Source of the DNA: a virus
Lineage: Duplodnaviria > Heunggongvirae > Uroviricota > Caudoviricetes
Virus record (IMG/VR): IMGVR_UViG_2713896899_000007
Span: 1 to 64,000 of that record
Reading direction: 5' to 3' (one strand)
Length of the DNA stretch: 64,000 nt
In this document: piece after piece, positions 1-64,000 of the stretch
Numbering within the stretch: position 1 is the first letter of the stretch
Layout: every line of letters begins with the position of its first letter
The notes under the pieces: model-generated
The model's database searches: none
Told to the model about the DNA's origin: nothing
What the model saw: the letters and a program-made list of their open reading frames with translations, nothing else
Translations under genes and position numbers: made by a program

Positions 1-52
1 AAGTGATAACAGGTGTCTGGAAATATAGGGGCAAATCCAGCACCATAGCTCA
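1..52 (-). CDS. partial ORF (5' end only, runs off window) downstream of stf; possible tail fibre assembly or accessory gene
   Basis: ATG near 52 on minus strand with AAGGA about 8 nt upstream; only ~17 codons lie inside the window. Confidence 0.25.
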
Positions 53-143
53 TAAATATATCCTTATAACTGCGGTTGTGAGGCCATATTTATCGACCTC
101 ACAACCATCTTATAAATTATCCTTATTAGAAATAATGTCTAAA

Positions 144-3100
144 TCAGTTGCTTGTTGCCCCAACAGTACCGGCAAATTTCAGCCATTGACCTGACGGACT
201 TCTATTACTACGGTAGTGATAAACGAGGATTGCGTTTGTCACTCCACCGTAGTCAGCTTTATGTGACGTTGTTAAACGAATTGTATAATCACCGTTAGGT
301 AGATTAAAAACTTCGATTATAGATTCTGCTAATTCTACAGCACCAAATCCCGTTATATTGTTGATACTGCCAGCATTGAATCCCATAGCATCGCCAAAGC
401 CAATCCAATAACTTTTACTAAATGCCCCATTTGATTTAAGGTGGCTAATGAATGTGGACAAACTCATGCCCATATCCCCACCAGAAACAGAGGAAGTTCG
501 CACAGTCATGCTTGGAAGAGAACTGCTCTTCACATAGGAACTGAGAAGGTTTGTTACCTCTGTTTTCGTATAAGCATTAAGGTTAGCCGCAGTCAAAGTT
601 ATATCGGCAGAGCCATCAAACGCCACACCAGCAATTTTCCTTGCTGTCTGCAATTTTGTGGCGGTTGCAGCATTACCAGTAGTGTTCTGATTACCGGTCG
701 TATTCACACCAGGTAAGTTAATATTGGCTGTACCGTTAAAACTAACACCACCAATAGTACGAGCCGTTTGTAACTTCGTGGCTGAAGCAGCGTTACCAGT
801 CGTATTCTGATTACCCGCTATATTGACGCCCGGCAAGTTAATATTGGCGGTACCATTAAACGATACACCTCCAATTGTTCTGGCAGTTTGCAACTTCGTT
901 GCAGTGGCTGCGTTGCCAGTAGTGTTCTGATTACCGGTGGCATTGACACCTGGAATTGAGTCTTTGGACGTATAAACTTGCGCCCATTCAGACCAACTAG
1001 ATGTATCCGTATCTCGTCGCGAACGTACATGTACAGGTGCATGAGCACCACTTGTACCGCTCCAACCTATGAACAACTCACCTTCACCAACGGCCGTTGC
1101 GCCCTTAAGATGAAGCACATTCCCGTAAGTCGAAGGATAGCCGTTGTTATATGCCTCGTACATCTGCAATCCAGTAGCAGCGCCTTGCGTTGTGCCTGTG
1201 AGCGCAGTAACGCGTCCTCTGGACGTAATTGTTGGTATCGAAATATTCGCAGAGCCGTTAAACGACACCCCGTTAATAGTTCTAGCAGTTTGCAACTTGG
1301 TCGCTGTGGCCGCGTTACCGGTAGTATTCTGATTACCGGCAGCATTAACACCAGGCAAATTAATATTCGCAGTGCCATCGAAGCTAACACCACCGATGGT
1401 TCTTGCTGTCTGCAATTTTGTAGCTGTAGCAGCATTACCTGTGGTGCTTTGATTGCCAGCTTTGTTAACTCCGGGCAAGTCGATGTTGGCAGTTCCGTTA
1501 AATGAAACGCCACCAATCGTTCTTGCCGTTTGAAGTTTTGTAGCGGTTGCGGCATTACCAGTAGTGCTCTGATTACCTGCCGTGTTTACACCAGGCAAAT
1601 TTATGTTCGCAGATCCATCGAAGGCCACGCCGCCGATAGTTCTTGCAGTCTGCAATTTCGTGGCGGTACTCGCATTACCATTCAATGAACCAGTTAATCC
1701 ACCAGTAACAGACAACGGACCTGAAACCGTCCCTCCTGATGTTGATAATGCACCTATATCCGATGGCGTAGGTTTGTATTTTGTATTGTAGTCTCGTCGC
1801 CAGCCTGGAGAATAATCTGTCCCGTGGTTAATATAAGTAAATTGAGCGTTAGCAGTACCACCACCGCTAGATGTTGTTGGTGTGGTAACGCGGATCGTCA
1901 TTGCGGACTTTATCCCCATTACCTCAATTACTGCCCCGGCAAGATGAATATCGCCACAACCAGTATCAGTAATGATTTTGTTGTTGCCATACGACCATGA
2001 GCCTTTACACATCCAGTACGGATGATTAAACGCCCCTTGAGAGTCCAACCATTCGACAAACTGTGCCGTAGTCCAGTTTCCTGCTGTTGTGCTTACAGAG
2101 CCTCCAAATGCTCGACCAGCGCCAATATTTTTCGTGAAGGTATCCTTACCTGGTATATCAGCACCATTCTGGTTCTTCGCCAATCGGCTATTCGCATTGT
2201 CATTCGCAGCTTTAACTGCCTTTGGAGTTGCAGCCAGTGATTCACTGGTGCTATCTGTCGCACTACTAAGTTTCACAACACCTTTAGTTGTAAGGCTTGC
2301 GTCTTCCATCGCAACTGCACCGGCAATCTCTTCAGCACGATCAGCAGCAGCTTCTGCACGAGTCGCAGCAGATTCGGCAGCAGTTTTGCTCTGAGATGCA
2401 GCCGTCGCACTGCCTGCCGCCTCTGTTGCCTTTGTGGATGCCGTTGAAGCACTACCCTTCGCTGCTGATGCCTGCTTGGTCGCCTCATCTTTTGAAGCGG
2501 ATGCCGAGGTGGCTGATGCAGACGCAGAACTTGCAGATTCAGCAGCTGCCGTCTTAGAGGAAGCAGCATTGTCTTCTGAGGCCTTTGCATTTGTTTCAGA
2601 GGTTTTTGCTGCCGATGCTGAATTTTTAGCAGCTGTAGCCTGACTCGTCGCCTCTGTCGCTTTTGTGGTAGCTGTTGTCGCGGATGAAGACGCGCTTTCC
2701 GCAGATCTTCCTGCCGCAGTTGCACTCGATGAAGCACTATCCGCACTTGCTGAGGCTGCGCTGGCTGACGCTTCTGCCGCAGATTTCGAACTGTTTGCAG
2801 ACGATGCACTCTGTTCGGCTGCCGTTTCAGATGCTTTTGCGTTTGTCTCTGACGTTTTTGCTGCCTTAGACGAATTTGCAGCTTCTGTTGCCGATGATGC
2901 CGCCGCGTTTGCACTCGATGAAGCGTTAGTCTCTGATGCTTTGGCTGCATCCTTAGATGCAGAGGCACTGGACGCAGATGTTGCAGCCTCCGATGCTTTG
3001 GTCGATGCTACAGACGCTGATTCTGCTGCCGCTTCTTTTGCGGCTTCTGCGTTCGTTTCAGATTTTTTCGCAGCAGTTGCACTCGCACTTGCAGCACTTT

Positions 3101-3671
3101 GTGAGGAAGCCGCAGCGGATGCACTTTGAGACGCTTGAGAGGCTTTTTCTCCAGCGGTATTGGCGCTTTCTGCTGCTGCGGCAGCACTGGCCGCCGCCTC
3201 ACGAGCTTTGTCGCCAGCAGCGTCAATCGCGTCGGTGTTATTTTTATACCACTCAACGTTTTCGTTGTGCTCGTTGACGATCTGCATTAGCGGCTTAACG
3301 GTCACTTCTGTACCGTCTTCACGCTCGATTGTCACCTCATCCAGAGCAGTCAACCAACTGCGCATGGACTTGGAATCAGCCGACATACGCGACATTAGCG
3401 CAGTAAAGCGCGCGCTAAACTGTGTTAAGTCGCCTTCATAGGTCGTAATGATTCGGCACGGAACTTCAGACTGAGTTTCGCCGGTATAAGGTTCTGAGAG
3501 AACAATATTCGTATCGCTTGTTACGCGCTTGATCTCATACAGCTTATTGTCGGGGCCAATGACGATCATCCCCGGCAACACACCATTAGCTGTTACGTTC
3601 CAGGCTGTCCCAACCCCAACCAGAGTATTGCTACCCTGTGTAAATGTGATAGTACCTTCCCTGTACCACAT
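144..3671 (-). CDS. side tail fibre protein (Stf-like), 1175 aa
   Basis: Ala/Ser-rich low-complexity segment with SETNA...ATPKAVK motifs typical of lambdoid Stf; seven ~40-aa repeats NAATATKLQTARTIGGVSFNGTANINLPGVN (phage tail fibre repeat type). Confidence 0.85.
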   Translation of the reverse strand: MWYREGTITFTQGSNTLVGVGTAWNVTANGVLPGMIVIGPDNKLYEIKRVTSDTNIVLSEPYTGETQSEVPCRIITTYEGDLTQFSARFTALMSRMSADSKSMRSWLTALDEVTIEREDGTEVTVKPLMQIVNEHNENVEWYKNNTDAIDAAGDKAREAAASAAAAAESANTAGEKASQASQSASAAASSQSAASASATAAKKSETNAEAAKEAAAESASVASTKASEAATSASSASASKDAAKASETNASSSANAAASSATEAANSSKAAKTSETNAKASETAAEQSASSANSSKSAAEASASAASASADSASSSATAAGRSAESASSSATTATTKATEATSQATAAKNSASAAKTSETNAKASEDNAASSKTAAAESASSASASATSASASKDEATKQASAAKGSASTASTKATEAAGSATAASQSKTAAESAATRAEAAADRAEEIAGAVAMEDASLTTKGVVKLSSATDSTSESLAATPKAVKAANDNANSRLAKNQNGADIPGKDTFTKNIGAGRAFGGSVSTTAGNWTTAQFVEWLDSQGAFNHPYWMCKGSWSYGNNKIITDTGCGDIHLAGAVIEVMGIKSAMTIRVTTPTTSSGGGTANAQFTYINHGTDYSPGWRRDYNTKYKPTPSDIGALSTSGGTVSGPLSVTGGLTGSLNGNASTATKLQTARTIGGVAFDGSANINLPGVNTAGNQSTTGNAATATKLQTARTIGGVSFNGTANIDLPGVNKAGNQSTTGNAATATKLQTARTIGGVSFDGTANINLPGVNAAGNQNTTGNAATATKLQTARTINGVSFNGSANISIPTITSRGRVTALTGTTQGAATGLQMYEAYNNGYPSTYGNVLHLKGATAVGEGELFIGWSGTSGAHAPVHVRSRRDTDTSSWSEWAQVYTSKDSIPGVNATGNQNTTGNAATATKLQTARTIGGVSFNGTANINLPGVNIAGNQNTTGNAASATKLQTARTIGGVSFNGTANINLPGVNTTGNQNTTGNAATATKLQTARKIAGVAFDGSADITLTAANLNAYTKTEVTNLLSSYVKSSSLPSMTVRTSSVSGGDMGMSLSTFISHLKSNGAFSKSYWIGFGDAMGFNAGSINNITGFGAVELAESIIEVFNLPNGDYTIRLTTSHKADYGGVTNAILVYHYRSNRSPSGQWLKFAGTVGATSN
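560..1700 (-). repeat. tandem ~120-bp coding repeats inside stf (two blocks, 4+3 copies)
   Basis: near-identical DNA units recur about every 120 bp, matching the ATKLQTAR protein repeats. Confidence 0.6.
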
Positions 3672-3763
3672 GTTGAATATGCTCCTTGATTTGGCGGGCT
3701 ATCCTTGCCCGCCATTAAGTAAGTACATACTTATTTTTACCGATGTAAATATTTTTTTCTACA

Positions 3764-6700
3764 TTACAGAAGGCCAATTCTTACTCGTAGGACGTTGTTA
3801 TCGTCATAAACGTCAATCCGCTGACCATTTATGACCAGTCGCCCATTACCTCCGCTATTACCGTTGATCTCAAGCGTTCCATTTTTGCCGAACCGCCATC
3901 CAGATCTACCGCTAACAAAATTGGTAGATTGCAGATCGCCTACTTTTGCATTGGTGATTGTGCCATCCTTGATATACGCACCATTCATATAGGCGATACT
4001 GTTTTCTATAACAAATGGCGTGGTGATCTTCCCGTTAACAGAGTTGACCAAACCAAATCTGTCCGCCTGCACCAAAAACTGAGAAAGACCGGTGGTGTCG
4101 ATACCAAGCGCAATACCGGCAACATACTTCTGCCCTCCGCTCGTTGAAGTCTCCATTTTCAACGTCCACGCGGTTGAGACTTTTTTGTTGGTATCAGCAA
4201 TGGCCGTTGCCTGCTGTTGAATTGTCGCGGTATTTCCATCCACCTCTGCTTTCAGAGTATCGATTCGCCCACTCAGAGCATTATCTGCCTGCGTTCTCGC
4301 TGTCGTTTCAGTTGTTACCGCCGCGGAAATGTTGGCTGCCGTTTGAGACTCTAAGTTTGTGATTTGAGTCGCCAGTGCAGCATCTTGCTCTGTACGCGTT
4401 TTCGTTTCGGTTGCTACAGCCGCTTTAATATCCTCTTTGTATTGAGAGGTCAGCTTGGTGATCTGAGACGACAACGCCGAGTCAGCATCAGTTCGAGCCT
4501 GCGTTTCAACTGCAACGGCCGCACTAATATCTTTCGCTGTCTGTGCTTTTAAACTTGAAACCTCTTTTGTTAAAGCGGTATCACCATCAGCACGAGCCGT
4601 TGTTTCTCTGGCAAGAGATGCCTCGAGATCATTAGCTTTTGCTGTAAGAGACGTAATCTGAGTGGACAATGCACTATCGGCATCAGTCCTTGCCTTTGTC
4701 TCTACAGCAACCGCTGCGGCAATATCAGTTCCGGTCTGTGCTCGCAGGCTGTTAATTTCTCGTGAGAGCGCCTGGTCAGCACTTGCCCTGGCCTCCTGCT
4801 CCTGAGTGATGGCAGCGGATATATCACCGTCAACCTTTGACTGAAGCTGGTTTATTTGTTTGGCTAATGCAGAGTCCCCGCTTGCTCGAGCCTCCTGCTC
4901 ACTACGTATTGCAGCAGAAATATCATCATCAACCTTTGCCTGAAGTTGGGTGATCTGGCTTGCCAGAGCCGAATCTTCCGTTGCTCGGGCTTCTTGCTCT
5001 TCCTTAATAGCTGCGACGATATCGTTGCTTACTTTCGACTCAAGCTGAGTGATCTGTGTCGTCAGAGCTTCATCGGCAGATGTACGAGCCTCCTGCTCTG
5101 TACTAATCGCCGCGCTGATATCTCCTTCAAACTTAGATTGCAGCTGAGTGACACGCTTTGCCAACGCTTCATCGCCATCGGCACGAGCGGTGGACTCTTC
5201 CAGAATACTGGCCTTAATGTCTTCGCCAATTTCTACGCGAATTTCCTCAACCTTCGTGGCCATTGCAGACATATCATCAGCAAAGGTTTTCTGTGTTGTT
5301 GCGATCTTCGCGTTATTGACCATCTGCTTGTGCTGGTCTTCATCTTGACGAAGAGCCAGGTCAATATTTGTTTTGGCTAACGCCTCAATGTTCGTAGTCA
5401 GTTCTGCACTGGCACGATCGACCTCTGCAACCGTCTTTTTCATTTCTTCAACGGCAGCGGAGCTTTCCTCTACCGTTGACTGCAACACTTCCAGTTGTTT
5501 AGCGTTTGCAGCATCGCCTTCAACACGAGCCTCGCTTTCCTTAGCAATAAGAGCTGCTGCTTCATCTCTTGCAGCCTTTATTGCCTCGACTGTATTAGCG
5601 AGAGCTTTATCGTGTTCAGATACGGTGTTTTCGATTTCAACAATTGCAGCATCAGTAGCATCAATTTTTTCAAACGCTTCATTGACCTTGTCGATCGTTG
5701 CCGAAACCTCACCTTTAAGCTCGGTTTGTGCGTTCTCCAAAGCATCGCTACGCTCGTTGAATTTTATTTCAAAATCCGCGAGGTTATCGCTGAACTGCTT
5801 ATCTAATTCAGCTATATCTTCCTTAACGTCGTTTACCGACCCCTCCAAAGATTCGACGCTCTGGTTGATATGCTCATTTAACTCGTCAACTGCTTCTTGA
5901 GAGGCTTTGCTGTTGATGTCCTCAAGCAGAGCCTGACCAAGCTCGGAAGATGTAATTTTGCCAGCCAGGAACGACAGTACATCGCGAGTTGTCGCCTCTG
6001 TACCCAAGTTTGAGTTCGGAGGGCTTAACATACCTCGCTTGTTCGATGCTCGAACCCAGTAATACCACGTTTCGCTATCCCCAAGACCAGCATGTGTAAA
6101 GGTGGTGCTTGCAGACTCTGCGATCAGTTTCGCCGTATCCAGATTGTTGGTCTGGGATGCGTAAACATTAATGTGATCAAGGTCTACCGAATCTGGATTA
6201 ACCCAATTCAGTATCACATTACGATAGTCTCCAACGGCCGTTAATGACGTTGGTGCATCCGGCGGTGTCATTGTGCCCAGCACCTGATAAACGGTACTGA
6301 TAATTTCTGTTTTTTTACCGTTGAATGAAACCGCATACAGTTGGAAGTCGTAGCGTCCATTCTCCGCGACATTAACGATTTCGTATTGCTCTTCGGTTAC
6401 ACGCGCCGATTGCCAGTTCGATACATTGTTTTCATCAGAACGTCGCCAACTGATCCAATACTCTGGAGATTTCCCTTCCCATGTTGCAGTCAGTTTTACT
6501 GACAGGTTGCCCGGGCTTGAGAGGTAAGTCCCTTCAGTGATTTGCAAATTAGACGGCTTGGAGTAAGTCGGGTCCAATACCGTCGTATTCTGCGGGATAA
6601 GCGTTGCACCATTGTCGATCGCCTCATATTTAGACGGATTGTTTTCAACAGCGGTGATGTCAAAGCTACCCGACGTTTCCCCCTGAGCGATGTTAACGAT

Positions 6701-8494
6701 GCGAACGCGCATAGGTTCGAGATCTGGTTCTGTAATTGTCCAGACACCGTTCAAAACAGGCGTTTCCGCTGACGACAGGGCTTTTGAAAACGTAACCTTT
6801 GTTATGTTTTCGCCAGTTTCAAGAACATCGCGTTCAACGATTTTGCCTTCCTGATTCAATATCCGAATAAAGCTGCCGCTTTTAGCTAACGACACAGGCG
6901 CATCGAGAGTGATGCTGTTTTTGGTAAACTCCACAATTCGACCGGAGTTACGTTTACCTGCACGATATTTGTTCTGAATCAGAACGGTTTCACCAGGCAT
7001 CAGAAATGAGGCGTCTAAGCCGGCAGTAAATGTAATTACATCCGACTCCATTCTGGCGGTATACAAAAGCCACAAACCAACTCGGTGAGCCTGGCCTCGG
7101 CTTGTACATCCAAATGCTACGACTTCTGTTTTACGCTCACCATAACGGCGCATTGCGTCCTGATCTTCAACGTACTCGATATTTTGCTTATAACCGTCCT
7201 CCTTGTTGTTGTAGGTTACGAGCGCAACGGATGGGCGATCTTTACGCGCAGAACCTTTATAGGTAAACAGTCCATCTTTGACGTTGGAGTTGGTAAACAT
7301 CATTACCGGATCTGATGGGCTATCCTGCATGATGTTAACCATGCCACCAGCCCAAAACACCATGCCGCGGAATGCACCGGCAATATCCTGAATTAATCGG
7401 TATGCGTCTTGTCGACTGGTGATCTGCGTATTGATTGCAAAGCGTTTCTCTTTACCCCCAAAGCCATCATCGACCTCTTCGTCACAATATCGACCAATCT
7501 GGTAGAGCTGGCCGAGGTCAATCATGGATTCCGACACAAATTGCCCAAGACCATACCGAGTATTGGTAAGCAAATCGTAGAGAATCCACGCAGGGTTTGA
7601 AGAAGACAACAGCTTAAAAGTACCGTCCCATACGCCGACATAAGTATTGGTGTATTCGTTGTAGTTTGACGGTACTCGGATTTTGATACCGCGCACCAAA
7701 TACGAACGGGAAGGCATTGTGCTACCAAACTGCTCTGAATTGACCTTCAAGCCAACAAGAGCAGAGTTAGGGTAGTTCATTGGCGTGTCGACAATCTCAC
7801 CGATGGAATCAACCCATGTGTCGTTGTAGAGGTACTGGCTACTGTTATCATCTGTAAGACGAATTACCCTAACCTTGTATGCACGACCAGGCTTAGGCAG
7901 TTTCAGCTCATAGCTACGGTAATACACGCCGGTTTTCTTTGCCGTTAGCGTGATATCAACGCTTTTCTCACCTTCTGCCACTACATCAGAAAATGTTGCG
8001 TCTCCGTTGGCGATCTGGAATTTGTACTTCACCGTAGTGCCGTTTGTATCGCCAGAGCTTTTATCAACGCTACGTAAAGAGGGGAATTTCATGATGACAC
8101 GAACGCGATCAGCTTCATCGTTATCGATTGAAACCGTAACGTCGTGTGTTTTTTTAAGCTGAATATTTACGGACTTAGGCGTTTCGACAAAATCAAAACC
8201 AGCCATTGGCGTCTGGTCTTGTGAGCCGTCACGAAAATCCCATGTAATACCGCTGAAGTTGGAAGAGCCATCTTCATTCAAGATCGGTAAATCGTCGATG
8301 AAGATCGACTTTGCGCCATTTACCAGGCCACCGATAACCCCCTCGCCAAGAAGGTCGAGGATGGCTGCCATAGCACGAGAATTGACAGTATCATCAGCTT
8401 CAACCGGTGTACGGCTGGAGCTTTTACTTTTCTTGCCACCAGCACCGGCAATAAGAAGCGGTAATTTTTTCTTCTTGAACTGTTCCATGTCCAA
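3764..8494 (-). CDS. host specificity / central tail fibre protein, lambda J-like, 1576 aa
   Basis: N-terminal and central segments match lambda J motifs (SRSYLVRGIKIRVPSNYN...GVWDGTFK, AFGCTSRGQAHRVGLWLL, KYVAGIALG...SQFLVQADRFG); position after I/K/L/M. Confidence 0.9.
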   Translation of the reverse strand: MDMEQFKKKKLPLLIAGAGGKKSKSSSRTPVEADDTVNSRAMAAILDLLGEGVIGGLVNGAKSIFIDDLPILNEDGSSNFSGITWDFRDGSQDQTPMAGFDFVETPKSVNIQLKKTHDVTVSIDNDEADRVRVIMKFPSLRSVDKSSGDTNGTTVKYKFQIANGDATFSDVVAEGEKSVDITLTAKKTGVYYRSYELKLPKPGRAYKVRVIRLTDDNSSQYLYNDTWVDSIGEIVDTPMNYPNSALVGLKVNSEQFGSTMPSRSYLVRGIKIRVPSNYNEYTNTYVGVWDGTFKLLSSSNPAWILYDLLTNTRYGLGQFVSESMIDLGQLYQIGRYCDEEVDDGFGGKEKRFAINTQITSRQDAYRLIQDIAGAFRGMVFWAGGMVNIMQDSPSDPVMMFTNSNVKDGLFTYKGSARKDRPSVALVTYNNKEDGYKQNIEYVEDQDAMRRYGERKTEVVAFGCTSRGQAHRVGLWLLYTARMESDVITFTAGLDASFLMPGETVLIQNKYRAGKRNSGRIVEFTKNSITLDAPVSLAKSGSFIRILNQEGKIVERDVLETGENITKVTFSKALSSAETPVLNGVWTITEPDLEPMRVRIVNIAQGETSGSFDITAVENNPSKYEAIDNGATLIPQNTTVLDPTYSKPSNLQITEGTYLSSPGNLSVKLTATWEGKSPEYWISWRRSDENNVSNWQSARVTEEQYEIVNVAENGRYDFQLYAVSFNGKKTEIISTVYQVLGTMTPPDAPTSLTAVGDYRNVILNWVNPDSVDLDHINVYASQTNNLDTAKLIAESASTTFTHAGLGDSETWYYWVRASNKRGMLSPPNSNLGTEATTRDVLSFLAGKITSSELGQALLEDINSKASQEAVDELNEHINQSVESLEGSVNDVKEDIAELDKQFSDNLADFEIKFNERSDALENAQTELKGEVSATIDKVNEAFEKIDATDAAIVEIENTVSEHDKALANTVEAIKAARDEAAALIAKESEARVEGDAANAKQLEVLQSTVEESSAAVEEMKKTVAEVDRASAELTTNIEALAKTNIDLALRQDEDQHKQMVNNAKIATTQKTFADDMSAMATKVEEIRVEIGEDIKASILEESTARADGDEALAKRVTQLQSKFEGDISAAISTEQEARTSADEALTTQITQLESKVSNDIVAAIKEEQEARATEDSALASQITQLQAKVDDDISAAIRSEQEARASGDSALAKQINQLQSKVDGDISAAITQEQEARASADQALSREINSLRAQTGTDIAAAVAVETKARTDADSALSTQITSLTAKANDLEASLARETTARADGDTALTKEVSSLKAQTAKDISAAVAVETQARTDADSALSSQITKLTSQYKEDIKAAVATETKTRTEQDAALATQITNLESQTAANISAAVTTETTARTQADNALSGRIDTLKAEVDGNTATIQQQATAIADTNKKVSTAWTLKMETSTSGGQKYVAGIALGIDTTGLSQFLVQADRFGLVNSVNGKITTPFVIENSIAYMNGAYIKDGTITNAKVGDLQSTNFVSGRSGWRFGKNGTLEINGNSGGNGRLVINGQRIDVYDDNNVLRVRIGLL
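4170..5300 (-). repeat. ~99-bp tandem coding repeats (about ten 33-aa heptad-like units) inside the J-like gene
   Basis: protein units DISAAIxxEQEARxxADxALxxQITxLxSKV repeat in tandem; matching DNA periodicity visible. Confidence 0.6.
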
Positions 8495-8505
8495 AAAATC
8501 CTTGA

Positions 8506-9099
8506 TTACATAAGCTGGTCGATGGTGATAGAAGAACTCACGACCTGTGAGCCAACTAAAATTTCCTCGCCATAGATAAGCTGTACAGGGTTCCCCTGGT
8601 TTGTTGTGTTTTGAGGTCCATCAAAGTAATAAGAGTTCGAGTTATCCGCCTGCCTCACACTTTCGTTAGTGGCTTGCGGAGATATGATTTGCGCTATACC
8701 GCCCATCATCAGTGACAAACCGAGAGGCGCAAGAGCGGGCAAGCCAAAAAAAGATGCCACCAATAAAGTGGCTCCAACAACCGTCTGAAACCACCCAAAA
8801 GCAGATCCGCCGCTTCCTCGCGGAACAGGGGTAATGCGAATTTTGGCAATGTTTTCAGACTGCCCCATCATCTGATATTCACTCTCGTCCACAGACCACT
8901 TGTGGCCTTGTTTATTGGTGATCTGGATGTGGTATCTGTCATAGGTTTTGATGTTGCGCTTCATCCATGCTTTAAACCCAGGCTTGTTGGCCTCAATTAA
9001 ATCCAGAGCCTGTTTTGTATTGCGCACCTTTAGATGCCAGTGGCGGCCAAAATGTTTGGCCATAGGGCCGCCAAGCTGCACATGAACTAACTCAGACAC
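8506..9099 (-). CDS. tail assembly protein, lambda I-like
   Basis: position between K and J; C-terminal hydrophobic Gly/Ala-rich segment. Confidence 0.55.
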   Translation of the reverse strand: MSELVHVQLGGPMAKHFGRHWHLKVRNTKQALDLIEANKPGFKAWMKRNIKTYDRYHIQITNKQGHKWSVDESEYQMMGQSENIAKIRITPVPRGSGGSAFGWFQTVVGATLLVASFFGLPALAPLGLSLMMGGIAQIISPQATNESVRQADNSNSYYFDGPQNTTNQGNPVQLIYGEEILVGSQVVSSSITIDQLM

Positions 9100-9911
9100 G
9101 TCTCATCTCCCTTGAGCAAGTCTCTGTGACGCAAGTGATGCGTCGTATGTTTCTGATACATCCCGCCGTAATAAGCACGACAACTTAGGCGGTCGATCTG
9201 GTGATGAAGAATCATTCCATCGCCGATATAAACCGCGCAGTGGTCAGGCATTTTCCCGTATTGGATAAAGAAGATGTCCCCACGTTGAGGCTCTGTTCCG
9301 GGCGCAAGACGCACCAATCCCTCGTTACGGTAGTTCTGATCGAGAATGTCGTTATCGCCGGTGTACCACGATGGAATATGCAGGTGTGCGTTCGGGTTTA
9401 GTTCGACGTTAAACTCACGCTTCAAATAGTCCCGACACAACATCCAGCAATCGAATACGCCAAATACATACGGTCTGCCCAGGTATGGCATTTCGAAACC
9501 ATCAGGTGTGATCACATTCATCTCGCTAAAATGGAAAGGGGCATCTCCCTCAACATTCTTGCGAATAGCCAGAATCATCCACGGAACTTCCGTCGCTTCG
9601 CAGCCTGCACGATCGGCATCAGATGCTTCTGCTGATTCATCAGTATGTGAATGCCAGATTGCGATAACATCACCCGCATCCTCTGCCGCCATAATGTCGT
9701 CAACGTGCATTACAAAAGTGTTCTGCGGGTTCTCCGAAACATTCCGCGCTTCCATAAAGCGATATTTGTCGCCATTAGTTCTAACCAGAAAGCCACACGC
9801 TTCATTAGGGTAGCGATTTATGGCGCAGAGATAGATTTGCTGCATAACGTCAGAGCCAAGCTCAGGGATTGCTTTATTACCCATACCGCGTAGCTCCAAT
9901 AAATCCGCCAA
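9087..9911 (-). CDS. tail assembly protein, lambda K-like (JAMM/MPN plus NlpC/P60-type domains); start may be internal
   Basis: HSH metal-binding motif and Cys/His peptidase-like C-terminal region; position between L and I. Confidence 0.7.
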   Translation of the reverse strand: MADLLELRGMGNKAIPELGSDVMQQIYLCAINRYPNEACGFLVRTNGDKYRFMEARNVSENPQNTFVMHVDDIMAAEDAGDVIAIWHSHTDESAEASDADRAGCEATEVPWMILAIRKNVEGDAPFHFSEMNVITPDGFEMPYLGRPYVFGVFDCWMLCRDYLKREFNVELNPNAHLHIPSWYTGDNDILDQNYRNEGLVRLAPGTEPQRGDIFFIQYGKMPDHCAVYIGDGMILHHQIDRLSCRAYYGGMYQKHTTHHLRHRDLLKGDETCLS

Positions 9912-10608
9912 AATGGATCACACCGTCGGCAAAATAATTCCGACGCGCATTACAGGCGTCATAACGTTTTGTGCAGTAATCCGCACCAGACATAGACGTC
10001 TGCTGGTTATTTTTGTCGAAATATGGACCGGTATAGCCGCATTCTGGCCCTCGGTATTTCCACGGGCAGGTGTTTTTAATGATCTGACGATACGGCAGTT
10101 GCACCCCCATCAAATCGAACACACTGGACAATTCAAACTCGACAACCTGATGAGTTTCGAGAGTTTTCTGTTCGATAAACCACATTTCATCCGGGAAATG
10201 TTGGTTTGGATCTGCTGTTGGGTTGCCGTCTTTAAAATTAACGGCATCGAGGAAGCGAGCCAGCGTCATCTTGCGAATAATGCGGCAGCCAACAAGATCG
10301 TCGTTTGCCTGAACTTCCGCAGAGACGGTTCCGGCAAAGTTCGACACCTGAATTTTTGGACGTGGCAACGTTCCCTGGCCAGTTTTGTCAAAGCCTGATG
10401 CTTTGATTGGCCACGGCTCGTATGTCACTCCTTGCCAGACGACCGGTTGCATCAGTTCGTTTGTTCCGGCATGGAAGAATAGCTTCCCCCCTGAAGTTGT
10501 GTTCGACATATCCAGTACGAACAACTCAATGAGTGCAGAGGGAGATAAGCTCTGAATATCAGCTTTAATTCCCATTGTTTCATCCTTGAAATAAGTAGGC
10601 GCTAACAT
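9877..10608 (-). CDS. minor tail protein, lambda L-like
   Basis: VVWQGVTYEPWPIKASGF...ARFLDAVNF and C-terminal Cys cluster match lambda L. Confidence 0.8.
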   Translation of the reverse strand: MLAPTYFKDETMGIKADIQSLSPSALIELFVLDMSNTTSGGKLFFHAGTNELMQPVVWQGVTYEPWPIKASGFDKTGQGTLPRPKIQVSNFAGTVSAEVQANDDLVGCRIIRKMTLARFLDAVNFKDGNPTADPNQHFPDEMWFIEQKTLETHQVVEFELSSVFDLMGVQLPYRQIIKNTCPWKYRGPECGYTGPYFDKNNQQTSMSGADYCTKRYDACNARRNYFADGVIHFGGFIGATRYG

Positions 10609-10657
10609 CCTGTCAGCGCCACAATAATAGTAAATTAGTACTTACTTATCCAGATAC

Positions 10658-10993
10658 TTAAGCCTCAAATACTTGTCTGAATGGAGCGGTTAATACTGCG
10701 TACCCTTGATATCGCTTGACCGTATGACTGTCGCATACAACTACAATCCGTTTTCCTCTTGGATTAACCCAATAGAACGACTCAACACCTGCTCGCTCAG
10801 TCAGGAAGTCATCGATTGCATTAATTTCGTTGTATGATCTGGTAAAGGTTAACGACCATTCTTCTTTAATACGATTAAGACCTTGAGCCTGTCGCTGCTC
10901 GTAGTCATCACCAAAATTAAGTACCGTTACATTCGGTTTTACGCTTTTTTCAGATTCGTAATCTGGATACCAATTAAACGTTTGTCTTTCCAT
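10658..10993 (-). CDS. minor tail protein, lambda M-like
   Basis: 111 aa; position between tape measure and L. Confidence 0.65.
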   Translation of the reverse strand: MERQTFNWYPDYESEKSVKPNVTVLNFGDDYEQRQAQGLNRIKEEWSLTFTRSYNEINAIDDFLTERAGVESFYWVNPRGKRIVVVCDSHTVKRYQGYAVLTAPFRQVFEA

Positions 10994-11035
10994 CTCACAT
11001 CCTTGTGAGACAGCCCCGACCGGGGCAGTCGATAG

Positions 11036-14000
11036 TTAGTTACGTTGAGTGTTTGGGTTGAGTGATCCGCCAGGGCGTTTTTCTTGAGCGATAGTCTCAA
11101 GTACGACGGCTTTCACCCGTTTAGCAGCATTGTTCCATATGCTTTCTGTATCGCCGGATTCTGTCGTGCTACCGTCACTATGGACGTTGATCTCAATTGA
11201 TACAGGAGAAAGAACATTTCCGCCTCCACTCATACCATCGGTACTGAGCGTTACAGGGATTGTTCGGCCATCAGGCAATGGAACATACGCCTCATTCATA
11301 GAACCTTCCCCAAACAACGCTAATTGAGGTGAGTTAGCAATACCGCCTTTCTGGTATGCCCGGAGCGGGATCACGCCGTCTTTTCCGAATATTCCTCCAT
11401 TTGCAAACTTCGGGATTGCAGGAATGCCTTTAGTTCCGTCAGCCACACTGCTAGTTGCGGTTTTAGCAGAGCTTGATGTCACACTGTCGAAACCACCACC
11501 TGCCCATACTGAAACCAACCCAGATGCAACTGTCGCGCCGAAATTCAACCACTTATTACCAGAGCCGGAAGCATTAGCTCCAAGCATTGCAAACGCGGCA
11601 GACAGAGCACCGGTAACAGAGCTGAGGTTCTGCATCGAGAAGATGGAATCCTTCACTGCTTTTGTCTCAGCATCTTTGGCTTCGGTGCTATCAAATAGCC
11701 CTGATACCCAGCTACCAATCGCATTTGTTGCTGTGCCAATTGCGCTGGTGGTCTGCTGTGTCGTTTGCCCCAATCCAGTTACCGAACTGGACGTCTCCTT
11801 CGTGGCTTCTCCTACCGACTTGTCGCCGTTAACAGTGTTGCCCATTCGTACCCCTTGATTGGCAACGGCGGAAGCAACCCCGGTCAGCAAATTACCACTC
11901 TGTGAACTACCAGCTGCGGTGGTTCCCATCCCCAACATGTTCATTAGAGGCAGCGTGATCTGCGACTTCACGACCATATTGGTGATATCTTTCAAAATGG
12001 ACTGAGACAGGCTGGAGAAGCTCATCTTCCCGTTAATAACGAAATCAGTCAGGACATCAGTTAAGCCACTAAACAAATCAGTCCAGGTGCTTTCGATCTG
12101 CTCTGCCAGGTTTTCGTATTCCAGTGCCAACTTCTGCGTCGCAGTCCCCGTCTCTTTAATAAGCGCGGTATTGCCAGCAGCAATAAGTTGATTGATTTTC
12201 TTTGTATAAAGCGCCACGACTTTAGGATCAGACGCCTTATCACGAAGTTCTATCAACGCTTTGAGATTGCGGTTGTAGGTGTCTTCGAAATCAGCAACTT
12301 TCTCTTCACGAGACGGCGTATAGCCAGCACTAATAATGGAATCCGCCTCCGGTGCCCAAGTGGAGATCATCTGCTCAACATTGCGGCGATTAAACATCTC
12401 GCGATATTCAGGTGTCGCATTTTTGAGGTCCTCAAGACGTTTTTTCGCCTTGTCGATCATCTCTTGAGTGATGAACTCGTTAGGAACCGCATTAGCCAAA
12501 TCTGTCAGCGATTTCGTTGTATCGCGAAGAGACTGATCAAACGATACCGTAGCCTTAGAGCTTTCACCCATTTGCCCCATAAGCTGATCGGCTTTGTCCA
12601 GAGCCTTCTGGTATCCGGCTGCCAGTTTCTGTTGCGCTGCCTGTTCCTTCTTGGCCGCACGCTGCGAGGCGTTAGCTGATCGTTGGGCTGCTTTCTCGGC
12701 AGCTGCTGCATCCTGTTCACGAGCTTTAGTCAGTGCAGCAATGGCTGCGGCACGCTCTTCATCGCTCATTTTCTCCAGAGAGCTGGCACTGGATGCTTTC
12801 TGCAAATTAAGCTGCGTCTTGAGTTGTTTAGGCCCAATAATCGGCTTACCTTCGAAGTCCATCATCGGAGTGCCGTCAGGCAAAGTACGTTGATAAGTCG
12901 CAGAATCCATCTGGTTTCGCATATATTGCGCCAGCGCCTTCTGAGCTGCTTTATCAGTTGTACCTAACCCCAGAACAGTCCCCTGGTTTGACATTACGCC
13001 CTTACCAGTTTTGGCAGCGTTATCTCTCTCGAACTCTGCCTGAGTCAGTTCCTGAGCGACGACTTCCAAATTCTCCTGATAACCACGAATACTGCCTTGC
13101 AGTTTCTTGATCTGCTCGGTGTTTCCTTCCTTTTTCGCTTTTTCAAGCTGATCATTAAGAGTGGCTATTTGCCCCTCGACAGCATTCTTACGAGAAGAAA
13201 GTGAATCAACCAGTTTTTGCGCAGGCTCCAGATAGCTTTTGTTTACCGTTTCACGTAACGGTGCCAATAGTTTGTTCTTTTCGTCATCAGAAAGTGAATC
13301 GTCATCATTGATTTTTTGGATCTTCTCCAGAGCCTCTTGACGAGCTTTAGCGAATGTTGCCGCAAAGTCTCTATTCTCTTCCCGTATTTTCTCTATCTGT
13401 GATTCTGCCGCATCTTTTGCAAGACGTTTGGCTACAGCAATGTCTCCGCGTTCAATTGCCCCAGTAGTTTTATCGCGTTTCTTACGAAGGTCATTTAGCT
13501 CATTTTCTATACGCTTACGTTCATCCTGATTAATCTTTACTGTAGTTCCGGCCATACCCGGCCCATAAACCACCTTTTCGCCAGATTTTAACTCTTGTTC
13601 CTTTTGCGTGATTTGTTGCTCAAGACGCGCTTTATACTCCGCCATCTGTGCACGTTTGGCCGCTGTCATCGCCTCTGGTATTTTCCTAATCTCGTCAACG
13701 ACCTTTGAAGTTTCGCTGCGGAGCATGGTCATGTACGTGATTAGGCCAGCAACAGCTACAGTGGCAACTGTAAATGCTGCCCCTATAGGGTTTGCTGCAA
13801 TGAACGCCGTTAATCCAGCAAAAGCGCCTTTAAGCCCCGTAATCGCCCCACGGATGGCGAAAATAAGAGAGGGGATCGGAGCCAGCCCCATACGTGCCGC
13901 ACGATTGAATCGAGTTACTGCTGTAGCGCCGAGGTTAAATGGAGTCTGTATGGCGGTCGCCATCGTGGCAAAGGTGCTAACCATCTGGCTGCCAGCGCCA

Positions 14001-15622
14001 ACTCCCCCCATGATCCCTGCTCGCATCAGTTTGAACGCAACCATCGCGGCCACGACCTTACCGAGATTAATTACCAGCTCTTGGTTCTTTGCTAACCATT
14101 GAGCAAGCTGACGCAACCCATCGATTGCCGTCGTTAACCCCGAACCTAAAGAATTGGCAAACGAAATCCCTTCGGCGCTATTCATGATTGAAGCCAGTTC
14201 TTTCATCCCCTTTGATAGAGAATCCAGATATCCGGCCTGACCAACTCGATCAGCAAATAACGTGAATGACGTCTGAAGTTGCGCCAGCGCACCTGTGTAG
14301 GTTTGCATCATGTCTTTCGCTGCGTTCTCGTTCTCCGCACGCAGACCAACAAACATCAGAGACAACGCCTGCTTTGCCTCAACCGTACCGCTGGCAACGG
14401 CTTTAGTTAGTTCCCCCATAGTGATGCCTGCGGCGTCTGCCATTGCCTGCATCGCGTTAGGAACGGCTTCACCTAATTGCTGACGTAGCTCTTCCATTGA
14501 CACGACGCCCTTACCGGACATCTGCTGAACGGCCACAGCCGCACGTTTCAACAGCTCACTATCACCACCAAAACGAGCAACGGAGTCCACCAGCGCCTTC
14601 AGAGAACCATCGGTTGGATCTAAGCCAGCAGAACGAAACTTCACGAAGGAGTCTGTTAACGCCTGCATCGCGAACGGCGCATTTTGAGCCATGTCTACGA
14701 TGTACTTCATATCATCAGCGGCAGCCTGGCCAGGGTTGGACTTCTCCTTATTCAACCCTCGAAGCATCACCCGCATACGTTCCATTTCGGCCGCAGCTTC
14801 AACAATAGGCTTCTGCCACCCAAACATGATGTCAGTAACCGTTCTGGCTGCATCTCCGATCTCGCCAAGCAGGAAAATGTTGCCACGAAGGCCAGAGAAC
14901 ATACCTCCTTCGTTATTTTTACCGCTGTGGCCAGAAGCGCCGCTACGCTGCCTGCTACCGCTACCACCATCGCCACTTCCAGATGTACGAACGCGTACCG
15001 GCTTGCTAATCAGTTGCTGACGTCCGATAACTTCGTCCATCTGCTCACGAACCTTTTTCAGTCCCTCGGCAGCCTGACTCGTTGTGACACCCCAATTACT
15101 GAGTCGCTTCGTCGTGGTATTAAGGCGCGTATTCATGCCACTCACGGACGCAGAGGCTTCTTTGACCTCCGTACCAAAGCGGCTTGCGCTTTTGCTTGCA
15201 TAGGTCGCCCAATCAGAGAAATCATTTAGCTCTGATTGCACTTTACGTAATGACGCGGTGAGTTTATCTACTGAAGAAGTTGTCGTATCGACGCGCTCAA
15301 TCAGGGCTTTAAGACCAGAATTGAGGCTGGTGATGTTGCCACGCATTTTACGCGTAGCATCTGAAGCAAGCTCAAAACCGGCAGCTACATCCTGTAGTTT
15401 ATCTGCCGTAGAATCGAGCTTGCTTTCCAGAACGCCAATGATACGGGCGACCGAACCCAAAGAGCGTTCAAAGGTTTGGATTTTTTGAGCAGGCTTTGTT
15501 ACCTGCTCACCAAATCGAGTAAGCAGTTTCCCCGCACGATCGATTGACGCTGTAAACTGTTTGTCTTCCAGCGACAGGATAAACTCTACGTTTTGTGACA
15601 TTCCCTTGTCATCCTCTGCCAA
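11036..15622 (-). CDS. tail tape measure protein, 1528 aa
   Basis: very long helical protein with Gly/Ala-rich hydrophobic middle; sits between the G/T chaperone pair and M. Confidence 0.85.
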   Translation of the reverse strand: MAEDDKGMSQNVEFILSLEDKQFTASIDRAGKLLTRFGEQVTKPAQKIQTFERSLGSVARIIGVLESKLDSTADKLQDVAAGFELASDATRKMRGNITSLNSGLKALIERVDTTTSSVDKLTASLRKVQSELNDFSDWATYASKSASRFGTEVKEASASVSGMNTRLNTTTKRLSNWGVTTSQAAEGLKKVREQMDEVIGRQQLISKPVRVRTSGSGDGGSGSRQRSGASGHSGKNNEGGMFSGLRGNIFLLGEIGDAARTVTDIMFGWQKPIVEAAAEMERMRVMLRGLNKEKSNPGQAAADDMKYIVDMAQNAPFAMQALTDSFVKFRSAGLDPTDGSLKALVDSVARFGGDSELLKRAAVAVQQMSGKGVVSMEELRQQLGEAVPNAMQAMADAAGITMGELTKAVASGTVEAKQALSLMFVGLRAENENAAKDMMQTYTGALAQLQTSFTLFADRVGQAGYLDSLSKGMKELASIMNSAEGISFANSLGSGLTTAIDGLRQLAQWLAKNQELVINLGKVVAAMVAFKLMRAGIMGGVGAGSQMVSTFATMATAIQTPFNLGATAVTRFNRAARMGLAPIPSLIFAIRGAITGLKGAFAGLTAFIAANPIGAAFTVATVAVAGLITYMTMLRSETSKVVDEIRKIPEAMTAAKRAQMAEYKARLEQQITQKEQELKSGEKVVYGPGMAGTTVKINQDERKRIENELNDLRKKRDKTTGAIERGDIAVAKRLAKDAAESQIEKIREENRDFAATFAKARQEALEKIQKINDDDSLSDDEKNKLLAPLRETVNKSYLEPAQKLVDSLSSRKNAVEGQIATLNDQLEKAKKEGNTEQIKKLQGSIRGYQENLEVVAQELTQAEFERDNAAKTGKGVMSNQGTVLGLGTTDKAAQKALAQYMRNQMDSATYQRTLPDGTPMMDFEGKPIIGPKQLKTQLNLQKASSASSLEKMSDEERAAAIAALTKAREQDAAAAEKAAQRSANASQRAAKKEQAAQQKLAAGYQKALDKADQLMGQMGESSKATVSFDQSLRDTTKSLTDLANAVPNEFITQEMIDKAKKRLEDLKNATPEYREMFNRRNVEQMISTWAPEADSIISAGYTPSREEKVADFEDTYNRNLKALIELRDKASDPKVVALYTKKINQLIAAGNTALIKETGTATQKLALEYENLAEQIESTWTDLFSGLTDVLTDFVINGKMSFSSLSQSILKDITNMVVKSQITLPLMNMLGMGTTAAGSSQSGNLLTGVASAVANQGVRMGNTVNGDKSVGEATKETSSSVTGLGQTTQQTTSAIGTATNAIGSWVSGLFDSTEAKDAETKAVKDSIFSMQNLSSVTGALSAAFAMLGANASGSGNKWLNFGATVASGLVSVWAGGGFDSVTSSSAKTATSSVADGTKGIPAIPKFANGGIFGKDGVIPLRAYQKGGIANSPQLALFGEGSMNEAYVPLPDGRTIPVTLSTDGMSGGGNVLSPVSIEINVHSDGSTTESGDTESIWNNAAKRVKAVVLETIAQEKRPGGSLNPNTQRN

Positions 15623-15878
15623 ATATTTGCATCAGTTGCTCTTTGGCGTCAGGGTCTGCCTTATCCTGGCTTGGATCGTAGACTTTATCTGTTACGACTG
15701 GTCTTCCAATCCTGAGTTGCAAACCCTCCATGAACGCCTTCACAGCCTCGCCATCCGCCTGGGACGCACGGGCGACTTGTAAGTTGCGGACATCCTCTTC
15801 CGCACGCAGACGGTCTATATTGCGACTGAGCATCCAGAACATCGTGAGAGGTATGTTCAATAGCTCTAATGGCGACAC
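15609..15878 (-). CDS. T segment of tail assembly chaperone, probably expressed as a G-T fusion by -1 frameshift
   Basis: reading frame is -1 relative to G and stays open across the G stop by my translation; track start is a GTG. Confidence 0.5.
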   Translation of the reverse strand: MSPLELLNIPLTMFWMLSRNIDRLRAEEDVRNLQVARASQADGEAVKAFMEGLQLRIGRPVVTDKVYDPSQDKADPDAKEQLMQIFGRG

Positions 15879-15958
15879 GGCGTAGTGAGCAACTACACGA
15901 CTGAAATAGAATCCGAGATCTATTGAGACGGTCCTTGTCCCGGATTCATCACGGGAAA

Positions 15959-16276
15959 TTACTTTGCCCCTTCGCCAGCCGCTTTTTCGTTTTCTTCATC
16001 AATCACTTCCATAGCGAAGGTGAAGATCTGCTGGAGTTGCGGAACAGTCAGTTTTTCAAGAATTTCGTCAGGTACTGAAGGGATAACCTTACGAACCAGA
16101 TCTGCATAAGCTGTCACTTGCTCAACAGGAGACATGTTCATGAGATCTTTTCCTTCCATCTGCTTGATGGAAACGAACAGACCTACCGTCATTTCAACGA
16201 TGGGATATTCCTGACCGCCAAATTTGATGCTTTTCTTCGGAGGCAGAATGGAATCTAGATCGAGTAATTTGGTCAT
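15959..16276 (-). CDS. tail assembly chaperone, G-like
   Basis: small acidic protein between major tail gene and tape measure. Confidence 0.55.
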   Translation of the reverse strand: MTKLLDLDSILPPKKSIKFGGQEYPIVEMTVGLFVSIKQMEGKDLMNMSPVEQVTAYADLVRKVIPSVPDEILEKLTVPQLQQIFTFAMEVIDEENEKAAGEGAK

Positions 16277-16331
16277 TGGTTAAAATCCTTTTAAAAGAGA
16301 GGCCCATCCTGAGCCTCTGCTTAATTACTGA

Positions 16332-17078
16332 TTAATCTGCGGGGTTAATCGTTACTGACTTAGTTGCCTTCTTACCACCGCTATTGCTGGTGAAGGAGAT
16401 ATTTGTAGAACCCTGCGCCACACCACGTACCAGACCCGTTTGATCTACCGTGGCCTTTTCCTGGTCTTCGGATTCCCAAACACCGGTTTTGTCTGCGGCA
16501 TCAGCTGGAGTGATTTCGGCTGTCAGTTGCACAGTTTCTCCAGCTTTTACGGTTGGAGATTCCGGTGAGATCGACACAGTTTTTACCGGTTTAGGGCCGC
16601 TCATTCTTCCCAGAACGCCTTCGTCATCAGGGTACGCACTGAACTGAACAGAGAACACACGAACATCATCAGACTGGTAAGTCATGGTGAAGTTACCTGC
16701 GGTCGCAGCTTTCGGGATAGTCAGAACGTAGTCGGTAGTGTCCTGCGGAGTCAGAACCAGCTCTTTGGCTACGTCGATCAGGTTGACACCCTGTGCGGAA
16801 GTGATGGTCACCGCATTGTCGTCTTCGTTCAGAGTAGACCCCGGCATCAGATCGACCATATTTTTCAACACAGACTCGGCCAGCGGCGCAGTAATGGTAA
16901 TGTTACGACCCTGCACCAGCTCGGACATAATTGTCTGGCCGTGCTGGTCGACGGTGACTTTCAGCGTTTCAGTGGCTACTTCAACCTGAACACCACCTTT
17001 GGTGTAACCCAAATCCACACCACCAAACGACACCTTACAGGCACCAAGTTTGATGTTTTTTACATGGGTATTAGACAT
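16332..17078 (-). CDS. major tail (tube) protein with C-terminal Ig-like (Big_2) domain
   Basis: position upstream of G; C-terminal Big_2-like segment; start moved to MSNTHVK, which has an AAGGAG RBS. Confidence 0.7.
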   Translation of the reverse strand: MSNTHVKNIKLGACKVSFGGVDLGYTKGGVQVEVATETLKVTVDQHGQTIMSELVQGRNITITAPLAESVLKNMVDLMPGSTLNEDDNAVTITSAQGVNLIDVAKELVLTPQDTTDYVLTIPKAATAGNFTMTYQSDDVRVFSVQFSAYPDDEGVLGRMSGPKPVKTVSISPESPTVKAGETVQLTAEITPADAADKTGVWESEDQEKATVDQTGLVRGVAQGSTNISFTSNSGGKKATKSVTINPAD

Positions 17079-17152
17079 TGATGGAAAACTCCTTTTTCCG
17101 TTAATTCTACGCATTCATTGCGCTAATGGTAAGTATATACTTACCGATTAAC

Positions 17153-17659
17153 TTAATTCAATAAATAGCCAGCAAATTCAACAGGAATGCCTGCTTCTAT
17201 TAATGCCCCATCATTTTTGGGATAAATGATTGGCATCGCCATCGGTCGTACAAGTCGAAAATAAACACCACCAGATTCCGTTTCCTCTACTGGAAGCATC
17301 TCAATGATTTTATTGGCTTTCTCAACCGTCGTAGTGATTGACGAACCACGCACAATGATTGTGAATGATTCGTGATAAAAGCCCTGTAGCTCATGATCGA
17401 TGCTGATGCCGGTATTTGGGTTAATAAGCAGGACGCCAGATTTCACATTGGCAGGCAAGTAGTGACAGAAAATGTCAGTCCCGACCGTGCCAATCTTTGC
17501 CTTCTGCATCAAACTTGCAAACGCTTCGATAAACACATTAACCTCTCGTAAAACCGGCTTTTCTGGCAGCCTCAAGAATCGCTTCTGAGAACTGCTTCTC
17601 GCTAATTTCCACCGCTCTTTCCAGAAAGTGTGGCCCAACACGGGGTTTAACACCGGCAA
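17153..17659 (-). CDS. hypothetical tail component (tail terminator position); start possibly internal at MQKAKIG
   Basis: ORF in the slot lambda U occupies; no motif recognised. Confidence 0.4.
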   Translation of the reverse strand: MPVLNPVLGHTFWKERWKLARSSSQKRFLRLPEKPVLREVNVFIEAFASLMQKAKIGTVGTDIFCHYLPANVKSGVLLINPNTGISIDHELQGFYHESFTIIVRGSSITTTVEKANKIIEMLPVEETESGGVYFRLVRPMAMPIIYPKNDGALIEAGIPVEFAGYLLN

Positions 17660-18011
17660 TTGGTGGGTTTGTCACGTTCTTCATTCGAGAAAGATAACCG
17701 AGTCGGTATTTACCCAGCTCCATGTACTTAGCATAGTCACCTACTTCTACGCCCGGATGCCCCTGACGTGGTTTTGCTCCAGACACAGAAAGCTCAATAC
17801 GCAGCCCTGAATAACCTTCTTTAATCACCCTGGCAAAGATGGCTGTCTCCAGAGATCCGGTTTCCAGCGGGGCCATTGCACGGCTGAGACGCTCAACCAA
17901 ACGCGCCAGCTTTTCCATGTCCCGAATAAGATATCGCTTAAATGCTTTCTGGCTGTTGTTGAGTCGATTCCCCGCACGTTTGAACTGATGCGCATCGTAT
18001 TTCAGACCCAT
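17538..18011 (-). CDS. hypothetical head-tail joining / tail completion protein
   Basis: 157-aa ORF between head and tail modules. Confidence 0.4.
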   Translation of the reverse strand: MGLKYDAHQFKRAGNRLNNSQKAFKRYLIRDMEKLARLVERLSRAMAPLETGSLETAIFARVIKEGYSGLRIELSVSGAKPRQGHPGVEVGDYAKYMELGKYRLGYLSRMKNVTNPPIAGVKPRVGPHFLERAVEISEKQFSEAILEAARKAGFTRG

Positions 18012-18346
18012 ATATTCGCCCCTACTTCAAGATGCCCTGGTCTTCCTCGTAGTCCCCAGCGGCGATGAACACTGGACACCTTTAATTTTTGACCTTCAAG
18101 GATCAGTACATCATCAAGTTGTACAGCCGCTCCCAAAGGGACAACTAACACAGCATCAAACAGCTCCAGACTCGCCTTACCACGACTACCAGAGCTATCA
18201 GCACGAACTGACGATTTCTCATTACTCTGTTCGAACTTAACCACGCCGACATTCGTCTTCCTGACGAATTGTAATTGCGCCTCACCGTAAACGTTCTTTG
18301 CGCCAAAGCGGTAGATCGCAATTTCTGTTTGCCATGAAATATTCAT
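18002..18346 (-). CDS. hypothetical head-tail adaptor protein
   Basis: start moved to MNISWQ, which has a GGGAGAG RBS; position in head-tail module. Confidence 0.4.
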   Translation of the reverse strand: MNISWQTEIAIYRFGAKNVYGEAQLQFVRKTNVGVVKFEQSNEKSSVRADSSGSRGKASLELFDAVLVVPLGAAVQLDDVLILEGQKLKVSSVHRRWGLRGRPGHLEVGANIWV

Positions 18347-18425
18347 GCTCTCTCCCTGTTGTTGTCGGTCGCTCTCATTACTGGCCAAAAAACCTTTCGA
18401 CCAAAAGTAAATAATGCGACTGGCG

Positions 18426-19259
18426 TTACGCACGGCGAACAATCATACGGTTGTTGATGTAACTGACCAGCAAGCGCCAGGTACTGCGAGCCACATGCAC
18501 GTTTGCAGCTTTGCCGGTACGGTACATGTTGGTTGTTTCACCGATGGACTCTGACAAAATGCCATCTTCTCGTGCTGCGGCAACATCATTGCCATTTGCG
18601 ATCTCACACGCTTCGTTGACAACGGCAAGCATCAACGCTTCTTTGAAGTAGTCAGGGAACTCTTCAAACTTCTCCTGCGTCATCTTTTCCCAATCGACTA
18701 AATCATGCCGGTACGCTCCATCTGCTCCCCACGGAATGTCATACACATTCAGCATATTTTGAGGGCGATCGTATCGGTCAAAGTCGATACGTAGAATTTT
18801 GCGGATTGAGAACGGTAAAGTTTTAATTCGTCTGGTAGCCTCAATGAGACGCTTGCGCATTAAGCCTTCACCATCCGACAGCAAAGTGTCCCCATTCAGC
18901 ATATCGATCGCCTGCATTTGAGCATCAGCGACAGTTGCAAACGACTGTTCTGGTATCGACAGTTCAAAACTATTCAGCAGAACATACATTTGCCGCTCTT
19001 CATGCGTCAGACCCGATGCAACAGCCTTCACAATGACGTACCGCAGATCGCGTTCTTTCTCAGAGAGCTGGTTATATTCAGCCGACACGACAACCGGAAT
19101 CGACATTTGACCGCTGGTAATTTCTAGCGGCTCGCCATCAACGAGAATAGCCCCGGTGCTGTCCTTTACTGTGTAGGTGGCAGATTCGATATCCAGCACG
19201 TTGAAGGCAAATGAAAGAGAAACAGCTTCACCGCTACGATACGAGTCGATCTGCGCCAT
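18426..19259 (-). CDS. hypothetical structural / head completion protein
   Basis: 277-aa ORF in head module. Confidence 0.4.
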   Translation of the reverse strand: MAQIDSYRSGEAVSLSFAFNVLDIESATYTVKDSTGAILVDGEPLEITSGQMSIPVVVSAEYNQLSEKERDLRYVIVKAVASGLTHEERQMYVLLNSFELSIPEQSFATVADAQMQAIDMLNGDTLLSDGEGLMRKRLIEATRRIKTLPFSIRKILRIDFDRYDRPQNMLNVYDIPWGADGAYRHDLVDWEKMTQEKFEEFPDYFKEALMLAVVNEACEIANGNDVAAAREDGILSESIGETTNMYRTGKAANVHVARSTWRLLVSYINNRMIVRRA

Positions 19260-19693
19260 TACTCACCGCCTTGTGCTTTCAGGATGCCTTCAATCATCTC
19301 GACAATTCCTTTCGCTTTGACACCAACCTGATTACCAATCACACGTAGACCGGCAATGCCTTCATTGTCTGCAATTGACTCCAACTCTTCTCGTGTGAAA
19401 GTCTGGATCTGTTTGGCCGGTTCATCTGGTGTCCCACGTTTCATTGGCACAATGTCAGGTGCTGCTGGCTCGGTAATCAGGTCTGCGGTCAACTCGCCAC
19501 GATCACTGTATGCGGCAGACGGAGAAACATTTTTGCCCTCGACTGTTGATGCTCGCATTGAGGCACAAATCCTTTGCTGATCGATAAAAGGCAACTCCGC
19601 TACGGACACCCCGTTCTCGAACTGAACGCCGCACAACATTCCCGAATAACCGGAAAATTGCGGTTCTAATAAAACAATTTTTGCTGGTTTCAT
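19259..19693 (-). CDS. hypothetical head-module protein
   Basis: 144-aa ORF, start/stop coupled to neighbours. Confidence 0.4.
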   Translation of the reverse strand: MKPAKIVLLEPQFSGYSGMLCGVQFENGVSVAELPFIDQQRICASMRASTVEGKNVSPSAAYSDRGELTADLITEPAAPDIVPMKRGTPDEPAKQIQTFTREELESIADNEGIAGLRVIGNQVGVKAKGIVEMIEGILKAQGGE

Positions 19694-19737
19694 AACGCAT
19701 TCTCTCTACATGGGCGGCTTTCGCCGCCCAATATTGA

Positions 19738-20658
19738 TTATTCCTTTGCAGCAGTGACTTCTACGGTCGCTGTCGCTTTGTGGCTACCATCTTGGGTAGT
19801 AACCTCGATTGTGGCAGTACCAGCCGCAACGCCAGTTACAACACCGGTTTCGCTATCCACCGTTGCAAATTCGGTATTTTTGGATTCCCAAGTAACGGTT
19901 TTATTTGTTGCTCCTGCCGGCTCGACATTTGCGGTCAGCTGAACAGTTTTGTTTGCCTCAACGGTTGTGCTATTTGGGTCGATTTCGACGCCGGTAACAG
20001 CCACAACAGGCGCAGTTACTTCCACCGTTGCAGTTGCCTTTTTGCTGCCATCTTGGGAAACGATCTCAATCGTCGCAGTGCCAACTTCTACACCAGTAAC
20101 GTTCCCGCTCTGGTCTACCGTTGCCTTATCTTCATTTTTGGAAGACCAGGTAACAGTCTTATTCGTCGCATTTGACGGCTGAACATTCGCTTTCAGACTG
20201 ACTGATTTCCCTTTCTCAACAGAGGTTGAGTCTGGCGTTACCGTTACGGATTGAACGGCTACCGGATTTACGGTGACTTCCACTGAAGCGGAAAGCTGGG
20301 TTTCCTGATCAGTTGCAGTAATTTTTACTTTGCCTGGGGCTACGCCAGTTACTAATCCAGTGCCGTTAACGGTTGCAATTTGATCATTGGCTGACTTCCA
20401 GGTGAATGAACTGGCACTCTTACCCATACTAATACCTGCACTAAGTTGAACAGTTTTCCCAACCAAAACTGATGGTGAAGCCGGAGTTATGTTTACGGAT
20501 TGGGAGAGGGGAACCGCCTGCAAACAAGCAGATAGCTGACTTTGTTGCCGCTCGGTTAAAGGTTCATCGGAGATAGAATTGGTAAATCCGGCACGGCACA
20601 TATGCCCCGTAAAATCCGAAAATGCCTCTTCCGTAATCTTCATCTTTTGTTCTGGCAT
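19738..20658 (-). CDS. Ig-like (Big_2) repeat protein, probable head decoration protein
   Basis: three tandem Big_2-like units (KTVTW...ATVD...TGV..GTATI); immediately after capsid gene. Confidence 0.6.
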   Translation of the reverse strand: MPEQKMKITEEAFSDFTGHMCRAGFTNSISDEPLTERQQSQLSACLQAVPLSQSVNITPASPSVLVGKTVQLSAGISMGKSASSFTWKSANDQIATVNGTGLVTGVAPGKVKITATDQETQLSASVEVTVNPVAVQSVTVTPDSTSVEKGKSVSLKANVQPSNATNKTVTWSSKNEDKATVDQSGNVTGVEVGTATIEIVSQDGSKKATATVEVTAPVVAVTGVEIDPNSTTVEANKTVQLTANVEPAGATNKTVTWESKNTEFATVDSETGVVTGVAAGTATIEVTTQDGSHKATATVEVTAAKE

Positions 20659-20731
20659 TTCTCGCTCCTACAAAAAGGGTGGGCGTATAGCCCACCCTTT
20701 AACATAGATAACTACCTATCTACTACACTGA

Positions 20732-21607
20732 TTAAATTTTTACATTGGTCAGTGCAGCGATAGCCTTATCGTGCTTATTCGCCAGAGAGCAGTACCACTT
20801 CACACGGGTACGTACTGCGTCTTTGTTCTGTACAGTACCAATGTTTTCAACAACGATACCTGCGTTGTCGCCGCCATACAGACCAGTAACGCCGTTCTCT
20901 TCTGACAGATGCAGGCAGTAGATGCTTGCTTTGCCAGCATCGGTCGGGATGAAGTCGTTGATGATGAACGGAACGCCGTTATGACACAGCATCGGACGAC
21001 CGAAGTTCTCCATCATGATTTCAGACGGACCTACGTTTACTGTACGCAGCAGCGCACGGTAAGCACGAAGGTGCTCTGAACGCATCATGATGCAGTCAGC
21101 ACCAAGATCTTTCACCGCATCGACCAGTTCGTCGAACATAGAGAAAGTCATAGATGCACCGGCGATATCGATCTTCTGATCTGCGTGCATCAGGCGTGGA
21201 ATGCCGTCAAACGCTTTGTTGTTGGTGCTGGAGTCACCCAAAATCAGATTGCGACGGAACGCACGAGCCAGACCTTTAACTTTCTGACGAACCTGAATAG
21301 CCAACTGGTTATTGGTGTCGGCCATAGTGGTCGCCAGGAATTTATCAACGTCTACGTCACCAGCCAGAATACGCAGTTTCGCAACGCATTCTTCGAAGGT
21401 TGCTGCACCTTCCGGGATGGTGTCGTTAACGTCGATGAAGGTAGCTTCACTCAGCGTTTTTTCACGGTTGTACAGATATGCCTTTGAATTAATTTTCATA
21501 AAAGGCAGGATGGCAAACAGGTCATCGCGATCAATGATAGTTTCGATCACACCCTGTTCGAGTTCGTTGTTAGACAGCTTTTCAGCTTCTTCACGCAGTA
21601 ATGGCAT
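20732..21607 (-). CDS. putative major capsid protein
   Basis: 291-aa ORF following the scaffold-like gene; position only. Confidence 0.5.
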   Translation of the reverse strand: MPLLREEAEKLSNNELEQGVIETIIDRDDLFAILPFMKINSKAYLYNREKTLSEATFIDVNDTIPEGAATFEECVAKLRILAGDVDVDKFLATTMADTNNQLAIQVRQKVKGLARAFRRNLILGDSSTNNKAFDGIPRLMHADQKIDIAGASMTFSMFDELVDAVKDLGADCIMMRSEHLRAYRALLRTVNVGPSEIMMENFGRPMLCHNGVPFIINDFIPTDAGKASIYCLHLSEENGVTGLYGGDNAGIVVENIGTVQNKDAVRTRVKWYCSLANKHDKAIAALTNVKI

Positions 21608-21632
21608 CTATCAATTCCCTTTGATTTAGATG

Positions 21633-22520
21633 TTACTTAAGTCCAATTTTCCCCAGACCGGAGGCCAACTTATCCATAGTCGACTTGTTCTTCGGTTGGG
21701 ATATTGTGTAGGTCGATTTGGAATGTGAGCCTACACCCTGCTTGGCTTCGCTACGCATCAATGCGTCAGCTTCCGGATCTGCCCGCACAATGCGTTCAAT
21801 CGCGGATTCAAACGGCAACGGCTTACCTTCACCGTCAACCAGAACAGCTCGTTCTTTATGACCTGCCGGTTTGTCATAACCCACTACGCTACCGTCTTCA
21901 CCCACTTCAAAATGAGAACCGTAGATCACGCGGGCTTTTGCCGGAGTCATCAGAACTTTGTCACGTAGGAAGAGAGAGTTACTGAAGGAAGCGCCCACGG
22001 TCATCTCGACTAATTGAGATTTCAGTGATGCGTTTTCACTTTCCAGTGCTGCATAACGTTCGTCACGCTGTGCCAGCTCTGCCTGGTGTGCTTCGATCAT
22101 CTGTTTTTTAACAGCATCGAACTCACCACGACGCTCCAGTTCAGCTTGCTCCGCCTCACGACGTGCGTTTTCTGCGGCCTGTTCAGCTTCTAAAAGCTGG
22201 CGAGCACGCGCCGGATCGATATCACCGTACTGAGCAAGCTGATCGGCCAATGTGCGCTCTTTCTCTTTGCGCTTCATGTTCTCCTTCAGCAGTTCAGCAC
22301 CAGCTTTCTTGGTTTTACGAAGTTCGGCCAGTAACTCTTCCTGAGTCATGCCAGCGTATTCGTCATCGCCCTTCGGCTGCTCTTTTTGTTCACCCTGTTT
22401 GTCAGGATCTTGTGTACTCTGCTCATTATCAGCAGCTACACCGCCAGCGCCTCCACGCTCATGCGCCTCAGCGACATCCATCAGACCACGACGGGCCAAA
22501 AGCATTTGCCACAGATTCAT
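21633..22520 (-). CDS. putative scaffolding protein
   Basis: highly charged coiled-coil-like protein between portal and capsid. Confidence 0.45.
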   Translation of the reverse strand: MNLWQMLLARRGLMDVAEAHERGGAGGVAADNEQSTQDPDKQGEQKEQPKGDDEYAGMTQEELLAELRKTKKAGAELLKENMKRKEKERTLADQLAQYGDIDPARARQLLEAEQAAENARREAEQAELERRGEFDAVKKQMIEAHQAELAQRDERYAALESENASLKSQLVEMTVGASFSNSLFLRDKVLMTPAKARVIYGSHFEVGEDGSVVGYDKPAGHKERAVLVDGEGKPLPFESAIERIVRADPEADALMRSEAKQGVGSHSKSTYTISQPKNKSTMDKLASGLGKIGLK

Positions 22521-22541
22521 AAAAATTCCTTTTGTTACTTA

Positions 22542-24116
22542 TCACTCGTTCTCTTGAGTAGATGAGTCCCCATTCCCTCGGGGTTGATCTTGCCCGCTTT
22601 CTTGGGCTGCACCACGATCATAAGTAAGTGCTGACTTATTTTCAAGGGTATTTAGATCATTTTTTGGCGGAAAATTCAAGAGATCTTTATCAAATTCCTT
22701 TTTCATCGCCTCAGTAATGTTCGGGAAAATCTTCTCAATAAGCATTTCCATCTGGTGACGACGTACAGAGTCCGGTGCCTGAAGTAATGACAGTTTCTCG
22801 GCAACAGAAAATTCATCTGTAAGGCCACGAATATCGAAACTTTCTGGATACGCTATTAAAGAGTGGTCTTCGTCCAGATCTACCCCCATCCATTTCGCAA
22901 CCAGTAGCATGATTTGGCGTTCAGCCCTTTCCAGACGCTCTGCTTTTGTGACAAGCAAGCTATTTACACGCTGGAAGTCATACATTTTTGCGGCACCAGA
23001 TGAGTTATCGATTCCCTGTGCGTTGTCCTGCTTCGTTCGCTCACCAGCTACACCAACTGAATGGTAGATTTCGTTAATCACCGTCTTAATCGTAGTGATG
23101 ATCATCTGAGCTTGTTTCGGGTCTGGTGACAGATAAAACGGCTGGTTTCCACCTTCAGAATCGTAGGTGAAGACTCGCTTTGTGCCCATTTCAAGCACTT
23201 TAGTGTGGTTTTCATCACCAGGTAAAAGCGACTGTACCGGTATAGCCAACTGGCTAAATGTCTGATCCTGAATAATGGCATCAAGGTTTGACAGATAGTT
23301 TGCAACCGCACGATCAAGATAAGCGATATCATCGATCAACGATGGGCTGAAATACGGTGATTCACTTTCTCCAATACAATCAACAGGAAACACAGGAACT
23401 ACGCCGAGATTATGCTCACCGCTATCCTCTAAAATAACTTTTGCCTGACGGCGACCTGCTCCACCAGCGCCCTTCTTCACTTCCTCACGGAACAGATACC
23501 ACTCGTTTTGTGTCCACAGACGATAACGTTGGTATTCCTGACCTGTAGAAGTAAAAGGATCTGCGTCATCACGAGCGACTTCCACAATTAACGCCCACAA
23601 CATATTCCCGTCGTCGTCCCATGCCACATCCAGCATTTGCTGAGGTGAAATCCAGTAGGCGTAGGCGCGAGCATCTTTCTTTTTCTCGTCAGCTACTGAC
23701 TCAACATCACCACTCATCGTGCTATCGACAACAACCCATATGCGACCGTAAATAGACGACTGCAAATCAATAGCGGCCATAAATGAGTCAATAGAGGCAT
23801 TCTGGCGAGTCGCACGTTTCCAGAAATTGCGGATCTGCTCTGGTGCCTCTTCGATATTTCTATGAATGTCTTCTTTAAAGAGATATTTGTTGATGAGGTT
23901 TACCACCTCACGAGTGTGGTTGAAGCGATAAGCACGCTCAACTCGCTCCTTAAACTCCTGATCTCCCTCTTTAAAGTAACGAAAGATATTGTCTGTAAAC
24001 CAACCACGCCCGCCAGCGTAAGTGCTGGCGAGGAAGTCCCAATGTTCTTTTTTCTTTTCGTATTCCGGGTGGCGTCGCGCCACCAGATCCTTAATTTGTT
24101 TGTCGTTCAATTCCAT
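22542..24116 (-). CDS. putative portal protein
   Basis: 524-aa ORF directly after large terminase. Confidence 0.6.
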   Translation of the reverse strand: MELNDKQIKDLVARRHPEYEKKKEHWDFLASTYAGGRGWFTDNIFRYFKEGDQEFKERVERAYRFNHTREVVNLINKYLFKEDIHRNIEEAPEQIRNFWKRATRQNASIDSFMAAIDLQSSIYGRIWVVVDSTMSGDVESVADEKKKDARAYAYWISPQQMLDVAWDDDGNMLWALIVEVARDDADPFTSTGQEYQRYRLWTQNEWYLFREEVKKGAGGAGRRQAKVILEDSGEHNLGVVPVFPVDCIGESESPYFSPSLIDDIAYLDRAVANYLSNLDAIIQDQTFSQLAIPVQSLLPGDENHTKVLEMGTKRVFTYDSEGGNQPFYLSPDPKQAQMIITTIKTVINEIYHSVGVAGERTKQDNAQGIDNSSGAAKMYDFQRVNSLLVTKAERLERAERQIMLLVAKWMGVDLDEDHSLIAYPESFDIRGLTDEFSVAEKLSLLQAPDSVRRHQMEMLIEKIFPNITEAMKKEFDKDLLNFPPKNDLNTLENKSALTYDRGAAQESGQDQPRGNGDSSTQENE

Positions 24117-24142
24117 TTGAATAACCTTAGATAATTACTTAC

Positions 24143-25399
24143 CTATCTAGAACCACCAAGAATAACACGGTTTTTGACTGGATACCTACGATGTACTGGA
24201 TAGCCCAATGCGTCTGCACTATGCTCAATGCCACCTGTCTTATCCATATCTCGTGTTCCAGGCTTGTAGATGACTTTTTCCAGTGAATCAATCAAATGCT
24301 TGCACTTCGGATCGATATACAACCGGATATCTCCAGATGCGGTCATCAGCATTCGGTTAACAGCATTAACACGATCCGCAATTGGCGGGTGCTTTTTCGA
24401 ATAATCGACACGTAAGAATCCCTTCTCTTTGAAAATGTCGACGTCAGACTCCCCGCGAGCATGTTGGCGATAAGCACCTGCCGGATCTGGAAATACCGTT
24501 ATCTGTGATTTCCAGCGCCAGAAGCGTCTCTCAAGCTCATCACAAACCTCTGCCGTGTTAGAGGAAAAGAGCACCAATTCATCAATTGCCCATAGCTCAC
24601 CATTTGGCTGAGGTTGCAAAATTACTGAAGACATCGGGTCAATGTTGAAGTCCTGCCCTACCCATATAGGCAACCGAGGGTTGAACTGAAGCGGTTTTAC
24701 ATGCACGTTACGATCGAACGGGTAGTAAACGCGCCCGGACATGTTCTCAAAGCTCGCCAGGTACTCCTGAGCGAACGATTTCGGGTCCATATCGTTCTTA
24801 GCAGCTTCAATTTCCGCCGTAGGTACAAACGGAGAATCGGCAGTTACAAACTGCCAGCTCTTCCACTGTCCCTTTCTTTGCAGCTCTACGTTCTGGCCTA
24901 TAGTCCACAGTTTGTGAAATTCCGAGAAGCCTTTTGGCGTACCAATGATCAGTGCACCGCCGCGTGTCGATGAAAGAGTAGGTCGTAACACCTTGTACCA
25001 GGTGTCAGCCTTCATATCCTGAAATTCATCAAGCACTACAAAATGCAACGCTACGCCGCGCAGAGTGTCAGGCTTATCAGCACCTTTGAGGGCGATCTCC
25101 GAACCGTTCTTCAACACGATTGTCATCGTGGTGTCGTTCTTTTTCCTAACCCACTTACGAGGCAGAACTTCCTGTAGATCGTCCCACAAAATCTGGCGAG
25201 CCATCTGGTAAGTAGGAGCGACATACCAGACTCTTTGCTTTTTTTCCTTTGCCGCCGCACGAATAATAGTGGAGATCGACAACCGGGATTTTCCCCAGCG
25301 TCGACCAGCACAAACAACTTTAAATCGATGCGGAGACTGGAAGACTTTCATCTGTCCAGAATGCAGTTGCACAAGACTGAGCGAGGACGGGATTGCCAT
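24143..25399 (-). CDS. terminase large subunit
   Basis: N-terminal P-loop (CAGRRWGKS), acidic motif (VVLDEF), C-terminal nuclease-like region; gene order. Confidence 0.7.
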   Translation of the reverse strand: MAIPSSLSLVQLHSGQMKVFQSPHRFKVVCAGRRWGKSRLSISTIIRAAAKEKKQRVWYVAPTYQMARQILWDDLQEVLPRKWVRKKNDTTMTIVLKNGSEIALKGADKPDTLRGVALHFVVLDEFQDMKADTWYKVLRPTLSSTRGGALIIGTPKGFSEFHKLWTIGQNVELQRKGQWKSWQFVTADSPFVPTAEIEAAKNDMDPKSFAQEYLASFENMSGRVYYPFDRNVHVKPLQFNPRLPIWVGQDFNIDPMSSVILQPQPNGELWAIDELVLFSSNTAEVCDELERRFWRWKSQITVFPDPAGAYRQHARGESDVDIFKEKGFLRVDYSKKHPPIADRVNAVNRMLMTASGDIRLYIDPKCKHLIDSLEKVIYKPGTRDMDKTGGIEHSADALGYPVHRRYPVKNRVILGGSR

Positions 25400-26031
25400 T
25401 ATTCGTCCTCCCCTTCACTTCCATCATCTGTCGCATCAAATTCGCTTAGAGCTTCTTCTTCCAACGTCTCAAGCAATTCGTCATCGATGATTTCAGGCTC
25501 GTCGTCTTCCTGACGTAATTTCGCCACCTGGGAAGGCGTAAGCTCACCAAATACCAGGTTCGGAATTTCTTCCTCGTCATTTTCAGCATGATCCATGCCC
25601 AATGCTTTGGACGAAACTTCAAAGCATTTTGCAAGGGTATTACTGGCTCTCTGTAAGCTCTTGAGAGAATCCTCAATCGCCCCTAAAGGCTTACCATCAC
25701 GTTTGGCCGTAGTGACTTCGACCATCACCATCTGCCCCAACGCATACGCCCAGCCGTCATAACGTGTACGACGTTCTTCTATCTTTTCCGCACGGGCTTT
25801 AGCGCGAAGCTCTGCGTCAGATTTAAGAGACTCACGAACCATCTTCCCAACAGAGTCCGCGCCTTTCTCTAATCCTCGCTTTTTGAAATGTCTGGAGAGT
25901 GTTTCACGACGAATGCCGTACTCTTCCTCCAGCTTTGAGAGTGTATATTCGCCTGACGTCCATTTGGCTTCAGCTTCGGCCCACTCCGCTGGTGTCAGGC
26001 GAGTTTTTACCTCGTCTTTTTCGACCGTCAT
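25399..26031 (-). CDS. putative terminase small subunit
   Basis: N-terminal HTH-like segment, acidic C-terminus, start/stop coupled to large terminase; GAGGGA RBS. Confidence 0.5.
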   Translation of the reverse strand: MTVEKDEVKTRLTPAEWAEAEAKWTSGEYTLSKLEEEYGIRRETLSRHFKKRGLEKGADSVGKMVRESLKSDAELRAKARAEKIEERRTRYDGWAYALGQMVMVEVTTAKRDGKPLGAIEDSLKSLQRASNTLAKCFEVSSKALGMDHAENDEEEIPNLVFGELTPSQVAKLRQEDDEPEIIDDELLETLEEEALSEFDATDDGSEGEDE

Positions 26032-26039
26032 AGATCCCT

Positions 26040-26225
26040 CTAAAACACACAGAGCGCGTCCATGCGCTCTAAAACAACTTGTTTACTGCGTATGCTAACC
26101 AACTTGTTTTCTGGGGTGTTTAATTAGGTCTGGGCATGTCTTACTAAGCCTGCTTCCGTATATATTTAATAAGTTACTTATTATTTATATATACGGAAGC
26201 AGGTCTTTAAATAAGCTCCCAGACC
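26040..26225. promoter_or_regulatory. structured region upstream of terminase: short hairpin, motif-B-like element and a long imperfect palindrome; candidate late promoter and/or cos/pac region
   Basis: AGAGCGC...GCGCTCT hairpin; CCTGCTTCCGTATATA...TATATACGGAAGCAGG palindrome at ~26150-26205. Confidence 0.35.
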
Positions 26226-26227
26226 GA

Positions 26228-26494
26228 TTACATCACCAGTAACTTCGCTTTGGCTCGACCTAAAGTGGTTAACCCAAGAGTCCGGCGGTGATAGCGATTG
26301 TCACTGCGTTGGCGCGTATGCCCTTTCTCCACCAGCCCCTTTTTTATCAGAGCGCGAATTGAGAACTGAATACTTTGCTTGGTTGTCTTGTACGGCAAAA
26401 CTTCAAGCAATTCGTCCAGATCAAGTAGATGACCTCGCTCATAACCGAGATTGAGCGTTTTGATGATGTCCTTTTGTTTATCGGTTAACGTCAT
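26228..26494 (-). CDS. small basic protein, possible winged-helix DNA-binding protein
   Basis: 88 aa; last gene of the ParB/ABC/GNAT operon. Confidence 0.35.
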   Translation of the reverse strand: MTLTDKQKDIIKTLNLGYERGHLLDLDELLEVLPYKTTKQSIQFSIRALIKKGLVEKGHTRQRSDNRYHRRTLGLTTLGRAKAKLLVM

Positions 26495-26503
26495 GGCAAA
26501 TCC

Positions 26504-27394
26504 TTATGCCGGTAAAGCAATTTCTAACGGTTTATCCAAAGGTTGTTTGTCGAATGCCAGCAGTGGCAGCGTGTCAGGCAGTCGACGACCAAAGTCAGGG
26601 TTTCGATACACACCATACAACGGAGACGTAAAGCTCAGGTTGTGAATGTCCTTGAGCAGCTTCACAATGCTGGCCTCGTCCACCAGACTGTCGGCAATGT
26701 CCTGAATCGTCGTGCCACGATTCCGCCCAGCTTTTGCCAGGGAACTGTTCTTGTGGTAGTCCGCCACCAGATCACGCAGTGCACGGCGACGACGAGACTC
26801 GCTCATTGCGAACAACTCTTTGACGATCGCCTCGTTATCACCCGGGTCAGAACGGAAATGGCGCTGGAATACACGCAGTGCACTTTCATAGCTCTTCGGT
26901 CGCTCAGGGCGGATGAACTTAAACCCCGCTTTCATGGCGAAGGGATTGTATTTGCTCATCGAGGACTGGATCTCAATGATTGGCCGGTCATGCATCCTGC
27001 TAACCAGGTTAATCATTCGATAAGAGACGCCTACGCCACGATACTGAGTATCCACAACTGAGCGACTGATCACCGCAAAGTTGTTATTCACGTACCGACC
27101 CCAGTACTGGTTAGCCACGGTGGTATTAGTGGTTGGTTTCAACTTAGGAAACATGCGGTGGCGAGGTGCCAACAGTAGTTTCGGGTAAGCCATAACCACG
27201 ACGCCCACCAGACGGTCATCAAGTTCGCAGCGATAGTAAGTTGGCGCGAAAGGTTTGCCGTCTGTTTTGTAGTGAAGCGACTTAAGAGCGTGCCAGTCCT
27301 CTACAGTTCCCTTTGTAACAGTCATTCGCTCCAGAAAGTCCAGATGACGCGGAAACTCTTCAGGGCGGTAGCGTTTAATGATGATGTCCGTCAT
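26504..27394 (-). CDS. GNAT-like acyltransferase-fold protein with extra C-terminal domain (tentative)
   Basis: segment VISRSVVDTQYRGVGVS...FAMKAGFKFI resembles GNAT motifs; start overlaps ATPase stop. Confidence 0.4.
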   Translation of the reverse strand: MTDIIIKRYRPEEFPRHLDFLERMTVTKGTVEDWHALKSLHYKTDGKPFAPTYYRCELDDRLVGVVVMAYPKLLLAPRHRMFPKLKPTTNTTVANQYWGRYVNNNFAVISRSVVDTQYRGVGVSYRMINLVSRMHDRPIIEIQSSMSKYNPFAMKAGFKFIRPERPKSYESALRVFQRHFRSDPGDNEAIVKELFAMSESRRRRALRDLVADYHKNSSLAKAGRNRGTTIQDIADSLVDEASIVKLLKDIHNLSFTSPLYGVYRNPDFGRRLPDTLPLLAFDKQPLDKPLEIALPA

Positions 27395-28056
27395 GAATGG
27401 ACCTCATCGTGACTACCATTGTGATATTCCACCTTCACGCGTTCTTTGTAGTGCTTGGTGATCTGCATATCCGGGCGCAGCGCGTTCTTCAGGTCTTCGT
27501 GAGTCGTCGCCACCATTACCGTCGCACCAACCTTTCGAGCGGCACGCTGGAGGTTAGACGCCACAACCTGAGCGGTTACACGGTCGAGAACAGCGCCGAA
27601 CTCGTCAGCAGCCCACACTTTAGCGTCTGACTCAATCAGTTTGGCAATCTTGAGACGATATTTCTGGCCGTCTGACATTTCAGAAGGCTTGCGAACAAAC
27701 AGATATGCATCGTTCAGACCAGCCATAGATAACAACCCAAGCGCATCACTGGTCGTTTTGCCCAACTGATCGATGACGTTAACCTCATTATCGAAGGTAA
27801 AATCATCGATGGAGGCTACAGACAGCCCTTCATCCTTCATCTGTCGTTGCAACTCGCGCAGCACAACGGATTTGCCGGAACCGGATTGGCCGGTGATGTA
27901 CACCACATCGCCCTGCTTCACTTCCAGCTCCAGATTGTCGTAAAGCGTCCACTCTTTTTCGTCCAGGCCAAGCCCGAACGACTCAGCGATTTCCAATGTG
28001 CGCGTGGTTTTATTTACGCGTGTCTGAAACGATACGTTGATGATGTATTTGCTCAT
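27391..28056 (-). CDS. soluble ABC-type ATPase
   Basis: Walker A GQSGSGKS, signature LSDGQKYRL-like, Walker B AADEFGAVLD, H-loop; no membrane domain. Confidence 0.7.
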   Translation of the reverse strand: MSKYIINVSFQTRVNKTTRTLEIAESFGLGLDEKEWTLYDNLELEVKQGDVVYITGQSGSGKSVVLRELQRQMKDEGLSVASIDDFTFDNEVNVIDQLGKTTSDALGLLSMAGLNDAYLFVRKPSEMSDGQKYRLKIAKLIESDAKVWAADEFGAVLDRVTAQVVASNLQRAARKVGATVMVATTHEDLKNALRPDMQITKHYKERVKVEYHNGSHDEVHS

Positions 28057-28721
28057 GCAGCCATCTCCCCGGAAGAGATCTTCTCCGCATATGCCACAAA
28101 TGCGTCTACCCCGCTTTCTCCCGTCATTTCTTCCATGTGGGCAAGCAAATCACCAACAACAATGGCAGAGCCAGCAGGGAGCGTTTTAAAGCCCAATACG
28201 TCGACAACACGTACTTCTTCCGCTGCAACTTCACGACTGATCTCGGTGTGTTCATCCTTCTGTCGTTTAGTTTCTTCGCCAAGATCGATAACTAGCGAGT
28301 CGGTGTCCATTTCTTCTGTCATACTGCCAACGAGAACATTCAACTCACGCTCTTCAAAGCCGAAAACCTCGATATCGTCCAGAACAAGCGACTCAAGCTC
28401 TTTCTGTAGCTTAATTGCATCGTAATCAATGCTGGCAAGTCGGTTATCTTCAAGGCGCTTCGCACGAACCTCGTCATCACTGAGATCATCGCGAACAATA
28501 ACCGGTACGCGCTCAAGTCCAGCAAAAATTGCAGCCTCACGGCGGCCGTGGCCAGTAATAATTACGTCGTTCTTATCGACCGTAATTGGCTGGTCAAATC
28601 CGCGCTTTTTAATGGCTGCGGCTAGATCTCGGATCTGCTGTTCATCATGCTTTTTGGCATTCATCTCATAGGGAATAAGATCTGCCGGGTCGCGATATAC
28701 GATTTCAAACTTTTTGGTCAT
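28053..28721 (-). CDS. ParB/Srx-fold (ParB-like nuclease domain) protein
   Basis: ITGHGRREAAIFAGLERVPVIV motif; start moved to MTKKFEIVY, which has an AAGGAG RBS. Confidence 0.7.
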   Translation of the reverse strand: MTKKFEIVYRDPADLIPYEMNAKKHDEQQIRDLAAAIKKRGFDQPITVDKNDVIITGHGRREAAIFAGLERVPVIVRDDLSDDEVRAKRLEDNRLASIDYDAIKLQKELESLVLDDIEVFGFEERELNVLVGSMTEEMDTDSLVIDLGEETKRQKDEHTEISREVAAEEVRVVDVLGFKTLPAGSAIVVGDLLAHMEEMTGESGVDAFVAYAEKISSGEMAA

Positions 28722-29401
28722 TACATACGCTCCTTGTAGTAGTCGACCAGCCACACCAGAGCCTCACCAGCGTTCTCCATTTCATTACCGGTGTTAATAG
28801 CCTGCTCTTTGATGATGTTTTTTATGGTTTCTGCAACACGATCTGACGCATCGAAAGTTACTTTGAAGCGCATGGTCTGATGTTCCGCACCCACACGTTC
28901 GGTTTTCTCCCGTTTGTCGGTATCGACAGGCTCATCACTACCACGAGACAACGCCTCCAGTGCTTCAAGGTCGATTGCCGCCTCTTTTGCTAAAACCATC
29001 GAGATTTCGTCGTCATACGGGGCGATTTCAGACAGTTGATAGTCAAGTTCTGACTGAATTTCTTCAATGAAGCGTTGCAATGCGATTTGGTCGTCTTCAC
29101 CGTATCGCTCGTTGTCCACCAGTGACATCTGTTTTGCCACGACATCGCTAATTTTGCCCACAGAAAGCACCGGAACCGTTGAAATTCCTTGCTCAATAGC
29201 AGCACGCCAGCGATGTTCGCCGCCGAGGATTTCAAAAAATCCATCTTCAAGTTCACGAGCCAAAATTGGCTTAAAAAAGCCCAATTTTTCGATAGAACCT
29301 TTCAGTTTTTCAAAATTCTGCGCACCAACCGAATTGGTGTTCCAGGTATTCGGGCGAAGGTTGGCAACATCAACCTGCAAAATCGTGATTTTTACATCCA
29401 T
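28721..29401 (-). CDS. ParB/Srx-fold (ParB-like nuclease domain) protein
   Basis: GGEHRWRAAIEQGISTVPVLSV motif; track start is GTG, moved to next ATG (MDVKITIL). Confidence 0.7.
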   Translation of the reverse strand: MDVKITILQVDVANLRPNTWNTNSVGAQNFEKLKGSIEKLGFFKPILARELEDGFFEILGGEHRWRAAIEQGISTVPVLSVGKISDVVAKQMSLVDNERYGEDDQIALQRFIEEIQSELDYQLSEIAPYDDEISMVLAKEAAIDLEALEALSRGSDEPVDTDKREKTERVGAEHQTMRFKVTFDASDRVAETIKNIIKEQAINTGNEMENAGEALVWLVDYYKERM

Positions 29402-29483
29402 TTTATTGCTACAATCCACTAAGTAACTGCTTACTTATTATAATAGCCAAATAACATACAAAAGGCACTAAGGAAAGAGGTTT

Positions 29484-31043
29484 ATGACTGTTCGGATTGT
29501 ATCTAACGCAGTTAATGCGCTTATTTCTGGCGCAGATGACAAGGTAAAGCAACTGGTGCAGCAAATGTTGAGCTACGAAGTCGAGACTGGCGACTGGAAG
29601 GGCACAAGCACGATGTTCAACTGGAGTAAAAACTCGTTCCCTGCTGGCTTTGCCAAGCCTGTAGCGGCGAACTTGAACAAGGCGGGCATCAAATGTGTTC
29701 ATATCCGCAAAGACAAAGCCCCGGCGCTTGGTAAACCAAATCCGGCGGTTAACCCATTCCCATACAATCCTGATTATGCGTATCAGGATCAGACTGTGGA
29801 AACACTGGTTCGAGAGGGAATGATGATTGCGCAGATCGCTACTGGTGGCGGGAAATCTAACGTTGCCTGCAAAGCAGCTGCACGTATCGGTCGAATGACA
29901 TTATTTTTAACAACCCGCTCTGTTCTGATGTTTCAAATGGCCGAAAACTTCCAGAGATCCATCGACTACCGCGCCGAAAATGGCGAACCGTGGTTAAAAG
30001 ACCAAAAGGTTGGAGTCATTGGCTCGGGTGAGTTCCAGGTATCACGACATATCAACGTCGCTACAGTTCAAACTCTTGCAAGTTTCCTCGAAGAACCACC
30101 ACGCGATGCAACACCAGATAAGAAAAGCTACCACCTCAAACGTCGGGAGTTGGTGAAACGCTTCCTTTCAAGTGTCTCTCTTCTTATTCTGGAAGAGGCG
30201 CATGAGTCTTCAGGCTCAAATTTCTATGACATCGCCAGATTATGTGTGAACGCAGACTATCGTCTGGCGCTTACAGCCACGCCGTTCATGAAGGATTCGA
30301 CGGAAGCCAACATGCGCCTGATGGCGGTGGCCGGGCGAATTGAAATTAAAGTCACAGAAAAGTACCTGATTGATCGAGGCATTCTGGCAAAGCCGTACTT
30401 CCTTTATCATAAAGTTGCCTACAAACCAGACGAGGCCAGAATCAAGGCAGAACTTGCCAACAAACACCTCAATTTTAGAGTAGGTATGAGTACTGCCTAC
30501 CAAAAGGCTTATCAGTTGGGGATCGTGTATAATTTGGGACGTAACGAGGCCATTGTTCGCGAAGCATTGCTCTATAAGCAACATTCTCTCAATTGTATGA
30601 CTCTGGTTCGCCTTAAACGCCACGGGCAAATCCTGATGGAAATGATGAAAGAGTCCGGCCTTAGAGTTGACTTCATCTATGGGGAATCTAACCAGGCGAC
30701 AAGGCAAGCAAAGCTGAACAGTTTAGCGTCTGGAGAAATAGATGTTTTAATAGGCTCGACTATTCTGGATGTCGGTGTTGATGTGCCAAGCGTTGGTGCG
30801 GTCATTCTTGCTGGTGGTGGGAAAGCAGAAGTTGAAATGAGGCAGCGTGTCGGTCGTGGCTTACGAGCCAAGAAGAATCAGGCAAACGTGTGTTTTATCA
30901 CTGATTTCATTGACACTAGCAACAAATACCTGTTGTCTCACTCTTATGAGCGAAAACACATCATCGACACCACACCTGGCTTTGCAGAAGGTGTATTGCC
31001 TATTGATGGCGCATTCGATTTTGGAGTTCTGAAACGAGATTAG
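29484..31043 (+). CDS. superfamily-2 DEAH-type helicase
   Basis: motif I ATGGGKS, motif II LEEAHE, motif III LTATP, motif VI QRVGRGLR. Confidence 0.75.
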   Translation: MTVRIVSNAVNALISGADDKVKQLVQQMLSYEVETGDWKGTSTMFNWSKNSFPAGFAKPVAANLNKAGIKCVHIRKDKAPALGKPNPAVNPFPYNPDYAYQDQTVETLVREGMMIAQIATGGGKSNVACKAAARIGRMTLFLTTRSVLMFQMAENFQRSIDYRAENGEPWLKDQKVGVIGSGEFQVSRHINVATVQTLASFLEEPPRDATPDKKSYHLKRRELVKRFLSSVSLLILEEAHESSGSNFYDIARLCVNADYRLALTATPFMKDSTEANMRLMAVAGRIEIKVTEKYLIDRGILAKPYFLYHKVAYKPDEARIKAELANKHLNFRVGMSTAYQKAYQLGIVYNLGRNEAIVREALLYKQHSLNCMTLVRLKRHGQILMEMMKESGLRVDFIYGESNQATRQAKLNSLASGEIDVLIGSTILDVGVDVPSVGAVILAGGGKAEVEMRQRVGRGLRAKKNQANVCFITDFIDTSNKYLLSHSYERKHIIDTTPGFAEGVLPIDGAFDFGVLKRD

Positions 31044-31045
31044 TT

Positions 31046-31324
31046 ATGAGCGAAAAGAAAACAACTTATTGCCAAGTGGCATTGTCTGATAAGGCCAATG
31101 AAAAACTTGGAAAATTTCAAATAAAACTCAAAGAGAAAAAAATCAAGATGTCTAAGGCTGAAGTTATCAATGCCATTCTGGAGACGATGACTATGGCTGA
31201 ATTTGACAAAGTCACATCTGCCGTTGGGGTTTCCGCTAAGACGCGTGAGAAAATCATGCGCATCTATGAAAACTCCAATATGACAAAAAAAGATCTAGAG
31301 GAAATACTGAGCAGGTTGCCGTAA
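31046..31324 (+). CDS. hypothetical small protein
   Basis: 92-aa ORF coupled to helicase stop. Confidence 0.4.
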   Translation: MSEKKTTYCQVALSDKANEKLGKFQIKLKEKKIKMSKAEVINAILETMTMAEFDKVTSAVGVSAKTREKIMRIYENSNMTKKDLEEILSRLP

Positions 31325-31389
31325 CATTTCATATTTACCCCCTATCAACTAATTCTATGATGTGCTCACTTGTTAGAAAGGAGCACATC

Positions 31390-31956
31390 ATGAGTTGGTT
31401 AAAAGAATTATCATTTGTTGACACCACTGGCGCTAAGAAAAATCATTCTTTCTGGAAAGTCAGCGATCCTTCTGATTTTCTTGTTGGTGCTAATGCTGCT
31501 TTTGAATTGCTTAACTTTTATCAACGTTATCCTGAAATGAAACACAGTCCACTCCTGTACAGAATAACAAACGATATGAATAGGTCTGGTTTATTATCAA
31601 GTGAGTCAGCGAAAGGCTTTTTTAGCAAAATTACGCCACACATATCATTCGATGCAGCAAACGAAATTGATTGTCTATCCACGAAACCTCAAGAACAATT
31701 ATCTGTACCACCTGAGAAAAAACAAAGACGAATTGCCAGCATTGAAAATATATCGAAAGAGCTTCGCACAACAACGTTGAGGCTGCTGAACTTTCTTACG
31801 CTACTTAATTGGATAGATGATCAAACATTGATTCCATCAACCGATGCGTTGGATAACAGAGTACTTAGGCTGAACAAAAAATCGCAATTTGGTTTTGTGT
31901 TCACCAAAAAAGGTGAAGATTTAATCAAAAGAAAATATAGATTATTGAATGATTAA
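31390..31956 (+). CDS. hypothetical protein
   Basis: start moved to MSWLKEL, which has an AAAGGAG RBS. Confidence 0.4.
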   Translation: MSWLKELSFVDTTGAKKNHSFWKVSDPSDFLVGANAAFELLNFYQRYPEMKHSPLLYRITNDMNRSGLLSSESAKGFFSKITPHISFDAANEIDCLSTKPQEQLSVPPEKKQRRIASIENISKELRTTTLRLLNFLTLLNWIDDQTLIPSTDALDNRVLRLNKKSQFGFVFTKKGEDLIKRKYRLLND

Positions 31957-32101
31957 TAGTCTACATGCAGGTGTATGAGAGCACCTGCATGTGATATTCA
32001 TCACATTTTTTGAAGTACACACCTCCGGCTGAAAAAATTTCTTGATTGGCAGAACGATATTTGTAGGCTTTTCAATTGATAACTAAGGTCGGATACTGTA
32101 G

Positions 32102-32590
32102 ATGAGTATTTCCATAAACAAAATAATTAACTCTTTACGACATAAAATATCACATGGAAAAGATGTTCTTTTTAAAGACAAATATTATCTATTCAACCTA
32201 GAGTTGTACAAATGCACAAAATTTTATATCACTCGGAACCGTAAATATTCAGCTTCAATCACAAAAGACATGAAGAAAATCTCTTCAGAAGAGTACTTCA
32301 TATCACATATTTATATCTACCCATTTAAATTAGAACCATTAAATATAATTCTTCCAACAATAAAAGGGGTTGAACTTGAAGGTTATACTTTAAGCTCTAA
32401 CTTTAATGATATGGGTGTACAAAAACCAGGGACAAGGTCATACTACGCCTACAAAGTAAAATGCAATAACTACAACGCACTTAACATGCTAATCAGCAAA
32501 CTTGAAACGGAGATAGTCGAAGGAAATCTAAATGATGATCATGAAAAATTAGAACAAATAGAAAAACTTAGAAAGTGTGATGTTAAATAA
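32102..32590 (+). CDS. hypothetical protein (very AT-rich gene)
   Basis: 162-aa ORF, Lys/Asn/Ile/Tyr-rich. Confidence 0.4.
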   Translation: MSISINKIINSLRHKISHGKDVLFKDKYYLFNLELYKCTKFYITRNRKYSASITKDMKKISSEEYFISHIYIYPFKLEPLNIILPTIKGVELEGYTLSSNFNDMGVQKPGTRSYYAYKVKCNNYNALNMLISKLETEIVEGNLNDDHEKLEQIEKLRKCDVK

Positions 32591-33205
32591 TTGGATTATC
32601 ATGATATGAAAATGAAAATTTCGTTACTCCTTGCTTGTATATGCCTCCCGGCGTTTTCCGCCAACGCATTATCAGATTTCGTCTCTGACATGCAAAAAAC
32701 GTACAGCATGTTTACCTCCGAAGACGTAGTAGAATACAAATCACGAGGTCTGAATCAGCCAGTTTGGTTCAGATTCTCAGACAACGCAGAAGAAACAATA
32801 CTTAATGGAGGAAAAGAAAGATTACGGTTGCAAATTAACGGGACCGCTGTACCAGAAAACGTTAATGTAAACTCTGACGAAGCCATGAAGCCATCTGGAA
32901 TTGTTTTAGAAGTTCAAGACGGCACACTTTACTGTGATGAAATGGCTACAACAGGTTGCCAAGTAAACATTAGGGTTGGCAATGAAGAGCCTATCGTTAC
33001 TTACGCCAAGGCTGAAGGGAATACAAGTGGAAAGGTATTGTTTATCGATGAAAATATCTCAAAACGTATCGTTCGTGACATACAGAAAACAGCTAACTCT
33101 AAATCCGTCGATAAAAAAATCTATGTTGAGGTTCCCTTCTTTGTCGTTGGTAACAAAGAATTTAAATTTGGGTTGCTGAAAACACCTCTAAGAGTATCAG
33201 AATGA
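32591..33205 (+). CDS. exported protein with N-terminal signal peptide
   Basis: MKMKISLLLACICLPAFSANA signal-like N-terminus; coupled to neighbours. Confidence 0.45.
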   Translation: MDYHDMKMKISLLLACICLPAFSANALSDFVSDMQKTYSMFTSEDVVEYKSRGLNQPVWFRFSDNAEETILNGGKERLRLQINGTAVPENVNVNSDEAMKPSGIVLEVQDGTLYCDEMATTGCQVNIRVGNEEPIVTYAKAEGNTSGKVLFIDENISKRIVRDIQKTANSKSVDKKIYVEVPFFVVGNKEFKFGLLKTPLRVSE

Positions 33206-33726
33206 GAACATTGGACATCACCTACGGCATACCGGCTGAAGTCTGGCCGCGAGACTACGAACATGCTGAAAACATACTTATGTTCTGGCGGAAGAACAAC
33301 ATTCCTGTAAGAGTCACGCTTGAAGACGGTCAGGTGTTTTGCATGTACGTTCAGGGGACAATGCCTTCCCGCAATAAGCTAGATTTATGCCCGCTTCCAT
33401 ATGATAAAGAAAATCGTATAAGACTCCCACTTGAGCGCATTAGCACAATTGAATCAGGTGTAATCGATGGCATTGCTCGCGAGTTCAAAGGTAGGCTAAC
33501 AATACATCCAGACTATGTTGACAATCAGCCATCACGCCGTGACTTTTTTGCGATATGTCGCAAGGCTTATCAAAACGACCAATCTATAAGGGTCTACATG
33601 GCAGACGGTCGTGAAATTGAAGGGGTGTCAAGAGGCGTTGATGCTTGCCAGGTCACTCTTAAGTTAGAAGACGGCAGAAAAATACTTGTTTTCTTCGATT
33701 GGGTTGAACGAATCCTTCCATTTTAA
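33202..33726 (+). CDS. hypothetical protein (two beta-rich repeat halves)
   Basis: 174-aa ORF overlapping upstream stop. Confidence 0.4.
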   Translation: MRTLDITYGIPAEVWPRDYEHAENILMFWRKNNIPVRVTLEDGQVFCMYVQGTMPSRNKLDLCPLPYDKENRIRLPLERISTIESGVIDGIAREFKGRLTIHPDYVDNQPSRRDFFAICRKAYQNDQSIRVYMADGREIEGVSRGVDACQVTLKLEDGRKILVFFDWVERILPF

Positions 33727-33739
33727 ATCTATAAGGGTA

Positions 33740-33768
33740 ATAACCGGCTAAGCCCGGTTATTATTTTA
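33740..33768 (+). terminator. rho-independent terminator-like hairpin
   Basis: AACCGG-CTAAG-CCCGGTT stem-loop followed by T-rich run. Confidence 0.5.
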
Positions 33769-34012
33769 CATGCCATTCATTTAAAACTCTTTCAATGCCA
33801 CTCTGTATAAATATATAAGGTTAAAGGCCCGAATTGATTATTTATTTAGGGAACACCTTCGACGATCTCGCTTTTATTTCTAGGACTTTCACCCCTGCAA
33901 AAAATTTAAAAAAAACACTTGCAATCTTTTTTCACGTATCGATAATTGAACTCGTCGAAAGCGAGCTGGCTAACGACAGTAAAAAATAAATTCATTTTAA
34001 TTTTTCGTAAGG

Positions 34013-34672
34013 ATGTCCATCATGGCTAACATTATCATTTCTAAAAAATCCATCATTGAAGCTGCTTCCATTGTATCCGATGAACTGCGCGAAAAAGCAG
34101 ATCTGGCAACTCAAACATATAACGAACATTATAAAAATGGTACGCACACTAAAGCAGACAAAGCAAATATGCAAGCTGCGACCACTAAACTTGCTTACTT
34201 CATCAACAACGTCGTAAACGCAGTAGAAGACGAAAAATTATGCTCTGTTTTCTACTATGCGATTAAAGCAAGCAAACAAGCGCCAGAAGTATTTTTCCGT
34301 GATGCTATGACTAATAGTTATTCACTGGAAAAACTGGTTTATCTGGTTAAATCCATTAAAGCTGGTAAATGCGTTTATTCCGTCGCTGATATGTCAGGAT
34401 CTCGTGTATTCGCTTTAATCGATATGATTAACGACGAGATCGACACGTTCACCAATGGCGCTGTTTTCGATTTAATGAATGAAGCTAAAAAAGCGTGCGA
34501 AATTAAATTGGACGCTGGCTATACTCAAGCCAACCAGTTGATCAATCTTTGCGAACGTCTCGGACTTGTTGAAAAAGTCAAAGGAGCTGGGAGCGCCAAA
34601 GCTGGTACGCAGCAATATCGCTTCATTAAAAATGATTTCTACAATTATTTAGCTGATGCTTTTAAAGCGTAA
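34013..34672 (+). CDS. hypothetical protein
   Basis: 219-aa ORF with TTGCAA-16-GATAAT promoter-like sequence upstream. Confidence 0.45.
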   Translation: MSIMANIIISKKSIIEAASIVSDELREKADLATQTYNEHYKNGTHTKADKANMQAATTKLAYFINNVVNAVEDEKLCSVFYYAIKASKQAPEVFFRDAMTNSYSLEKLVYLVKSIKAGKCVYSVADMSGSRVFALIDMINDEIDTFTNGAVFDLMNEAKKACEIKLDAGYTQANQLINLCERLGLVEKVKGAGSAKAGTQQYRFIKNDFYNYLADAFKA

Positions 34673-34683
34673 TTAATGAAATC

Positions 34684-34705
34684 AAGCGCCCACTATGGGC
34701 GCTTT
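34684..34705 (+). terminator. hairpin GCGCCCA-CTA-TGGGCGC (copy 1)
   Basis: perfect 7-bp stem, 3-nt loop, after the 219-aa gene. Confidence 0.5.
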
Positions 34706-34721
34706 AAAGGAGCTTTCAAAA

Positions 34722-34925
34722 ATGGTCAGCTATGACAAGATCCGCGCGGAATATCGCGCAAAGTATCGCGCTTATAAACTGGAATTAATCGACGATTTGA
34801 TCGCGCAACGCGACCAATTAAATTTTACGTTTTCTGATTTGCTTAACAGTAAACGAGATTGTAAGCGTAAGCGTGAATATTTACGTTTAAGCGCATTAAT
34901 CGGAAAACTTCAAAATTCTATTTAA
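34722..34925 (+). CDS. hypothetical small protein
   Basis: start moved to MVSYDKIR, which has an AAAGGAG RBS. Confidence 0.35.
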   Translation: MVSYDKIRAEYRAKYRAYKLELIDDLIAQRDQLNFTFSDLLNSKRDCKRKREYLRLSALIGKLQNSI

Positions 34926-34945
34926 TTTTTTTAAGGAGCTTAATC

Positions 34946-35173
34946 ATGGTTATTTTCATCTCTGGCGTAAATATCAATAATCATACTCTTGTTTATGATA
35001 TTGCTGGTTTAGCTGGATATGCTCTAAGTTCTGAAGTGGTTGATGAAACAACGTTTAAAATAAACATCAATGACGTAGAACATAGAGCGCGCGTAGGAAT
35101 CAATGAAGCTGATGTTACTTTAATGCTTCAAGAATTTTTAAACGCTGGCTTTAATATTCACTTAGAAAAATAA
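34946..35173 (+). CDS. hypothetical small protein
   Basis: 75-aa ORF with AAGGAG RBS. Confidence 0.4.
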   Translation: MVIFISGVNINNHTLVYDIAGLAGYALSSEVVDETTFKININDVEHRARVGINEADVTLMLQEFLNAGFNIHLEK

Positions 35174-35180
35174 AAACAAT

Positions 35181-35320
35181 AGCGCCCACTATGGGCGCTT
35201 TTTTCGTTTACAATACACCCACCATAACGCGCCAATAATGGCGCTTTTTTATTGTCTTTAACTCACTCCAACAACATAAAAATAAGCGCCAAAATAACGC
35301 CATAGACGCGCTTTTATATC
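35181..35320 (+). terminator. stack of three to four terminator-like hairpins
   Basis: GCGCCCACTATGGGCGC+T6, GCGCCAATAATGGCGC+T6, further GC hairpin with T-run. Confidence 0.55.
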
Positions 35321-35399
35321 CTTGTCAGTACATACCCATTACTTAACACATTAACGCGCTTAAAATGCGTTATATTGCGCTATAACGTATGGCTAATCA

Positions 35400-35785
35400 T
35401 TAATTTTTATTCTTGCTATGTGATCCGCGTTTAATTGTCGGCGCGGATCGGCATTTTGTTTTGTTCCGTATCCGCTCGCGTATTATGTGCGCGTGATTTT
35501 TCACATAATCACACCACTTAATCACGTATGTGATTATGCTACGAAAGAAATCTGGATGTCTCAGGCGACGAAAGTCATCATAATTTTCCCCGCTCACCTG
35601 TCCGACAACCGCTGGTTGGATTCCACCAGCTTCCCGATGTTTTTTCTACATAAAGGCGAATGCAGCCGTTTCCCGAAAAAATCCTGGCCGTTTCCCGTCG
35701 GCTCATGAATGCGTTCCTTGCCGTTTCTGAAAATTTCCCTGCGGCAGCTGGTGGCTATAGAGAAAGGGCCGTTTCTGGCCCTCTT
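35400..35785. promoter_or_regulatory. candidate origin/partition region: palindromes, DnaA-box-like 9-mers and iteron-like direct repeats (cluster 1)
   Basis: GATCCGCG...CGCGGATC palindrome; TGTGATTAT-like boxes; four or five GCCGTTTC(C/T) repeats spaced ~22-35 bp. Confidence 0.4.
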
Positions 35786-35790
35786 CTCAG

Positions 35791-36273
35791 TTACACGCCA
35801 TCAAGGATGTGGATGCGGTTGCTTGCGTATACATTCAGCATAAAGTTAGCGCAAAACAGTTTCCATGTATCAACGCCAGCGGTATACGTAATGTTTTTGC
35901 ATTTAATTGCATTGTTGGCGATCTGCGTAGCCAGTGATATGGCTTCATGGTCAGTAAAGCCGTATGACGTTTGGGTCTTCATCCAGACAGAAATCTGCGT
36001 AGCGAACTCAATCAGCTTGGACTGGCAGAATCGCCCGGAGCGCACCGGAAAGACGAACGTTCCGAATCCAGAATTTACCACATACGCTTTCTCAAATACC
36101 CGAGAGTAACGACGATTGCCAATGATGTCGCGTGCAATAATGCATTTTTCTTGTTCTGACAGTTCTACCGTCTCATTGTGACGCCAGGCACCAAGTACTC
36201 GTTTTTCAATGTCAGAGAACGTTACAGCGATATTGCCATGTGCGGGTGCGTTTACAGTAGCGATAAAATTCAT
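35791..36273 (-). CDS. hypothetical protein
   Basis: 160-aa ORF with AAGGAA RBS and motif B upstream. Confidence 0.45.
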   Translation of the reverse strand: MNFIATVNAPAHGNIAVTFSDIEKRVLGAWRHNETVELSEQEKCIIARDIIGNRRYSRVFEKAYVVNSGFGTFVFPVRSGRFCQSKLIEFATQISVWMKTQTSYGFTDHEAISLATQIANNAIKCKNITYTAGVDTWKLFCANFMLNVYASNRIHILDGV

Positions 36274-36478
36274 GATTAATTCCTTATCGTAAATAACAAA
36301 TTGTTTTCTTGTTGGCGTTAATTATCGTTGTACGAATAAGGCGTCAAAGTGGAAAGTTGCGGTAGCCGGACGGGAACAGGTGGGTTTGTCGGTTGCCTGG
36401 AGGTAAGAGGTTGGTGTTTTTAGCCTGCGGGGAACAGGATGGTCATTTAAGGCCACCAGCGTTAACTGGTGGCGTTTG

Positions 36479-37177
36479 TCATGCTGGAATCATATCTAAT
36501 TGAAAAGATTCCATTATATATGTTGGTTCATCGATGTAGTCCTTCAGCCTATTGTCAAATGACTCAAGCGGATTGTATGGCGGATGATGCCGCTCCGAGT
36601 ATTCATTTAAAAGATGCCCCATTATCAGTTCGATACCCATCTCTACTCCTGAAACTCCGAACCATACATTGTGCGTTAGTTGCTGGGCGTCTGTATCCAG
36701 TACGCGAACGCCATCAACAAGATTTATTAGATTCCTGTGGTTTTCGTGTACTGTAACCTCTCCGCTGGTTAAGTCTATTTCAGCGAGAAAATATGGTCTT
36801 TTGCTTCCGTCGGACTTTTTGAAATGACCGTCATAAGCGATAGCAAACCACGCTTTACTAAAGTCCTTGTTGGCGTAAGTGGTGCACATACAACTAGGAT
36901 AATCATCAATGTTAAACCAATCAGGAAACGGATCATCTTTAGACGAGCCAGCAAAATCATCAGCTAGTTCGTAGCTAATGTCTGGGTTGTACTTGCTGAC
37001 AAAATCATCTACATCCTCTACATCCTCAACACCTTTCCAAACTTTACATCTCTCCGACCAAAAGAATCTCGCAATATCCGAAATGACTGGGAAACGTTTT
37101 TCAATTGAATTTATCAACTCTGCATGTTCTTTAAGAGATTTACGCTTGTTGATAAGCTTCTGAAGATGCGTACTCAT
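36479..37177 (-). CDS. hypothetical acidic protein
   Basis: 232-aa ORF with motif B upstream. Confidence 0.45.
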   Translation of the reverse strand: MSTHLQKLINKRKSLKEHAELINSIEKRFPVISDIARFFWSERCKVWKGVEDVEDVDDFVSKYNPDISYELADDFAGSSKDDPFPDWFNIDDYPSCMCTTYANKDFSKAWFAIAYDGHFKKSDGSKRPYFLAEIDLTSGEVTVHENHRNLINLVDGVRVLDTDAQQLTHNVWFGVSGVEMGIELIMGHLLNEYSERHHPPYNPLESFDNRLKDYIDEPTYIMESFQLDMIPA

Positions 37178-37291
37178 TTTTAATTCCTCGTTTGTTTTTG
37201 ATGTGATAATTATCGCAGTCAGATTAAGGCAGAAAACAAATTGTTATCGGGCATAAGAAAATGGCGCGGTTTACGCGCCATTTAAAGAGGA

Positions 37292-37687
37292 TTAAGCGAA
37301 TACGCTTTCAGGGATTAAGGTGTCAGCAGGAATGCCGGAGGTAATACGCAGACCGTACTGACCAATCCAGGTGGTGCTGGTGTTCAGGCTGGAGGTGAAT
37401 ACGGAATTAACCATATTCATCATGGTTTCAAACACCTCTTCATCAACCTGGCGGAAGTAGTTCTCGATTTTCAGCAGCAGCGGGTCAGTTGCATCGAGAA
37501 TGGACTGGTATTGCGTCGCGTACTCGCCGCCGGAGGCATCACCTTTACGCACGATCGTACTGGCCTGTACTTCGGCACCAGTTTCGGTGTTGTACGTAAC
37601 AACGGTGATTTTTGCCACATTCTTACCTTCGGCGGTTTCAGAGGCATAGTAAACATCAACTGTCAGTTTTTCGCGTTTAACGGTCAT
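37292..37687 (-). CDS. hypothetical protein
   Basis: 131-aa ORF with motif A upstream. Confidence 0.45.
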   Translation of the reverse strand: MTVKREKLTVDVYYASETAEGKNVAKITVVTYNTETGAEVQASTIVRKGDASGGEYATQYQSILDATDPLLLKIENYFRQVDEEVFETMMNMVNSVFTSSLNTSTTWIGQYGLRITSGIPADTLIPESVFA

Positions 37688-37813
37688 TTCACTCTCCGTA
37701 GTGTCTTGGTTATTTTTCTATTTTATAGCCGTAAGTATGTACTTACAATACAAAAAAGCCCCGTAAGGATGGCGGGGCTGTCGTACTGTCGACTAATTAC
37801 CACTTGCACATTA

Positions 37814-38155
37814 TCAGGCTATTGCCATCACTGATGCTCTCTGAATTTCTTGTTGGGCCACGCGGTTAACTTCCATCAAAGCCAGTTCGAGCTGATGTTC
37901 CGGCCACATTCTTTGAAATGCCACCCAGCCTTTTCCACGCTGGCGACGAACATTCATTACATAACGAGTAAAGGTGTTTTTATCGAAAGACACCGCTGTT
38001 TCACGGAACAGACGAATAGAGGTTCCATTGGCAACGATGTCCAGCAAAGTTAATTGAGCAACTAGCGCAGGCTTCTCTTTTCGCTTCTGGTCTTTGTCCA
38101 GACCAAGAACCAATGATTTTTTCATCACAACTCCGTAAACAACTTGTTTTCTCAA
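37814..38155 (-). CDS. hypothetical protein (start possibly internal at MKKSLV)
   Basis: ORF with motif B at its 5' end. Confidence 0.4.
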   Translation of the reverse strand: MRKQVVYGVVMKKSLVLGLDKDQKRKEKPALVAQLTLLDIVANGTSIRLFRETAVSFDKNTFTRYVMNVRRQRGKGWVAFQRMWPEHQLELALMEVNRVAQQEIQRASVMAIA

Positions 38156-38278
38156 TGGCGTAAATAATACCAGTAAGAAAACGGCTACAAAGCATAATGA
38201 TCAGGTGCATGATCGATATGCAGGTTCCTCCCTGCGGCTATAGAGAAATTAAGCCAGCATTGCTGGCTTTGGTTGAGG

Positions 38279-38608
38279 TTACGCGAATACTTCAAGAAAC
38301 TCCTGAACGTCCCAATGCTGGACAAGGTGAAGATAGACCTTAGAAATCACGTCATTCTCGCTATCGCATGTGAAGTAGTACTTCTGGCTGCGGTTGTATG
38401 TGTCCACACAAAATTCGCTCATATCCATAAAGTCAGCATCTTCTCCCATGTCGCAAATCATCAAAGCAGGTGCGTCATCACGAGTCATCAGCTCAAGCAC
38501 CCACCGCGAATTGATCAGAGTGGAAGACCAACCTTCCAGCTCACAGAACTGGTCAAACTCTTTTTGAGTCAATTTCTTAATTTGGTTGATGTCGATATGT
38601 GCAAACAT
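38279..38608 (-). CDS. hypothetical protein
   Basis: start moved to second Met (TAAGGAT RBS); the track ATG lies inside the conserved motif B leader. Confidence 0.4.
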   Translation of the reverse strand: MFAHIDINQIKKLTQKEFDQFCELEGWSSTLINSRWVLELMTRDDAPALMICDMGEDADFMDMSEFCVDTYNRSQKYYFTCDSENDVISKVYLHLVQHWDVQEFLEVFA

Positions 38609-38959
38609 AAAGCAATCCTTAAACAACATGTTTTCTTATTGGTGTTATTATCGCAATAACGCACAGGCGAAAAAGGATTTTATTCCGGTGAATGTGGTTT
38701 TGGCAGTGAGTTTTCAGGTTCAGTACCGAGTACACTTTTTACATTATTCTGATTTAGTGGCCGAAGATGGCTGGTGGGCAGAATAATCCTCTCCCCGAAA
38801 ACCTACTGAAATCGATTGTGACCCGCTGGCTGTCTGGCACAATTACGCTGTAGCTGGGCATTCAGAGGGAATCCAGCGGTAAGTTCGCCTGCACGTGAGC
38901 GCCTCTCTTCTTACCGCACATTACAGGTGGGTAGCCGCAACTCTCCCTCACGCTATACC

Positions 38960-39105
38960 GGTACGCCACCGTTCCTGAACCGGCATCGAGCCTTTTCCCG
39001 AAATCCACACAGGCAACTCTACCGTTTCCCTGAAAATCCCCAGCCGTTCCCCGAAGGCAACCCAGCCGTTTCTGTAGCGGGATGCAGCCTTTCCCTGTAT
39101 GGACC
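38960..39105. repeat. iteron-like direct repeats (cluster 2), about six copies at ~22-bp spacing
   Basis: CCGTTTCCCTGAAAATCCCCAG / CCGTTCCCCGAAGGCAACCCAG / CCGTTTCTGTAGCGGGATGCAG and flanking variants. Confidence 0.55.
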
Positions 39106-40176
39106 GAAGGCTGACCGTAGGGGTGTTACGGGGGATAAAATCAGGAGTTGAATAAATACGAAAAAGGAGGCGACACCCCTACTTCCCTCTCCACTTATAC
39201 ATACCAGGCTTCTTCGCTATACATGTTGTGTTTTCTTCGTGTTTTATCTGTCTCAACCTCTCTATAGGCGTTAATGCTCACTCCTACCAGAACGTTCTAT
39301 ACGGCGACTATTTCTGTTGGTGGATTAGGTGTGTTGTTTTCTCTGTCGGTGTATGTGGTTTCGTTCGTTTTGCGGTGGTTCTTCTATGGGGTGTTCTCGT
39401 CGTTTTGGTGATTGTTCTTCTCCGTATATGGAGTAATGGCAGGTGGGCGATTGCTTTCGTTATTGTGTTTGAGTTGTTTGTCTGGAGTGTGTGAAAGGCT
39501 TTTGTAGTTATTCGTGTATTGGGTAATGGCGTTTCCCGTGATTGTTATGTTTCGTGTCTTTTGGGATTGAGAGAAACCTTGCGGTTACAGGCTTCGTTGG
39601 GGTTTCAGTGATTCTGGTGTTTCTTCGCTGTTTGGGGAATGGCGTGTCGTGGGTATCGCGCGTGTGAATGTTTTCGGATTGCCTGTGAAAGTTAGGTTGG
39701 TTATCCGGTAGCCTGGGAAGAAGAGGTGGGTCTTTTCGGTAGCCTGCCATAAAGAGGTTGGTTGTTTTTGGGAATGGCATGTGTGTTATTTAGTTGTTTT
39801 GTTATGCCTGAAAATAAGTTGTTTATATGGTTGTGTAACGCAACGGGAGCGATTTTGAGCGTGTGTTTTTGTTGGTAGTGTGTTGAGTCGTCTGTGGTGA
39901 AAATTGGACGCTGTGGAGCTGTCTGCTGCGTAGGATTACGGGTATAAGAAGTGATGTGTGAAAACGTCAATTTTTTAGACCAAATCGGGAGAAAGCGTTG
40001 ATGTTTCGTTGATCTGTTATTTAGTTGTTTTCTTATTGGTATAAACAACTGTAACCTATTGATATTTAAGGATGTGATTGCAGGCATGGAAGGGGAGTAG
40101 TGGCGATCAACGGATTCTTATAGAAAAGAATCAAATTGTGACCGCCATTATCAACGGTTTGAATATGTTTGCAGAT

Positions 40177-40476
40177 TTACCAGTTCCAGCACTCAAGCCC
40201 TTCAACGACCGGCGCACCACAATCAAAATGTACAGAGTCAAAGCCTACATCAAGTACTTTCTGAATGTTAGCAATCGCGCCTTCGGATATACCATATCGA
40301 CGCAAGTCGTCTTTCCAGACATCATCCTGTAACCCGGCGTGGACAATACAACCGCCATCAATTTGTGAAACCCAATCCAGCTCATTGCTTGCGATCATGA
40401 ATCGGCGAGCATCTTCCTCTGATGTATGAGATGAACTGATCAATGCCACCTGGTAGGCTTGGGTAATGTTCAACAT
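40177..40476 (-). CDS. hypothetical protein
   Basis: track start is GTG; moved to next ATG, which has a GGAG RBS; motif B upstream. Confidence 0.35.
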   Translation of the reverse strand: MLNITQAYQVALISSSHTSEEDARRFMIASNELDWVSQIDGGCIVHAGLQDDVWKDDLRRYGISEGAIANIQKVLDVGFDSVHFDCGAPVVEGLECWNW

Positions 40477-40539
40477 TTCAACCACTCCAAAACAAGTTGT
40501 TTTCTTATGTGGCTTATTATCTCTAACAACAAAAGGCAG

Positions 40540-40690
40540 AAAACAAATTGTTTTAGGTACTGTGTAAATCAGAAGGGATTGTGTCTATATGAAAATGCCC
40601 GGCGTGTTGCCGGGCATTGCGAAGAGAGGTTGTTTAATTACTTAACCTGGTGGCCAGGTTTAGCACCGGCATCCGGCTGCAGGATGGGAG
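40540..40690. repeat. direct repeat copy 1: diverged duplicate of metG 3' end (last ~12 codons plus stop), terminator hairpin and motif B; att-like
   Basis: about 85 percent identical to 41398-41550 over ~150 bp. Confidence 0.6.
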
Positions 40691-41367
40691 GTTACGTTCG
40701 CGCTATGTTGATATTCTGATTGACGCCATTTGTGCCAAATCATCTCCTTATAGGATTCATATTGCGTTCGGTACTCTGGCTTCAAGTCAGATATGCCTTT
40801 ATTCACTACCGCTCGTACGTTTACTAATAATTCGTGCTCAATGCCTTTACTCTCTAAATATTCTACAACACCAGCATCGGGGCCAATTGCCCTGCCGTTA
40901 AAGACCATTTCCAGCATAAGCTCTGTTTCAGCAAAATAGATAGGTGAGGAACCAGGTGCACACAGCTTAATAGCAGTAAGATTGTCCAACAGGTCGGCCA
41001 ATTTAATCATTCGCGTCTGCATATCCAACGTCTTTTGCAATTCGCGAACATTAATAATGAATCTCGCAAGACTATCGCCGTCGTCTGGTTTGGCAACGTT
41101 TGCCAGCGCCAGTACCATCTCAGCTACACGATTCCCGAAATACTCGCGTACCATTTCGATAGTGATATGGGTATCTTCAATAACACCATGTAATAATGCA
41201 GCAGCCTGCATTTCGACAGTGCCTCCGTGCCAAGCAACAATCTCACGCACAGAAACTGGGTGTGTAACGTAGTCTTCCCCCGTATATCTACGCTTCTTAC
41301 CTACACCACCATACACTCCAACGGCAAACATATGAGCTTTATCAACAATCGACATAATTTGCTCCAT
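40660..41367 (-). CDS. SpoT/Rel-type HD-domain hydrolase paralogue, HG variant of the HD motif, chimeric C-terminus
   Basis: HPVSVREIV...ALLHGVIEDT...MIKLADLLDN; 3' end reads into the metG-derived repeat in another frame. Confidence 0.55.
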   Translation of the reverse strand: MEQIMSIVDKAHMFAVGVYGGVGKKRRYTGEDYVTHPVSVREIVAWHGGTVEMQAAALLHGVIEDTHITIEMVREYFGNRVAEMVLALANVAKPDDGDSLARFIINVRELQKTLDMQTRMIKLADLLDNLTAIKLCAPGSSPIYFAETELMLEMVFNGRAIGPDAGVVEYLESKGIEHELLVNVRAVVNKGISDLKPEYRTQYESYKEMIWHKWRQSEYQHSANVTSHPAAGCRC

Positions 41368-41397
41368 TATTTTGTTAATACTGTTACTCTAACTGAT

Positions 41398-41550
41398 AAT
41401 AGAACGCAGAAAACAAATTGTTTTAGGGGCTGAGTAAATCAGAAGGGATTGCGTCTATATGAAAATGCCCAGCAATACGCTGGGCATTGTGAAGAATGGT
41501 TGTTTAGTTACTTAACTTGGTGGCCTGGTTTAGCACCAGCATCCGGGCTT
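41398..41550. repeat. direct repeat copy 2, overlapping the true 3' end of metG
   Basis: homologous to 40540-40690. Confidence 0.6.
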
Positions 41551-43541
41551 AACAGGAAGATATCTTTCCCGCCGGGGCCAGCAGCCATCACCATGCCTTC
41601 GGAGATACCGAAGCGCATTTTACGCGGAGCCAGGTTAGCCACCATAATTGTGTGACGACCAATCAGTGCCTGTGGGTCTGGATAAGCAGAACGGATGCCT
41701 GAGAAGACATTACGCTTTTCACCACCGAGATCCAGTGTCAGGCGCAACAGTTTGTCAGAACCTTCAACAAACTCCGCGTTTTCAATCAGCGCCACACGCA
41801 GGTCAACTTTGGCGAAGTCGTCAAAGGTGATGGTTTCCTGAATCGGGTCGTCAGCCAGTGGGCCAGTAACTGGCGCGGCAGTAGCTTTCACTTCTTCTTT
41901 GGATGCTTCCACCAGTGCTTCCACCTGTTTCATATCGATACGGTTATACAGTGCCTTGAACGGATTCACTTTATGGCCCAGCAGCGGTTGCTGGATACCA
42001 TCCCAGGTCAGTTCTGTATTCAGGAATGCTTCTGCACGTTCAGTCAGTTTCGGCAGTACCGGTTTCAGATACGTCATCAGCACGCGGAACAGGTTAATGC
42101 CCATAGAGCAAATCGCCTGCAGATCTGCATCGCGACCTTCCTGCTTCGCCACCACCCACGGAGCCTGTTCATCGACATAGCGGTTAGCCAGGTCAGCCAA
42201 TGCCATGATTTCACGGATAGCTTTACCAAATTCGCGGCTTTCCCATGCTTCGCCAATCACTTCAGCGGCATCAGTAAAGGTTTTGTACAGTTGCGGGTCA
42301 GCCAGTTCGCTTGCCAGCACGCCGTCAAAACGCTTGTTGATAAAGCCTGCATTACGGGAGGCCAGGTTAACCACTTTGTTAACAATATCGGCATTCACTC
42401 GCTGAACGAAATCCTCCAGGTTGAGATCGATATCATCAATGCGCGAAGAGAGTTTCGCAGTGTAGTAGTAACGCAGGCTGTCAGCGTCAAAATGATTCAG
42501 CCAGGTGCTGGCTTTAATAAAGGTGCCGCGAGACTTGGACATCTTCGCACCGTTCACCGTCACATAGCCATGAACAAACAGGTTGGTCGGCTTGCGGAAG
42601 TTGCTGCCTTCCAGCATGGCAGGCCAGAACAGACTGTGGAAGTAAACGATATCTTTACCGATGAAGTGGTACAGCTCGGCGGTGGAGTCTTTCTTCCAGT
42701 ATTCATCGAAGCTGGTGGTATCGCCGCGCTTGTCGCACAGATTCTTGAAGGAACCCATGTAGCCAATCGGTGCGTCCAGCCAGACGTAGAAATATTTACC
42801 CGGCGCGTTCGGAATTTCAAAACCGAAGTAAGGTGCGTCGCGGGAGATATCCCACTGTTGCAGACCAGATTCAAACCACTCCTGCATTTTGTTTGCCACC
42901 TGCTCCTGCAACGCACCGCTGCGGGTCCATGCCTGCAACATTTCGCTGAAAGAGGGCAGATCAAAGAAGAAGTGTTCAGAATCACGCATTACCGGGGTAG
43001 CACCAGAAACCACCGATTTCGGCTCGATCAGTTCAGTCGGGCTGTAGGTCGCGCCACAAACTTCACAGTTATCGCCGTATTGATCTGGCGCTTTACATTT
43101 CGGGCAGGTGCCTTTCACAAAACGATCCGGCAGGAACATGCCTTTTTCCGGGTCGTACAACTGAGAGATAGTGCGGTTTTTAATAAAACCGTTCTCTTTC
43201 AGGCGAGTATAAATAAGCTCAGACAGCTGGCGGTTCTCTTCGCTGTGCGTCGAGTGATAGTTGTCATAGCTGATGTTAAAGCCTGCGAAATCAGTCTGGT
43301 GTTCCTGACTCATTTCGCCAATCATCTGCTCCGGTGTGATACCAAGTTGCTGTGCTTTCAGCATGATCGGCGTACCGTGGGCATCGTCGGCACAGATGAA
43401 ATTAACCTCGTGGCCGCGCATTCGCTGGTAACGAACCCAGACATCAGCCTGGATGTGCTCCAGCATATGGCCGAGGTGGATTGAGCCGTTAGCGTACGGC
43501 AGCGCGCACGTCACCAGAATTTTCTTCGCGACTTGGGTCAT
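41508..43541 (-). CDS. metG: methionyl-tRNA synthetase (host gene)
   Basis: 677-aa product with HIGH-type motif ([11 protein letters not shown]) and KMSKS; near-identical to enterobacterial MetG from MTQVAKK; the longer track ORF is an upstream in-frame extension. Confidence 0.95.
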
Positions 43542-43698
43542 AGTAGGCATTACTTCTTTGTAGTGAAAAGGGGCTTGATAGTAACAAAATGGCCTTATGT
43601 CTGCCATGTGATAACAGCATTTCTCATAAATGATTAAATGTCGTAGCTGGAGTACACTACAAGGCGACAATTGCGCAAATTAAAATAAAGGAGACGGG

Positions 43699-44799
43699 AT
43701 GAGCGAGTCCAAATCGCCGGATGCCCTGAGAGCAATGGTAGCCGGTACGCTGGCTAATTTTCAGCACCCAACCCTGAAACACAACCTGACTACGCTTAAA
43801 GCGTTACACCATGTTGCGTTGATGGATGACACACTGCATGTCGAACTAATCATGCCTTTCGTGTGGAATAAGCCTTTTGAAGACCTGAAAGAGCAATGTA
43901 GTGGTGATCTGCTCCGTATCACTGGCGCAAAGGCTATTGACTGGAAGCTGTCGTACAACATTGCCACGCTTAAGCGCGTCAAAAACCAACCAGGCATTAA
44001 TGGTGTTAAGAATATTATCGCCGTAAGCTCAGGCAAGGGCGGTGTAGGCAAATCGTCCACAGCAGTAAACTTGGCACTGGCGTTGGCTGCTGAAGGTGCG
44101 AAAGTTGGTATTTTGGATGCCGATATCTACGGGCCATCAATACCAACCATGCTGGGCGCGGAAAACCAACGTCCAACCTCACCGGACGGTACTCACATGG
44201 CACCTATCATGTCTCATGGCCTGGCAACCAATTCAATTGGCTATCTGGTCACCGACGACAATGCAATGGTGTGGCGTGGACCGATGGCCAGCAAGGCGCT
44301 GATGCAGATGTTGCAGGAAACACTGTGGCCTGATCTGGACTATCTCGTTCTCGATATGCCGCCGGGCACTGGTGATATTCAGTTGACGCTGGCGCAGAAC
44401 ATTCCTGTAACTGGTGCGGTTGTGGTAACTACGCCGCAAGACATCGCGCTGATCGATGCGAAGAAAGGCATTGTGATGTTCGAAAAAGTCGAAGTGCCAG
44501 TACTGGGTATCGTTGAAAACATGAGTGTGCATATTTGCAGTAACTGCGGTCATCACGAGCCAATTTTTGGCACCGGTGGCGCACAGAAACTGGCCGAGAA
44601 ATACAACACGCAGTTGTTAGGCCAAATGCCACTTCATATCTCTCTTCGTGAAGATCTGGATAACGGAACACCAACCGTTATTAGTCGTCCAGATAGTGAA
44701 TTTACGGCTATTTATCGTGACCTCGCAGATCGCGTTGCTGCCCAAATGTATTGGCAAGGTGAAGTAATACCTGGCGAAATCGCATTCCGCGCAGTGTGA
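43699..44799 (+). CDS. apbC: Fe-S cluster carrier ATPase ApbC/Mrp (host gene)
   Basis: deviant Walker A SGKGGVGKS and CxxC motif; divergent from metG as in E. coli. Confidence 0.95.
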   Translation: MSESKSPDALRAMVAGTLANFQHPTLKHNLTTLKALHHVALMDDTLHVELIMPFVWNKPFEDLKEQCSGDLLRITGAKAIDWKLSYNIATLKRVKNQPGINGVKNIIAVSSGKGGVGKSSTAVNLALALAAEGAKVGILDADIYGPSIPTMLGAENQRPTSPDGTHMAPIMSHGLATNSIGYLVTDDNAMVWRGPMASKALMQMLQETLWPDLDYLVLDMPPGTGDIQLTLAQNIPVTGAVVVTTPQDIALIDAKKGIVMFEKVEVPVLGIVENMSVHICSNCGHHEPIFGTGGAQKLAEKYNTQLLGQMPLHISLREDLDNGTPTVISRPDSEFTAIYRDLADRVAAQMYWQGEVIPGEIAFRAV

Positions 44800-44836
44800 T
44801 AAAAAGGTGGTGCATTGCACCACCTAAACAGTTCTC

Positions 44837-45226
44837 CTACATCACAGGACAATCATCAAACTCGCCACTTCTTGCGTCGTTGATAATGTGAGTGATCACA
44901 CCAAACACGGCATTGCTGCCCGTGCATCCATCGTCATCCTTTGGCAATGCTTCCTTCTTACCAGTTCTTAAATCCTCCAGATGCTGACGTGGATACTTCC
45001 GGTATCTTTTTACGCGATATTCCCCATCCAGAGCGCATACAAGCAGAGAACCATCAACCGGGGTAAGTGAGGAATCGACCACCAGCAATGCGCCCTGCAA
45101 TATTCCCTCACGATGATGGCTGTCAGCCGCTCTCATGAAGTAGGTCGCTGAAGGATGTCTAATTATCTGCTGATCAAGAGAAATACGGCTCTCAGCATAA
45201 TCCGCCGCAGGAGAAGGGAAGCCCAT
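44837..45226 (-). CDS. UmuD'-like S24 peptidase-fold protein (HumD-like, naturally lacks the UmuD N-terminal arm)
   Basis: begins MGFPSPAADY, i.e. at the residue after the UmuD Cys24-Gly25 cleavage site; Ser and Lys of the S24 dyad present. Confidence 0.7.
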   Translation of the reverse strand: MGFPSPAADYAESRISLDQQIIRHPSATYFMRAADSHHREGILQGALLVVDSSLTPVDGSLLVCALDGEYRVKRYRKYPRQHLEDLRTGKKEALPKDDDGCTGSNAVFGVITHIINDARSGEFDDCPVM

Positions 45227-45398
45227 AGCGTTTTGCCCTCAATACTGTTCATTTATACAGTATACATGAAAGAAGCTCACTCAGTGCAACTGATCGGTAC
45301 ATAGCACCAGACAAAGGAACATTATTTTCTCGAACAAGAAAAGGTAGAAAACAAATTGTTTAAGGCCACAGCTAGTGGCCTTAATGGAGAAGGGATGC

Positions 45399-45962
45399 TT
45401 ATTGGCTATGGCTAAAAATCAAATGAGACACTTCATTTGGTTGTAGCTCGTCAAGATCCGGGGCCACAAAACCTTTTCCGAAAGACTTCACAAGTGATTC
45501 ACCTGCCGCATCATTGTCACCTATTACGCGAAAGTCATACGGCAGCATTGCCAGTTGACGACGTAATCCTGCTGAGAAAGTCGAACCTAACAGCGCCCAC
45601 GAATTTCCGCCCGCGTTGTGCACTGCTGCACTTTTAAAAATCGACTCAGTTATCCATATCGGTCCATCTTTTAAAGGAAGATAGGTTCCCCATAGTAGCT
45701 GTCTGCCGTGCGCACGTGTGAAATACCGGGCCATCTTCGGATTGCTATGCTGCTTAGGAGCGCCTGGTCTGTATGTCTGATACCCGGCCAACATCCCATC
45801 AAACCTGTATAGAGGGAATGTAACAACTCCTTCGCTTTCATCGATCCACTGTCTATATGGATGCACATCATGGCGGTAGTTACGAGTTAGCAAATGAGCT
45901 TCCAGCTTTCCAAATTTAGTCATAACTTCGCATCCCTCATAACACTTCCCATTTATCACCAT
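45399..45962 (-). CDS. hypothetical protein, possible TOPRIM-like fold (tentative)
   Basis: VIGDNDAAG motif; start may be internal (MTKFGKLE). Confidence 0.35.
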   Translation of the reverse strand: MVINGKCYEGCEVMTKFGKLEAHLLTRNYRHDVHPYRQWIDESEGVVTFPLYRFDGMLAGYQTYRPGAPKQHSNPKMARYFTRAHGRQLLWGTYLPLKDGPIWITESIFKSAAVHNAGGNSWALLGSTFSAGLRRQLAMLPYDFRVIGDNDAAGESLVKSFGKGFVAPDLDELQPNEVSHLIFSHSQ

Positions 45963-46791
45963 ATTTCTCCATAGCTCTTAGCCAATAAACATGGCCACTA
46001 GGCATAGTGATGTGAGGCTCGCCAAACTCTTCTCCATGCACATCAAAGATGTCCCCAACAGAGAATTGGGGGATTTCTGTGCCGTTTTCACCTATATGCG
46101 TAATTCGTATACGTTTCGGTTGAGATTCGCCCCCTTTGAGCGAGTTGTTCACGGCTCTTGCAATCTTCTCCCGCAATTGCTGCGTTCCGTGATACGTAAC
46201 CGCAATATCCCTCAACTCGTTCACCAGTTCTCGAATCTGGTGATCTTTAAGCTCATTATTTGAGTGATTGGCAACAACTCTGGTTAATTCACCCTTGTCT
46301 TTTGCTCTTACGTATGCAGCTCTTGTGCATTCGACCCATGTATTACCGCCTACATTAACTTCGTAGATTAGGCTGGACTTATCTGTCAATTCGGAACAAA
46401 TACGGGCCGTGGTCTGGCAACTAGAGCATTCGCAGTTATCGCGGAAACCGTGGTCTACTGGCTTCGGTTTCACATCATCAACTTTTTCTACCCTATTGGA
46501 ATTTAAATACTTCGAAGCCTTGCTATGCCAATCGCTGGTTTTAGGATCTTGTCCATCCATCAAACGCCAGGCTTCAGCGATTAACTCATAACTAGTGACT
46601 GTAGCTTCCTGAGCATCACCAATAAGTCGTGTAATCTCTCTTTCAAGCCGACCGCCTAACTCCGTTTTAGTGCAATGTTCTGACCAATCGCCAGCCTCAA
46701 GAAGCGCGAGAATGTTTAAAATATCGTCCAATAGAACGGTAGTATTTTCGACTTCCTTCTGAAGCTCTCCGGCTGCTGATTTATGCGTCAT
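45937..46791 (-). CDS. hypothetical protein
   Basis: 284-aa ORF with Cys cluster CECSSCQ. Confidence 0.4.
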   Translation of the reverse strand: MTHKSAAGELQKEVENTTVLLDDILNILALLEAGDWSEHCTKTELGGRLEREITRLIGDAQEATVTSYELIAEAWRLMDGQDPKTSDWHSKASKYLNSNRVEKVDDVKPKPVDHGFRDNCECSSCQTTARICSELTDKSSLIYEVNVGGNTWVECTRAAYVRAKDKGELTRVVANHSNNELKDHQIRELVNELRDIAVTYHGTQQLREKIARAVNNSLKGGESQPKRIRITHIGENGTEIPQFSVGDIFDVHGEEFGEPHITMPSGHVYWLRAMEKYGDKWEVL

Positions 46792-47042
46792 TCATCATCC
46801 TCATCACAGGTTGAGAGTAGTGGGTTAGTCATTCGTCCTACTTGAGTGGCGTAGCCACGCCGACAGAGATTGCGCAGCACACTGTATATTTCGAACATCT
46901 CGGTTCGTTCATCGCCAACATCAAGCTCAGATGCCATAGCGTGGCATTCAGCCGCGAGAGCCGATATTTTCTGAAATAACTCTGCTTTATTCACTGTTCG
47001 ACTCCTGCGGCGGTTCTGGTAGTGGCATCCAGTGTGTGACAT
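46788..47042 (-). CDS. hypothetical small protein
   Basis: 84-aa ORF coupled to neighbours. Confidence 0.35.
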   Translation of the reverse strand: MSHTGCHYQNRRRSRTVNKAELFQKISALAAECHAMASELDVGDERTEMFEIYSVLRNLCRRGYATQVGRMTNPLLSTCDEDDE

Positions 47043-47286
47043 TGCTAATCAGACCATATTCATTAGTTTGAGGATGATTGCCGTTATCGTCTCCGTATTT
47101 AAGACTCTCCATAAAGCCATAATGCCTATCACCATTAACGCTCACAAAGCCGTAATAAGCAGGTATAACGCCGATCTCACACGTAACCAGCAAAGGAAAA
47201 CTAGTTCTCCAATTTAGCTCGCCGATTACAGGCATCTGCTCACTACAGCTTATCCAACCATCAGGAGTAACCGGATAGTTGCGCAT
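46987..47286 (-). CDS. hypothetical protein, possibly DUF551-like
   Basis: DGWISCSEQMP motif resembles a lambdoid early-region family. Confidence 0.35.
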   Translation of the reverse strand: MRNYPVTPDGWISCSEQMPVIGELNWRTSFPLLVTCEIGVIPAYYGFVSVNGDRHYGFMESLKYGDDNGNHPQTNEYGLISNVTHWMPLPEPPQESNSE

Positions 47287-47636
47287 TGCGACCTTAAATG
47301 CCTCATTTTCAGATTATTGAACTGACGCCCGTTTAGAGGGCCATGTTCTGTCAACATGTTGTGTAATTTCCATGCCGCGTCGTTAACTTCGTTGGATGAT
47401 CTGGGAGGCAACTTGCAAGTTTGGCTTACAGGTTCTGCACTATCAGCTTCGCGCCGCTTCTGTAGCTCTGCTGCCATCGCTCTCACGACTTCAACTGGTG
47501 CCCTTGCAGCAAACTCTATGTTGGTGATCAGCTCATTAAGATATTGCTCGCCTGGATACTGTTTCTTATCGGTTATAGTAGTCATATCACTCTCCTTTTC
47601 CCTGAAGCATAGCGGCACGGCAGGCGTTCCATCCAT
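47250..47636 (-). CDS. hypothetical protein (start possibly internal at MTTITDKK)
   Basis: ORF in tightly packed early operon. Confidence 0.35.
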   Translation of the reverse strand: MDGTPAVPLCFREKESDMTTITDKKQYPGEQYLNELITNIEFAARAPVEVVRAMAAELQKRREADSAEPVSQTCKLPPRSSNEVNDAAWKLHNMLTEHGPLNGRQFNNLKMRHLRSQCATIRLLLMVG

Positions 47637-48009
47637 CTGCGTAACAATCTCTGTGCGTCTTGAAATTTGTCACCGCTCTTGGTACATCCTTTACATCTAT
47701 TTCATCAGGCACAATCGGCGCTGGAGGGGCTGCGTAGACCTCAATAACTCCATTATCAATAGGCCACTCCCCATCCTTGATGTAGTCACTTGTGCCGTCA
47801 ACTTGCTGTTCTGCAATGTGGAATGCACCTATTGGTTTTGCTTCCAGCGAGGCCAGTGCAATTCGTGCCAGTTTTAGATCTCGTTCAACCATCTCAATAA
47901 CAACTTTGCAGTCCGCACCTTCTTTACTAACACGTCCTTTCAAGTCTTCCAGATAACTAACGCTTTCGCGTGCATGGGAGATTAACTGTTCTTTGGTTAA
48001 GGTGGTCAT
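47587..48009 (-). CDS. hypothetical protein
   Basis: 140-aa ORF. Confidence 0.4.
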   Translation of the reverse strand: MTTLTKEQLISHARESVSYLEDLKGRVSKEGADCKVVIEMVERDLKLARIALASLEAKPIGAFHIAEQQVDGTSDYIKDGEWPIDNGVIEVYAAPPAPIVPDEIDVKDVPRAVTNFKTHRDCYADGWNACRAAMLQGKGE

Positions 48010-48194
48010 TAGGCAGCTCTCTCAACAACAAGCAATTCGTCGTAGTCATAATCAGTTTCGGAACCATCCGTACCGAACAGAGTCACTTTGTCATCTTCCA
48101 TCCAAAAAGATTTAACCGCACATTGTTGACCTTTAGATGTTATGAGCACATCACCAGGGATTACGTCTTCAGCGCGAACTTCTAGTGTTCTCAT
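48009..48194 (-). CDS. hypothetical small protein
   Basis: 61-aa ORF, start/stop coupled. Confidence 0.3.
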   Translation of the reverse strand: MRTLEVRAEDVIPGDVLITSKGQQCAVKSFWMEDDKVTLFGTDGSETDYDYDELLVVERAA

Positions 48195-48736
48195 CGTGCT
48201 GACCCCTCTTTGGTTAAAATGCCTGCTGCAATGCTGTTTATGATGCTGTCAGTGCATGGAGTAGAAAGCTGGGCATCTCCAGCAATTTTCATGACTTCGA
48301 CATCCGCATATCGAATACCGAGGTGTATCAGACCTGCTATACCTGACTTAAGTCGAACATTTTCCATAAACAGATCCTTTTCCCGCTGTTTAACGGTCTC
48401 CAGCTCAACACGCAGTTTCTCAAGCGTTAGGGCCATCTCTACGTTCTCCTGCTCAAGACGTCGGATGTGTTGCTGTCTTTTATCCATTTCGTCCAGCAGT
48501 GCAATCACATCGGGATCACTATCATCAACTACTGTTACGCGTGATTTTTCATAATGTTCGTCTGCAAAAGTACGCCCTATCTTAAAATATCCGTCATCAC
48601 CCTCACCGGAACAGGCATAAACAACATGTGCTCCAGATATGCGCTGTATTGACATTTCCTCGCCACAAACAGAGCATTTAGGCGCTGGTTTTGGTGAATA
48701 ACGTTCACGTAACGTCAGGTAGTAAATCTCGCTCAC
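48191..48736 (-). CDS. hypothetical zinc-ribbon / coiled-coil protein
   Basis: CSVCGEE...YACSG Cys cluster then heptad-like region. Confidence 0.4.
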   Translation of the reverse strand: MSEIYYLTLRERYSPKPAPKCSVCGEEMSIQRISGAHVVYACSGEGDDGYFKIGRTFADEHYEKSRVTVVDDSDPDVIALLDEMDKRQQHIRRLEQENVEMALTLEKLRVELETVKQREKDLFMENVRLKSGIAGLIHLGIRYADVEVMKIAGDAQLSTPCTDSIINSIAAGILTKEGSAR

Positions 48737-49188
48737 TGTTTATTTCCTTTGCGAAGATCAGCGGCGAAGGCTACTGCGTGATCATGATGTTCAAGTGTGT
48801 ATGCACACTCAGCAAACATCTCCACGCCCTGCGCACGTACTTCAGCCAGAAAAGCATCGGTGGCTGGAGTCTCCGTTAATTCGCTAACCCAATTATCTCC
48901 GTGTTCCTCGGCACACATCGCATCGAATGCTCGCTCAGATTCTTTCAGGGCTGCATTCTCCGCCGCTAATGCGTCTCTCTGCGCCCGCAACTTCTCAATT
49001 TCGGCAGCCATGTAGTAACCAACCATAGCGAAAGTGGCGAAAGGGTAGTCCGAATCATCAGGAGATACGGAGGCCATTAGCAGACCATCGTGCATGTTCT
49101 GGCTTCCATCAGTGATAGATACCGCATAAGAATCGCTGGTTTCCCGCTTATACAATACGACGACCGGGTTCTTGATTTTCTCTCTCAT
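48733..49188 (-). CDS. hypothetical protein
   Basis: 151-aa ORF. Confidence 0.4.
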   Translation of the reverse strand: MREKIKNPVVVLYKRETSDSYAVSITDGSQNMHDGLLMASVSPDDSDYPFATFAMVGYYMAAEIEKLRAQRDALAAENAALKESERAFDAMCAEEHGDNWVSELTETPATDAFLAEVRAQGVEMFAECAYTLEHHDHAVAFAADLRKGNKQ

Positions 49189-49742
49189 TACGATGCCTCT
49201 AACTTGTCTAACTCTTTCAGCCCTTCACGTACCGCGTTCACAATGCGTTCCAGATACTGGTATTTCGGGTTTGGTACCGTTGGCCAGTCGGCATACCACG
49301 GATCATCACCAAAGAGATTCAGTAGTTTGTTACCGACGCCGAAACAGCAGCAGCTTTCTTTTACGTCATCGGCGTTTTCCGCCTCGTCCCACATTTCGCG
49401 AGCCAGTACGGCGTCTATTTCTCTCTCTCTTCGTAACTTTATGATTTCTGACTTCACGAAAAGCAGATTTGCATCGTTGTCATCGTCGACCGTGCTTCGC
49501 AGTTGAGGGTCGAAATAGCCGATTAGATACTCGTTGCTGACCCGCTTAATGAACGTCTGCACATCATCACCGCCCATAGCAAACCAAGCCGCAGTCCACG
49601 CTTTTCCGTAGCAGGTGATGGTGATTCTTCCCTTACCAGGTTCGTAGTTTTCAATCATCACTCGAACCGGATCGAGGCGTTCCAGATCCGTCAGCACAAA
49701 GGAAAGAACATCTATTTTTTCGATCTTCATGCAGCCTCCCAC
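49188..49742 (-). CDS. hypothetical protein
   Basis: 184-aa ORF. Confidence 0.4.
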   Translation of the reverse strand: MGGCMKIEKIDVLSFVLTDLERLDPVRVMIENYEPGKGRITITCYGKAWTAAWFAMGGDDVQTFIKRVSNEYLIGYFDPQLRSTVDDDNDANLLFVKSEIIKLRREREIDAVLAREMWDEAENADDVKESCCCFGVGNKLLNLFGDDPWYADWPTVPNPKYQYLERIVNAVREGLKELDKLEAS

Positions 49743-50368
49743 GCGCTCCAGATCAGCGATTTGTGTTTTTCATAACGTTTGATGTGTACCGGTTTCAGAA
49801 GCGCAATACCTTCAGTGACTTTCGCCATTGCGCTTAATAACAACGGGTGTTCTATACCTATCCTCTCCATGTACTCGACAACATCAGCGTTGGCACCAAT
49901 CTCCTTCCCGTTAAAAAGTACGTCCAGCATCAGCTCTTTCTCTGCAAGGTAGATAGCTGAAAACTCAGGATCGCGACTCACGATAGAAGAGGTATTGTCG
50001 AGCAGGTCAGCCAGCTTGATCATGCGCGTCTGCATGTCGAGATTTTGCTCCAGCTCCCGGACATTGATGATGAAACGCTGTATTCGATTGCCGTCTTCTG
50101 GCCTTGCGATGTTGGTCAGAGCCTGAACCATTTCAGCTACGCGCTCACCGAAGTGATCACGAACCATCTCTATGGTTACATTGGTGTCTTCGACCACATC
50201 ATGCAGAAGCGCCGCGATTTGCATCTCCACGGTTCCGTCATGCAATGCAACAATCTCTCGGACAGCAACCGGGTGGTTGATGTAGTCTTCGCCGGTATAT
50301 TTTCTTTTCTGACCAACGCCACCATGAGCGCCAGCGGCGAACATATGTGCTTCGGAAATACTAGACAT
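49727..50368 (-). CDS. SpoT/Rel-type HD-domain hydrolase (small alarmone hydrolase-like), intact HD motif
   Basis: HPVAVREIV...ALLHDVVEDT...MIKLADLLDN. Confidence 0.65.
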   Translation of the reverse strand: MSSISEAHMFAAGAHGGVGQKRKYTGEDYINHPVAVREIVALHDGTVEMQIAALLHDVVEDTNVTIEMVRDHFGERVAEMVQALTNIARPEDGNRIQRFIINVRELEQNLDMQTRMIKLADLLDNTSSIVSRDPEFSAIYLAEKELMLDVLFNGKEIGANADVVEYMERIGIEHPLLLSAMAKVTEGIALLKPVHIKRYEKHKSLIWSAWEAA

Positions 50369-50487
50369 TCTTAACTCCGTTGTTTTCTAGTTGTGGTTAT
50401 TTTCACAAATAAGAAAAGGTAGAAAACAATTTATTTAAGGCCACAACTTATGGCCTTTATTTATTCATGCAGAAGAATTTGTAGCGT

Positions 50488-50868
50488 CTAATTGCCGGAT
50501 AAAATGGGGTGAGGTGCTTGCCAGTAGGCTCCACCGTTCCATGTGAACCCCATGCGAATAAGAGTGTTTATTGCGGCTTTGGTAGACTCCGATTCGACAC
50601 TGGCTTTTCGAAACTCTTGAACCTCTTTCGCCAACTTGTATGTAATTGTGCAGGGTACGATTGCAGCCCAGCCTTTCTCATGACTGTTAATGACCATCTG
50701 GATGTGACCATCCAGAATAGGTTGATCAGGCATGTTATTGAAAACGTCTGCCTGTTTTTGAATGTGAAGAAAAAGCCTTGCCAGCTCCATTTGCTCACTA
50801 CGAGACAAGGGATTATCAAGAGGGCTTTTTGCAAAAGCGGCTATACGCTGTGCGTCAATGCCAAACAT
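50488..50868 (-). CDS. hypothetical protein
   Basis: 126-aa ORF. Confidence 0.4.
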   Translation of the reverse strand: MFGIDAQRIAAFAKSPLDNPLSRSEQMELARLFLHIQKQADVFNNMPDQPILDGHIQMVINSHEKGWAAIVPCTITYKLAKEVQEFRKASVESESTKAAINTLIRMGFTWNGGAYWQAPHPILSGN

Positions 50869-51572
50869 CAGCGCACCTCACCATCTTTATGGCTGGAGTT
50901 AACTTCCGCCATTAAATGTCTGACGTAATCGACAAGAGAGCCACCTGGTGGAATCTGGCATTCCTCAACTAACTGGAAGTAGATATCCGCTGCATTACGT
51001 GTATTGCTACCCGCGCATATTCTTTCTTCCCGAAGTGCATGAAGCTCGTTGACCAAACGGTCACACTCTCCGTTACGCTGATCCACAACGGCCTCAAGCT
51101 CTGCGACGCGTTCACCTGGCGTCTTACCTTCTTTGCGTTGGATGGTAACGACGAAATCGCCAATTGCAGGGACGTTGTAATCCAGCTCAAGGTAGTTTTT
51201 GGCACCGCTGCGGACGAACTCACCCGCGAACATGGTGGCGAACATCGCAGAGGCCACTTCGCCGTTGAAAAGTGACTCCAGATCTAACGGAGTCCCGGCA
51301 GCAATAGCCTCTTTTGCTGTATCCATTGCATCCATGAACCGATCAAACTCACTAGCGCGCTTTTCCAGGTCTTTCCATTGCTCGCTCCAACGTTTGGCAA
51401 CGAAGTCTATGAATGTTTTCGCGGATTCATCAAAATTCCCCTCAAACTTAACGATGCCTTTATCAATAATGATCTGGCCTACCGCATCCTCTGCATAACC
51501 TTTCAATGTAAACTTGAAAGGAAAATCAGAATGGCCTGTGACGTTAAAATGCTCTAACTGGAGGTCGTTCAT
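50868..51572 (-). CDS. hypothetical protein
   Basis: 234-aa ORF. Confidence 0.4.
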   Translation of the reverse strand: MNDLQLEHFNVTGHSDFPFKFTLKGYAEDAVGQIIIDKGIVKFEGNFDESAKTFIDFVAKRWSEQWKDLEKRASEFDRFMDAMDTAKEAIAAGTPLDLESLFNGEVASAMFATMFAGEFVRSGAKNYLELDYNVPAIGDFVVTIQRKEGKTPGERVAELEAVVDQRNGECDRLVNELHALREERICAGSNTRNAADIYFQLVEECQIPPGGSLVDYVRHLMAEVNSSHKDGEVR

Positions 51573-51633
51573 GTGTTTTTCTCTTATCGTTTAGTTACTA
51601 CATTCTTACACAAATTAAGTAAGTATTTACCTA

Positions 51634-53319
51634 TCATTTAACGCGTTTGAAAACGTATACGCTGACTGTGATCCCTGTGTCTTCAAACTCGTTGGTAAAC
51701 GACTTCCCTCTGGCATAAACGTAATTATCCATCGTCATCCAGTCCAGTATTGGCGCAGTGCCCGGCAATACTGCTACAAGACGCCCGCCGACTTTCAGAT
51801 GCCCCAGCGCAGCCATCGTGTGCTCTCTATGACGACCAAGCGAGTACGGCGGGTTCATAACGATTTTGTCGAACTGATAACCTGCGTTGTCCTCAGACCA
51901 CTTTATGAAGTCGCAGCAAATCGTGTTCGTATACCCTTTTCCACGCAGGATATCAGCGAAGAGAGGTGCGATTTCTATGCAGGTAACATCTTCCAGATCG
52001 GCGTTAATATAGGCCAGAAGATCCCCACGTCCGGCTTGAGGCTCCAGCAGCTTCTCACCAGGCTTCAATTCAGTGGCTCTGGCAACGTACTCAGCAATCA
52101 AGCGTGGGGTAGGGTAGAACTGGTGTGATTTTGTATCCGGTATTAAACCGGTAGCCACAATCGTATTTAGCGTATGGCCGATGTCATACGGGAACTGCCA
52201 GTGCTTTTTCTCCTGCACGCCGCCAATGAAGCTCAGTGTGCGCTCAAGCTCTTCCACCTGCGACTTCTGGAGAGCTGAATCAGAGAAGTACCATACGCCT
52301 TTGTCTTTGCTCAATCGCCCGTCACGAAGCGCAGTGCGAACCGGCACGGAGATCGTCTTCTGGATTAACCCGAACTGCTTTGGTGCCCGTGTTTTTGGCG
52401 CAGTGCGGCATGGCGCGGGGATTGCAGCAGGCATACTGTAAGCCAGCACCTCATTCAACTTCCAGGCCACGTCAGGATGTATTTCAAAGTGAACGTTGCC
52501 GTTCTTGAACATCTTCACGCGCATCAGATTTCCATCGACGTTCATCCAGTCACCGGTCTGGCAGTCGTTTGCCCGATACGCAGCTGATAGCACCTCAGCA
52601 GTGCGGTTGATGGTAATAAATTCTTTGTGCGCGAAGAAATGAAGCAAGACACGCAGATCGTCGATGTAGTCCTCTTTGCGATAGTTCACGCTAACGCTGT
52701 CCCGCCAGAAATCAGAAATGCAGTCAGCGATTATCAGCCGCTCGCTGAAACCGTTTGTCTTATTCGTCTTGTGCGCAGGACTCAGCGCCTTAAACAAGCC
52801 ATACACGCGCTCAGAGAGATATTTGTGCCTGTCATTCAGCAAATTAAGCATCGTGGGTATGACCGTTTCTGCTTTGAACTCCGGTACACCAACGAACTCT
52901 TTAACCTTCATCTGGTAGCCGGTTCTGTCAGTTTTGATGACTTCCTGTTTGCCCTCTATAAACTGCTCGCGCCACTCATCTCGACGGGAAGCTGGCATGA
53001 TCAGCAAAACGTTAGTCATGTCCGTGACCTTCCTCCAGTACTCGGCCCAAATATTCTGTTTCACCCATTCCAGATCGACTTTATCCAACCAACCTCGATT
53101 TAAACGCGAGCGATCTTCATCTGGTCGATGGTTTAGTCGCAGCAGGCGATTAATCATGTTGTGGCGTTCGTCGCCATAAACGAAGTCGTGTACCTGATAC
53201 ATGAAGGCGATCTCTTTCTCGCACTCGGCCACGATTTCGTGGATGACATTCATTTCCTGACGATAGTCGATAGCCGTGTTTGAGCTGGCATCGTCGATGA
53301 TGGAAAGGGCTGTATTCAT
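51634..53319 (-). CDS. N6-adenine-type methyltransferase with ~400-aa N-terminal domain of unknown function
   Basis: C-terminal motif I LLEPQAGRGDL and motif IV NPPY about 45 aa apart. Confidence 0.6.
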   Translation of the reverse strand: MNTALSIIDDASSNTAIDYRQEMNVIHEIVAECEKEIAFMYQVHDFVYGDERHNMINRLLRLNHRPDEDRSRLNRGWLDKVDLEWVKQNIWAEYWRKVTDMTNVLLIMPASRRDEWREQFIEGKQEVIKTDRTGYQMKVKEFVGVPEFKAETVIPTMLNLLNDRHKYLSERVYGLFKALSPAHKTNKTNGFSERLIIADCISDFWRDSVSVNYRKEDYIDDLRVLLHFFAHKEFITINRTAEVLSAAYRANDCQTGDWMNVDGNLMRVKMFKNGNVHFEIHPDVAWKLNEVLAYSMPAAIPAPCRTAPKTRAPKQFGLIQKTISVPVRTALRDGRLSKDKGVWYFSDSALQKSQVEELERTLSFIGGVQEKKHWQFPYDIGHTLNTIVATGLIPDTKSHQFYPTPRLIAEYVARATELKPGEKLLEPQAGRGDLLAYINADLEDVTCIEIAPLFADILRGKGYTNTICCDFIKWSEDNAGYQFDKIVMNPPYSLGRHREHTMAALGHLKVGGRLVAVLPGTAPILDWMTMDNYVYARGKSFTNEFEDTGITVSVYVFKRVK

Positions 53320-53460
53320 AATTACACCATTAAATAATTTGTTTTCTTATTGGTGTAATTATCGCAAACTTGAAAAGGCATAAAAGCTGCATTCATAGGC
53401 GTTACAGCAGATTTAAGGCGTAAAAATGGGGGCTTTCGCCCCCTGTCGACTGGTGCAGTA

Positions 53461-54027
53461 TTAGAGTGCGTATTGCGTTTTGTGCGGCTGCTTATTCAAG
53501 TCATGGCGATGCGTGAGCTCCCGCATCATGTCTTCAAGGCGACTCTTTGTGTCGTCGAGCTGGTCGGCCATTGCACCTAAAAGCTGGCGAACGGCCATCG
53601 GATTGTCGCTGTTTAGTGATGGCATTTTATAACCTGCTTTAGAAGACATAAGGTTAATTGCAGACATCAACATCGTTAGAGAGGATTTAAGCCCGGCAAT
53701 TTCACGATCTTTGCTGGCAATAATCGTCTCACTTTTGTTACCGTCATGAGTTCCTTGAGTCTCGCTCACCATATCCAAAGTCGCTTGCAACTTATCGGCT
53801 CTCTCTTTTTCAGCAAGGTAATGAACGCCGAAATGATGTGCTAAAGCTACAACCTGAGTTGGTTCTTCAAAGGTGGAATTAAAATTAAGTACTGTAAACA
53901 GTCTCTCAAATATGGAAACGTCTTCTGTTCCCCGAACAATGCCTAACATTTTGACAAGTTCATTAGCATCCATTTCTTCGAATAGGGCGTTTTGTTCATC
54001 AGCTATTGCTTTGCATTTCTCGCACAT
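53461..54027 (-). CDS. hypothetical protein
   Basis: 188-aa ORF with motif B upstream. Confidence 0.4.
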   Translation of the reverse strand: MCEKCKAIADEQNALFEEMDANELVKMLGIVRGTEDVSIFERLFTVLNFNSTFEEPTQVVALAHHFGVHYLAEKERADKLQATLDMVSETQGTHDGNKSETIIASKDREIAGLKSSLTMLMSAINLMSSKAGYKMPSLNSDNPMAVRQLLGAMADQLDDTKSRLEDMMRELTHRHDLNKQPHKTQYAL

Positions 54028-54324
54028 GTGTTTTCCTTAATGCTTAAACAAGTTGTTTTCTTATTGGCTTTATTGTGATGTGGCATATAAGGGGAGCAAG
54101 CTAAACGTAAAGGTGCAAACTCTCTATTTTGGTCAACGAAACACAAGGGCCATTTGGCCCTTGTCATTAACACTTTGCTTTACGGACTAGCGGATAGGCG
54201 AAGTAGATCGCCAAACCAATGAGGACGCCATCAGAAATGACAGACATCATCTTTCCCGTAAAATCCACCAACACCGCCATCACCAGAAGAGCAATGACGG
54301 TCACAAGCCGGAATCTCTCAAGCA

Positions 54325-54750
54325 TTAGAGATAAGCATCCAGTGACAACTGAAGCGCCTGGGCGATCTTTTTCAGTGCCTGCTCTTCTTGTTCACCAATG
54401 CCGTCCTGGTCGGCAATATCAAGGCACAGACACAGAACATCGACCGCCTCTGGAGTGCCCGCAATATCAGCCAGCTCACGCATAGCCTGTGCATTAGCGG
54501 AACGAGGGGACGCTTCGTAACGAGCACGGATATTGGCGCTCATTTGGGCAATCTCACCAGCAAACGGAGAAAACGCAGGCAGAGCTGCAATTGTCTTCTC
54601 AAGAATGGCAATTTCTTTTGCGTCACATGTGCCGTCGGCATAGGAGATCATGTACGCGCCCCACACGGTGGCCTCAACCGCATCACGGTTCTCCATTTTT
54701 TTGACTTCGATAACTGCTTTACGAGTTTTCTTTTTGAAGAAACCTAACAT
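54325..54750 (-). CDS. TerB-like domain protein (tentative)
   Basis: two ADG/ADQDG...E motifs as in TerB/DjlA-N family. Confidence 0.4.
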   Translation of the reverse strand: MLGFFKKKTRKAVIEVKKMENRDAVEATVWGAYMISYADGTCDAKEIAILEKTIAALPAFSPFAGEIAQMSANIRARYEASPRSANAQAMRELADIAGTPEAVDVLCLCLDIADQDGIGEQEEQALKKIAQALQLSLDAYL

Positions 54751-54843
54751 GTGTTTTCCTTTTGTTATTTGTCAAAACAAGTTGTTTTCTAGTTAAATAA
54801 ATTGCTTACGCAAAGACGGTCAATGCATATGCACTAACAACCG

Positions 54844-55032
54844 TCAGAAGTAACCAAGTACCGAACCGACTGGAAAAATAAAAATCCCAACTACACGAGC
54901 CAAGGTCATGCCAGCCTGAAACTGGAGATCGCCAGAGCAAACAAGTTTTATAATGTTCGATACCCAACCGGCGGCCATGAGGGCCAGAATTGCCAGCCAA
55001 ATTTTTCCAAAGTGATTTGAAAACCAGTTCAT
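54844..55032 (-). CDS. small membrane protein (two predicted TM helices)
   Basis: 62 aa, hydrophobic; overlaps a less protein-like 76-aa ORF in another frame. Confidence 0.35.
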   Translation of the reverse strand: MNWFSNHFGKIWLAILALMAAGWVSNIIKLVCSGDLQFQAGMTLARVVGIFIFPVGSVLGYF

Positions 55033-55280
55033 ACAACCGCCTTAGTCACAGCATGATCCTGAGTAACTGGATGAATTTGAGGTATCGCATCCACCGCCAT
55101 CCCATCCAGAGTGACAGGACGCTCCACTGGAGTGGTGGTAATTGTCGTCGACGAAGGTGTGGTGATGGATGAATCCGGCATCAAAAGGCTCTGACCGGCT
55201 GGAACTGCTACCGTCGCCAGTGAAACTATAATGAGAACGTAGGCCATTGGTTTCAGCCTCTTTCTTTGAAAATTTTCCAT
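55029..55280 (-). CDS. small exported protein (signal peptide)
   Basis: MAYVLIIVSLATVAVPAGQS N-terminus; overlaps the 3' half of ORF 55042-55536 in another frame. Confidence 0.35.
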   Translation of the reverse strand: MENFQRKRLKPMAYVLIIVSLATVAVPAGQSLLMPDSSITTPSSTTITTTPVERPVTLDGMAVDAIPQIHPVTQDHAVTKAVV

Positions 55281-55536
55281 TCGAACTGTCCTTGTTGTTT
55301 TTCTCCTTCACTAAAGGCCGTGCATTTTTCGCTTCGCGTGAAGAACCAGAGGCAACAATCGCCCCCACGTTCGCAACAACTGACGCTTGATTATCTAAAC
55401 GTTCATTCAGCAACCGAACGGTAGTCTCTAGTTCATCAAGACGTGACATAACACGACCGCTAAATAATTCGGCCAAAATTTGACGTAAAGAACGAGGACG
55501 TTTAGTTGCAGAAGTGAAATAGGTTTGACGTGCCAT
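55042..55536 (-). CDS. hypothetical protein; only the N-terminal ~70 aa look protein-like
   Basis: N-terminal helical segment, then Ser/Gly/His-rich low-complexity tail; conflicting overlap. Confidence 0.3.
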   Translation of the reverse strand: MARQTYFTSATKRPRSLRQILAELFSGRVMSRLDELETTVRLLNERLDNQASVVANVGAIVASGSSREAKNARPLVKEKNNKDSSNGKFSKKEAETNGLRSHYSFTGDGSSSSRSEPFDAGFIHHHTFVDDNYHHSSGASCHSGWDGGGCDTSNSSSYSGSCCD

Positions 55537-55684
55537 GTGGACTCCATCCAGTGTCAGAAAGAGTTGCGGCTGGCGATTGCCAGCCGCCTTTCTCGTTCCA
55601 TCCTGGAACTGTGTCTTACCGACACATTGTCATCCTGACGCCGATAAGATACATGATTTAAAATAATAGGTAAATACTTACTTA

Positions 55685-56275
55685 CTAATTGTTATAAACA
55701 AAACCAATATCTTTCTTGTGAGGCATATCTGCTGCTGAAAAAGCTGCGATCTTCGCGAGTCGATCACATATTTCATTTTCACGATGCCCGGCGTGACCTT
55801 TAACCCACTTCCAGCGAACATTATGTCGACTTGCGGCCTCATCCAGACGCTTCCACAGATCAACATTCTTTACCGGTTTTTTGTCAGAAGTCATCCATCC
55901 ATTGCGTTTCCACCATTTCATCCACTGTGTCATGCCGTTTTTCAGATACTGGCTATCAGAGTGCAAAATAACGTTGCATGGATATTTCAAACGCTCCAGC
56001 CCGATAAGTGCCCCCATCATCTCCATGCGGTTATTGGTGGTGCTATGAAAACCATCTGAGAACTCGCGTTCCTCACCACGATACTGGAGAACTATACCGT
56101 AACCGCCCGGGCCACCCGGATTTTTAAGGCAAGAGCCATCACTGAAGATTTTCACGGTTTTAAGCTGGGGATTGAACTCTACGACAGGCGTTGTGGGATT
56201 GGTGCGGGGAGAATTTTTGTTTTTGTCTTTTTTGCGAGTTTTTGCTTGCGATCGGGCTGGTGTCTTCGACGTCAT
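55685..56275 (-). CDS. ribonuclease HI with basic N-terminal extension
   Basis: FSDGSC...TTNNRME...HSDSQY...[12 protein letters not shown] match RNase HI; track ORF extends to 56329. Confidence 0.8.
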
Positions 56276-56339
56276 ATAAACTCCTGAATCAAGCGCCGCG
56301 CCGATTTTTTTCCTCGCGCGTGCGCACACGCGTGCGTGT

Positions 56340-56857
56340 AATAATTATTAAAATAAACAAATTACTTCCCAGTACAGGTTTTTATAAACCTGAACTGAAC
56401 GAACGAAGTGAGTGAAGTTCACCTCGAACGAAGTGAGAGGTTGTCTTTTCAGGTAATACTCTCCCAGGGAGGTGAGTATAAAATTCCTCACCAACCTGGT
56501 CGTTTCATAACCTGAAAAGCTATGGTCTAAGTCTACTGCCAGCTTAGACTTGGGAAGTTATGGATGACAGCACCCCAGAACCGAGATCTTCCCACACTTT
56601 ATGAAGGGGAGTACTGGATTCAACCTCTCGAAACACCCCAGACTCGACAATCATAAAGTGACCCTTGTCTCTGCTCACTTTGGTTCCCCCTTCCCCGACA
56701 CCTAAACGGCACCGGTTCTACGCTGGTAGTGAGCTTTTTTAAACCTGACGCCAGTGACGCTTACCCCCACCCATCAGGTCGAGTCTCCAGTCTATGACTG
56801 GAAACTATCAGATCTTAGCACTTACAATTCATCTTATGAATAGTTTGTACTTATCTA
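56340..56857. other. ~520-bp ORF-free structured region (direct repeats and hairpins); candidate ncRNA or cis-acting site
   Basis: no ORF of 60 aa or more; GAACGAAGTGAG direct repeat; several 6-7-bp stem-loops. Confidence 0.3.
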
Positions 56858-57088
56858 TCATTTCGATTGATTATTTTCTCGACCATGTAGTTGAACATTC
56901 AAGGCAAACACCTCGTTGATCAACTCACCTAAAAGCTGTTCAACAAGTTCGCGATGCTCCCCAAGATGCAAGCACTTAATTGCCCATTCGTACAAGTTGA
57001 AAGCCTGCTCGCGATCTTTCATCATTTCACGAGCCTTAGCCAGAAAATCGCTCTCTACGAGCGCAACAACATTGGTCGGGTATGACAT
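56858..57088 (-). CDS. hypothetical small protein
   Basis: 76-aa ORF. Confidence 0.4.
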   Translation of the reverse strand: MSYPTNVVALVESDFLAKAREMMKDREQAFNLYEWAIKCLHLGEHRELVEQLLGELINEVFALNVQLHGRENNQSK

Positions 57089-57273
57089 GTTAGTTTTCCT
57101 TAAAGTGGTTCATAAAATCGATTTTAAAGCGTCTGAGAAGGGGTTCTAGTGGATTCTGTAGTGGTGTTCAGGTCTGGGAGTCTCTGATACAAAACAGCCT
57201 GCTTCCGTATATTAATAATTAATATGTAGTTATTTATATACAGAAGCAGGTTAATTACACTCGCCAGAACAAA

Positions 57274-57867
57274 CTAAGCAGCCTTCTTTGATGGTCTTTT
57301 TTTCCTGACCACATTCGCAGGATCATACCCTCCCAGACTTTTCATTACGTCCAAAGGGATCTTGCTTATAGAGTGCCCAGCGTCCTGACAGAATCCTCGA
57401 AAAACAACGAGCATACTGCCACCGGGGTTGATGTTTACTTCTACCTGACCCAAATTGACGTCAGGCTCGACAAACGCTACGCGGCCACCAGACAGAATAA
57501 TCGTCTCATTCGCATACTCTGTTGCACGCTCATACCACTTTGTATCGAGGGATTGAGGAATTAGCATCACTGTTGTAACTCCGCGAGCCTGCTCACGTAT
57601 AGCAGCATCAATCCAGGGGGAGATTTTGGAGTAGGGTGGATTGAGGAAGGCAATTGTACCTGGCTGTCCCCATTCAGATTTCAAAGCATCGCGCTCAACG
57701 CCTATGAAATTAGGCAGCTTTGCATTGTCCTTGTTGCAGGCAACGTCAACATCAAATGTCACTCCAAGATAACGTTGAATGGCAGAAAACAGCCAATCAG
57801 GTGTTCTCCAGAGGTCACGAAGAGAGTTGTCGCGCTTTCGCTGTTTGATTTTTTCGGCTGCAATCAT
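57274..57867 (-). CDS. phage Dam-family DNA N6-adenine methyltransferase
   Basis: WRTPDWLF...FDVDVA...AFLNPPYS motifs. Confidence 0.8.
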   Translation of the reverse strand: MIAAEKIKQRKRDNSLRDLWRTPDWLFSAIQRYLGVTFDVDVACNKDNAKLPNFIGVERDALKSEWGQPGTIAFLNPPYSKISPWIDAAIREQARGVTTVMLIPQSLDTKWYERATEYANETIILSGGRVAFVEPDVNLGQVEVNINPGGSMLVVFRGFCQDAGHSISKIPLDVMKSLGGYDPANVVRKKRPSKKAA

Positions 57868-58049
57868 CTTCTTTCTCGATAGGTAAGTGATTACCTATTT
57901 TTGCATTTGATTTTATGTATGGCAATCAAATAAAACACGCCAGAAATGCGAACAAGAAGCTCTCTGGCGCGTTTTTGTGGTGCTGGGTATGGGTTAGCTT
58001 ACCCAGCACTATAAAGCTCTCTATGGGCTTTATTTTCAGTAGGGGAACG

Positions 58050-58859
58050 TCATCCAATAGTGTACTCCGCGACAAACTTCTTAACGATCGGTGATTCTTC
58101 GTTCAATGTTAGATTTCCACCGTCTCTAACAGCAATTCCTGTAGCTGGAAATACAGCCATCATTTGCCCAGCCTGAGTTGACGCAGTGTTAAGCGGATAC
58201 GGTTTTTCTGGATTGCTCATTAAAGCAATCTTAATACTATTACTTGTAGCCTTCCTTTCTGTGAGAAGGTGTCTCATGGAAATTACCGTGTAAACACTAA
58301 TATCTGGACCTCCGCTAAACCAATTAAGAAGGTTTAATATCTTATCCTTTGCTTTGACAGGCGCGTTTTCGTAAGCGTCTAAGAAAATATCTTTTTCTAA
58401 GCCTGCTTTATTGAAAAACGAATCATCTTTATCACTTAAAGTAAAACGAGGACCTCTTGCAGTACGAGCTTTTTTATTTGTATTGCTATCATTTGACTGT
58501 TGAACTTTTAATTCATCATTAACCTCAACACAATCTTCAACCTCAATAAATCCCAATTGTTCTGGCTCGTTTTCGGCAGCTTCACCACTTTCAGTGTTAA
58601 TTACGTTTATAGGCTCATGCGCTAACTCCAACTCATTTAAAGCGGAGCTGAAATCACCTGCTTTTTCTTCATTGAACAGTTCTTCGGCAACATCATCAGA
58701 ACTCATGGCTACGCCAGCATCGAGGCCTAGAAGCAGATCGTCAATATCATCAGTATTCTCAACCTGTGCAGCTTTTTTTACCGGTTCATCAAGTGATTGC
58801 AACATAGCTGTCAGTTCGTCCAGATCATCATTTGTCATTACATTTTCAACCGAACTCAT
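58050..58859 (-). CDS. hypothetical highly acidic protein
   Basis: 269 aa, Asp/Glu-rich N-terminal half. Confidence 0.4.
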   Translation of the reverse strand: MSSVENVMTNDDLDELTAMLQSLDEPVKKAAQVENTDDIDDLLLGLDAGVAMSSDDVAEELFNEEKAGDFSSALNELELAHEPINVINTESGEAAENEPEQLGFIEVEDCVEVNDELKVQQSNDSNTNKKARTARGPRFTLSDKDDSFFNKAGLEKDIFLDAYENAPVKAKDKILNLLNWFSGGPDISVYTVISMRHLLTERKATSNSIKIALMSNPEKPYPLNTASTQAGQMMAVFPATGIAVRDGGNLTLNEESPIVKKFVAEYTIG

Positions 58860-59019
58860 GTAAGTCTCCTTCTGTTTGGTTACATTTGCGTTTCGATGGC
58901 TACATTTTGACTAAACCTATCAGGCGGAAAAGTATTAAATACAGGCAGGAAATGATTGAAAGGCGACTGTTCTTTAAAAGAAAGCCTACTTTAAACTCTC
59001 TTTAAAGTAGGCTTTTGCT

Positions 59020-59577
59020 TTACACAATTTCAGAGGGTAATTTAAAAAATCCGTACTTATTACGTGCCTTAAAGAAGCATTGCATCATTAAGTTTGTGTC
59101 ATATAAGGCACTATGTGCTTTGGCATGATCGTATATAAAGCCAAGAGAGAAGGCCAACTCTTCAAGGCGGGGACGTTTACCGTCTTCTGTGGCCCACAAT
59201 CCCGATAACATAGTATCTATAACAGGAACGTCTGGCAGTCTTACTCCATACCCTGAAAACTCGTGTCGAATAAATGGTATATCAAACGCTTCACCGTTAT
59301 GAGCAATCCACGCACTACATGCCCCCATATAAGCGCCAATTTCGCTGGCATGATTTGACAACAAAGGTTCAGCTGCGAGCTGTTCCAATGAAATGCCATG
59401 AACGGCTTGAGCTTTCGGATCTATGTTTCTGCGAGGGTTAAAACGCATCTCCAGACTATCAATATGTCTCTGTGTCTCCAGTTCATAGCGGGTAATTGCG
59501 ATTTCAATAATTTTATGACCAGCAAGGAAATCCAGTCCCGTAGACTCGATATCGATGCCTGCAACAATCGTTGTCAT
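59020..59577 (-). CDS. DnaQ-like 3'-5' exonuclease (DEDDh)
   Basis: GIDIESTG, HNGEAFDIPF, YDHAKAHSALYD motifs. Confidence 0.75.
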   Translation of the reverse strand: MTTIVAGIDIESTGLDFLAGHKIIEIAITRYELETQRHIDSLEMRFNPRRNIDPKAQAVHGISLEQLAAEPLLSNHASEIGAYMGACSAWIAHNGEAFDIPFIRHEFSGYGVRLPDVPVIDTMLSGLWATEDGKRPRLEELAFSLGFIYDHAKAHSALYDTNLMMQCFFKARNKYGFFKLPSEIV

Positions 59578-59586
59578 CAGAACTCC

Positions 59587-60006
59587 TTACAACTTCTTAG
59601 CGCCCTTAAGTAGTGCGCTACGTACAAATTGAGCCGCTTTTTTCAAAGTTTCTTCACTGGTTTCACAGACAATCGGATCTTTCCACTTACCTGACGCAGT
59701 GTTGAGAATATTGATTTGGTTGCTATCCAGACAAACAGAGATATAAAGCACCGTGCCACCAGCCAGCATCAAATGCATAGGAAACAGAGGCTTTTTACTG
59801 TCTTCACTGAACTGAGACATGGCGATGTTAATGGCTTCACCTACTTGTGCGCCAACAAGCCCCTGCGCAGTTTCGAATATGGCACGAATAGCCAGACGAG
59901 CCTCTCGATCGGTCATAAGCGACCGGGAATGTTCGTCCGCTACACGAATCAAAGCCTCTGTTGTTTTCCGATCCAGTTCATCTTCAAGCAACATTTCACT
60001 AAACAT
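59587..60006 (-). CDS. hypothetical protein
   Basis: 139-aa ORF. Confidence 0.4.
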   Translation of the reverse strand: MFSEMLLEDELDRKTTEALIRVADEHSRSLMTDREARLAIRAIFETAQGLVGAQVGEAINIAMSQFSEDSKKPLFPMHLMLAGGTVLYISVCLDSNQINILNTASGKWKDPIVCETSEETLKKAAQFVRSALLKGAKKL

Positions 60007-60067
60007 TTTTTATCCTTAACCCATTTTGAGAGTTTTATTGTCGCAATGTCGAAGAGGCGAACAATTT

Positions 60068-60712
60068 CTAATGAACGGTTACTCGGCCACAGAACCGGTT
60101 TTCTATCTTTTCTACAGCGTTATCTAGCATTCTCATCACTGATCTGGCTCTTGCTTCAACCGTGCGATATCGGTTGGAAACGACGAAGGTTTGCAGATCT
60201 CCCCTTTGCGGATGCAGGTGAATTTTTGTCAGTTCCCCGCACATCAACGCATCAATACGAGCGACATACAGACGGTCTAATGATGCTCGTTGTGATCGCA
60301 AGTAATCTCGCTCTGAGAGAGCGACTCCCGGGCGTAAGCCAGCAATGGCGTTAAAGTTTGAAATAGCAGTTTTGTGGCAAAACTTTTCGATATCGAGGGC
60401 TAACTCAATACACCGATCTTCATTTGTATGGCCGACCAAATCCAACGTGTAGGCCATAACATCAGCAGGTGTGCGATCGATAACAAAGCCTTCAACACCA
60501 CGCGTAAGTAGCTCTATATGCTTTGCTATTTCCATTTGAATCTGAAGCCGCTCATATAGAGGCATAGACTCACCTACTCGAACACCGAGGCGGCTCATCA
60601 AACTTCCGACACCAGCATCCACGTAAGGGATTCCGTAATGTTTGTCGATATATTTAGCCAGGGTTGTTTTCCCACTGCCCTGAGCACCAGTGATCCCAAT
60701 CCGGTAATCCAT
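60068..60712 (-). CDS. P-loop nucleotide kinase (probable dNMP kinase)
   Basis: Walker A GAQGSGKTT at N-terminus; placement beside DHFR and ThyA-like genes. Confidence 0.6.
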   Translation of the reverse strand: MDYRIGITGAQGSGKTTLAKYIDKHYGIPYVDAGVGSLMSRLGVRVGESMPLYERLQIQMEIAKHIELLTRGVEGFVIDRTPADVMAYTLDLVGHTNEDRCIELALDIEKFCHKTAISNFNAIAGLRPGVALSERDYLRSQRASLDRLYVARIDALMCGELTKIHLHPQRGDLQTFVVSNRYRTVEARARSVMRMLDNAVEKIENRFCGRVTVH

Positions 60713-61188
60713 TACGACCTTCTGTATACGATCTGCGAAAAGCCAGGCTCTTCCTCGCTGGCTCGTTGGGTATAAGCTGTTTCAACAGGCACAAAGCCTA
60801 AGTTACGCATCATGCTTGCCGGGAAGAATGCATCGGCGTTTGGTACATCAACGCCGATGTGGGAGAGCCAAATCTCTTCAACATGCGGCATGAATAGCGA
60901 GTAAATTTGTTCCCCGCCAATCACCCACACAGGCTCTGGTAATCGCAACACATCATCCACACCAGCAGGGTAGAATCCATTTGGTACAAAGCCATGAGAG
61001 CGCGTCAAAACGAGGTTATGACGCTCTGGAAGAGGGCGTTTGAGACTTTCCATCGTTTTACGCCCCATAACGACAGTGGCGTTTTTGGTGAGTCTCTTAA
61101 ATAGCTTCAGATCGGTAGAACAACGCCAGGGCAGTTCGTTCGCTATGCCGATCTCATAGTTACGGCCAACAGCAGCTATCATCTTCAT
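60712..61188 (-). CDS. dihydrofolate reductase
   Basis: MIAAVGRNYEIG...LPW...VMGRKT..S...PLP.R.N.VL...VIGG pattern of FolA. Confidence 0.8.
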   Translation of the reverse strand: MKMIAAVGRNYEIGIANELPWRCSTDLKLFKRLTKNATVVMGRKTMESLKRPLPERHNLVLTRSHGFVPNGFYPAGVDDVLRLPEPVWVIGGEQIYSLFMPHVEEIWLSHIGVDVPNADAFFPASMMRNLGFVPVETAYTQRASEEEPGFSQIVYRRS

Positions 61189-61646
61189 TTGCTCACCTCA
61201 TAGATGACCGGTCTATGATGAGAGTCAGCTAAAGCGGCACGGAGTCGAGGATCGTGCACCAGCGCAGCGATAAGCAGATCGCCTTTATGCTCCGCTAATG
61301 TGCGCTTAATATGCTTCTCATAACTGGTGCCATTCGGTACAAGATGAAGCCAGTCGTAATCAACGCCAAAATCTTTCAGCCATCGTTTAGTGGGCGCTTC
61401 AAGAGTTTCAGAGCGGCTACTGATAAGCACCACTTCAGCCCCTGAGCGAGCAAAACCACGCAACATACGGCTGGTGGGGAAAATGAGTTCATCACCGGCA
61501 ATGAGCTGGCCTGCATCCGCGTCAGATACAGATTTACGATGGCTGGTATTTGCCAGCACACCTTCAATTTCGCATAAGACATACATACCTCTTGCCATAT
61601 CACACCGCCACTGGAACCTTGATCCACGGTAGAGGGTCATAGCCAA
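61185..61646 (-). CDS. HAD-like fold protein with E-x-E in place of the D-x-D nucleophile motif (tentative)
   Basis: YVLCEIEGVL, VVLISSRSE, GDLLIAALVHD; start may be internal. Confidence 0.35.
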   Translation of the reverse strand: MAMTLYRGSRFQWRCDMARGMYVLCEIEGVLANTSHRKSVSDADAGQLIAGDELIFPTSRMLRGFARSGAEVVLISSRSETLEAPTKRWLKDFGVDYDWLHLVPNGTSYEKHIKRTLAEHKGDLLIAALVHDPRLRAALADSHHRPVIYEVSK

Positions 61647-62730
61647 GAATCAGAATATCGTCCCATTTGAAATCATCCAGCTCAGACCATTCATGAGGGA
61701 AAATAACGACCGGATCTGAATGCTCTGGAGCCTGTCGTTTCATTAGCTCACACACACTTTCCATGTGGTTATTGTATAAATGCACGTCAAAGCCAAAATG
61801 CACAAATGCACCGGCCATGTGACCCGTAATCTTCGCGAGAAAATGAGTGAGAATGCCATAGCCAGCAATATTGAATGGCATACCAACAAAAGTGTCTACG
61901 CTACGCTGTACGAGGCAGGAGTTGAGGATGCGTTTGGGGATTCCAAGTTCATCCAGTTCAGTTTCAGTAACACTGCCGTCCATCTCCAGATCGTATAGCA
62001 TCTTGGTGTAGATAGACTCGTAACCGAGGCGACTGTGTTGAAGACCAATGTCTGTTGCCATCGTTAAACGAGTTTCAAAATCAAGCTCACGACTCCACAA
62101 AGAGAAGGCAAAGTGGCAAGGTGGCAGTTTCATATCCTCAAGCTCGCCTACGTTCCATGCGTTAAGCATGATGCGACGATCGGTAGGGTTCGTGCGCAGT
62201 GTATCGACAATACGCTGTAGCTGATCGATTTCACGGGACAGCACTACGCGATCTTCACTGATACCCAGGTATCCCTCGACTTTGTACCCGCGTTCACGGA
62301 AAGTATCGATCTTGCTCAGATATTCACTATGGCTCACGATGCGGGTATCTTCCCATCGACGCCACTGCTTACCGTAAACCGGCCCCAAATCGCCATTCTC
62401 ATCGGCCCATGCATCCCAAATTTTAACGCCGTTATCCTTGAGAAATTGGATGTTGCCCGTGCCTTTCAGATACCACTCAAGTTCGACAAGTAGTGGCTTA
62501 AGATTTACCGCCTTTCCAGAAATAAGCGGCACAGTCCCACCAGTAAGCATGTAGTAAGAGGGAACGTAGCAGGTGCTTAAAGTACCAGTGCCTGTGCGAT
62601 CATCAGCCTGCACGCCGCTTTTAAGCACCGTCTCAATAACTTTTGCATACGATGCGTTTGTTACCTGACCGTTCGTATGCTCACGATTCAAAAGGAGTGA
62701 CACAAAAACCTCACAAAGATAAGTAACCAC
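61600..62730 (-). CDS. thymidylate synthase family enzyme (ThyA-like) with two large insertions
   Basis: DRTGTGT, WADENGDLGPVYGKQWRRW, PPCHFAFSLW (catalytic Cys), MPFNIAGYG (Asn, uracil-type), DVHLYNNH. Confidence 0.8.
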   Translation of the reverse strand: MVTYLCEVFVSLLLNREHTNGQVTNASYAKVIETVLKSGVQADDRTGTGTLSTCYVPSYYMLTGGTVPLISGKAVNLKPLLVELEWYLKGTGNIQFLKDNGVKIWDAWADENGDLGPVYGKQWRRWEDTRIVSHSEYLSKIDTFRERGYKVEGYLGISEDRVVLSREIDQLQRIVDTLRTNPTDRRIMLNAWNVGELEDMKLPPCHFAFSLWSRELDFETRLTMATDIGLQHSRLGYESIYTKMLYDLEMDGSVTETELDELGIPKRILNSCLVQRSVDTFVGMPFNIAGYGILTHFLAKITGHMAGAFVHFGFDVHLYNNHMESVCELMKRQAPEHSDPVVIFPHEWSELDDFKWDDILILGYDPLPWIKVPVAV

Positions 62731-62874
62731 TTATTCATTGCGTGAGTTTACATTCATTGAGAGAACAAGACCAGACAGATAAAAAAATGGTGGCCATAGG
62801 CCACCAAAAACGAATAGTTGTTTCAGAAATTTAACGCGCCAACGCAATATACACAGATAGATAACTACCTACAA

Positions 62875-63744
62875 TTATTTTTTGATCATTCCGTACATTG
62901 CTGAGGCTTTAGCTTGCTCAACAAAGGAGGATAAATCGACATCACTATAGGTTGGAGACTTCAGAATCTTTCCATCGGAAATTCGAAAACCGATCATCTT
63001 ATCGGTGCCATCAGCATGGCGAAATCCCAGGTCAGAAGAGTCGTATTTGCAGTTGGCCACAGCATGGCGACGCTCTTCGGCATCTGCAGGCCATAATTTT
63101 GTCATGTTGGACCGATGAATTTCGCCAACCAGCTCGACGACATTGATACCGAGGAAATCAGCCAGTCGATAGGTCATCATGCACGCCACATAGATTTTGT
63201 TCATTACACGGCGCAGTTCCTGAATCAGCTCAGAATCCTTAACAGTCTTGTTCTCAAGTTTATCTGCCAGCTCTTCGAGCATACATGACGCCTCACGAGC
63301 TTCCTGAAATGGCATTGCCATATCATCGAAAACAGTGTTACCAGGCACAAAAATTGTCTGCATAAAGCGATCAATGCTCTGTTCCTGCGTGTAATAGGTC
63401 ATGCCGGTAGAAATACCACCTTTGATGGCGACCATCGTACCAACACCAACGTATAAAAAGTCGGCCATTGCATCCAGCAGTTGCTCAATATCCCCATTCA
63501 TTGCGGCTGGAATACCTTCCACTACAGCTTCTTCATGAATCAGGCTTGCACGGAGACGAAGCAGCTCTGGTGTCGGCATAACGCGTCTCGGATGCTGGAA
63601 GAGTTCATGAAACTGATCGACCATCTTGTAAATACTTTCAGTGGCTACACCATGGCCTTCATGCAACTCATATGGTTCTGGCTTAAATCCAATGAGTCGA
63701 TCGGTGGCAAGTTTCAGGTGGTCAGTCAGTTTGGTAAAGTTCAT
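62875..63744 (-). CDS. hypothetical protein, possible all-alpha NTP pyrophosphohydrolase (MazG-like), low confidence
   Basis: helical protein with EE-containing segments; placement in nucleotide-metabolism cluster. Confidence 0.3.
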   Translation of the reverse strand: MNFTKLTDHLKLATDRLIGFKPEPYELHEGHGVATESIYKMVDQFHELFQHPRRVMPTPELLRLRASLIHEEAVVEGIPAAMNGDIEQLLDAMADFLYVGVGTMVAIKGGISTGMTYYTQEQSIDRFMQTIFVPGNTVFDDMAMPFQEAREASCMLEELADKLENKTVKDSELIQELRRVMNKIYVACMMTYRLADFLGINVVELVGEIHRSNMTKLWPADAEERRHAVANCKYDSSDLGFRHADGTDKMIGFRISDGKILKSPTYSDVDLSSFVEQAKASAMYGMIKK

Positions 63745-64000
63745 GCTAGTTTTGTTCCTTCTTAATTCTTGTGATCCATTGTGGCCCAGCGTTGCCAGGC
63801 CACATAATGCTTTGTATCGGTTTACAGGTCTGCAAACTGGCTTAGAGAAGCCTTATCCACAGTAGAATCGATCTGACCTACCAGATATGTGCTTTGCTCT
63901 GCCTCTTGTGGTGCAATTTGCAGTGTGTCGGTTAACAACCACTTGTTCATCCAGACCAGCGGATCGGTGGTAACCTCTGGAAATAAAGCCTTCAGGCCAA

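Follow-up and report, generated by a model that had tools for sequence, protein, structure and literature searches.

Repetitive shafts and mosaic exchange have been known in phage tail fibers for decades, and the fibers of phage Mu (S/S′) and those of the P1 type are located in invertible segments. Duplications of the “His-box” in T4 gp37 and the motif-mediated swapping of adhesins were reportedly described by Tetart et al. in 1996 and 1998, with short conserved motifs acting as in-frame recombination points at which segments are duplicated or exchanged and host range or fiber make-up is altered. The side tail fibers Stf of lambda and StfR of Rac, together with the fiber mosaics of P1 S and p15B, in which modules are shared across unrelated phages, are said to have been treated by Haggard-Ljungquist in 1992 and by Sandmeier in 1992 and 1994. 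At the structural level, T4 gp34 (PDB 4UXE/5NXF) possesses a thin, repetitive, intertwined trimeric shaft with interspersed globular domains, the triple beta-helix of which has no clear sequence motif according to its authors (PMC5537660). The C-terminal stalk of the phage L capsid decoration protein Dec (PDB 6e3c) is unfolded in the monomer; the Dec authors regard their structural model of this stalk as speculative and further speculate that the beta-helical motif could bind carbohydrate (PMC6449081).

The fiber gene considered here lies at one end of a 64,000-nucleotide stretch of viral DNA (the window), which is assigned to an SSU5-like phage-plasmid (siphovirus) of Escherichia coli because of its matches to ~110-kb Escherichia plasmids and to phages Cyrano, CMS-2020a, and SSU5. 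Over its first 3.8 kb, the part that was compared, the window matches the ~110-kb E. coli plasmid p009_B (NZ_CP048306.1) with 100% identity from position 40 onwards; many other ~110-kb Escherichia plasmids, along with Cyrano and CMS-2020a, are close relatives, while SSU5 is more distant than these two phages. The lateral tail fiber gene occupies positions 144 to 3671 on the minus strand (stop codon at 144 to 146) and specifies a protein of 1,175 amino acids (aa), which matches PHROG tail fiber families at an E value of 0. It is present at 99.6 to 100% identity in three ~110-kb E. coli plasmids and at 92.8 to 97.4% in a few others, and many of the database entries for this gene are partial, which calls for caution on the part of annotators and assemblers.

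The tail module is lambda-like, with the order of tape measure, minor tail protein L, C40 peptidase, tail assembly protein, and TipJ-like protein being read in the reference plasmid. The TipJ-like protein (1,576 aa) is encoded immediately upstream of the fiber gene by the open reading frame (ORF) at positions 3764 to 8494, which matches the NCBIfam lambda_TipJ model with an E value of 1e-159, yet falls under the curated cutoff. An earlier note on this DNA had called the fiber Stf-like, a designation which is borne out by its position, since the gene is located directly 3′ of a TipJ/J-like gene within a lambda-like tail module, as are the genes of lambda Stf and Rac StfR. The designation does not extend to domain content, as the N-terminal region, in contrast to lambda Stf, is without any Pfam match. 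A search of the whole protein against Pfam and NCBIfam returned zero matches, including none to a prophage tail fiber N-terminal domain of the PF08400 type, which is present in P0097, a homologue with a different N terminus, and a profile scan of the C-terminal half produced sub-threshold noise only. The likeness to the P1 S and p15B mosaics is seen at positions 720 to 1441, which share 80% nucleotide (nt) identity with a P1-type fiber gene.

The C-terminal half of the fiber harbors seven KLQTAR-anchored units, each exactly 40 aa long and in phase, at positions 558 to 1679 on the minus strand. In a self dot plot of positions 144 to 3671, signal was observed only at offsets of 120, 240, and 360 and of 402 to 1002 (120k + 282), in agreement with the tandem repeat that the earlier note had perceived, and codon-shuffled controls gave signal in 0 of 20 cases. 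Tandem Repeats Finder (TRF) reported a period of 120 at positions 613 to 950 (2.8 copies, 74% matches, score of 362) and at positions 1276 to 1680 (3.4 copies, 72% matches, score of 390), and a repeat search returned a 300-nt family with spacings of 120, 522, and 120. Positions 500 to 1760 contain nine exact direct repeats that are 12 nt or longer, and composition shuffles of this interval contained a mean of 0.07 repeated 12-mers.

On the basis of anchor and phase, the complete units U1 (positions 1560 to 1679), U2 (1440 to 1559), and U3 (1320 to 1439) are located in the second of these TRF arrays, and U5 (798 to 917), U6 (678 to 797), and, in part, U7 (558 to 677) in the first, all on the minus strand. 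U7 departs from the consensus after ...ADITLT, its last 12 residues being degenerate where it enters the tip of the fiber. Anchor spacing alone would place U4 at positions 1200 to 1319 on the same strand, but translation indicates that this unit is split: its N-terminal 29 residues (aa 785 to 813, ending ...ANISIP) are encoded at positions 1233 to 1319 and its C-terminal 11 residues (aa 908 to 918, GVNATGNQNTT) at positions 918 to 950, where the TRF array stops, the two segments summing to exactly 40 aa. Partial matches to the unit hidden Markov model (HMM) were also obtained at the position equivalent to the U4 C terminus in relatives. The two blocks separated by a unique domain of ~100 aa that had been described earlier consequently give way to a single array, into whose fourth unit 94 aa are inserted. 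As to the seven near-identical units of ~40 aa, their count and length stand, while near-identity holds for five of them and only as protein.

The unit consensus, GNAxTATKLQTARTIGGVSFxGxANIxLPGVNxxGNQxTT, represents a very widespread module. A seven-unit profile retrieved 16,111 representative proteins at an E value of ≤1e-3 and 998 at ≤1e-30 among 1.84 billion. The best 150 of these proteins contained 4 to 15 matched stretches each, and local rescanning of the same 150 yielded 4 to 13 units per protein, with a commonest start-to-start spacing of 40 aa and tandem blocks of up to 10. The unit is not recognized by any model of Pfam or NCBIfam; PF03406 (“Phage tail fibre repeat”) gave nothing, even at an E value of ≤10, when compared with a single unit or with the whole C-terminal half. 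Nothing specific to this 40-aa repeat or to SSU5 fiber variation was found in the literature. Within the PDB, the unit motif was encountered in two proteins only: the C-terminal stalk of Dec (6e3c), with E values of 1.6e-4 for the seven-unit profile and 1.9e-10 for a broader one, and, as a single occurrence, PhiM1 gp47 (8vbx). No solved structure of the 40-aa unit was identified, and the Mu fiber chains 5yvq and 8ju3 were not matched by the unit profiles.

Dec shares with the fiber the motif NAxTAxKLxTARTI...SFDGSANI, which in Dec is trimeric and is unfolded in the monomer. Unlike the fiber, Dec possesses this motif only once, with seven extra residues inserted; it decorates the capsid, and the structure of its stalk is only modeled. 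T4 gp34 offers a second likeness, both in the architecture predicted for the fiber, a thin intertwined trimeric shaft with globular domains along it, and through its Gp34_trimer domain (PF21446), which sits between the repeat blocks in the relatives P0003, P0023, and P0103, although the fiber protein of the window itself has no PF21446 match. AlphaFold2 (AF2) modeling of aa 785 to 1175 as a monomer gave a mean pLDDT of 53.5, and both the repeats and the 94-aa insert scored below 50 to 60. Such a model is uninformative as to how the repeats are structured, and its low confidence there is compatible with their folding only as a trimer. From the Dec motif, the presence of Gp34_trimer in relatives, and the unconfident AF2 monomer, the unit is probably a trimeric, beta-structured shaft module.

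Domains of another kind interrupt, precede, and terminate the array. The 94-aa domain in the loop of unit 4 (aa 814 to 907; positions 951 to 1232, minus strand), which ends ...KDSIP, is present in 256 of the 385 fiber proteins retrieved; by sequence it has no relative in Pfam or the PDB, and its profile matched only WW-domain look-alikes in the PDB, which were insignificant (E value of 0.059). N-terminal to the array, aa 451 to 668 are homologous to the Mu fiber (E values of 1.2e-82 for 8ju3 and 2.3e-17 for 5yvq), this homology covering part of the protein, and phmmer aligned aa 492 to 668 with residues 178 to 354 of 8ju3 (whole-sequence E value of 1.2e-82). This region comprises an internal knob domain (aa ~520 to 640; positions 1752 to 2114, minus strand), whose homologue in 8ju3 is the variable part of the Mu S/S′ chimera, and a single copy of PF03406 (aa ~459 to 500; positions 2172 to 2297, minus strand; Pfam E value of 1.1e-19), which matches Mu 5yvq and 8ju3 and is distinct from the 40-aa unit. 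The fiber differs from that of Mu in that the Mu PDB chains, which are ~500 aa long, contain no match to the 40-aa unit, and no invertible segment was apparent in the gene of the window.

The array is followed by a tip domain of 137 aa (aa 1039 to 1175; positions 147 to 557, minus strand), which is recognized from BLASTP paralogy, from AF2 modeling with Foldseek, and from its being swapped in relatives, and which is predicted to be the probable receptor-binding end. The earlier note had considered the distal residues to be unique, a view which is not upheld: the tip and the internal domain at aa ~530 to 640 are paralogues (BLASTP, 33% identity, E value of 3e-11), and the tip shares a fold with part of Mu 8ju3. 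The tip was the sole moderately confident part of the AF2 model, and Foldseek against the PDB returned one meaningful match for that model, the Mu fiber 8ju3, which was confined to the tip (E value of 4.6e-6). A homologue from Escherichia albertii (P0007) is identical up to aa ~1045 and then continues into a different tip with Peptidase_S74, and the distal part, on such comparisons, is the segment which is exchanged among relatives.

Unit number varies among natural relatives of the fiber, ranging from 4 to 9 by the unit HMM in the 120 closest full-length homologues, and several pairs of otherwise near-identical proteins differ by whole units, exactly 40 or 80 aa, within the array. The three longest within-block direct repeats of the window are a 23-nt repeat (ACCGGTAATCAGAACACTACTGG on the coding strand; positions 676 to 698 and 916 to 938), which is spaced by 240 nt and flanks U5 and U6; a 14-nt repeat common to U3 and U1 (AATTTGCCTGGTGT; positions 1348 to 1361 and 1588 to 1601), which is also spaced by 240 nt; and a 14-nt repeat common to U6 and U5 (GCCAATATTAACTT; positions 715 to 728 and 835 to 848), which is spaced by 120 nt. 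Each of the three coincides with the junction of one natural length variant, where four of the five variant sequences are contigs of short-read or draft assemblies, three of them from Logan and one an NCBI draft. P0001, a fiber of 1,095 aa from a Logan contig which differs from the window by 98 substitutions over 3,288 nt, carries a clean 240-nt deletion corresponding to positions 1362 to 1601 with AATTTGCCTGGTGT at its junction, and P0092 differs from P0023 by a 120-nt deletion whose junction is GCCAATATTAACTT. In plasmid NZ_CP146657.1, a perfect 240-nt tandem duplication is bounded by ACCGGTAATCAGAACACTACTGG, such that its third and fourth units, the counterparts of U5 and U6, are repeated at 100% identity within a perfect period-240 tract of 503 nt. 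P0064 and P0047 are distinguished by a 120-nt indel with the 8-mer TACAGACG at its junction; because the flanks of this indel have diverged, allelic exchange may account for it instead of slippage.

The claim that recombination changes the length of the fiber is, on this evidence, sound as to its outcome, namely whole-unit variants, while the substrate consists of exact microhomologies of 8 to 23 nt and not of how alike the copies are overall; how the indels arose, and in which direction, is read from a few natural variants. The resemblance to T4 gp37 lies in the duplication and exchange of segments at short motifs, although the motif, the phage, and the fiber are different ones and the events described here are known from natural sequence comparison, without a phenotype. 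No phage recombinase is named in the RefSeq annotation of a 50-kb part of the reference plasmid, the counterpart of most of the window; phage Rad52-like recombinases can recombine short and diverged homologies (PMC3945230). A sliding-identity census placed clusters of breakpoints at aa 493, 638/639, 748, 765, 783, 833, and 990 to 996, positions which are in part artifacts of forced global alignment over different unit numbers and which lend weak support.

Whether the DNA repeat is itself the product of recent duplication may be judged from a comparison of the units at both levels. The five complete units share 82 to 95% aa identity and 69 to 79% nt identity in pairwise comparisons, while U4 and U7 share 53 to 65% aa identity with the others because their last 11 to 13 residues run into other domains. 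Over all units, nt identity ranges from 54 to 79%, and third-position identity between units is 23 to 57%, a similarity no higher than protein identity predicts; contrary to the earlier suggestion, the copies are not similar enough in DNA for ordinary homologous recombination. The same codon is used at 231 of 619 shared degenerate-residue positions, against an expectation of 216 ± 13.5 under random draw from the codon usage of the gene; the mean nt identity between units is 0.658, as opposed to 0.651 in simulated random recoding, and the longest in-register exact run between units is 20 nt, as opposed to a simulated median of 17 nt. Codon sharing is that of random synonymous choice, so that constraint on the protein, and not recent duplication, accounts for the 120-bp repeat in the DNA; the synonymous sites between units are saturated and show no sign of a recent duplication or of gene conversion. 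The positional orthologues of U4 to U7 in other fiber genes are 95 to 99% identical at the nt level, whereas paralogues within the gene reach at most 79%, and the unit copies must therefore be older than the divergence of these fibers. Active avoidance of codon identity, as selection against recombination, was also considered and rejected, as codon sharing is slightly above and not below random. Concerted evolution or gene conversion among the units was likewise rejected, on the contrast between positional orthologues and within-gene paralogues. The earlier note had implied a recent tandem amplification at the DNA level, with young copies between which RecA-type unequal crossing-over or slipped-strand mispairing would be possible. 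The TRF arrays, the variable unit number of relatives, and the perfect duplication in NZ_CP146657.1 agree with this implication, but it is at odds with the near-random codon sharing, the low third-position identity, the shortness of the in-register exact runs, and the age of copies that each have a positional orthologue elsewhere, so that it is largely refuted for the window and considered very improbable.

Two further readings concern the function of the repeat. Were the units receptor-binding (e.g., glycan-binding) sites, their copy number would tune avidity and not fiber length, which would accord with the carbohydrate-binding speculation of the Dec authors for the same beta-helical motif (PMC6449081) and with the surface-loop residues (PGVNxxGNQxTT) that differ between units. 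The core of the unit is, however, conserved over 16,111 clusters with many tips and hosts, for which a structural role is a better fit than specificity, and variation of the kind that would affect specificity is found among relatives chiefly in the knobs and the tip; we regard this reading as decidedly unlikely. Programmed hypervariation, in the form of a contingency locus, a diversity-generating retroelement (DGR) target, or an invertible segment like those of Mu and P1, is suggested by domains held in common with Mu S/S′ and P1-type fibers, but is extremely improbable. The array of the window contains no identical or simple-sequence repeats, and the near-identical units that a DNA-level contingency locus would possess were not found, the longest in-block exact repeat being 23 nt; the variants are whole-unit indels at microhomologies and not point hypervariation, and no invertase is annotated adjoining the fiber gene or within 4 kb downstream of it in the reference plasmid. 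It is, in our assessment, likely that the 120-bp periodicity reflects, in the DNA, the 40-residue shaft units that are selected as protein, the number of which shifts at short exact matches.

According to this preferred reading, the distal shaft of the lateral fiber, a trimer, would be made up of seven widespread 40-residue modules, each contributing one fixed increment, perhaps roughly 2 nm, of an intertwined beta-structured trimer. Globular knobs would be inserted in the loop that succeeds the “...ANIxL/IP” strand, or would come after it, as proposed for the 94-aa insert in unit 4 and for the tip after unit 7. The units, which are old, would be kept alike by selection on the protein, their synonymous sites having become fully randomized, with neither concerted evolution nor long DNA homology among them. 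Their number would change rarely and always in frame, through deletion or duplication between exact matches of 8 to 23 nt left in phase, by replication slippage or by short-homology recombination or annealing; a fresh duplication would leave behind perfect 240-nt repeats, themselves expected to be unstable. As these conserved units recur in many different fibers, they would also sit near the sites at which knobs and tips differ. It is tempting to view the array as an evolved length-adjustment device, in which conservation of the protein with randomized codons keeps the shaft genetically stable, a few in-phase microhomologies permit whole units to be gained or lost now and then so that its reach is re-tuned to the thickness of O-antigen or capsule, and the units act as universal sockets for knobs and tips, but this extension is a speculative and rather unlikely one; if true, universal in-frame sockets would permit knobs and tips to be swapped between unrelated phages and phage-plasmids.

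The finding is an ordinary one, of a known kind of fiber repeat with well-documented length polymorphism. What it adds is a very common 40-aa unit which lacks a Pfam or NCBIfam model and an identified solved structure, a detectable DNA tandem repeat which is fully explained by protein constraint with saturated synonymous sites, and whole-unit polymorphism which, in SSU5-like phage-plasmids from nature, falls exactly on the three longest in-phase microhomologies. These provide concrete sites for the measurement of rearrangement rates and for the engineering of fibers of graded length.

The region downstream of the fiber gene differs from what had been envisaged, namely a next gene running off the end of the window. 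The 3′ side of the fiber stop codon is occupied by an inverted repeat, followed by ATGAGCTATGGTGC (positions 53 to 40), which represents the start of an 84-aa ORF of p009_B, and then by the end of an IS2 element, such that the downstream ORF is interrupted after 14 nt. No Tfa-type gene is recognizable downstream of the fiber gene, judged from the p009_B annotation and the ORF cut by IS2, and a chaperone encoded by the adjacent gene appears doubtful. The fiber gene of p009_B is followed by the 84-aa ORF, a 188-aa ORF, and then cor, the products of the two former being annotated as hypothetical. In the relative L008, which possesses the same tip, a holin-like gene lies directly after the fiber gene and the 84-aa/188-aa cassette is absent from that location; these two genes are therefore not obligatorily linked to this tip. 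The terminal ~40 nt of IS2 are located at positions 1 to 41, with 97.6 to 100% matches to IS2 ends and to InsD-annotated DNA, and homology to the plasmid begins at position 40.

Both halves of the fibre gene's array of 40-aa shaft units, which are separated by the 94-aa insert (window 951 to 1232), are connected by in-frame exact repeats of 13 to 20 nt at spacings of 402 to 882 nt, including a 20-mer at 640 to 659 and 1402 to 1421 (spacing, 762 nt). Recombination at these half-linking repeats would, on the basis of their position in the sequence, result in the loss of the insert together with several units; the homologous fibre protein P0103 harbors six units in succession, without an insert. 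A large share of the database entries among the homologues of the fibre C-terminal half is tagged as "partial," and breaks in or near the repeat region may be frequent in draft assemblies.

Residues ~150 to 450 of the fibre (window ~2300 to 3200) are of low complexity and rich in Ala, Ser, and Thr, with periodicities of 21, 189, and 252 nt apparent in the corresponding DNA. A 105-aa indel distinguishes relatives (the homologues P0004 and P0037) within this region, which, as judged from sequence, is a second part of the same fibre with variable length. A weak match (E value of 0.0011) of these residues to the L-shaped tail fibre of T5 (PDB 8hqz) was also obtained.

The gene at 3764 to 8494 (minus strand) encodes a 1,576-aa TipJ-like protein with a long C-terminal extension composed of ~33-aa (99-nt) repeats, especially at 4791 to 4999, rich in DISAAI..EQEAR..AD.AL. 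While TRF detected only 2.1 copies (75% identity), translation revealed many more degenerate ~33-aa copies, and the extension looks, in sequence, like a coiled-coil central fibre.

Downstream (3') of the fibre gene, the reference plasmid p009_B harbors a cassette (3152 to 4014 of the retrieved stretch, L001) comprising an 84-aa ORF, a 188-aa ORF, and cor, encoding a phage exclusion lipoprotein. In some relatives, this cassette separates the fibre gene from the holin gene; others that share the same fibre tip (L008) lack it. At the very start of the window (region 1 to 53), ~40 nt of an IS2 terminal repeat are present, and this IS2 end breaks the 84-aa ORF (ATG at 53 to 51) past its initial 14 nt, an insertion absent from the closest plasmids.

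The ORFs at the metG (methionine-tRNA ligase; 41508 to 43670, minus strand) and apbC (43699 to 44799, plus strand) positions, assigned by position from the reference-plasmid annotation, are host-type housekeeping genes aboard the phage-plasmid.

Follow-up and report, generated by a model that had tools for sequence, protein, structure and literature searches.

The window analysed here is a stretch of 64,000 nucleotides, and its source is an SSU5-like E. coli phage-plasmid. On the minus strand lies an open reading frame at 3764..8494 (ORF list and translation), which has 1576 codons when counted from TTG; residues are numbered from this TTG throughout. Translation probably begins at an ATG at 8488, which has AAGGA 10 nt upstream and would give a protein of 1574 aa. 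Judged by homology, the product is a lambda-J-like central tail fibre or tip protein. The gene, its parts and the neighbouring tail genes are as follows.

144..3671, minus strand: tail (side) fibre gene downstream of J, encoding 1175 aa; it has repeats of 40 aa (120 bp) and a segment like Mu S/S'
3764..8494, minus strand: central tail fibre / tip protein J homologue (Pfam FNIII-A_GpJ, Phage-tail_3, fn3 and Phage_Tail_Tip; PHROG 31, 'central tail fiber J')
3767..4234, minus strand: aa 1421-1576, C-terminal beta-prism homologous to the central straight fibre of lambda J (PF09327; from Pfam, alignment, AF2 and Foldseek)
4235..5221, minus strand: aa 1092-1420, ten tandem 33-aa units, one of them 32 aa (repeat scan, AF2)
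5222..5962, minus strand: aa 845-1091, non-repeat part of the predicted alpha-helical shaft (composition, periodicity, unit scan)
5303..5362, minus strand: aa 1045-1064, most conserved shaft segment, acidic (DLALRQDEDQHKQMVNNAKI; allele conservation)
5963..8494, minus strand: aa 1-844, N-terminal hub domains and two FNIII/Ig domains, collinear with lambda J 1-820
8506..15622, minus strand: upstream tail-tip module (PHROGs and Pfam, as for its five genes below)
8506-9099, minus strand: I
9087-9911, minus strand: K, with JAB and NlpC/P60 domains
9877-10608, minus strand: L
10658-10993, minus strand: M
11036-15622, minus strand: tape measure protein (TMP)

The order of the module, TMP-M-L-K-I-J-fibre, matches that of the annotated phage Cyrano. 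In Cyrano the side-fibre homologue is followed directly by lysis genes; in SSU5 an extra 178-aa 'tail fiber adhesin' comes after the fibre gene.

The relationship to lambda J is clear over both ends of the protein. The hub families PF24801 (E = 1.1e-29) and PF13550 (E = 7.5e-34) are found in Pfam, and the solved lambda protein 8iyk_J is matched at E = 1e-127. Residues 22-860 align with lambda J 3-835 at 32% identity (BLASTP E = 5e-119) and residues 1421-1509 with lambda J 841-931 at 34% identity. As for lambda gpJ (PDB 8iyk, 8xcj, 8xck), the gene comes after M-L-K-I, and the hub, FNIII-1/2 and CSF are collinear. The initial annotation's reading of a J-like tip protein of 1576 aa is thus borne out by domain order and by gene context. 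RefSeq names SSU5-like J proteins 'phage tail tip fiber protein' or 'TipJ family phage tail tip protein'. Since the score against the NCBIfam model lambda_TipJ (NF049904) is 533 bits, below the cut-off of 1950, the protein is a relative within the J family and not an equivalent of lambda TipJ.

What sets the two proteins apart is the middle. Because the alignments end at lambda 835 and resume at 841, about 560 aa (861-1420) stand where lambda J has about five. The domain order of lambda J is HDs-FNIII1-FNIII2-AHS-CSF-RBD, and residues 841-861 within its AHS turn into beta strands upon LamB binding (PMC11101478). Whereas the lambda shaft comprises tens of residues, ~560 aa have been added at the same point in the protein studied here, and the helical region is an expansion of the short AHS that lambda J already has. 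The initial annotation had placed an insert of ~600 residues at 4170-5980, which corresponds to aa 839-1442 and brackets the region correctly. The size is close, since ~560 residues do lie between the lambda-like parts, but the region is better described as the growth of an existing shaft than as an insert. Similarly, the protein is "enlarged" only relative to lambda J: relatives reach 2000-4200 aa and up to 26 units. The design is known and widespread, and what we see here is a long version of it.

The C-terminal ~155 aa are, by homology, a lambda-type "central straight fibre" beta-prism and not a novel receptor-binding domain. PF09327 (Phage_Tail_Tip) matches aa 1424-1558 with E = 1.2e-41 and 142 bits (cut-off 22). 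AF2 predicts an all-beta domain, for which Foldseek returns the lambda open-state fibre 8xcj_F (E = 2.3e-6) and also 7z4b_EA, and the domain aligns to lambda J 841-972. The LamB-binding Ig-like domain of lambda gpJ (PF12421, residues 1001-1132) is absent here: a search of the protein for PF12421 (Ig_GpJ_C) gave no match at E <= 0.01, while the lambda J control gave E = 4.5e-74. The protein ends 18 aa past PF09327, and the stop codon is 92 nt from the next gene. The initial annotation had separated the last ~130 residues from the lambda-like segment that follows the insert, and had read them as a divergent receptor-binding domain. Neither holds, as the protein ends with the very segment that follows the insert. 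With a CSF beta-prism at the end and PF12421 missing, a receptor-binding tip on a stalk is unsupported.

One could also argue that the last 130-155 residues are a receptor-binding domain of a non-lambda type, carried on a long stalk. They would sit at the distal tip, 59 out of 93 related cluster representatives with a match to the domain also end there, and no separate adhesin gene lies downstream besides the large fibre. The domain is also very strongly conserved (94-100%) among E. coli alleles. We consider this explanation unlikely, for the following reasons. First, in lambda the homologous residues 841-972 form a structural prism, which lies above the receptor-binding domain and is not the binder (PMC11101478). 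Second, the central fibre of F-type pyocins, which has a long AHS, likewise ends in a beta-prism without a canonical receptor-binding domain (PMC13455828; bioRxiv 2026.02.24.707460). F-pyocins instead bear separate adhesins of the PyoF11/F12 type at the prism end. Third, a domain that hardly varies from allele to allele does not look like a typical host-range determinant. The host is most likely recognised by the product of the downstream fibre gene, possibly jointly with the prism tip, and the side fibre at 144..3671 is likely to be the primary host-recognition protein of the module. Unlike in F-pyocins, there are no PyoF11/F12-like genes 3' of J here or in Cyrano, as judged from gene order only.

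Just before the prism lie the repeats. The initial annotation had counted about ten tandem 33-residue units, and we find exactly ten, starting at aa 1092, 1125, 1158, 1191, 1224, 1257, 1289, 1322, 1355 and 1388. At a lag of 33 the self-identity is 0.486, compared to 0.148 +/- 0.009 for the best lag in 2000 shuffles (z = 37). The consensus given earlier is also right: D-I-s-A-A-I-x-x-E-x-x-A-R-x-x-a-D-x-A-L-x-x-q-I-t-x-L-x-s-k-v-x-x. Protein identity between units is 31-74% (mean 49%). Seven columns do not vary (A4, E9, R13, D17, A19, L20 and L27), and the E9-R13-D17 ladder is present in every one of the ten units. The unit scan also detects a diverged eleventh unit in the non-repeat part of the shaft (aa 978-1010, window 5465-5563).

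On the DNA level the picture is different. The units are indeed encoded by repeats of ~99 bp, as had been proposed, but this periodicity is barely visible: Tandem Repeats Finder reports merely 2.1 copies, the mean identity between units is 52% (range 40-65%), and the longest exact runs common to units are 14 nt or less. Identity by codon position is 0.54 / 0.69 / 0.32, a pattern that points to purifying selection on the protein. Synonymous sites have diverged to saturation, and the DNA repeats are old. A recent DNA duplication or a hypervariable array is ruled out by the third-position identity of 0.32 and the short exact runs. Repeats this old, with a mean identity of 52% and no exact run above 14 nt, also mean that the array is not especially recombination-prone.

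Length nevertheless differs between alleles. The E. coli alleles are 1353-1576 aa long with 4-10 tandem units and always differ by whole units. Indels in the array are 33, 66, 99, 65 (=33+32), 98 and 131 aa long; in the non-repeat shaft they are 7, 11, 18 and 25 aa. Judged from these alleles, whole-unit and heptad/hendecad indels would amount to a register-preserving evolution of length. Comparing related elements therefore confirms part of the suggested recombination-prone length polymorphism, namely that unit number varies in whole-unit steps (4-10 units). The other part is overstated, as the units are old and the number deviates in one of the 40 sampled complete-genome rows. That row is AH04, a complete plasmid that lacks exactly one unit (99 nt), with 3 nt of microhomology at the junction. 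The J gene is 95% identical in nucleotides to the same gene in Escherichia phages Cyrano (CYRAN_20) and CMS-2020a, and 76% identical to that of SSU5. The J of Salmonella phage SSU5 (SSU5_020) has 1385 aa with five tandem units and one diverged unit. In the Klebsiella relative pJN2-26, J is 4045 aa long and its middle section is quite different. The papers on SSU5-like phage-plasmids that we consulted mention neither the repeat array nor its copy-number polymorphism.

Could the array be an artefact, or the frame a decaying remnant without function? Assembly errors classically arise at repeats, and the plasmids of H23 and H29 carry IS3-family insertions within the J gene. The probability of this explanation is nonetheless negligible. 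Out of 5426 complete E. coli genomes, 180 (~3%) carry the element, which rules out an assembly artefact. The element is always on plasmids (those listed are ~95-240 kb, most ~100-115 kb), and 36 of the 40 sampled plasmid rows from complete genomes have a single piece of 2235-2237 nt. Units that are ~52% identical in DNA cannot confuse an assembler. Hence, the shared length in complete plasmids and the divergence of the units exclude the mis-assembly that the initial annotation had named as a possible refutation. Decay is equally hard to reconcile with the codon-position identities and with the 1574/1575-aa form making up 90%-identity clusters of 1290 and 1980 member sequences. In addition, phage Cyrano (pLF82) produces siphovirus particles (PMC9928086); on their tail, the Cyrano paper reports the length only.

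The structure of the region is best supported where it could be modelled. AF2 predicts a helix over aa 1085-1409 (pLDDT about 70-86), and in a second run over aa 1290-1405 (pLDDT 78-88), with beta structure beginning at about aa 1408-1413. Both runs are of monomers, and they cover the helical shaft from aa 1085 onwards. For aa 846-1084 a helix is suggested by composition and periodicity. Not a single Pro or Trp occurs in aa 846-1420, and the hydrophobic period of the non-repeat shaft is 3.55, which is heptad-like. In the repeat array it is 3.65, near 33/9; a unit of 33 residues equals nine helical turns and hence behaves like three hendecads. The long alpha-helical region described earlier is therefore seen in the models for aa 1085-1405/1409, and is indicated by sequence properties for the remainder. 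The whole shaft is presumably a trimeric coiled coil. That the region might be a standard FN3-type segment, the other refutation considered at the outset, is excluded: in Pfam the fn3 match covers aa 746-825 and thus precedes the helical region, and the modelled part is predicted to be helical. No Pfam family matches aa 860-1420. When the whole model was searched against the PDB with Foldseek, the long helix had no meaningful matches and the beta-prism end alone was matched.

The closest well-studied system is the central fibre of F-type pyocins. The whole protein matches an F-pyocin central fibre at E = 9e-156. With the C-terminal 737 aa as query, the F2 pyocin fibre 25vf_A is matched at E = 1.2e-24 over aa 1241-1548. 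In this alignment the last repeat unit falls on 25vf_A ~1035-1077, within a coiled coil that has been seen experimentally. Further solved structures that match are 23gd_D and 9ze4_N. The latter ('Tip attachment protein J central straight fiber domain-containing protein') is similar to the units at aa 1083-1193 and to the extreme C-terminus. Another similar protein is PDB 9l9p_S ('Putative tail fiber protein', 1172 aa), which shares the J N-terminus (E = 7.6e-133) and the C-terminal domain down to the same ...LRVQIGR end, and which has 33-aa repeats of its own (…DISAS…ATETEALSREIDQLKAQIGD…). Compared to the protein studied here, 9l9p_S and 9ze4_N have far fewer units.

In F-pyocins a coiled coil of 163 aa switches to a beta-prism; the switch opens the tip and is essential for killing, and among 120 central fibres of siphophages, 24 are predicted to switch in this way (PMC12874032). 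The associated motif is SxSxxMxxLxS, with an Arg four positions from an acidic M position (PMC12874032). Our protein resembles the F-pyocin fibres (PA0641 / PyoF10) in having a J hub with FNIII domains, a long shaft, a PF09327-type prism and no Ig-like receptor-binding domain. It also has the motif with its Arg/Asp pairing, as R13 and D17 occur in all ten units. Between aa 861 and 1420 there are 32 matches (19 forward, 13 reverse), an enrichment of about 4-fold over the 3.7 per direction (~7.4 in total) expected from 1000 shuffles, whose maxima were 10 and 12 and which control for composition only. The motif is loose, and coiled coils rich in Ala, Ser and Thr match it above average, so the enrichment is supportive and no proof. 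There are also clear differences. The shaft is ~576 aa long here compared to ~163-178 aa in F-pyocins, 3.5 times the 163-aa switching region of F7 pyocin. The regular 33-aa tandem array makes up over half of this length and has a hendecad-like period of 3.65, whereas the F2 pyocin shaft is mostly in a continuous heptad register (bioRxiv 2026.02.24.707460). Finally, F-pyocins are tailocins, whereas this J belongs to a DNA-carrying temperate phage-plasmid.

The explanation that we favour, and consider fairly probable, is that the protein carries an F-pyocin-like, fold-switching AHS that has grown by duplication of units and lacks a receptor-binding domain of its own. The AHS would have grown to ~576 residues, which as an uninterrupted trimeric coiled coil would span ~85 nm, with part of this growth coming from an ancient tandem duplication of the 33-residue unit. 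As the protein ends with a beta-prism, recognition of the host would come from the downstream fibre, possibly with a contribution of the prism tip. By analogy to F-pyocins, and from homology and motif content, the shaft would most likely be a metastable coiled coil that refolds to a beta-prism upon contact with the cell. Refolding would shorten the fibre, pull the FNIII plug apart and open the tail tip. Gain or loss of whole units would alter the reach of the fibre, and possibly its stroke, in steps of ~4.9 nm while leaving the helical register undisturbed.

Alternatively, the shaft could be a passive spacer, a static stalk that does not switch and merely sets how far the prism tip projects, for example through O-antigen or capsule to the LPS core, with copy number tuning its reach. 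The receptor of SSU5 has been reported to be the LPS core oligosaccharide (Kim et al. 2014, as cited in PMC4138488), for which a long thin probe would help. Elements that are otherwise similar have between four and ten units with a conserved tip domain, and the indels of whole units, heptads and hendecads point to selection for an intact coiled-coil register. It also seems to fit that AF2 yields the helical state only; even with a more diverse alignment of 33 sequences the repeats did not come out as beta. However, the chain was modelled as a monomer, so this outcome speaks neither for nor against fold switching. Against a static stalk is that in both lambda and F-pyocins the opening of the tip requires a rearrangement of the shaft (PMC11101478, PMC12874032). 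A rigid stalk of 85 nm would keep the mouth of the tail far off the membrane, and the enrichment of the switch motif, with Arg and Asp paired as in switching shafts, would be unexpected. We regard a passive spacer as possible but rather improbable.

It is even less probable that the shaft is chiefly a docking platform, whose length and repeats offer the trimer of the downstream fibre one or several places to attach. In F-pyocins the side fibres dock on an acidic kink of the shaft (PMC12874032, PMC13455828). Here the most conserved shaft segment is acidic as well (aa 1045-1064, RQDEDQH), with a conservation of 0.96 across seven length classes, and is by analogy a candidate docking site for the side fibre. 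A single site, however, needs neither 576 residues nor a variable number of units. The N-terminus of the side fibre has no significant match among solved structures, including those of pyocin side fibres, and lambda side fibres attach via a collar on the tube and not on the J shaft (PMC12617516). Docking would in any case be compatible with a fold-switching shaft and not opposed to it.

If the shaft does switch, one could go further and suggest that the 33-residue units are quantised modules of the fold switch, each storing refolding energy and contributing a fixed contraction step, in which ~4.9 nm of coiled coil collapses into layers of the beta-prism. The 4-10 units (up to ~26 in relatives) would then tune stroke length and stored energy to the thickness of the host's surface layers. 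This suggestion is speculative and we hold it to be more doubtful than not by some distance. If it were true, the SSU5-like alleles would be a ready-made series for studying how non-contractile tails power the penetration of the envelope.

For annotation, our results advise against labelling the C-terminal PF09327 domain as receptor-binding. The host range of SSU5-like elements is probably encoded in the downstream fibre. More generally, where the energy for opening the tip and breaching the envelope comes from in non-contractile tails is only now being worked out, and the F-pyocin structures of 2026 point to the metastable coiled-coil shaft of the central fibre. The shaft of the SSU5-like family is of this kind, much longer and modular, and the natural alleles of the family differ by whole 33-residue units. 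If this shaft switches its fold, then the alleles would offer a natural series of graded doses in which to study the mechanism, and could serve as a template when fibres are engineered to a given length. If it is static, then the family would show cleanly how a coiled-coil fibre can evolve in length while keeping its register.

The window shares 95% DNA identity with Escherichia phages CMS-2020a and Cyrano and 76% with Salmonella phage SSU5, and hence it comes from an SSU5-like phage-plasmid. The part of the tip protein gene J that encodes the C-terminus (2.2 kb) is present in 180 of 5426 complete E. coli genomes, every time on a plasmid; plasmids among the matches listed measure about 95-240 kb, mostly about 100-115 kb. 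Cyrano (pLF82) makes siphovirus particles (PMC9928086). By their family matches, the genes upstream of J form a lambda-type tail-tip module:

11036-15622, minus strand, tape measure protein (PHROGs/Pfam)
10658-10993, minus strand, M (PHROGs/Pfam)
9877-10608, minus strand, L (PHROGs/Pfam)
9087-9911, minus strand, K, with JAB and NlpC/P60 domains (PHROGs/Pfam)
8506-9099, minus strand, I (PHROGs/Pfam)
3764-8494, minus strand, J, 1576 codons from TTG
144-3671, minus strand, tail fibre gene downstream of J, 1175 aa

The gpK-like tip assembly protein joins JAB/MPN and NlpC/P60 peptidase domains, as lambda K does, and its ORF overlaps its neighbours on both sides. RefSeq already names the J gene "phage tail tip fiber protein" or "TipJ family phage tail tip protein".

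Our whole finding lies inside the J ORF. Translation probably begins at the ATG two codons after the TTG (window 8488-8494), since its AAGGA, 10 nt upstream, is better spaced and most homologues start with MEQFKKKK. The protein would then have 1574 aa; residue numbers here count from the TTG. Four Pfam domains are found in J:

aa 103-237, FNIII-A_GpJ
aa 359-522, Phage-tail_3
aa 746-825, fn3 (marginal)
aa 1424-1558, Phage_Tail_Tip (PF09327)

J aligns with lambda J on both sides of a long stretch (aa 22-860 with lambda 3-835, 32% identity; aa 1421-1509 with lambda 841-931, 34% identity). In this alignment, about 560 J residues occupy the place of about five in lambda J. They include no Pro and no Trp and are rich in Ala, Glu, Thr, Ser and Asp. 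The order of domains in lambda J is hub domains, FNIII-1, FNIII-2, alpha-helical shaft, central straight fibre and receptor-binding domain (PMC11101478). What the initial annotation called an insert is therefore an expanded alpha-helical shaft. We are highly confident of the domain identity of the parts of J.

A profile scan places ten tandem 33-aa units at aa 1092-1420 (window 4235-5221), one of them 32 aa long, and a diverged copy at aa 978-1010. The lag-33 identity of J is 0.486, compared with 0.148 +/- 0.009 for the best lag in shuffled sequence (z = 37). Together with the lambda J alignment, these results bear out the repeats and the insert described in the initial annotation. Every unit has A4, E9, R13, D17, A19, L20 and L27, and D1, I2 and A12 are nearly invariant. 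Hydrophobic residues recur with a period of 3.65 in the array and of 3.55, heptad-like, in the non-repeat shaft (aa 846-1091); nine core positions per 33-residue unit correspond to three hendecads.

AF2 models of monomers, covering the protein from aa 1084 onwards, agree with a helical array. A 20-sequence alignment (single chain, aa 1084-1576) gave helix at aa 1085-1409 and beta structure from aa 1413; the lone break in this helix probably arose because the chain was modelled as a monomer. When a 33-sequence alignment of greater diversity was used, a single helix spanned aa 1290-1405 (pLDDT 78-88) and beta structure started at aa 1408. By arithmetic, a continuous coiled coil would make the 576-aa shaft about 85 nm long, with about 4.9 nm per unit.

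The initial annotation took the array to be recombination-prone; the DNA repeats, however, are ancient rather than freshly duplicated. DNA identity between units averages 52%, with 0.54, 0.69 and 0.32 at codon positions 1, 2 and 3, and exact in-register runs reach 14 nt at most. The repeats thus reflect conservation at the protein level, and such DNA is a poor substrate for homologous recombination. Repeat number does vary, as had been proposed. The 120 closest protein clusters contain J alleles of 1574-1576, 1535, 1509, 1498, 1465, 1425/6, 1385/6 and 1353 aa, as well as two partial sequences (1515 and 1378 aa). The length classes have 11 down to 5 unit matches; with the diverged copy set aside, this leaves 10 to 4 units in tandem.

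Array gaps between aligned alleles are 33, 66, 99, 65 (33+32), 98 and 131 aa. The non-repeat shaft has gaps of 7, 11, 18 and 25 aa (e.g., window ~5800-5850, aa 887-901), all sums of heptads and hendecads. Hence indels inside and, by these sums, even outside the array keep the coiled-coil register. Across alleles the prism end (the C-terminal PF09327 domain) is 94-100% conserved, and the shaft is variable except at aa 1045-1064. This acidic segment, DLALRQDEDQHKQMVNNAKI (window 5303-5362), has the highest shaft conservation across length classes (0.96). It is similar in character to the acidic kink that holds side fibres on F-pyocin shafts.

Within the 10-unit lineage, changes in unit number are rare. 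In a sample of 40 rows from complete genomes, 36 were unbroken and of equal length, one had a 99-nt deletion and two had IS3-family insertions. The complete plasmid of E. coli AH04 (NZ_CP081707, 98% DNA identity) is shorter by precisely one unit, 99 nt (window 4778-4876); the junction shows just 3 nt of microhomology (GAC), with imperfect homology on the flanks. An IS3-family element (ISEc52 or IS1203) splits the C-terminal 2.2 kb of the J gene in at least two plasmids of E. coli (NZ_CP029421, NZ_CP085184), which probably makes these phage-plasmids defective in tail assembly.

The C-terminus had been taken for a different receptor-binding domain. It is instead a homologue of the lambda central straight fibre (lambda J 841-972), a beta-sheet prism (PF09327), and Foldseek matches it to the lambda open-state fibre 8xcj_F. 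A Pfam search found no counterpart in J of PF12421, the LamB-binding Ig-like domain of lambda, and, judging by gene order, no PyoF11/F12-like small genes follow J. The obvious specificity determinant for the host would therefore be the downstream fibre (144-3671), and the prism tip may serve as a conserved secondary contact. No Pfam or NCBIfam family matches this fibre. It has a Mu S/S'-like segment at aa 451-668 (PDB 8ju3_A, E = 1e-82) and 120-bp (40-aa) tandem repeats at 613-950 and 1276-1680 (2.8 and 3.4 copies, 72-74% matches).

What could such a shaft do? The main rival to our reading is a spacer that stays static throughout and would only tune reach, for example towards the LPS core, reported as the receptor of SSU5. 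We favour a metastable, refolding shaft, on the basis of solved relatives, a known switch and two sequence features. The layout of J recurs in the solved structures 23gd_D, 9ze4_N, 9l9p_S and the F2 pyocin fibre 25vf_A; 9l9p_S has 33-aa repeats of its own and the same C-terminal end, and the last J unit and the prism start align within the experimentally observed coiled coil of 25vf_A. Three papers of 2026 deal with F-pyocin central fibres. Such a fibre has an exceptionally long alpha-helical shaft, to which side fibres attach at an acidic kink, and its beta-prism end has no canonical receptor-binding domain (PMC13455828; bioRxiv 2026.02.24.707460). In F7 pyocin, cell contact turns a 163-residue coiled coil into a triangular beta-prism; the FNIII plug is thereby pulled apart, the tip opens and the tape measure protein is set free, and killing is lost in mutants in which only the prism is destabilised (PMC12874032). 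Switching strands are marked by SxSxxMxxLxS, with Arg four residues from an acidic M position, and 24 of 120 Gram-negative siphophage central fibres are predicted switchers (PMC12874032). This motif, a loose pattern, has 19 forward and 13 reversed matches in J aa 861-1420, versus 3.7 per direction in shuffled sequence (maxima 10 and 12), and every unit carries an R13/D17 pair. Most likely, then, the shaft is a metastable trimeric coiled coil that would position the prism tip and then refold so that the tail opens; the number of units would determine its reach and perhaps its stroke. The fold switch itself we hold tentatively, at somewhat below an even chance.

When 1.84 billion cluster representatives were searched in full by HMMER with the C-terminal 737 aa of J, 3197 proteins matched at E <= 1e-3 and 235 at E <= 1e-30; many of them have 2000-4233 aa. 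The best 150 of the 3197 have a median of 8 unit-profile matches and a maximum of 26; 59 have at least 10. In 59 of the 93 prism-bearing proteins among these 150, the prism lies within 25 aa of the protein end. The J of the Klebsiella SSU5-like pJN2-26 (MZ779062, 99-12236) has 4045 aa. It shares its first ~870 aa with the E. coli J, continues with ~2900 aa of coiled coil alternating with Trp/Tyr-rich globular modules, and closes with a PF09327-type prism and a lambda-like end ('ENCTVLGT…KIVGD'). Given these relatives, 1576 aa and ten units are not extreme, and the junction after FNIII-2 is a general hot spot of expansion.

The architecture of J thus belongs to a class that is by now structurally characterised, and its unit is widespread. 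In the searchable literature we found no description of the regular 33-residue array with its hendecad-like period and whole-unit allelic series, nor of the register-preserving indels. Because of these features, the J alleles form a natural series on which the fold-switch model could conveniently be tested.

What the first reader, a model, noticed from the sequence alone, without database searches (positions are those of the whole stretch)
15609..16276. G/T tail chaperone pair with a -1 frame relationship but no canonical slippery heptamer
ORF 15609-15878 is in the -1 frame relative to G (15959-16276). By my translation its frame is open upstream across the G stop and closed by tandem TGA codons about 13 codons before that stop. 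A G-T fusion would therefore need a -1 shift within the A-rich stretch GAAGAAAACGAAAAAGCGGCTGGCGAAGGGGCAAAG, which lacks an X XXY YYZ site.
Basis: partly seen in the sequence, partly recalled or inferred. Interest (0 to 1): 0.4.

Follow-up and report, generated by a model that had tools for sequence, protein, structure and literature searches.

The report
Unannotated tail-chaperone frameshift, degenerate slip site
This is the usual phage tail-assembly chaperone pair, in which a few ribosomes slip back one base at the end of the first gene to make a fused protein; here, in a widespread SSU5-type phage-plasmid, the slip almost certainly happens at the last codon (GCA AAG, just before the stop), a weakened but known type of slippery site that no database record annotates.

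Summary
G (16276..15959, minus strand) is followed by a -1 frame that stays open from 15995 to 15609. Tandem TGA codons close it upstream at 16001-15996, and the overlap holds no X_XXY_YYZ heptamer.

The window is an SSU5-like phage-plasmid, identical here to E. coli plasmid p009_B. Gene order is tail tube, G, T, tape measure.

The 80 nt annotated as intergenic evolves as T-frame coding sequence: changes fall mainly on third positions and indels are 3 nt long.

Relatives narrow the shift site. In SSU5, Y. pestis pMT, Cronobacter and Raoultella-type loci a TGA closes the -1 frame four codons before the G stop. The GAA AAA site is lost in one Klebsiella lineage. Only GCA/GUA_AAG followed by UAA/UAG is invariant, at window 15967-15959.

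Eight distant members of the same G family were read. Four carry G_GGA_AAG, A_AAA_AAG or G_GGA_AAC against the stop, two carry G_GGG_AAG, and two carry the SSU5-type GCA_AAG. The SSU5 clade therefore has a degenerate heptamer, an NNA_AAG hexamer of the IS1222/cdd kind.

A hairpin follows the stop across the family, with compensatory changes, but it is weak in this window.

Verdict: an ordinary G/GT -1 frameshift, a new and unannotated member with a known non-canonical site. Predicted GT is 222 aa, with junction ...GEGAK|VISRDE.

The parts
16332..17078 (-). Major tail (tube) protein gene with a C-terminal Big_2 Ig-like domain fused in frame.
   Evidence: phrog_1280 plus major-tail PHROGs, and Pfam Big_2 at E 5.8e-26. 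Annotated as a 747-nt CDS in Cyrano, SSU5 and p009_B.
15959..16276 (-). Gene G: the tail assembly chaperone, 105 aa, the product of normal translation.
15996..16001 (-). Tandem TGA TGA in the -1 frame. This is the upstream limit of any productive -1 shift in this window.
   Evidence: Translation of the -1 frame.
15962..15967 (-). Proposed shift site GCA_AAG. tRNA-Lys re-pairs from AAG (15964-15962) to AAA (15965-15963).
   Evidence: This is the only shift-prone element kept in all 33 distinct SSU5-clade sequences: GCA AAG in 30 and GTA AAG in 3. In SSU5, Cronobacter and Raoultella-type loci the -1 frame opens only 4 codons before the stop. Four of eight distant family members have canonical heptamers at the same position.
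15959..15961 (-). G stop codon UAA, directly 3' of the shift site. Its first two bases are read as part of GUA (Val) in the -1 frame.
   Evidence: The stop is UAA or UAG and always adjacent to AAG across the clade. The K|V junction is conserved in all eight distant members read except L108, which has N|L.
15609..15962 (-). T-frame coding sequence: 117 codons (VISRDESG...IFGRG) plus stop TGA at 15611-15609. It is expressed only as the C-terminal part of GT.
   Evidence: Translation. Matches phrog_1131. The first 28 codons, annotated as intergenic, differ between relatives at codon positions 1:2:3 as 307:151:699. The rest of T gives 1334:811:2674. Indels are multiples of 3.
15896..15953 (-). Hairpin 3' of the stop. 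Lower helix is 15953-15948 with 15901-15896; upper helix is 15947-15938 with 15918-15909. It starts 8 nt after AAG and 5 nt after UAA. Candidate frameshift stimulator.
   Evidence: RNAalifold and strand folding. 96.1% of cells are paired over 29 distinct sequences, 3 pairs have compensatory changes, and 0 of 500 shuffles reach the covariation score. The family-wide z-score minimum falls exactly at the stop. In this window it is weak: -14.7 kcal/mol against an alternative MFE of -16.7, with z about 0.
15983..15986 (-). Rejected as the conserved shift site.
   Evidence: It is lost in the Klebsiella hvKP859 lineage (GAA GCC GCG). In SSU5, pMT, Cronobacter and L090 it lies upstream of a -1 frame TGA. 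A_AAA is the weakest of the six active tetramers in E. coli (PMC4066793).
11036..15601 (-). Tape measure protein gene, which starts 8 nt after the T stop.
   Evidence: phrog_1292, Pfam TMP_3 and Tape_meas_lam_C.

Best explanation
G and T are the tail assembly chaperone pair of an SSU5-type siphovirus phage-plasmid.

Most ribosomes translate G (105 aa) and terminate at UAA 15961-15959. A minority slip back one nucleotide at the last sense codon. The single E. coli tRNA-Lys (anticodon mnm5s2UUU) detaches from AAG (15964-15962) and re-pairs with AAA (15965-15963). Translation then continues with GUA AUU UCC... to the TGA at 15611-15609.

The product is a 222-aa GT fusion: all of G, then VISRDESG...IFGRG. 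By analogy with lambda, the G part of G and GT coats the tape measure protein, and the T part recruits the tail tube protein.

The site is a degenerate form of the heptamers that other members of the same G family carry at exactly this position (G_GGA_AAG, A_AAA_AAG, G_GGA_AAC). The P-site codon has become GCA or GUA, so only the A_AAG half can re-pair. This is an NNA_AAG hexanucleotide site.

Two things probably raise the frequency: the hairpin that begins 8 nt after AAG, and possibly slow decoding of the adjacent stop.

Shown here: frames, conservation, restriction of the shift window, coding signature of the linker, hairpin conservation. Inferred: that slippage occurs, its frequency, whether tRNA-Lys is in the A or the P site when it slips, and the function of the proteins.
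For: 1. Identity and gene order. The window matches SSU5-like phages and plasmids. Gene order is tail tube, G, T, tape measure.

2. The -1 relationship and open frame are confirmed.

3. The linker annotated as intergenic is under purifying selection in the T frame. Third-position changes dominate and indels are 3 nt.

4. No start codon is conserved. GTG 15878 is GTA in Klebsiella phages, and gene callers give T starts yielding 74 to 131 aa.

5. The shift window is limited to 4 codons in SSU5, pMT, Cronobacter, L090 and L091, and to 9 codons in Photorhabdus.

6. GCA/GTA AAG TAA/TAG is invariant in 33 distinct sequences. Baseline codon use in these genes is AAG 41% of Lys, GCA 24% of Ala and GTA 26% of Val.

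7. Eight distant G homologues (24-48% identity) were read. All have a T-like -1 ORF open across the stop with the slip site abutting it:
- GCA_AAG: L100, L102
- G_GGG_AAG: L101, L103
- G_GGA_AAG: L104, L105
- A_AAA_AAG: L107
- G_GGA_AAC: L108
.

8. Of 137 full-length family representatives, 51 end in K. Endings are GK 24, KK 18, GN 9, and only AK 2 and VK 2.

9. A_AAG is the most shift-prone tetramer in E. coli. NNA_AAG sites are used by IS1222 and occur in cdd (PMC4066793; PMC5009743).

10. Hairpin: 96% of cells paired, 3 compensatory pairs. The mean fold z-score of -2.1 to -2.5 occurs only in the window that starts at the stop.

11. G has a chaperone-like predicted fold.
Against: - No protein evidence for GT exists here.
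- Without a stimulator, A_AAG gives only about 0.15% frameshifting in reporters, and 5.6% with a strong pseudoknot (PMC4066793). Output could be very low.
- In this particular window the hairpin is not the predicted MFE and its z-score is about 0.
- Hairpin spacers vary in distant members, from about 1 to 12 nt.
- G matches no Pfam chaperone family and shows no profile similarity to lambda G.
- UAAU is an efficient termination context in E. coli (my own knowledge). This argues against a strong pause at the stop.
Confidence: 0.8

Rival explanations
1. Same fusion and same tetramer, but the event is a 'shifty stop'. Peptidyl-tRNA-Lys slips from AAG to AAA in the P site while the A site holds UAA and waits for a release factor. 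The stop codon is then an essential part of the signal, and the GT:G ratio depends on release-factor activity. (This is a sub-variant of the best explanation, not exclusive of it; the confidence given is the share of the best explanation's probability that I assign to this route.)
For: The stop is directly adjacent to AAG in every SSU5-clade sequence, as UAA or UAG, and in all eight distant members read. The hairpin starts 5 nt after the stop, a canonical spacer for a ribosome with UAA in the A site. Ribosomes paused at stops are known to recode (PMC6815119; 'shifty stop' in PMC5009743).
Against: Many family representatives end GKx, GNx or KKx. Their probable slip site would then be one codon away from the stop, so adjacency is not universal (inferred from protein ends only). 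Members with full heptamers fit ordinary two-tRNA slippage. UAAU is a strong terminator context (my own knowledge).
Confidence: 0.25
2. The shift occurs further upstream in the A-rich stretch, at GAA_AAA_GCG (A_AAA, 15986-15983) or A_AAC (15992-15989).
For: In this window and its closest E. coli relatives the -1 frame is open from 15995, and both tetramers are in phase. A_AAA lies 8 codons before the stop. That is close to the spacing at which ribosomes trailing one paused at a stop frameshift in reporters (PMC6815119).
Against: In SSU5, pMT, Cronobacter and L090 a shift there would run into a -1 frame TGA (GGT GAA). AAA is replaced by GCC in the hvKP859, L090 and L089 lineages. A_AAA is the weakest active tetramer and A_AAC is not among the active ones.
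Confidence: 0.04
3. There is no recoding. T is an independent small protein translated from its own start (GTG 15878, ATG 15833 or similar), as every public record annotates it.
For: All phage and plasmid records annotate two separate hypothetical proteins.
Against: Annotated starts disagree, giving 74, 77, 86, 89, 108, 116 and 131 aa. GTG 15878 is not conserved. I saw no Shine-Dalgarno motif before either start when reading the sequence. The 28 codons upstream of GTG evolve as coding sequence in the T frame right up to the G stop, and this linker holds part of the conserved IDLGFYFSRV motif. No promoter or terminator lies between G and T.
Confidence: 0.05
4. Termination at UAA is followed by reinitiation in the T frame at a nearby non-canonical codon such as AUU 15959-15957. 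This would give a free full-length T.
For: The stop and the first T-frame codons overlap.
Against: The codon after GUA varies: AUU, AUA, GUU, GUA, ACA or AAA. No start-like codon is conserved. In lambda, T is known only as part of GT (PMC5009743).
Confidence: 0.02

Closest known systems
Phage lambda G / GT tail assembly chaperones (Levin 1993; Xu 2004, 2013, 2014, as summarised in PMC5009743)
   Same: Two small ORFs sit between the tail tube gene and the tape measure gene. The second is in the -1 frame and has no start of its own. The slip is at an ...A_AAG near the 3' end of G. A low-level fusion product is expected.
   Different: Lambda uses the full heptamer G_GGA_AAG, placed 5 sense codons before the G stop. 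Here the P-site codon is GCA and the site touches the stop. There is no detectable sequence similarity to lambda G (hhalign probability 0.6%). As I recall, lambda needs no 3' structure; here a conserved hairpin follows the stop.
NNA_AAG hexanucleotide -1 sites: IS1222 (G_CGA_AAG) and B. subtilis cdd (A_CGA_AAG); the A_AAG tetramer (Licznar 2003; Sharma 2014)
   Same: Only tRNA-Lys can re-pair (AAG to AAA). The preceding codon ends in A but cannot itself re-pair. This is a low-efficiency site that depends on context or stimulators.
   Different: The preceding codon is GCA or GUA rather than CGA. Both are read in E. coli by cmo5U34 tRNAs (my own knowledge), which fits the 'wobble-prone tRNA favours shifting' rule quoted in PMC5009743. 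The site sits in a phage chaperone gene and abuts the stop.
E. coli dnaX (A_AAA_AAG with an upstream SD-like element and a 3' hairpin)
   Same: The same tRNA-Lys AAG-to-AAA re-pairing, with a 3' stem-loop at a similar spacing.
   Different: No conserved SD-like element lies upstream here: the GGN of GGNGAAG varies through all four bases. The heptamer is incomplete. The expected efficiency is far lower than the roughly 50% of dnaX.
Other members of the same G family (phrog_893), e.g. L104, L105, L107, L108
   Same: Homologous G and T, the same gene order, a slip site abutting the stop, and a hairpin whose 3' arm is made of the conserved T-motif codons.
   Different: They carry canonical heptamers (G_GGA_AAG, A_AAA_AAG, G_GGA_AAC). 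The SSU5 clade, L100 and L102 carry only the hexamer.

Membership tests
Phage tail assembly chaperone G/GT with programmed -1 frameshift | Two small ORFs located between the major tail protein gene and the tape measure gene, on the same strand | tested here: met
   ORF list and family scans. The same order is seen in 14 or more related loci.
Phage tail assembly chaperone G/GT with programmed -1 frameshift | The second ORF is in the -1 frame, is open across the first ORF's stop, and has no conserved start of its own | tested here: met
   Coding signature of the linker. Inconsistent annotated starts.
Phage tail assembly chaperone G/GT with programmed -1 frameshift | A canonical X_XXY_YYZ slippery heptamer in the overlap | tested here: not met
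   None in 16003-15959. Only GCA_AAG is present. Canonical heptamers occur at the homologous position in the distant family members L104, L105, L107 and L108.
Phage tail assembly chaperone G/GT with programmed -1 frameshift | G has the tail-assembly-chaperone fold or belongs to a chaperone sequence family | tested here: inconclusive
Phage tail assembly chaperone G/GT with programmed -1 frameshift | A GT fusion protein is made at a few percent of G and is required for tail assembly | not testable with these tools
   This needs a reporter assay, mass spectrometry or genetics.
NNA_AAG hexanucleotide / A_AAG tetramer -1 shift sites | An in-frame A_AAG that allows tRNA-Lys to re-pair from AAG to AAA | tested here: met
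   A_AAG at 15965-15962, in phase with G. Invariant in 33 distinct clade sequences.
NNA_AAG hexanucleotide / A_AAG tetramer -1 shift sites | The 5' codon NNA is read by a wobble-prone tRNA, which favours release of its third base | not testable with these tools
   Only GCA and GUA occur at this position. The rule is quoted in PMC5009743. That both codons are read by cmo5U34 tRNAs in E. coli is my own knowledge, not tested here.
NNA_AAG hexanucleotide / A_AAG tetramer -1 shift sites | A flanking stimulator (3' structure or 5' SD-like element) raises an otherwise near-background shift | tested here: inconclusive
   A 3' hairpin is conserved in the clade and the wider family. It is weak in this window (z about 0; -14.7 against an MFE of -16.7 kcal/mol). 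No conserved SD-like element was found.

The most novel reading that the evidence does not exclude
The stop codon, the slip site and the hairpin form one integrated cassette conserved across a large, unannotated chaperone family (phrog_893). In the SSU5 clade the heptamer has decayed to a hexamer because termination pausing (a -1 'shifty stop') plus the hairpin now carry the stimulation. The G:GT ratio, and so tail assembly, would then respond to release-factor activity or the host's translational state. The same cassette (C_CCA_AAG plus stop) is reused in some relatives to add the Ig domain to the tail tube protein.
Probability: 0.2. Interest if true: 0.5.

Novelty: new member of a known kind. 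Interest (0 to 1): 0.3.

Why it matters
SSU5-like phage-plasmids are very common in Enterobacterales. 785 plasmid records match this region, including Y. pestis pMT and plasmids of Klebsiella, E. coli, Salmonella and Enterobacter.

None of the public records I inspected (four phage and four plasmid records) annotates the GT fusion. They list T as a hypothetical protein with arbitrary starts. G and T sit in PHROG families of unknown function.

Recognising the frameshift corrects that annotation. It also assigns a function to phrog_893 and phrog_1131.

The case is a natural series, from full heptamer to NNA_AAG hexamer at one fixed position, that could be used to study how much of a slippery site is needed when a stop codon and a hairpin follow it. 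It does not change what is known about recoding.

Tried and rejected
- Upstream SD-like stimulator. GGNGAAG lies 7-8 nt before A_AAG, but the N varies through all four bases, the extra GGGG is specific to the E. coli/Salmonella subclade, and distant members have nothing consistent. Rejected.
- Small hairpin UCCCG/CGGGA starting 5 nt after AAG. It is 87.6% paired but nearly invariant, shows no covariation, equals its shuffles, and excludes the longer hairpin. Not supported.
- Rfam scan of 15500-16400 at E up to 1: no match.
- Pfam on G and T: no match. PDB sequence profile search: only chance hits. hhalign against lambda G: probability 0.6%.
- Transcriptional slippage: the longest A run is 5 nt, too short on established knowledge. 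Rejected without a test.
- +1 frame: it closes within 5-30 codons and gives no conserved product in any relative.
- Promoter or terminator between G and T: none above shuffled expectation.
- The search for related loci with the 53-sequence alignment failed because no conserved stretch was found. The genome-contig scan gave only 7 loci, all close relatives.
- P0003, a 139-aa 'fused' G-T from a metagenome, looked like a natural in-frame fusion. It is explained by a 1-nt loss in the A5 run followed by another indel, so it is probably an assembly error and not evidence.
- Literature: no paper in the held library links SSU5 with a frameshift. Licznar 2003 could not be read.
Full report
**1. What the window is**

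The region 15400-16500 is 99% identical to Escherichia phage Cyrano, 87% to Salmonella phage SSU5 and about 86% to Klebsiella SSU5-like phages. It is 100% identical to E. coli plasmid p009_B. 785 plasmid records match it, from Klebsiella, Escherichia, Enterobacter, Yersinia pestis pMT, Salmonella and others. The element is an SSU5-type phage-plasmid.

The genes lie on the minus strand:
- a tail tube protein with a Big_2 Ig-like domain (17078..16332)
- G (16276..15959)
- the T frame
- a 1521-aa tape measure protein (15601..11036)

The four phage and four plasmid records whose annotation I inspected list G and T as two hypothetical proteins.

**2. Checking the observation**

G encodes 105 aa ending ...AAGEGAK and stops at TAA 15961-15959. 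The listed ORF 15878..15609 is in the -1 frame of G. That frame reads SD**RKRKSGWRRGKVISRDESG... from 16007. It is closed by TGA TGA at 16001-15996 and open from 15995 to the TGA at 15611-15609.

The overlap has no in-frame X_XXY_YYZ heptamer. It has three in-frame tetramers: A_AAC (15992), A_AAA (15986) and A_AAG (15965).

**3. Is the 'intergenic' stretch translated?**

Alignments with relatives at 70-90% identity show that 15958-15879 changes mostly at T-frame third positions and that its indels are 3 nt long. Over 12 diverse sequences, pairwise differences in the first 28 T-frame codons fall at positions 1:2:3 as 307:151:699. The rest of T gives 1334:811:2674. The linker is therefore coding, in the T frame, right up to the G stop.

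GTG 15878 is GTA in the Klebsiella phages. Gene callers give T starts yielding anything from 74 to 131 aa. No promoter or terminator separates G and T. An independently initiated T is unlikely.

**4. Where the shift must occur**

In SSU5, Y. pestis pMT, Cronobacter, and the L090 and L091 loci, GGC is GGT. This creates a -1 frame TGA (GGT GAA) only four codons before the stop. In Photorhabdus the window is nine codons. In the Klebsiella hvKP859 lineage GAA AAA GCG has become GAA GCC GCG.

The only shift-prone element common to all is A_AAG at the last sense codon. Among 33 distinct clade sequences the last three codons are:
- GCA AAG TAA in 25
- GCA AAG TAG in 5
- GTA AAG TAA in 3

In these genes AAG is only 41% of Lys codons, GCA 24% of Ala and GTA 26% of Val.

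The predicted product is all of G followed by VISRDESG..., 222 aa in total.

**5. The wider family**

A profile of G finds 490 representatives at E up to 0.001. All 53 that were scanned fall in phrog_893, of unknown function, and none of them matches a Pfam family convincingly.

I read the DNA of eight distant members (24-48% identity). All have a T-like -1 ORF with the motif IDFGF.FCR that is open across the stop, and five of the eight are followed by a gene with tape-measure Pfam domains or a very long ORF. All have the slip site touching the stop:

| Locus | Last codons |
|---|---|
| L100 | GAA GCA AAG TAA |
| L102 | GAA GCA AAG TAG |
| L101 | GAG GGG AAG TAA |
| L103 | CAG GGG AAG TAA |
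| L104 | GAG GGA AAG TAA |
| L105 | GCG GGA AAG TAA |
| L107 | GAA AAA AAG TAG |
| L108 | GCG GGA AAC TGA |

Of 137 full-length representatives, 51 end in K. Endings are GK 24, KK 18, GN 9, and only AK 2 and VK 2. Many others end GKx, GNx or KKx.

So the family normally carries a canonical heptamer (G_GGA_AAG, A_AAA_AAG or G_GGA_AAC) at or next to the stop. The SSU5 clade has a degenerate version in which only the A_AAG half survives. In lambda, by comparison, G_GGA_AAG lies five sense codons before the G stop.

**6. Relation to known shift sites**

The Atkins review describes Z_ZZN tetramers as the minimal -1 site. It lists A_CGA_AAG in B. subtilis cdd and G_CGA_AAG in IS1222. It states that in NNA_AAG the efficiency depends on the wobble propensity of the tRNA that reads the 5' codon (PMC5009743).

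Sharma et al. rank A_AAG as by far the best tetramer in E. coli. It gives 5.6% with the IS3 pseudoknot but only about 0.15% without a stimulator (PMC4066793).

GCA and GUA are both read in E. coli by cmo5U34 tRNAs. This is my own knowledge and fits that rule, but it was not tested here.

**7. A 3' hairpin**

RNAalifold on 11 clade sequences predicted a stem pairing GAAUCCGG with UCGGAUUC, plus a lower helix CGCGAU with GUCGUG.

On 29 distinct sequences the full hairpin is 96.1% paired and three pairs have compensatory changes:
- U-A to G-C, linked to a synonymous GGA to GGC change
- A-U, G-U and G-C alternatives, linked to GAU/GAC
- G-C to A-U

No shuffle out of 500 reaches the covariation score, and sliding the partner by one column drops pairing to 35-53%. 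A smaller hairpin nearer the stop shows no covariation.

Folding 67 nt from the stop gives these z-scores:

| Sequence | z |
|---|---|
| window | 0.00 |
| SSU5 | -1.40 |
| L005 | -2.47 |
| L006 | -2.03 |
| L089 | -5.07 |
| L090 | -1.42 |
| L100 | -0.12 |
| L102 | -1.06 |
| L101 | -2.56 |
| L103 | -1.82 |
| L104 | -3.18 |
| L105 | -4.32 |

A control scan from -300 to +300 in 20-nt steps shows that the window starting at the stop is the clear minimum. Its mean z is -2.1, or -2.5 over nine diverse lineages. Other offsets range from +0.7 to -1.6.

In the distant members the 5' arm, made of variable linker codons, has a quite different sequence. It still complements the codons of the conserved T motif (D-F-G-F-x-F-C-R). 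L107 forms a hairpin of -32.6 kcal/mol.

In window coordinates the lower helix is 15953-15948 with 15901-15896, and the upper helix is 15947-15938 with 15918-15909. The hairpin begins 8 nt after AAG and 5 nt after UAA. Either spacing is canonical for a stimulator.

There is a caveat. This window carries CGU rather than CGC at 15951, which makes a G-U pair. The hairpin scores -14.7 kcal/mol against an alternative MFE of -16.7. In Cyrano, one base different, the hairpin is the MFE at -18.0. Spacers in distant members vary from about 1 to 12 nt.

**8. What G is**

An AlphaFold model built from the 53-sequence alignment has mean pLDDT 82. Its last four residues are disordered, which suits a linker at the junction.

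Sequence methods find no link to solved chaperones or to lambda G. Membership therefore rests on gene order, the recoding architecture and a modest fold similarity.

**9. Mechanism and rivals**

The best-supported reading is a programmed -1 ribosomal frameshift at GCA_AAG, with tRNA-Lys re-pairing to AAA, aided by the hairpin, giving G plus a minor GT.

I cannot decide whether tRNA-Lys slips in the A site (the hexanucleotide model) or in the P site while UAA waits for a release factor (the shifty stop). The universal adjacency of the stop in all DNA examined favours some role for it. Family members ending GKx or KKx, and the full heptamers, favour ordinary slippage.

The other rivals are each contradicted by comparative data: a shift at the upstream A_AAA, an independent start, and reinitiation.

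**10. Verdict**

The finding is real and correctly read in outline. It is an ordinary G/GT frameshift: a new, unannotated member whose slip site belongs to a known non-canonical class. It is useful for annotation and as a natural heptamer-to-hexamer series, but not surprising to a recoding or phage-assembly specialist.

Noticed in passing
L090 1184-1260 and L092 (equivalent position); compare window 16590-16560: In the Klebsiella/Raoultella-type relatives the 163-aa tail tube gene ends GCC CCA AAG TAA (or TAG). This is the canonical heptamer C_CCA_AAG touching the stop. The -1 frame continues K-V-...VTGVTV into an 83-aa Big_2 Ig-like domain. These relatives probably add the Ig domain by a second -1 frameshift with the same layout. 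In the window the Ig domain is fused in frame (...GPKPVKTVSISPES...), and Photorhabdus L089 has no Ig extension.
   Followed up: partly
window about 15661-15595 (offset +300 from the G stop), and the same place in relatives: The second-lowest mean fold z-score in the control scan (-1.5 to -1.6) falls on the window covering the T stop and the tape-measure start (ATG 15601, preceded by AAGGGA). This may be a structure affecting tape-measure translation.
   Followed up: no
Public records of this region (L001-L008; proteins P0034-P0153): T is annotated with at least seven different starts, giving 74, 77, 86, 89, 108, 116 and 131 aa, and in one plasmid not at all. G and T sit in PHROGs of unknown function (phrog_893, phrog_1131). 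None of the eight records inspected joins them.
   Followed up: yes
P0003 (ENA metagenome protein, 139 aa): This gene call reads ...EENEK-SGWRRGKVISRDESG..., an in-frame G-T fusion made by loss of one A in the GAAAAAG run. It then goes out of frame again. It is most likely a homopolymer assembly error rather than a natural fusion.
   Followed up: partly
L091 (JGI metagenome contig, 19 kb): A Cronobacter-type copy in which G is scrambled at its N-terminus (80 aa called), T is cut short by a stop (…LAMF*), and the tape measure region is split into several small ORFs. This is either a decaying element or a poor assembly. The GTA AAG TAA junction is still intact.
   Followed up: no
L101, L103 (distant G-family members): Two members carry G_GGG_AAG before the stop. 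tRNA-Gly can re-pair there (GGG to GGG) but tRNA-Lys cannot (AAG to GAA). This resembles the GGGGGAA motif reported for actinophage chaperones in the PRFect paper.
   Followed up: no

Follow-up and report, generated by a model that had tools for sequence, protein, structure and literature searches.

The 64,000-nt window, by which we mean the whole stretch of DNA analysed here, contains 16 good copies of a 20-bp palindrome, ATAAGTAAGTACTTACTTAT, which we refer to as motif A. We propose motif A as a putative operator of one symmetric, probably dimeric, phage-plasmid regulator. Negative control is the most likely mode of action, a reading that we regard as about evenly balanced between right and wrong. 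By analogy, the set of sites is best read as comparable to the P1 C1 or the mycobacteriophage L5 repressor regulon. The earlier note on this DNA had suggested a regulon under one dimeric regulator, or a family of promoters with an overlapping operator, and the computational evidence fits both halves of this suggestion. The regulon reading is supported by the true palindrome, the independently varying halves, the conservation over the flanks, the persistence in relatives and the overlap with predicted promoter hexamers. Protein binding to motif A, the choice among candidate binders and negative rather than positive control are inferred.

The window belongs to an SSU5-like phage-plasmid and shares 97.8% identity with Escherichia phage Cyrano (pLF82). 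Its large terminase is matched at 80% identity or more in ~800 plasmid records, which originate from Escherichia, Klebsiella, Enterobacter, Salmonella, Yersinia and Citrobacter. The phage-plasmid family is very widespread and takes in the Salmonella Typhi pHCM2-type and Yersinia pestis pMT1-type plasmids. SSU5-type phage-plasmids are reported to be able to carry resistance genes (PMC9600943). The phage collection yielded just 12 close relatives and none at intermediate distance, and distant relatives were taken from the plasmid collection. The genomes compared are Cyrano, SSU5 and Klebsiella pJN2-26 (close) together with Acinetobacter pAYP-A2 and an Aeromonas plasmid (distant), the last two encoding large terminases 59.6% and 53.6% identical to that of the window. 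Searches of the literature on its sequence, on operators of SSU5 and on palindromes of pHCM2/pMT1 returned no description of motif A, and full-text searches on the motif, operators and SSU5 regulation found nothing on how SSU5-type elements are silenced as plasmids and switch to virus production.

The perfect 18-bp palindrome reported before at 17128-17145 is present as described, and the core noted at that time forms part of the full motif. With up to three mismatches allowed, the pattern GTAAGTANNTACTTAC gives 18 matches against 1.43 expected, and none of 100 shuffles reaches 18, so that the frequency is above expectation. A weight matrix of 22 positions, trained on three related genomes, detects 14-17 sites in the window at thresholds of 9-13 bits, versus 0-2.2 in shuffles; at the same thresholds it detects 31-43 sites per full genome in Cyrano, SSU5 and pJN2-26, at matching positions. 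The matrix recovers all 12 places listed in the earlier note, which had counted at least 12 dispersed copies, and adds four that had been overlooked (22619-22640, 56838-56859, 57217-57238 and 62718-62739; Table 1). The site centres are intergenic in 15 of the 16 copies, compared with 11.6% of the window being intergenic (binomial p ~1e-13). The statement that every copy is intergenic thus holds for these 15 and fails for 22619-22640, which lies within the 3' end of the portal ORF. The copy at 10629 had been placed in front of gene M, and in fact precedes the L gene, downstream of M. Copies are found on both sides of the MetRS/MinD (metG-apbC) accessory block, as previously stated, and no good copy is present between 37751 and 51589.

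Table 1 Motif A copies and candidate binding proteins encoded in the window
Feature	Position	Strand	Context	Matrix score
Motif A	3714-3735		42 bp upstream of tail-fibre gene (144-3671, minus)	26.4
Motif A	10629-10650		20 bp upstream of tail gene L (9877-10608, minus)	24.5
Motif A, flagged site (core GGTAAGTATATACTTACC, 17128-17145)	17128-17149		49 bp upstream of tail-tube gene (16332-17078, minus)	20.6
Motif A	20703-20724		Between major capsid gene and Ig-like decoration gene	17.7
Motif A	22619-22640		Within portal ORF 3' end, 98 bp upstream of gene 21633-22520	24.1
Motif A	24126-24147		9 bp upstream of portal start codon	23.3
Spacing variant AATAAGTAACTTATT	26168-26189		Upstream of small terminase gene	16.5
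Motif A	29418-29439		82-bp divergent region between UvsW-like helicase operon (plus) and ParB-like operon (minus)	22.7
Motif A GTAAGTACATACTTAC	37730-37751		42 bp upstream of small gene 37292-37687	14.6
Motif A	51614-51635		41 bp upstream of Ead-like gene (50868-51572)	24.6
Motif A	55665-55686		128 bp upstream of small gene 55042-55536	27.4 (best in window)
Weaker motif A	56838-56859		~160 bp upstream of 44-codon ORF (~56544-56678)	18.0
AT-rich variant (membership doubtful)	57217-57238		Loop of second large hairpin element	18.4
Motif A ATAGGTAATCACTTACCTAT	57878-57899		10 bp upstream of Dam methylase start codon	26.0
Motif A	62718-62739		14 bp upstream of ThyX start codon	19.7
Motif A	62856-62877		End of MazG-like gene, 152 bp upstream of ThyX	15.0
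Candidate binder, 88-aa MarR-like winged-helix protein	26228-26494	-	Last gene of ParB-ABC operon	
Candidate binder, ParB/Noc-like protein	28721-29401	-	N-terminal ParB domain (Pfam ParB_N) and helix-turn-helix region	
Candidate binder, 92-aa protein	31046-31324	+	After UvsW-like helicase; possibly ribbon-helix-helix fold	

The copies differ in form and in their surroundings. Those at 26168 and 57217 are spacing variants of the TAAGT-N-ACTTA type. The former occupies the loop between the arms (26115-26165 and 26187-26237) of a large hairpin element, which aligns with the second element enclosing the latter; the two variants may belong to a separate feature, and it is doubtful that the 57217 variant is a member of motif A. 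The 56838 copy has a degenerate right half. The 62856 and 20703 copies have a 14-mer in common, TAGATAACTACCTA, and the 20703 copy is followed by a terminator-like hairpin (20697-20681), an arrangement common to Cyrano, SSU5 and pJN2-26. The 37730 copy matches the earlier-noted core without mismatch and is located downstream of a terminator-like hairpin. Orthologues of the 3714 copy are found at 22447 in Cyrano and 21936 in SSU5, and orthologous copies of the 10629 site exist in three genomes. In SSU5 and pJN2-26, the 22619 copy is 95-100% identical and the 55665 copy 91% identical.

Across 36 orthologous site pairs from three genomes, the identity within the motif is 0.84, versus 0.56 and 0.50 in the adjacent 20 bp on each side (Wilcoxon p 1e-5 and 2e-7). 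This difference between motif and flanks suggests that motif A is under purifying selection. The motif also persists in the distant relatives: Acinetobacter pAYP-A2 contains ~30 copies of TAGTAAGCGCTTACTA, and the Aeromonas plasmid has 26 matches to AGTAA-N4-TTACT with at most one mismatch. These copies are again located upstream of genes, with the arms kept and the central bases altered. The LexA (SOS) box CTGT-N8-ACAG was considered and rejected, as it is alike in format but differs in its bases from the consensus here, (A/T/C)AGT-N8-ACT(T/A/G).

The two halves of the palindrome vary independently. At the symmetric positions 5 and 18, the pairs A-T (16), A-C (14), G-C (14) and G-T (12) all occur, so no covariation between these paired positions is detected, and over the whole motif G-U-type mismatches (55) are balanced by A-C-type mismatches (44). 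RNA hairpins predicted for motif A are weak, ranging from -0.8 to -8.2 kcal/mol, and lack a U tract. The independence of the halves and the weakness of the hairpins together indicate a DNA site for a symmetric protein rather than RNA pairing. An intrinsic terminator or REP-like hairpin was rejected because of the weak folds, the missing U tract and the lack of covariation. The same observations bear on an RNA-level element, namely an mRNA hairpin acting in processing or stabilisation or as a translational operator, for example of the FljA-like protein encoded at 33202-33726. The copies do lie in transcribed gaps, often directly ahead of a ribosome-binding site, and an FljA-type gene is present (Pfam Flag1_repress, E 5e-81). 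However, G-U-compatible mismatches are not in excess over A-C, and tblastn finds no FljA-like gene in the Acinetobacter relative, which leaves this explanation with hardly any credibility.

The copies of motif A overlap predicted sigma-70-like hexamers on the gene strand far above chance; gene-strand promoter-like matches overlapping motif copies amount to 6/27, though such matches are depleted overall. Near the motif, 53 strong predicted promoters are on the gene strand versus 22 on the reverse strand. At the flagged site, a gene-strand match TTGAAT-18-TATACT has the palindrome centre TATACT for its -10; in a further match, TTACCA-17-TAGAAT, the -35 is supplied by the right arm. The hexamers TTGAAT/TTGAAC and TATA(T/C)(A/T) of this site recur in Cyrano, SSU5 and pJN2-26. 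The 22619 copy forms the spacer of TTGAAA-17-TATGAT (10/12 matches), the joint best promoter-like match in 20-40 kb, and the 10629 copy forms the spacer of TGGATA-17-TATTAT. The left arm of the 37730 copy serves as the -35 of TTGTAA-17-TAAAAT, while a TTGCCA-17-AAAAAT match (with TG) ends just upstream of the 57878 copy, placing the motif at ~+1. In the 82-bp divergent region, overlapping TATAAT hexamers pointing in either direction lie on both sides of the 29418 copy, which coincides with +1 of the ParB operon and precedes the -10 of the UvsW operon. Each copy overlaps or abuts predicted hexamers, covering the -10 and +1, lying in the spacer or covering the -35, depending on the site, and the predicted -10 starts cluster at motif positions -2, 19, 22, 27 and 36. 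Since an activator requires a fixed geometry and a repressor does not, these varying offsets count for a repressor. Several copies are located upstream of terminator-like hairpins or abut a ribosome-binding site, like the 24126 copy, whose 3' end overlaps that of the portal gene; a local promoter at such copies is uncertain.

Expression in the lysogen was taken from the LF82 lysogen and macrophage RNA-seq data (PMC9928086, S1 Table). Genes downstream of motif copies are near background in the LF82 lysogen, a trend that is not significant (PMC9928086): 1 of 27 such genes exceeds the authors' expression cutoff, compared with 15 of 96 others (p = 0.19). The pattern typical of a multi-operator repressor, with many dispersed copies before lytic operons and none at lysogen-expressed genes, is thus observed, the expression part as a trend with the same p value. 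In the macrophage RNA-seq, the expression jump across the sites is a non-significant, uninformative trend (mean +0.35 vs -0.05 log2, p = 0.57). Within the 82-bp region, the ParB operon has zero reads in the lysogen, and the motif at its +1 fits a site that is occupied in this state. The divergent UvsW operon is expressed despite the motif just upstream of its -10, which counts against the repressor reading. The plasmid is stably kept at ~5.5 copies per cell while the lytic genes are silent. The copies lie in short gaps before virion, lysis, replication, recombination and nucleotide-metabolism genes. In the proposed mechanism, a regulator bound to them in the plasmid state would shut host RNA polymerase out of numerous small lytic promoters at once, and its inactivation would turn on the lytic gene set.

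Two proteins are the best repressor candidates, the Xre-type regulator CYRAN_45 and the lysogen-expressed 92-aa protein. CYRAN_45 adjoins the integrase outside the window, is expressed at 96 FPKM in the lysogen and has homologues in 865 plasmids. Its own promoter carries a core copy, GGTAAGTGCTTACC, immediately past the -10. In the Aeromonas relative a motif copy lies 16 nt before an Xre-type gene, and no CYRAN_45 homologue was detected in that plasmid. Among lineages with the same motif the Xre candidate is 56-66% identical and its putative recognition helix differs, which counts against it. The lytic phage SSU5 has no Xre gene, owing to a ~6-kb difference from a 99%-identical plasmid that carries the module; because this plasmid keeps the module, the intact sites of SSU5 are no evidence against the Xre candidate. 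The 92-aa protein is expressed at 114 FPKM in the lysogen and has syntenic counterparts in all five genomes, with weak mutual similarity. Pfam ribbon-helix-helix matches are sub-threshold and obtained solely for the Acinetobacter and Aeromonas counterparts, and the structure model of the protein is poor (pLDDT 56).

The 88-aa winged-helix protein is the best candidate for an opposite reading, in which motif A is part of an activator-dependent promoter. Here the palindrome would replace the -35 and be bound by a lytic-phase phage activator, as in the case of P1 Lpa, and lysogeny would need only to keep the activator off. The AlphaFold2 model of the protein (pLDDT 82) matches MepR, ZitR and MarR in Foldseek at TM 0.70-0.76, and its profile weakly matches the N-terminal domain of LexA (E 8e-4, probability 25%). 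Its gene immediately precedes the small terminase gene, in the way that lpa precedes pacA, and is near zero at the mRNA level in lysogens, as expected of an activator of lytic genes. Homologues occur in all five motif-bearing genomes, with their position unchanged in the Acinetobacter and Aeromonas relatives, and the recognition helix is nearly invariant among enteric lineages with the same motif. The flanks are likewise in line with such an activator. No conserved -35 precedes the motif; the signal is strong at T19 and A20, A23 and T24 each occur in ~53% of sites, and about half of the sites have TAnnnT at the fixed positions 19-24. TATAAT or TAATAT flanks and follows the Acinetobacter copies, one of which, the UvsW/ParB site, lies between outward-facing -10 hexamers. 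The P1 late promoters, AAGTNACTT-N4-TANNNT, use the same AAGT/ACTT half-sites. On the other hand, no Lpa homologue is found by tblastn in the window, Cyrano, SSU5 or pJN2-26 (best E ~1), and the profile comparison between Lpa and the 88-aa family indicates no homology (hhalign E 0.21). The candidate -10 lies 7.5 bp from the palindrome centre in enteric elements and 6.5 bp from it in Acinetobacter, versus 9 bp in P1, and well-scoring promoters occur at several offsets. Moreover, the -10 or +1 falls within the motif at the flagged site, the ParB operon and the Dam site, and two conserved copies are upstream of terminators. The information profile of ~100 sites shows no fixed -35 or -10 in the flanks, whose AT-rich signal is nearly symmetric, as would result if the palindrome simply extended further. 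In at least six copies the end of the motif directly meets a ribosome-binding site, which a transcript initiated downstream of that copy would not contain. Taken together, we consider activation rather unlikely, though it is a serious alternative and the strongest of those considered. A combined reading appears less probable still: the palindrome may be a shared switch for the whole lytic programme at ~35 sites, bound by the repressor in the plasmid state and by the MarR-like winged-helix activator in lytic growth. If true, it would amount to a genome-wide competition of the CI/Cro kind that turns on -35-less promoters, possibly in both directions in the UvsW/ParB region, and would resemble P1 Lpa in logic, not in ancestry.

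The ParB/Noc-like protein (CYRAN_119) could instead load at these 16-20-bp palindromes and silence or organise the plasmid. ParB-family proteins bind palindromes of 13-16 bp, and KorB silences or organises plasmid RK2 at 12 operators. CYRAN_119 aligns to Spo0J (1vz0) over residues 13-160, including the DNA-binding region, it is kept in all relatives carrying motif A, and a motif copy precedes its own operon. However, motif A presumably bears no sequence resemblance to parS, the Noc site or the KorB operator. In lysogens grown overnight in LB, which maintain the plasmid with silent lytic genes, the log2(FPKM+5) of CYRAN_119 is 2.32, equivalent to zero FPKM. With its mRNA at the floor, the protein could act neither as silencer nor as partition protein in that state; it was rejected as the lysogenic silencer, and we rate the KorB/ParB-like explanation as a very small probability. 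A host transcription factor, through which the phage-plasmid would sense the state of its host, seems more improbable again. It would account for a motif that is identical in Escherichia, Salmonella and Klebsiella elements and differs in Acinetobacter and Aeromonas, and the half-sites resemble what we take to be NarL/RcsB-type heptamers, which gives a lead in this direction. We know of no enterobacterial factor with the motif A consensus, however, and the arms GTAA...TTAC are unchanged across three bacterial families with differing regulators, for which a regulator travelling with the element is the easier explanation. In addition, several DNA-binding proteins encoded by the element are conserved along with the motif.

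For the preferred reading, a repressor acting at dispersed operators, motif A, which precedes almost all lytic transcription units, offers a concrete handle toward the master regulator. The motif can also be used to annotate transcription units across hundreds of plasmids and to build induction reporters. It constitutes a useful regulatory map and no new principle, since P1, L5 and RK2 already provide examples of dispersed operator sets.

Each of the known systems shares part of this arrangement. MarR-family operators are 16-20-bp palindromes located over the -35, -10 or +1 and bound by a winged-helix dimer, and a MarR-like fold is encoded here. However, the 88-aa protein is a minimal winged helix without the MarR dimerisation helices and is silent in lysogens, and a regulon of ~35 sites is unusual for the family. 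The KorB operators (OB) of RK2 are, like motif A, a dispersed palindrome found about once per 3-5 kb before operons, with a ParB-family protein encoded on the element, but their sequence is unrelated and the ParB-like gene here is silent in the plasmid state. The P1 late promoters, with their '-22 box' AAGTNACTT, contain a palindrome with AAGT/ACTT upstream of the -10 and no -35, as in motif A; many copies are located before structural genes, and a small regulator gene lies by the packaging genes, as here. The P1 box is 9 bp long and fixed at 4 bp from the -10, whereas motif A measures 14-20 bp at no fixed distance, with promoters at five offsets. The spacing between AAGT and ACTT is 0, 4 or 8 in motif A versus 1 in P1, and the P1 spacing is found in just 2-3 hairpin-loop variants.

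The L5/Bxb1 stoperators, bound by the repressor gp71, comprise ~24-34 sites in short intergenic gaps of early and late operons and silence the whole prophage. Motif A resembles these repressor sites in its dispersed intergenic location (see also PMC1934351). It differs from them in symmetry and position: stoperators are asymmetric 13-bp sites that block elongation in an orientation-dependent manner, whereas motif A, a symmetric site, tends to lie over promoter hexamers. P1 C1 operates, as proposed here, in a phage-plasmid of ~100 kb, where one repressor acts at many dispersed operators overlapping sigma-70 promoters, annotated in the P1 record at ref, mat, ssb, c4, kilA-repL and lpa. The C1 operators are asymmetric, 17 bp long and bound by a monomer, whereas motif A is a 20-bp palindrome with a weight matrix symmetric over its full length, in contrast to the asymmetric sites of both P1 and L5. 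In addition, the late genes of P1 use the separate activator Lpa, whereas motif A precedes both early-type and structural genes.

The window belongs to an SSU5-type phage-plasmid, because positions 14000-20000 share 97.8% identity with Escherichia phage Cyrano (pLF82, OV696614) and 81% with Salmonella phage SSU5, and because its gene content is Cyrano-like. Placed with Cyrano proteins (tblastn), it runs as the reverse complement of Cyrano and spans the start of the Cyrano record. It carries the virion genes and the ParB-ABC operon, together with an accessory block and a portion of the nucleotide-metabolism module, and most genes are on the minus strand. The earlier note had described a prophage with a metG-apbC block; the accessory block with MetRS and MinD-like genes is indeed there, but the element is a phage-plasmid rather than a prophage. 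Inside the virion module, the chief divergence from Cyrano is the tail-fibre gene, to whose product just ~190 residues of the 1341-aa Cyrano fibre align, suggesting a swapped host-range determinant.

The perfect palindrome GGTAAGTATATACTTACC described upstream of the tail-tube gene is present, and the core pattern exceeds expectation in the window, with 18 matches at up to three mismatches (1.43 expected). The 14-mer TARGTA-NN-TACYTA, allowing one mismatch, occurs 16 times (0.1 expected), and 27, 33 and 39 times in Cyrano, SSU5 and Klebsiella pJN2-26, respectively. At many sites two 14-mer matches overlap 4 bp apart, because the full consensus of this motif (motif A) is a 20-bp palindrome, ATAAGTAAGTACTTACTTAT. 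A 22-position matrix identifies 16 good copies in the window, comprising all 12 listed in the earlier note and four others. Fifteen of them are intergenic, against an intergenic background of 11.6% (p about 1e-13); the claim that every copy is intergenic fails for one, which falls within the portal ORF at its 3' end. Another two are spacing variants within the loops of large hairpin elements and may belong to another feature.

Features and their coordinates (window positions unless a record is named)
Feature	Position	Remark
Perfect palindrome GGTAAGTATATACTTACC	17128-17145	
Further motif A copies	22619; 56838; 57217; 62718	22-position matrix
Spacing variants	26168; 57217	in hairpin loops
Tail-fibre gene	144-3671	
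Tail-tube hairpin	17109-17123	minus strand
Tail-tube hairpin loci, relatives	L001 9039-9087; L004 (SSU5) 9088-9136; L007 47157-47206	
Xre-type CYRAN_45	outside window	weak Pfam HTH_19 match
92-aa protein	31046-31324	
88-aa protein	26228-26494	
ParB/Noc-like protein		
FljA-type gene	33202-33726	Pfam PF03614, E 5e-81
CYRAN_81 homologue	about 56544-56678	44 codons
Palindrome AAACAANTTGTTT	26072-26084; 26097-26109; 36294; 37234; 38137; 38621; 39812; 40490; 40541; 41411; 45349; 50424; 53332; 54046; 54775	
Large hairpin element	26115-26237; about 57170-57290	~100 bp
Segment absent from SSU5	L004 (SSU5) 42600-42760 versus L015 (NZ_CP134668) 21000-30600	~6 kb
Sigma-70 family gene	L013 (Acinetobacter pAYP-A2) 18800-19465	between MoxR-like ATPase gene and dnaE

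A scan of related elements, as the earlier note had proposed, finds copies at identical gene junctions in Cyrano, SSU5 and pJN2-26. Among 36 orthologous pairs from these genomes, identity is 84% in the motif versus 56% and 50% in the 20-bp flanks. The plasmid collection also holds distant relatives: Acinetobacter pAYP-A2 (large terminase 59.6% identical) carries ~30 copies of TAGTAAGCGCTTACTA, and AGTAA-N4-TTACT is matched 26 times, with at most one mismatch, in a plasmid of Aeromonas caviae (53.6%). In these relatives the GTAA...TTAC arms are constant, and the centre and outer bases vary. Given this conservation at orthologous sites and in distant relatives, motif A is an old and selected feature of the whole SSU5-like family.

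At symmetric positions 5 and 18, bases combine freely (A-T 16, A-C 14, G-C 14, G-T 12). Mismatches of the G-U type between the halves (55) are not in excess over the A-C type (44), and RNA folding predicts weak hairpins, none with a U tract. Selection for base pairing does not fit this pattern, and an RNA reading of motif A is a minor one, as are the ParB-type and host-factor readings. The sequence pattern instead fits two identical protein subunits, each taking one half-site on double-stranded DNA. Very probably, a symmetric regulator encoded by the element binds motif A on the DNA and thereby controls lytic-gene transcription.

No fixed -35 was found in the motif A flanks, both of which are AT-rich. 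T19 and A20 are strong, with A23 and T24 each found in ~53% of sites, giving a -10-like TAnnnT; the opposite, mirror flank is nearly alike. Sigma-70-like matches are fewer than in shuffles in three 20-kb window segments (11 vs 23.2, 24 vs 32.3 and 18 vs 29.4), which suggests selection against stray host promoters; despite this depletion, 6 of 27 gene-strand matches overlap motif A copies. In a separate scan of 77 sites from three genomes, strong promoter matches fall on the gene strand (53) and the opposite strand (22), and their -10 elements start at motif positions -2, 19, 22, 27 and 36. With several such starts, the predicted position of motif A varies by site: it covers +1 or the -35, or falls in the spacer. 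Such varying offsets are usual for repressor operators but would be hard to tolerate for an activator touching RNA polymerase. An activator-type promoter element is a less likely reading than repression. At the flagged site, the palindrome centre is the predicted -10 of TTGAAT-18-TATACT, both hexamers of which recur in SSU5 and pJN2-26. A 5-bp hairpin starts 4 nt past this copy, its pairing preserved by two-sided changes in 4 of 5 pairs across three lineages. It would fall at the 5' end of the transcript from the predicted promoter and may be a 5'-terminal stabiliser of the tail-tube mRNA.

Per-gene Cyrano RNA-seq values are available from the LF82 study (PMC9928086), in which genes downstream of motif A copies are near background in LB. 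Expression passes the authors' cutoff for one of 27 motif-associated genes and for 15 of 96 others, a difference that is not significant (p = 0.19); nor is the expression change across sites in macrophage samples (p = 0.57). For the tail-tube gene, CYRAN_56 and CYRAN_60, individual expression jumps do fall at motif sites. The 82-bp UvsW/ParB region contains one motif A copy beside overlapping TATAAT hexamers facing both ways. The motif lies at +1 of the ParB-ABC-winged-helix operon, which is practically off (ParB at zero), while the divergent UvsW operon is expressed; this contrast is most simply explained by occupancy of the site in the lysogen. That the regulator would repress lytic genes in the plasmid state has, in our judgement, an even chance of being right.

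Four candidate binding proteins were considered. CYRAN_45 is on in the lysogen (96 FPKM), its predicted promoter has a core motif copy directly past the -10, and its homologues occur on 865 plasmids, Acinetobacter included. Against it, identity is only 56-66% between lineages with a common motif, and no homologue was detected in the Aeromonas relative, which has an unrelated Xre-type gene with a motif copy 16 nt upstream of its start. SSU5 lacks a CYRAN_45-type gene, but its intact sites are uninformative here, since a 99%-identical Enterobacter plasmid retains the integrase-regulator module. The 92-aa protein encoded after UvsW is syntenic in 5/5 genomes and expressed in the lysogen (114 FPKM), with a weakly ribbon-helix-helix-like sequence pattern. 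The 88-aa protein, also kept in 5/5 genomes, has a confident model (pLDDT 82) with MarR-family structural matches (TM 0.70-0.76); because it is silent in the lysogen, it would suit an activator or late regulator better than a maintenance repressor. The ParB/Noc-like protein is likewise silent.

Several other loci deserve mention. SSU5, a lytic isolate, lacks a segment of L015, a plasmid whose flank matches it at 99% identity; the segment carries PhoH, Gp49, glutaredoxin, YafO toxin, integrase, Xre regulator and a small ORF, and its absence probably explains the virulent behaviour of SSU5. Encoded against the direction of the lytic genes is a full-length FljA-type 'repressor of phase-1 flagellin', whose lysogen expression is 18 FPKM; no counterpart was found in the Acinetobacter relative (tblastn) or among the regulator matches retrieved for the Aeromonas relative. 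The CYRAN_81 homologue, 93-95% conserved, reaches 117 FPKM in the lysogen amid silent neighbours, and this locus could serve in maintenance, as either a small RNA or a small protein. No Cyrano protein matched the Acinetobacter sigma factor (tblastn).

The window also contains a second dispersed palindrome, AAACAANTTGTTT (15 matches with at most one mismatch, 0.36 expected), located 18-47 bp upstream of start codons with an asymmetric upstream extension (ACAC..AAGA). Its copies fill the accessory block, which is devoid of motif A, and in Cyrano they also precede the small terminase, helicase and NrdB genes. Enteric genomes have 17-20 copies each, the Acinetobacter relative 3 and the Aeromonas relative 0. 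The large hairpin element is ordered TCTGGGAG..ACCTGCTTCCGTATATA, an AT-rich loop with TAAGT-N-ACTTA, then TATATACGGAAGCAGG..CCCAGACC. Cyrano, SSU5 and pJN2-26 have three copies each, and one copy directly precedes the small terminase gene; the element could function in packaging or partition, or as an origin.

No mention of motif A was found in the literature searched, and the motif is useful in practice, since this plasmid-phage family is very common. In the P1 record, late promoters are annotated as a 9-bp '-22 region', 4 bp and then the -10, with sequences AAGT(G/T)ACTT-N4-TANNNT. Their half-sites resemble those of motif A, whereas spacing and geometry differ. The P1 Lpa gene adjoins pacA; a homologue was not found in the window element. 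P1 C1, the L5 stoperators and RK2 KorB are known examples of this type of system.
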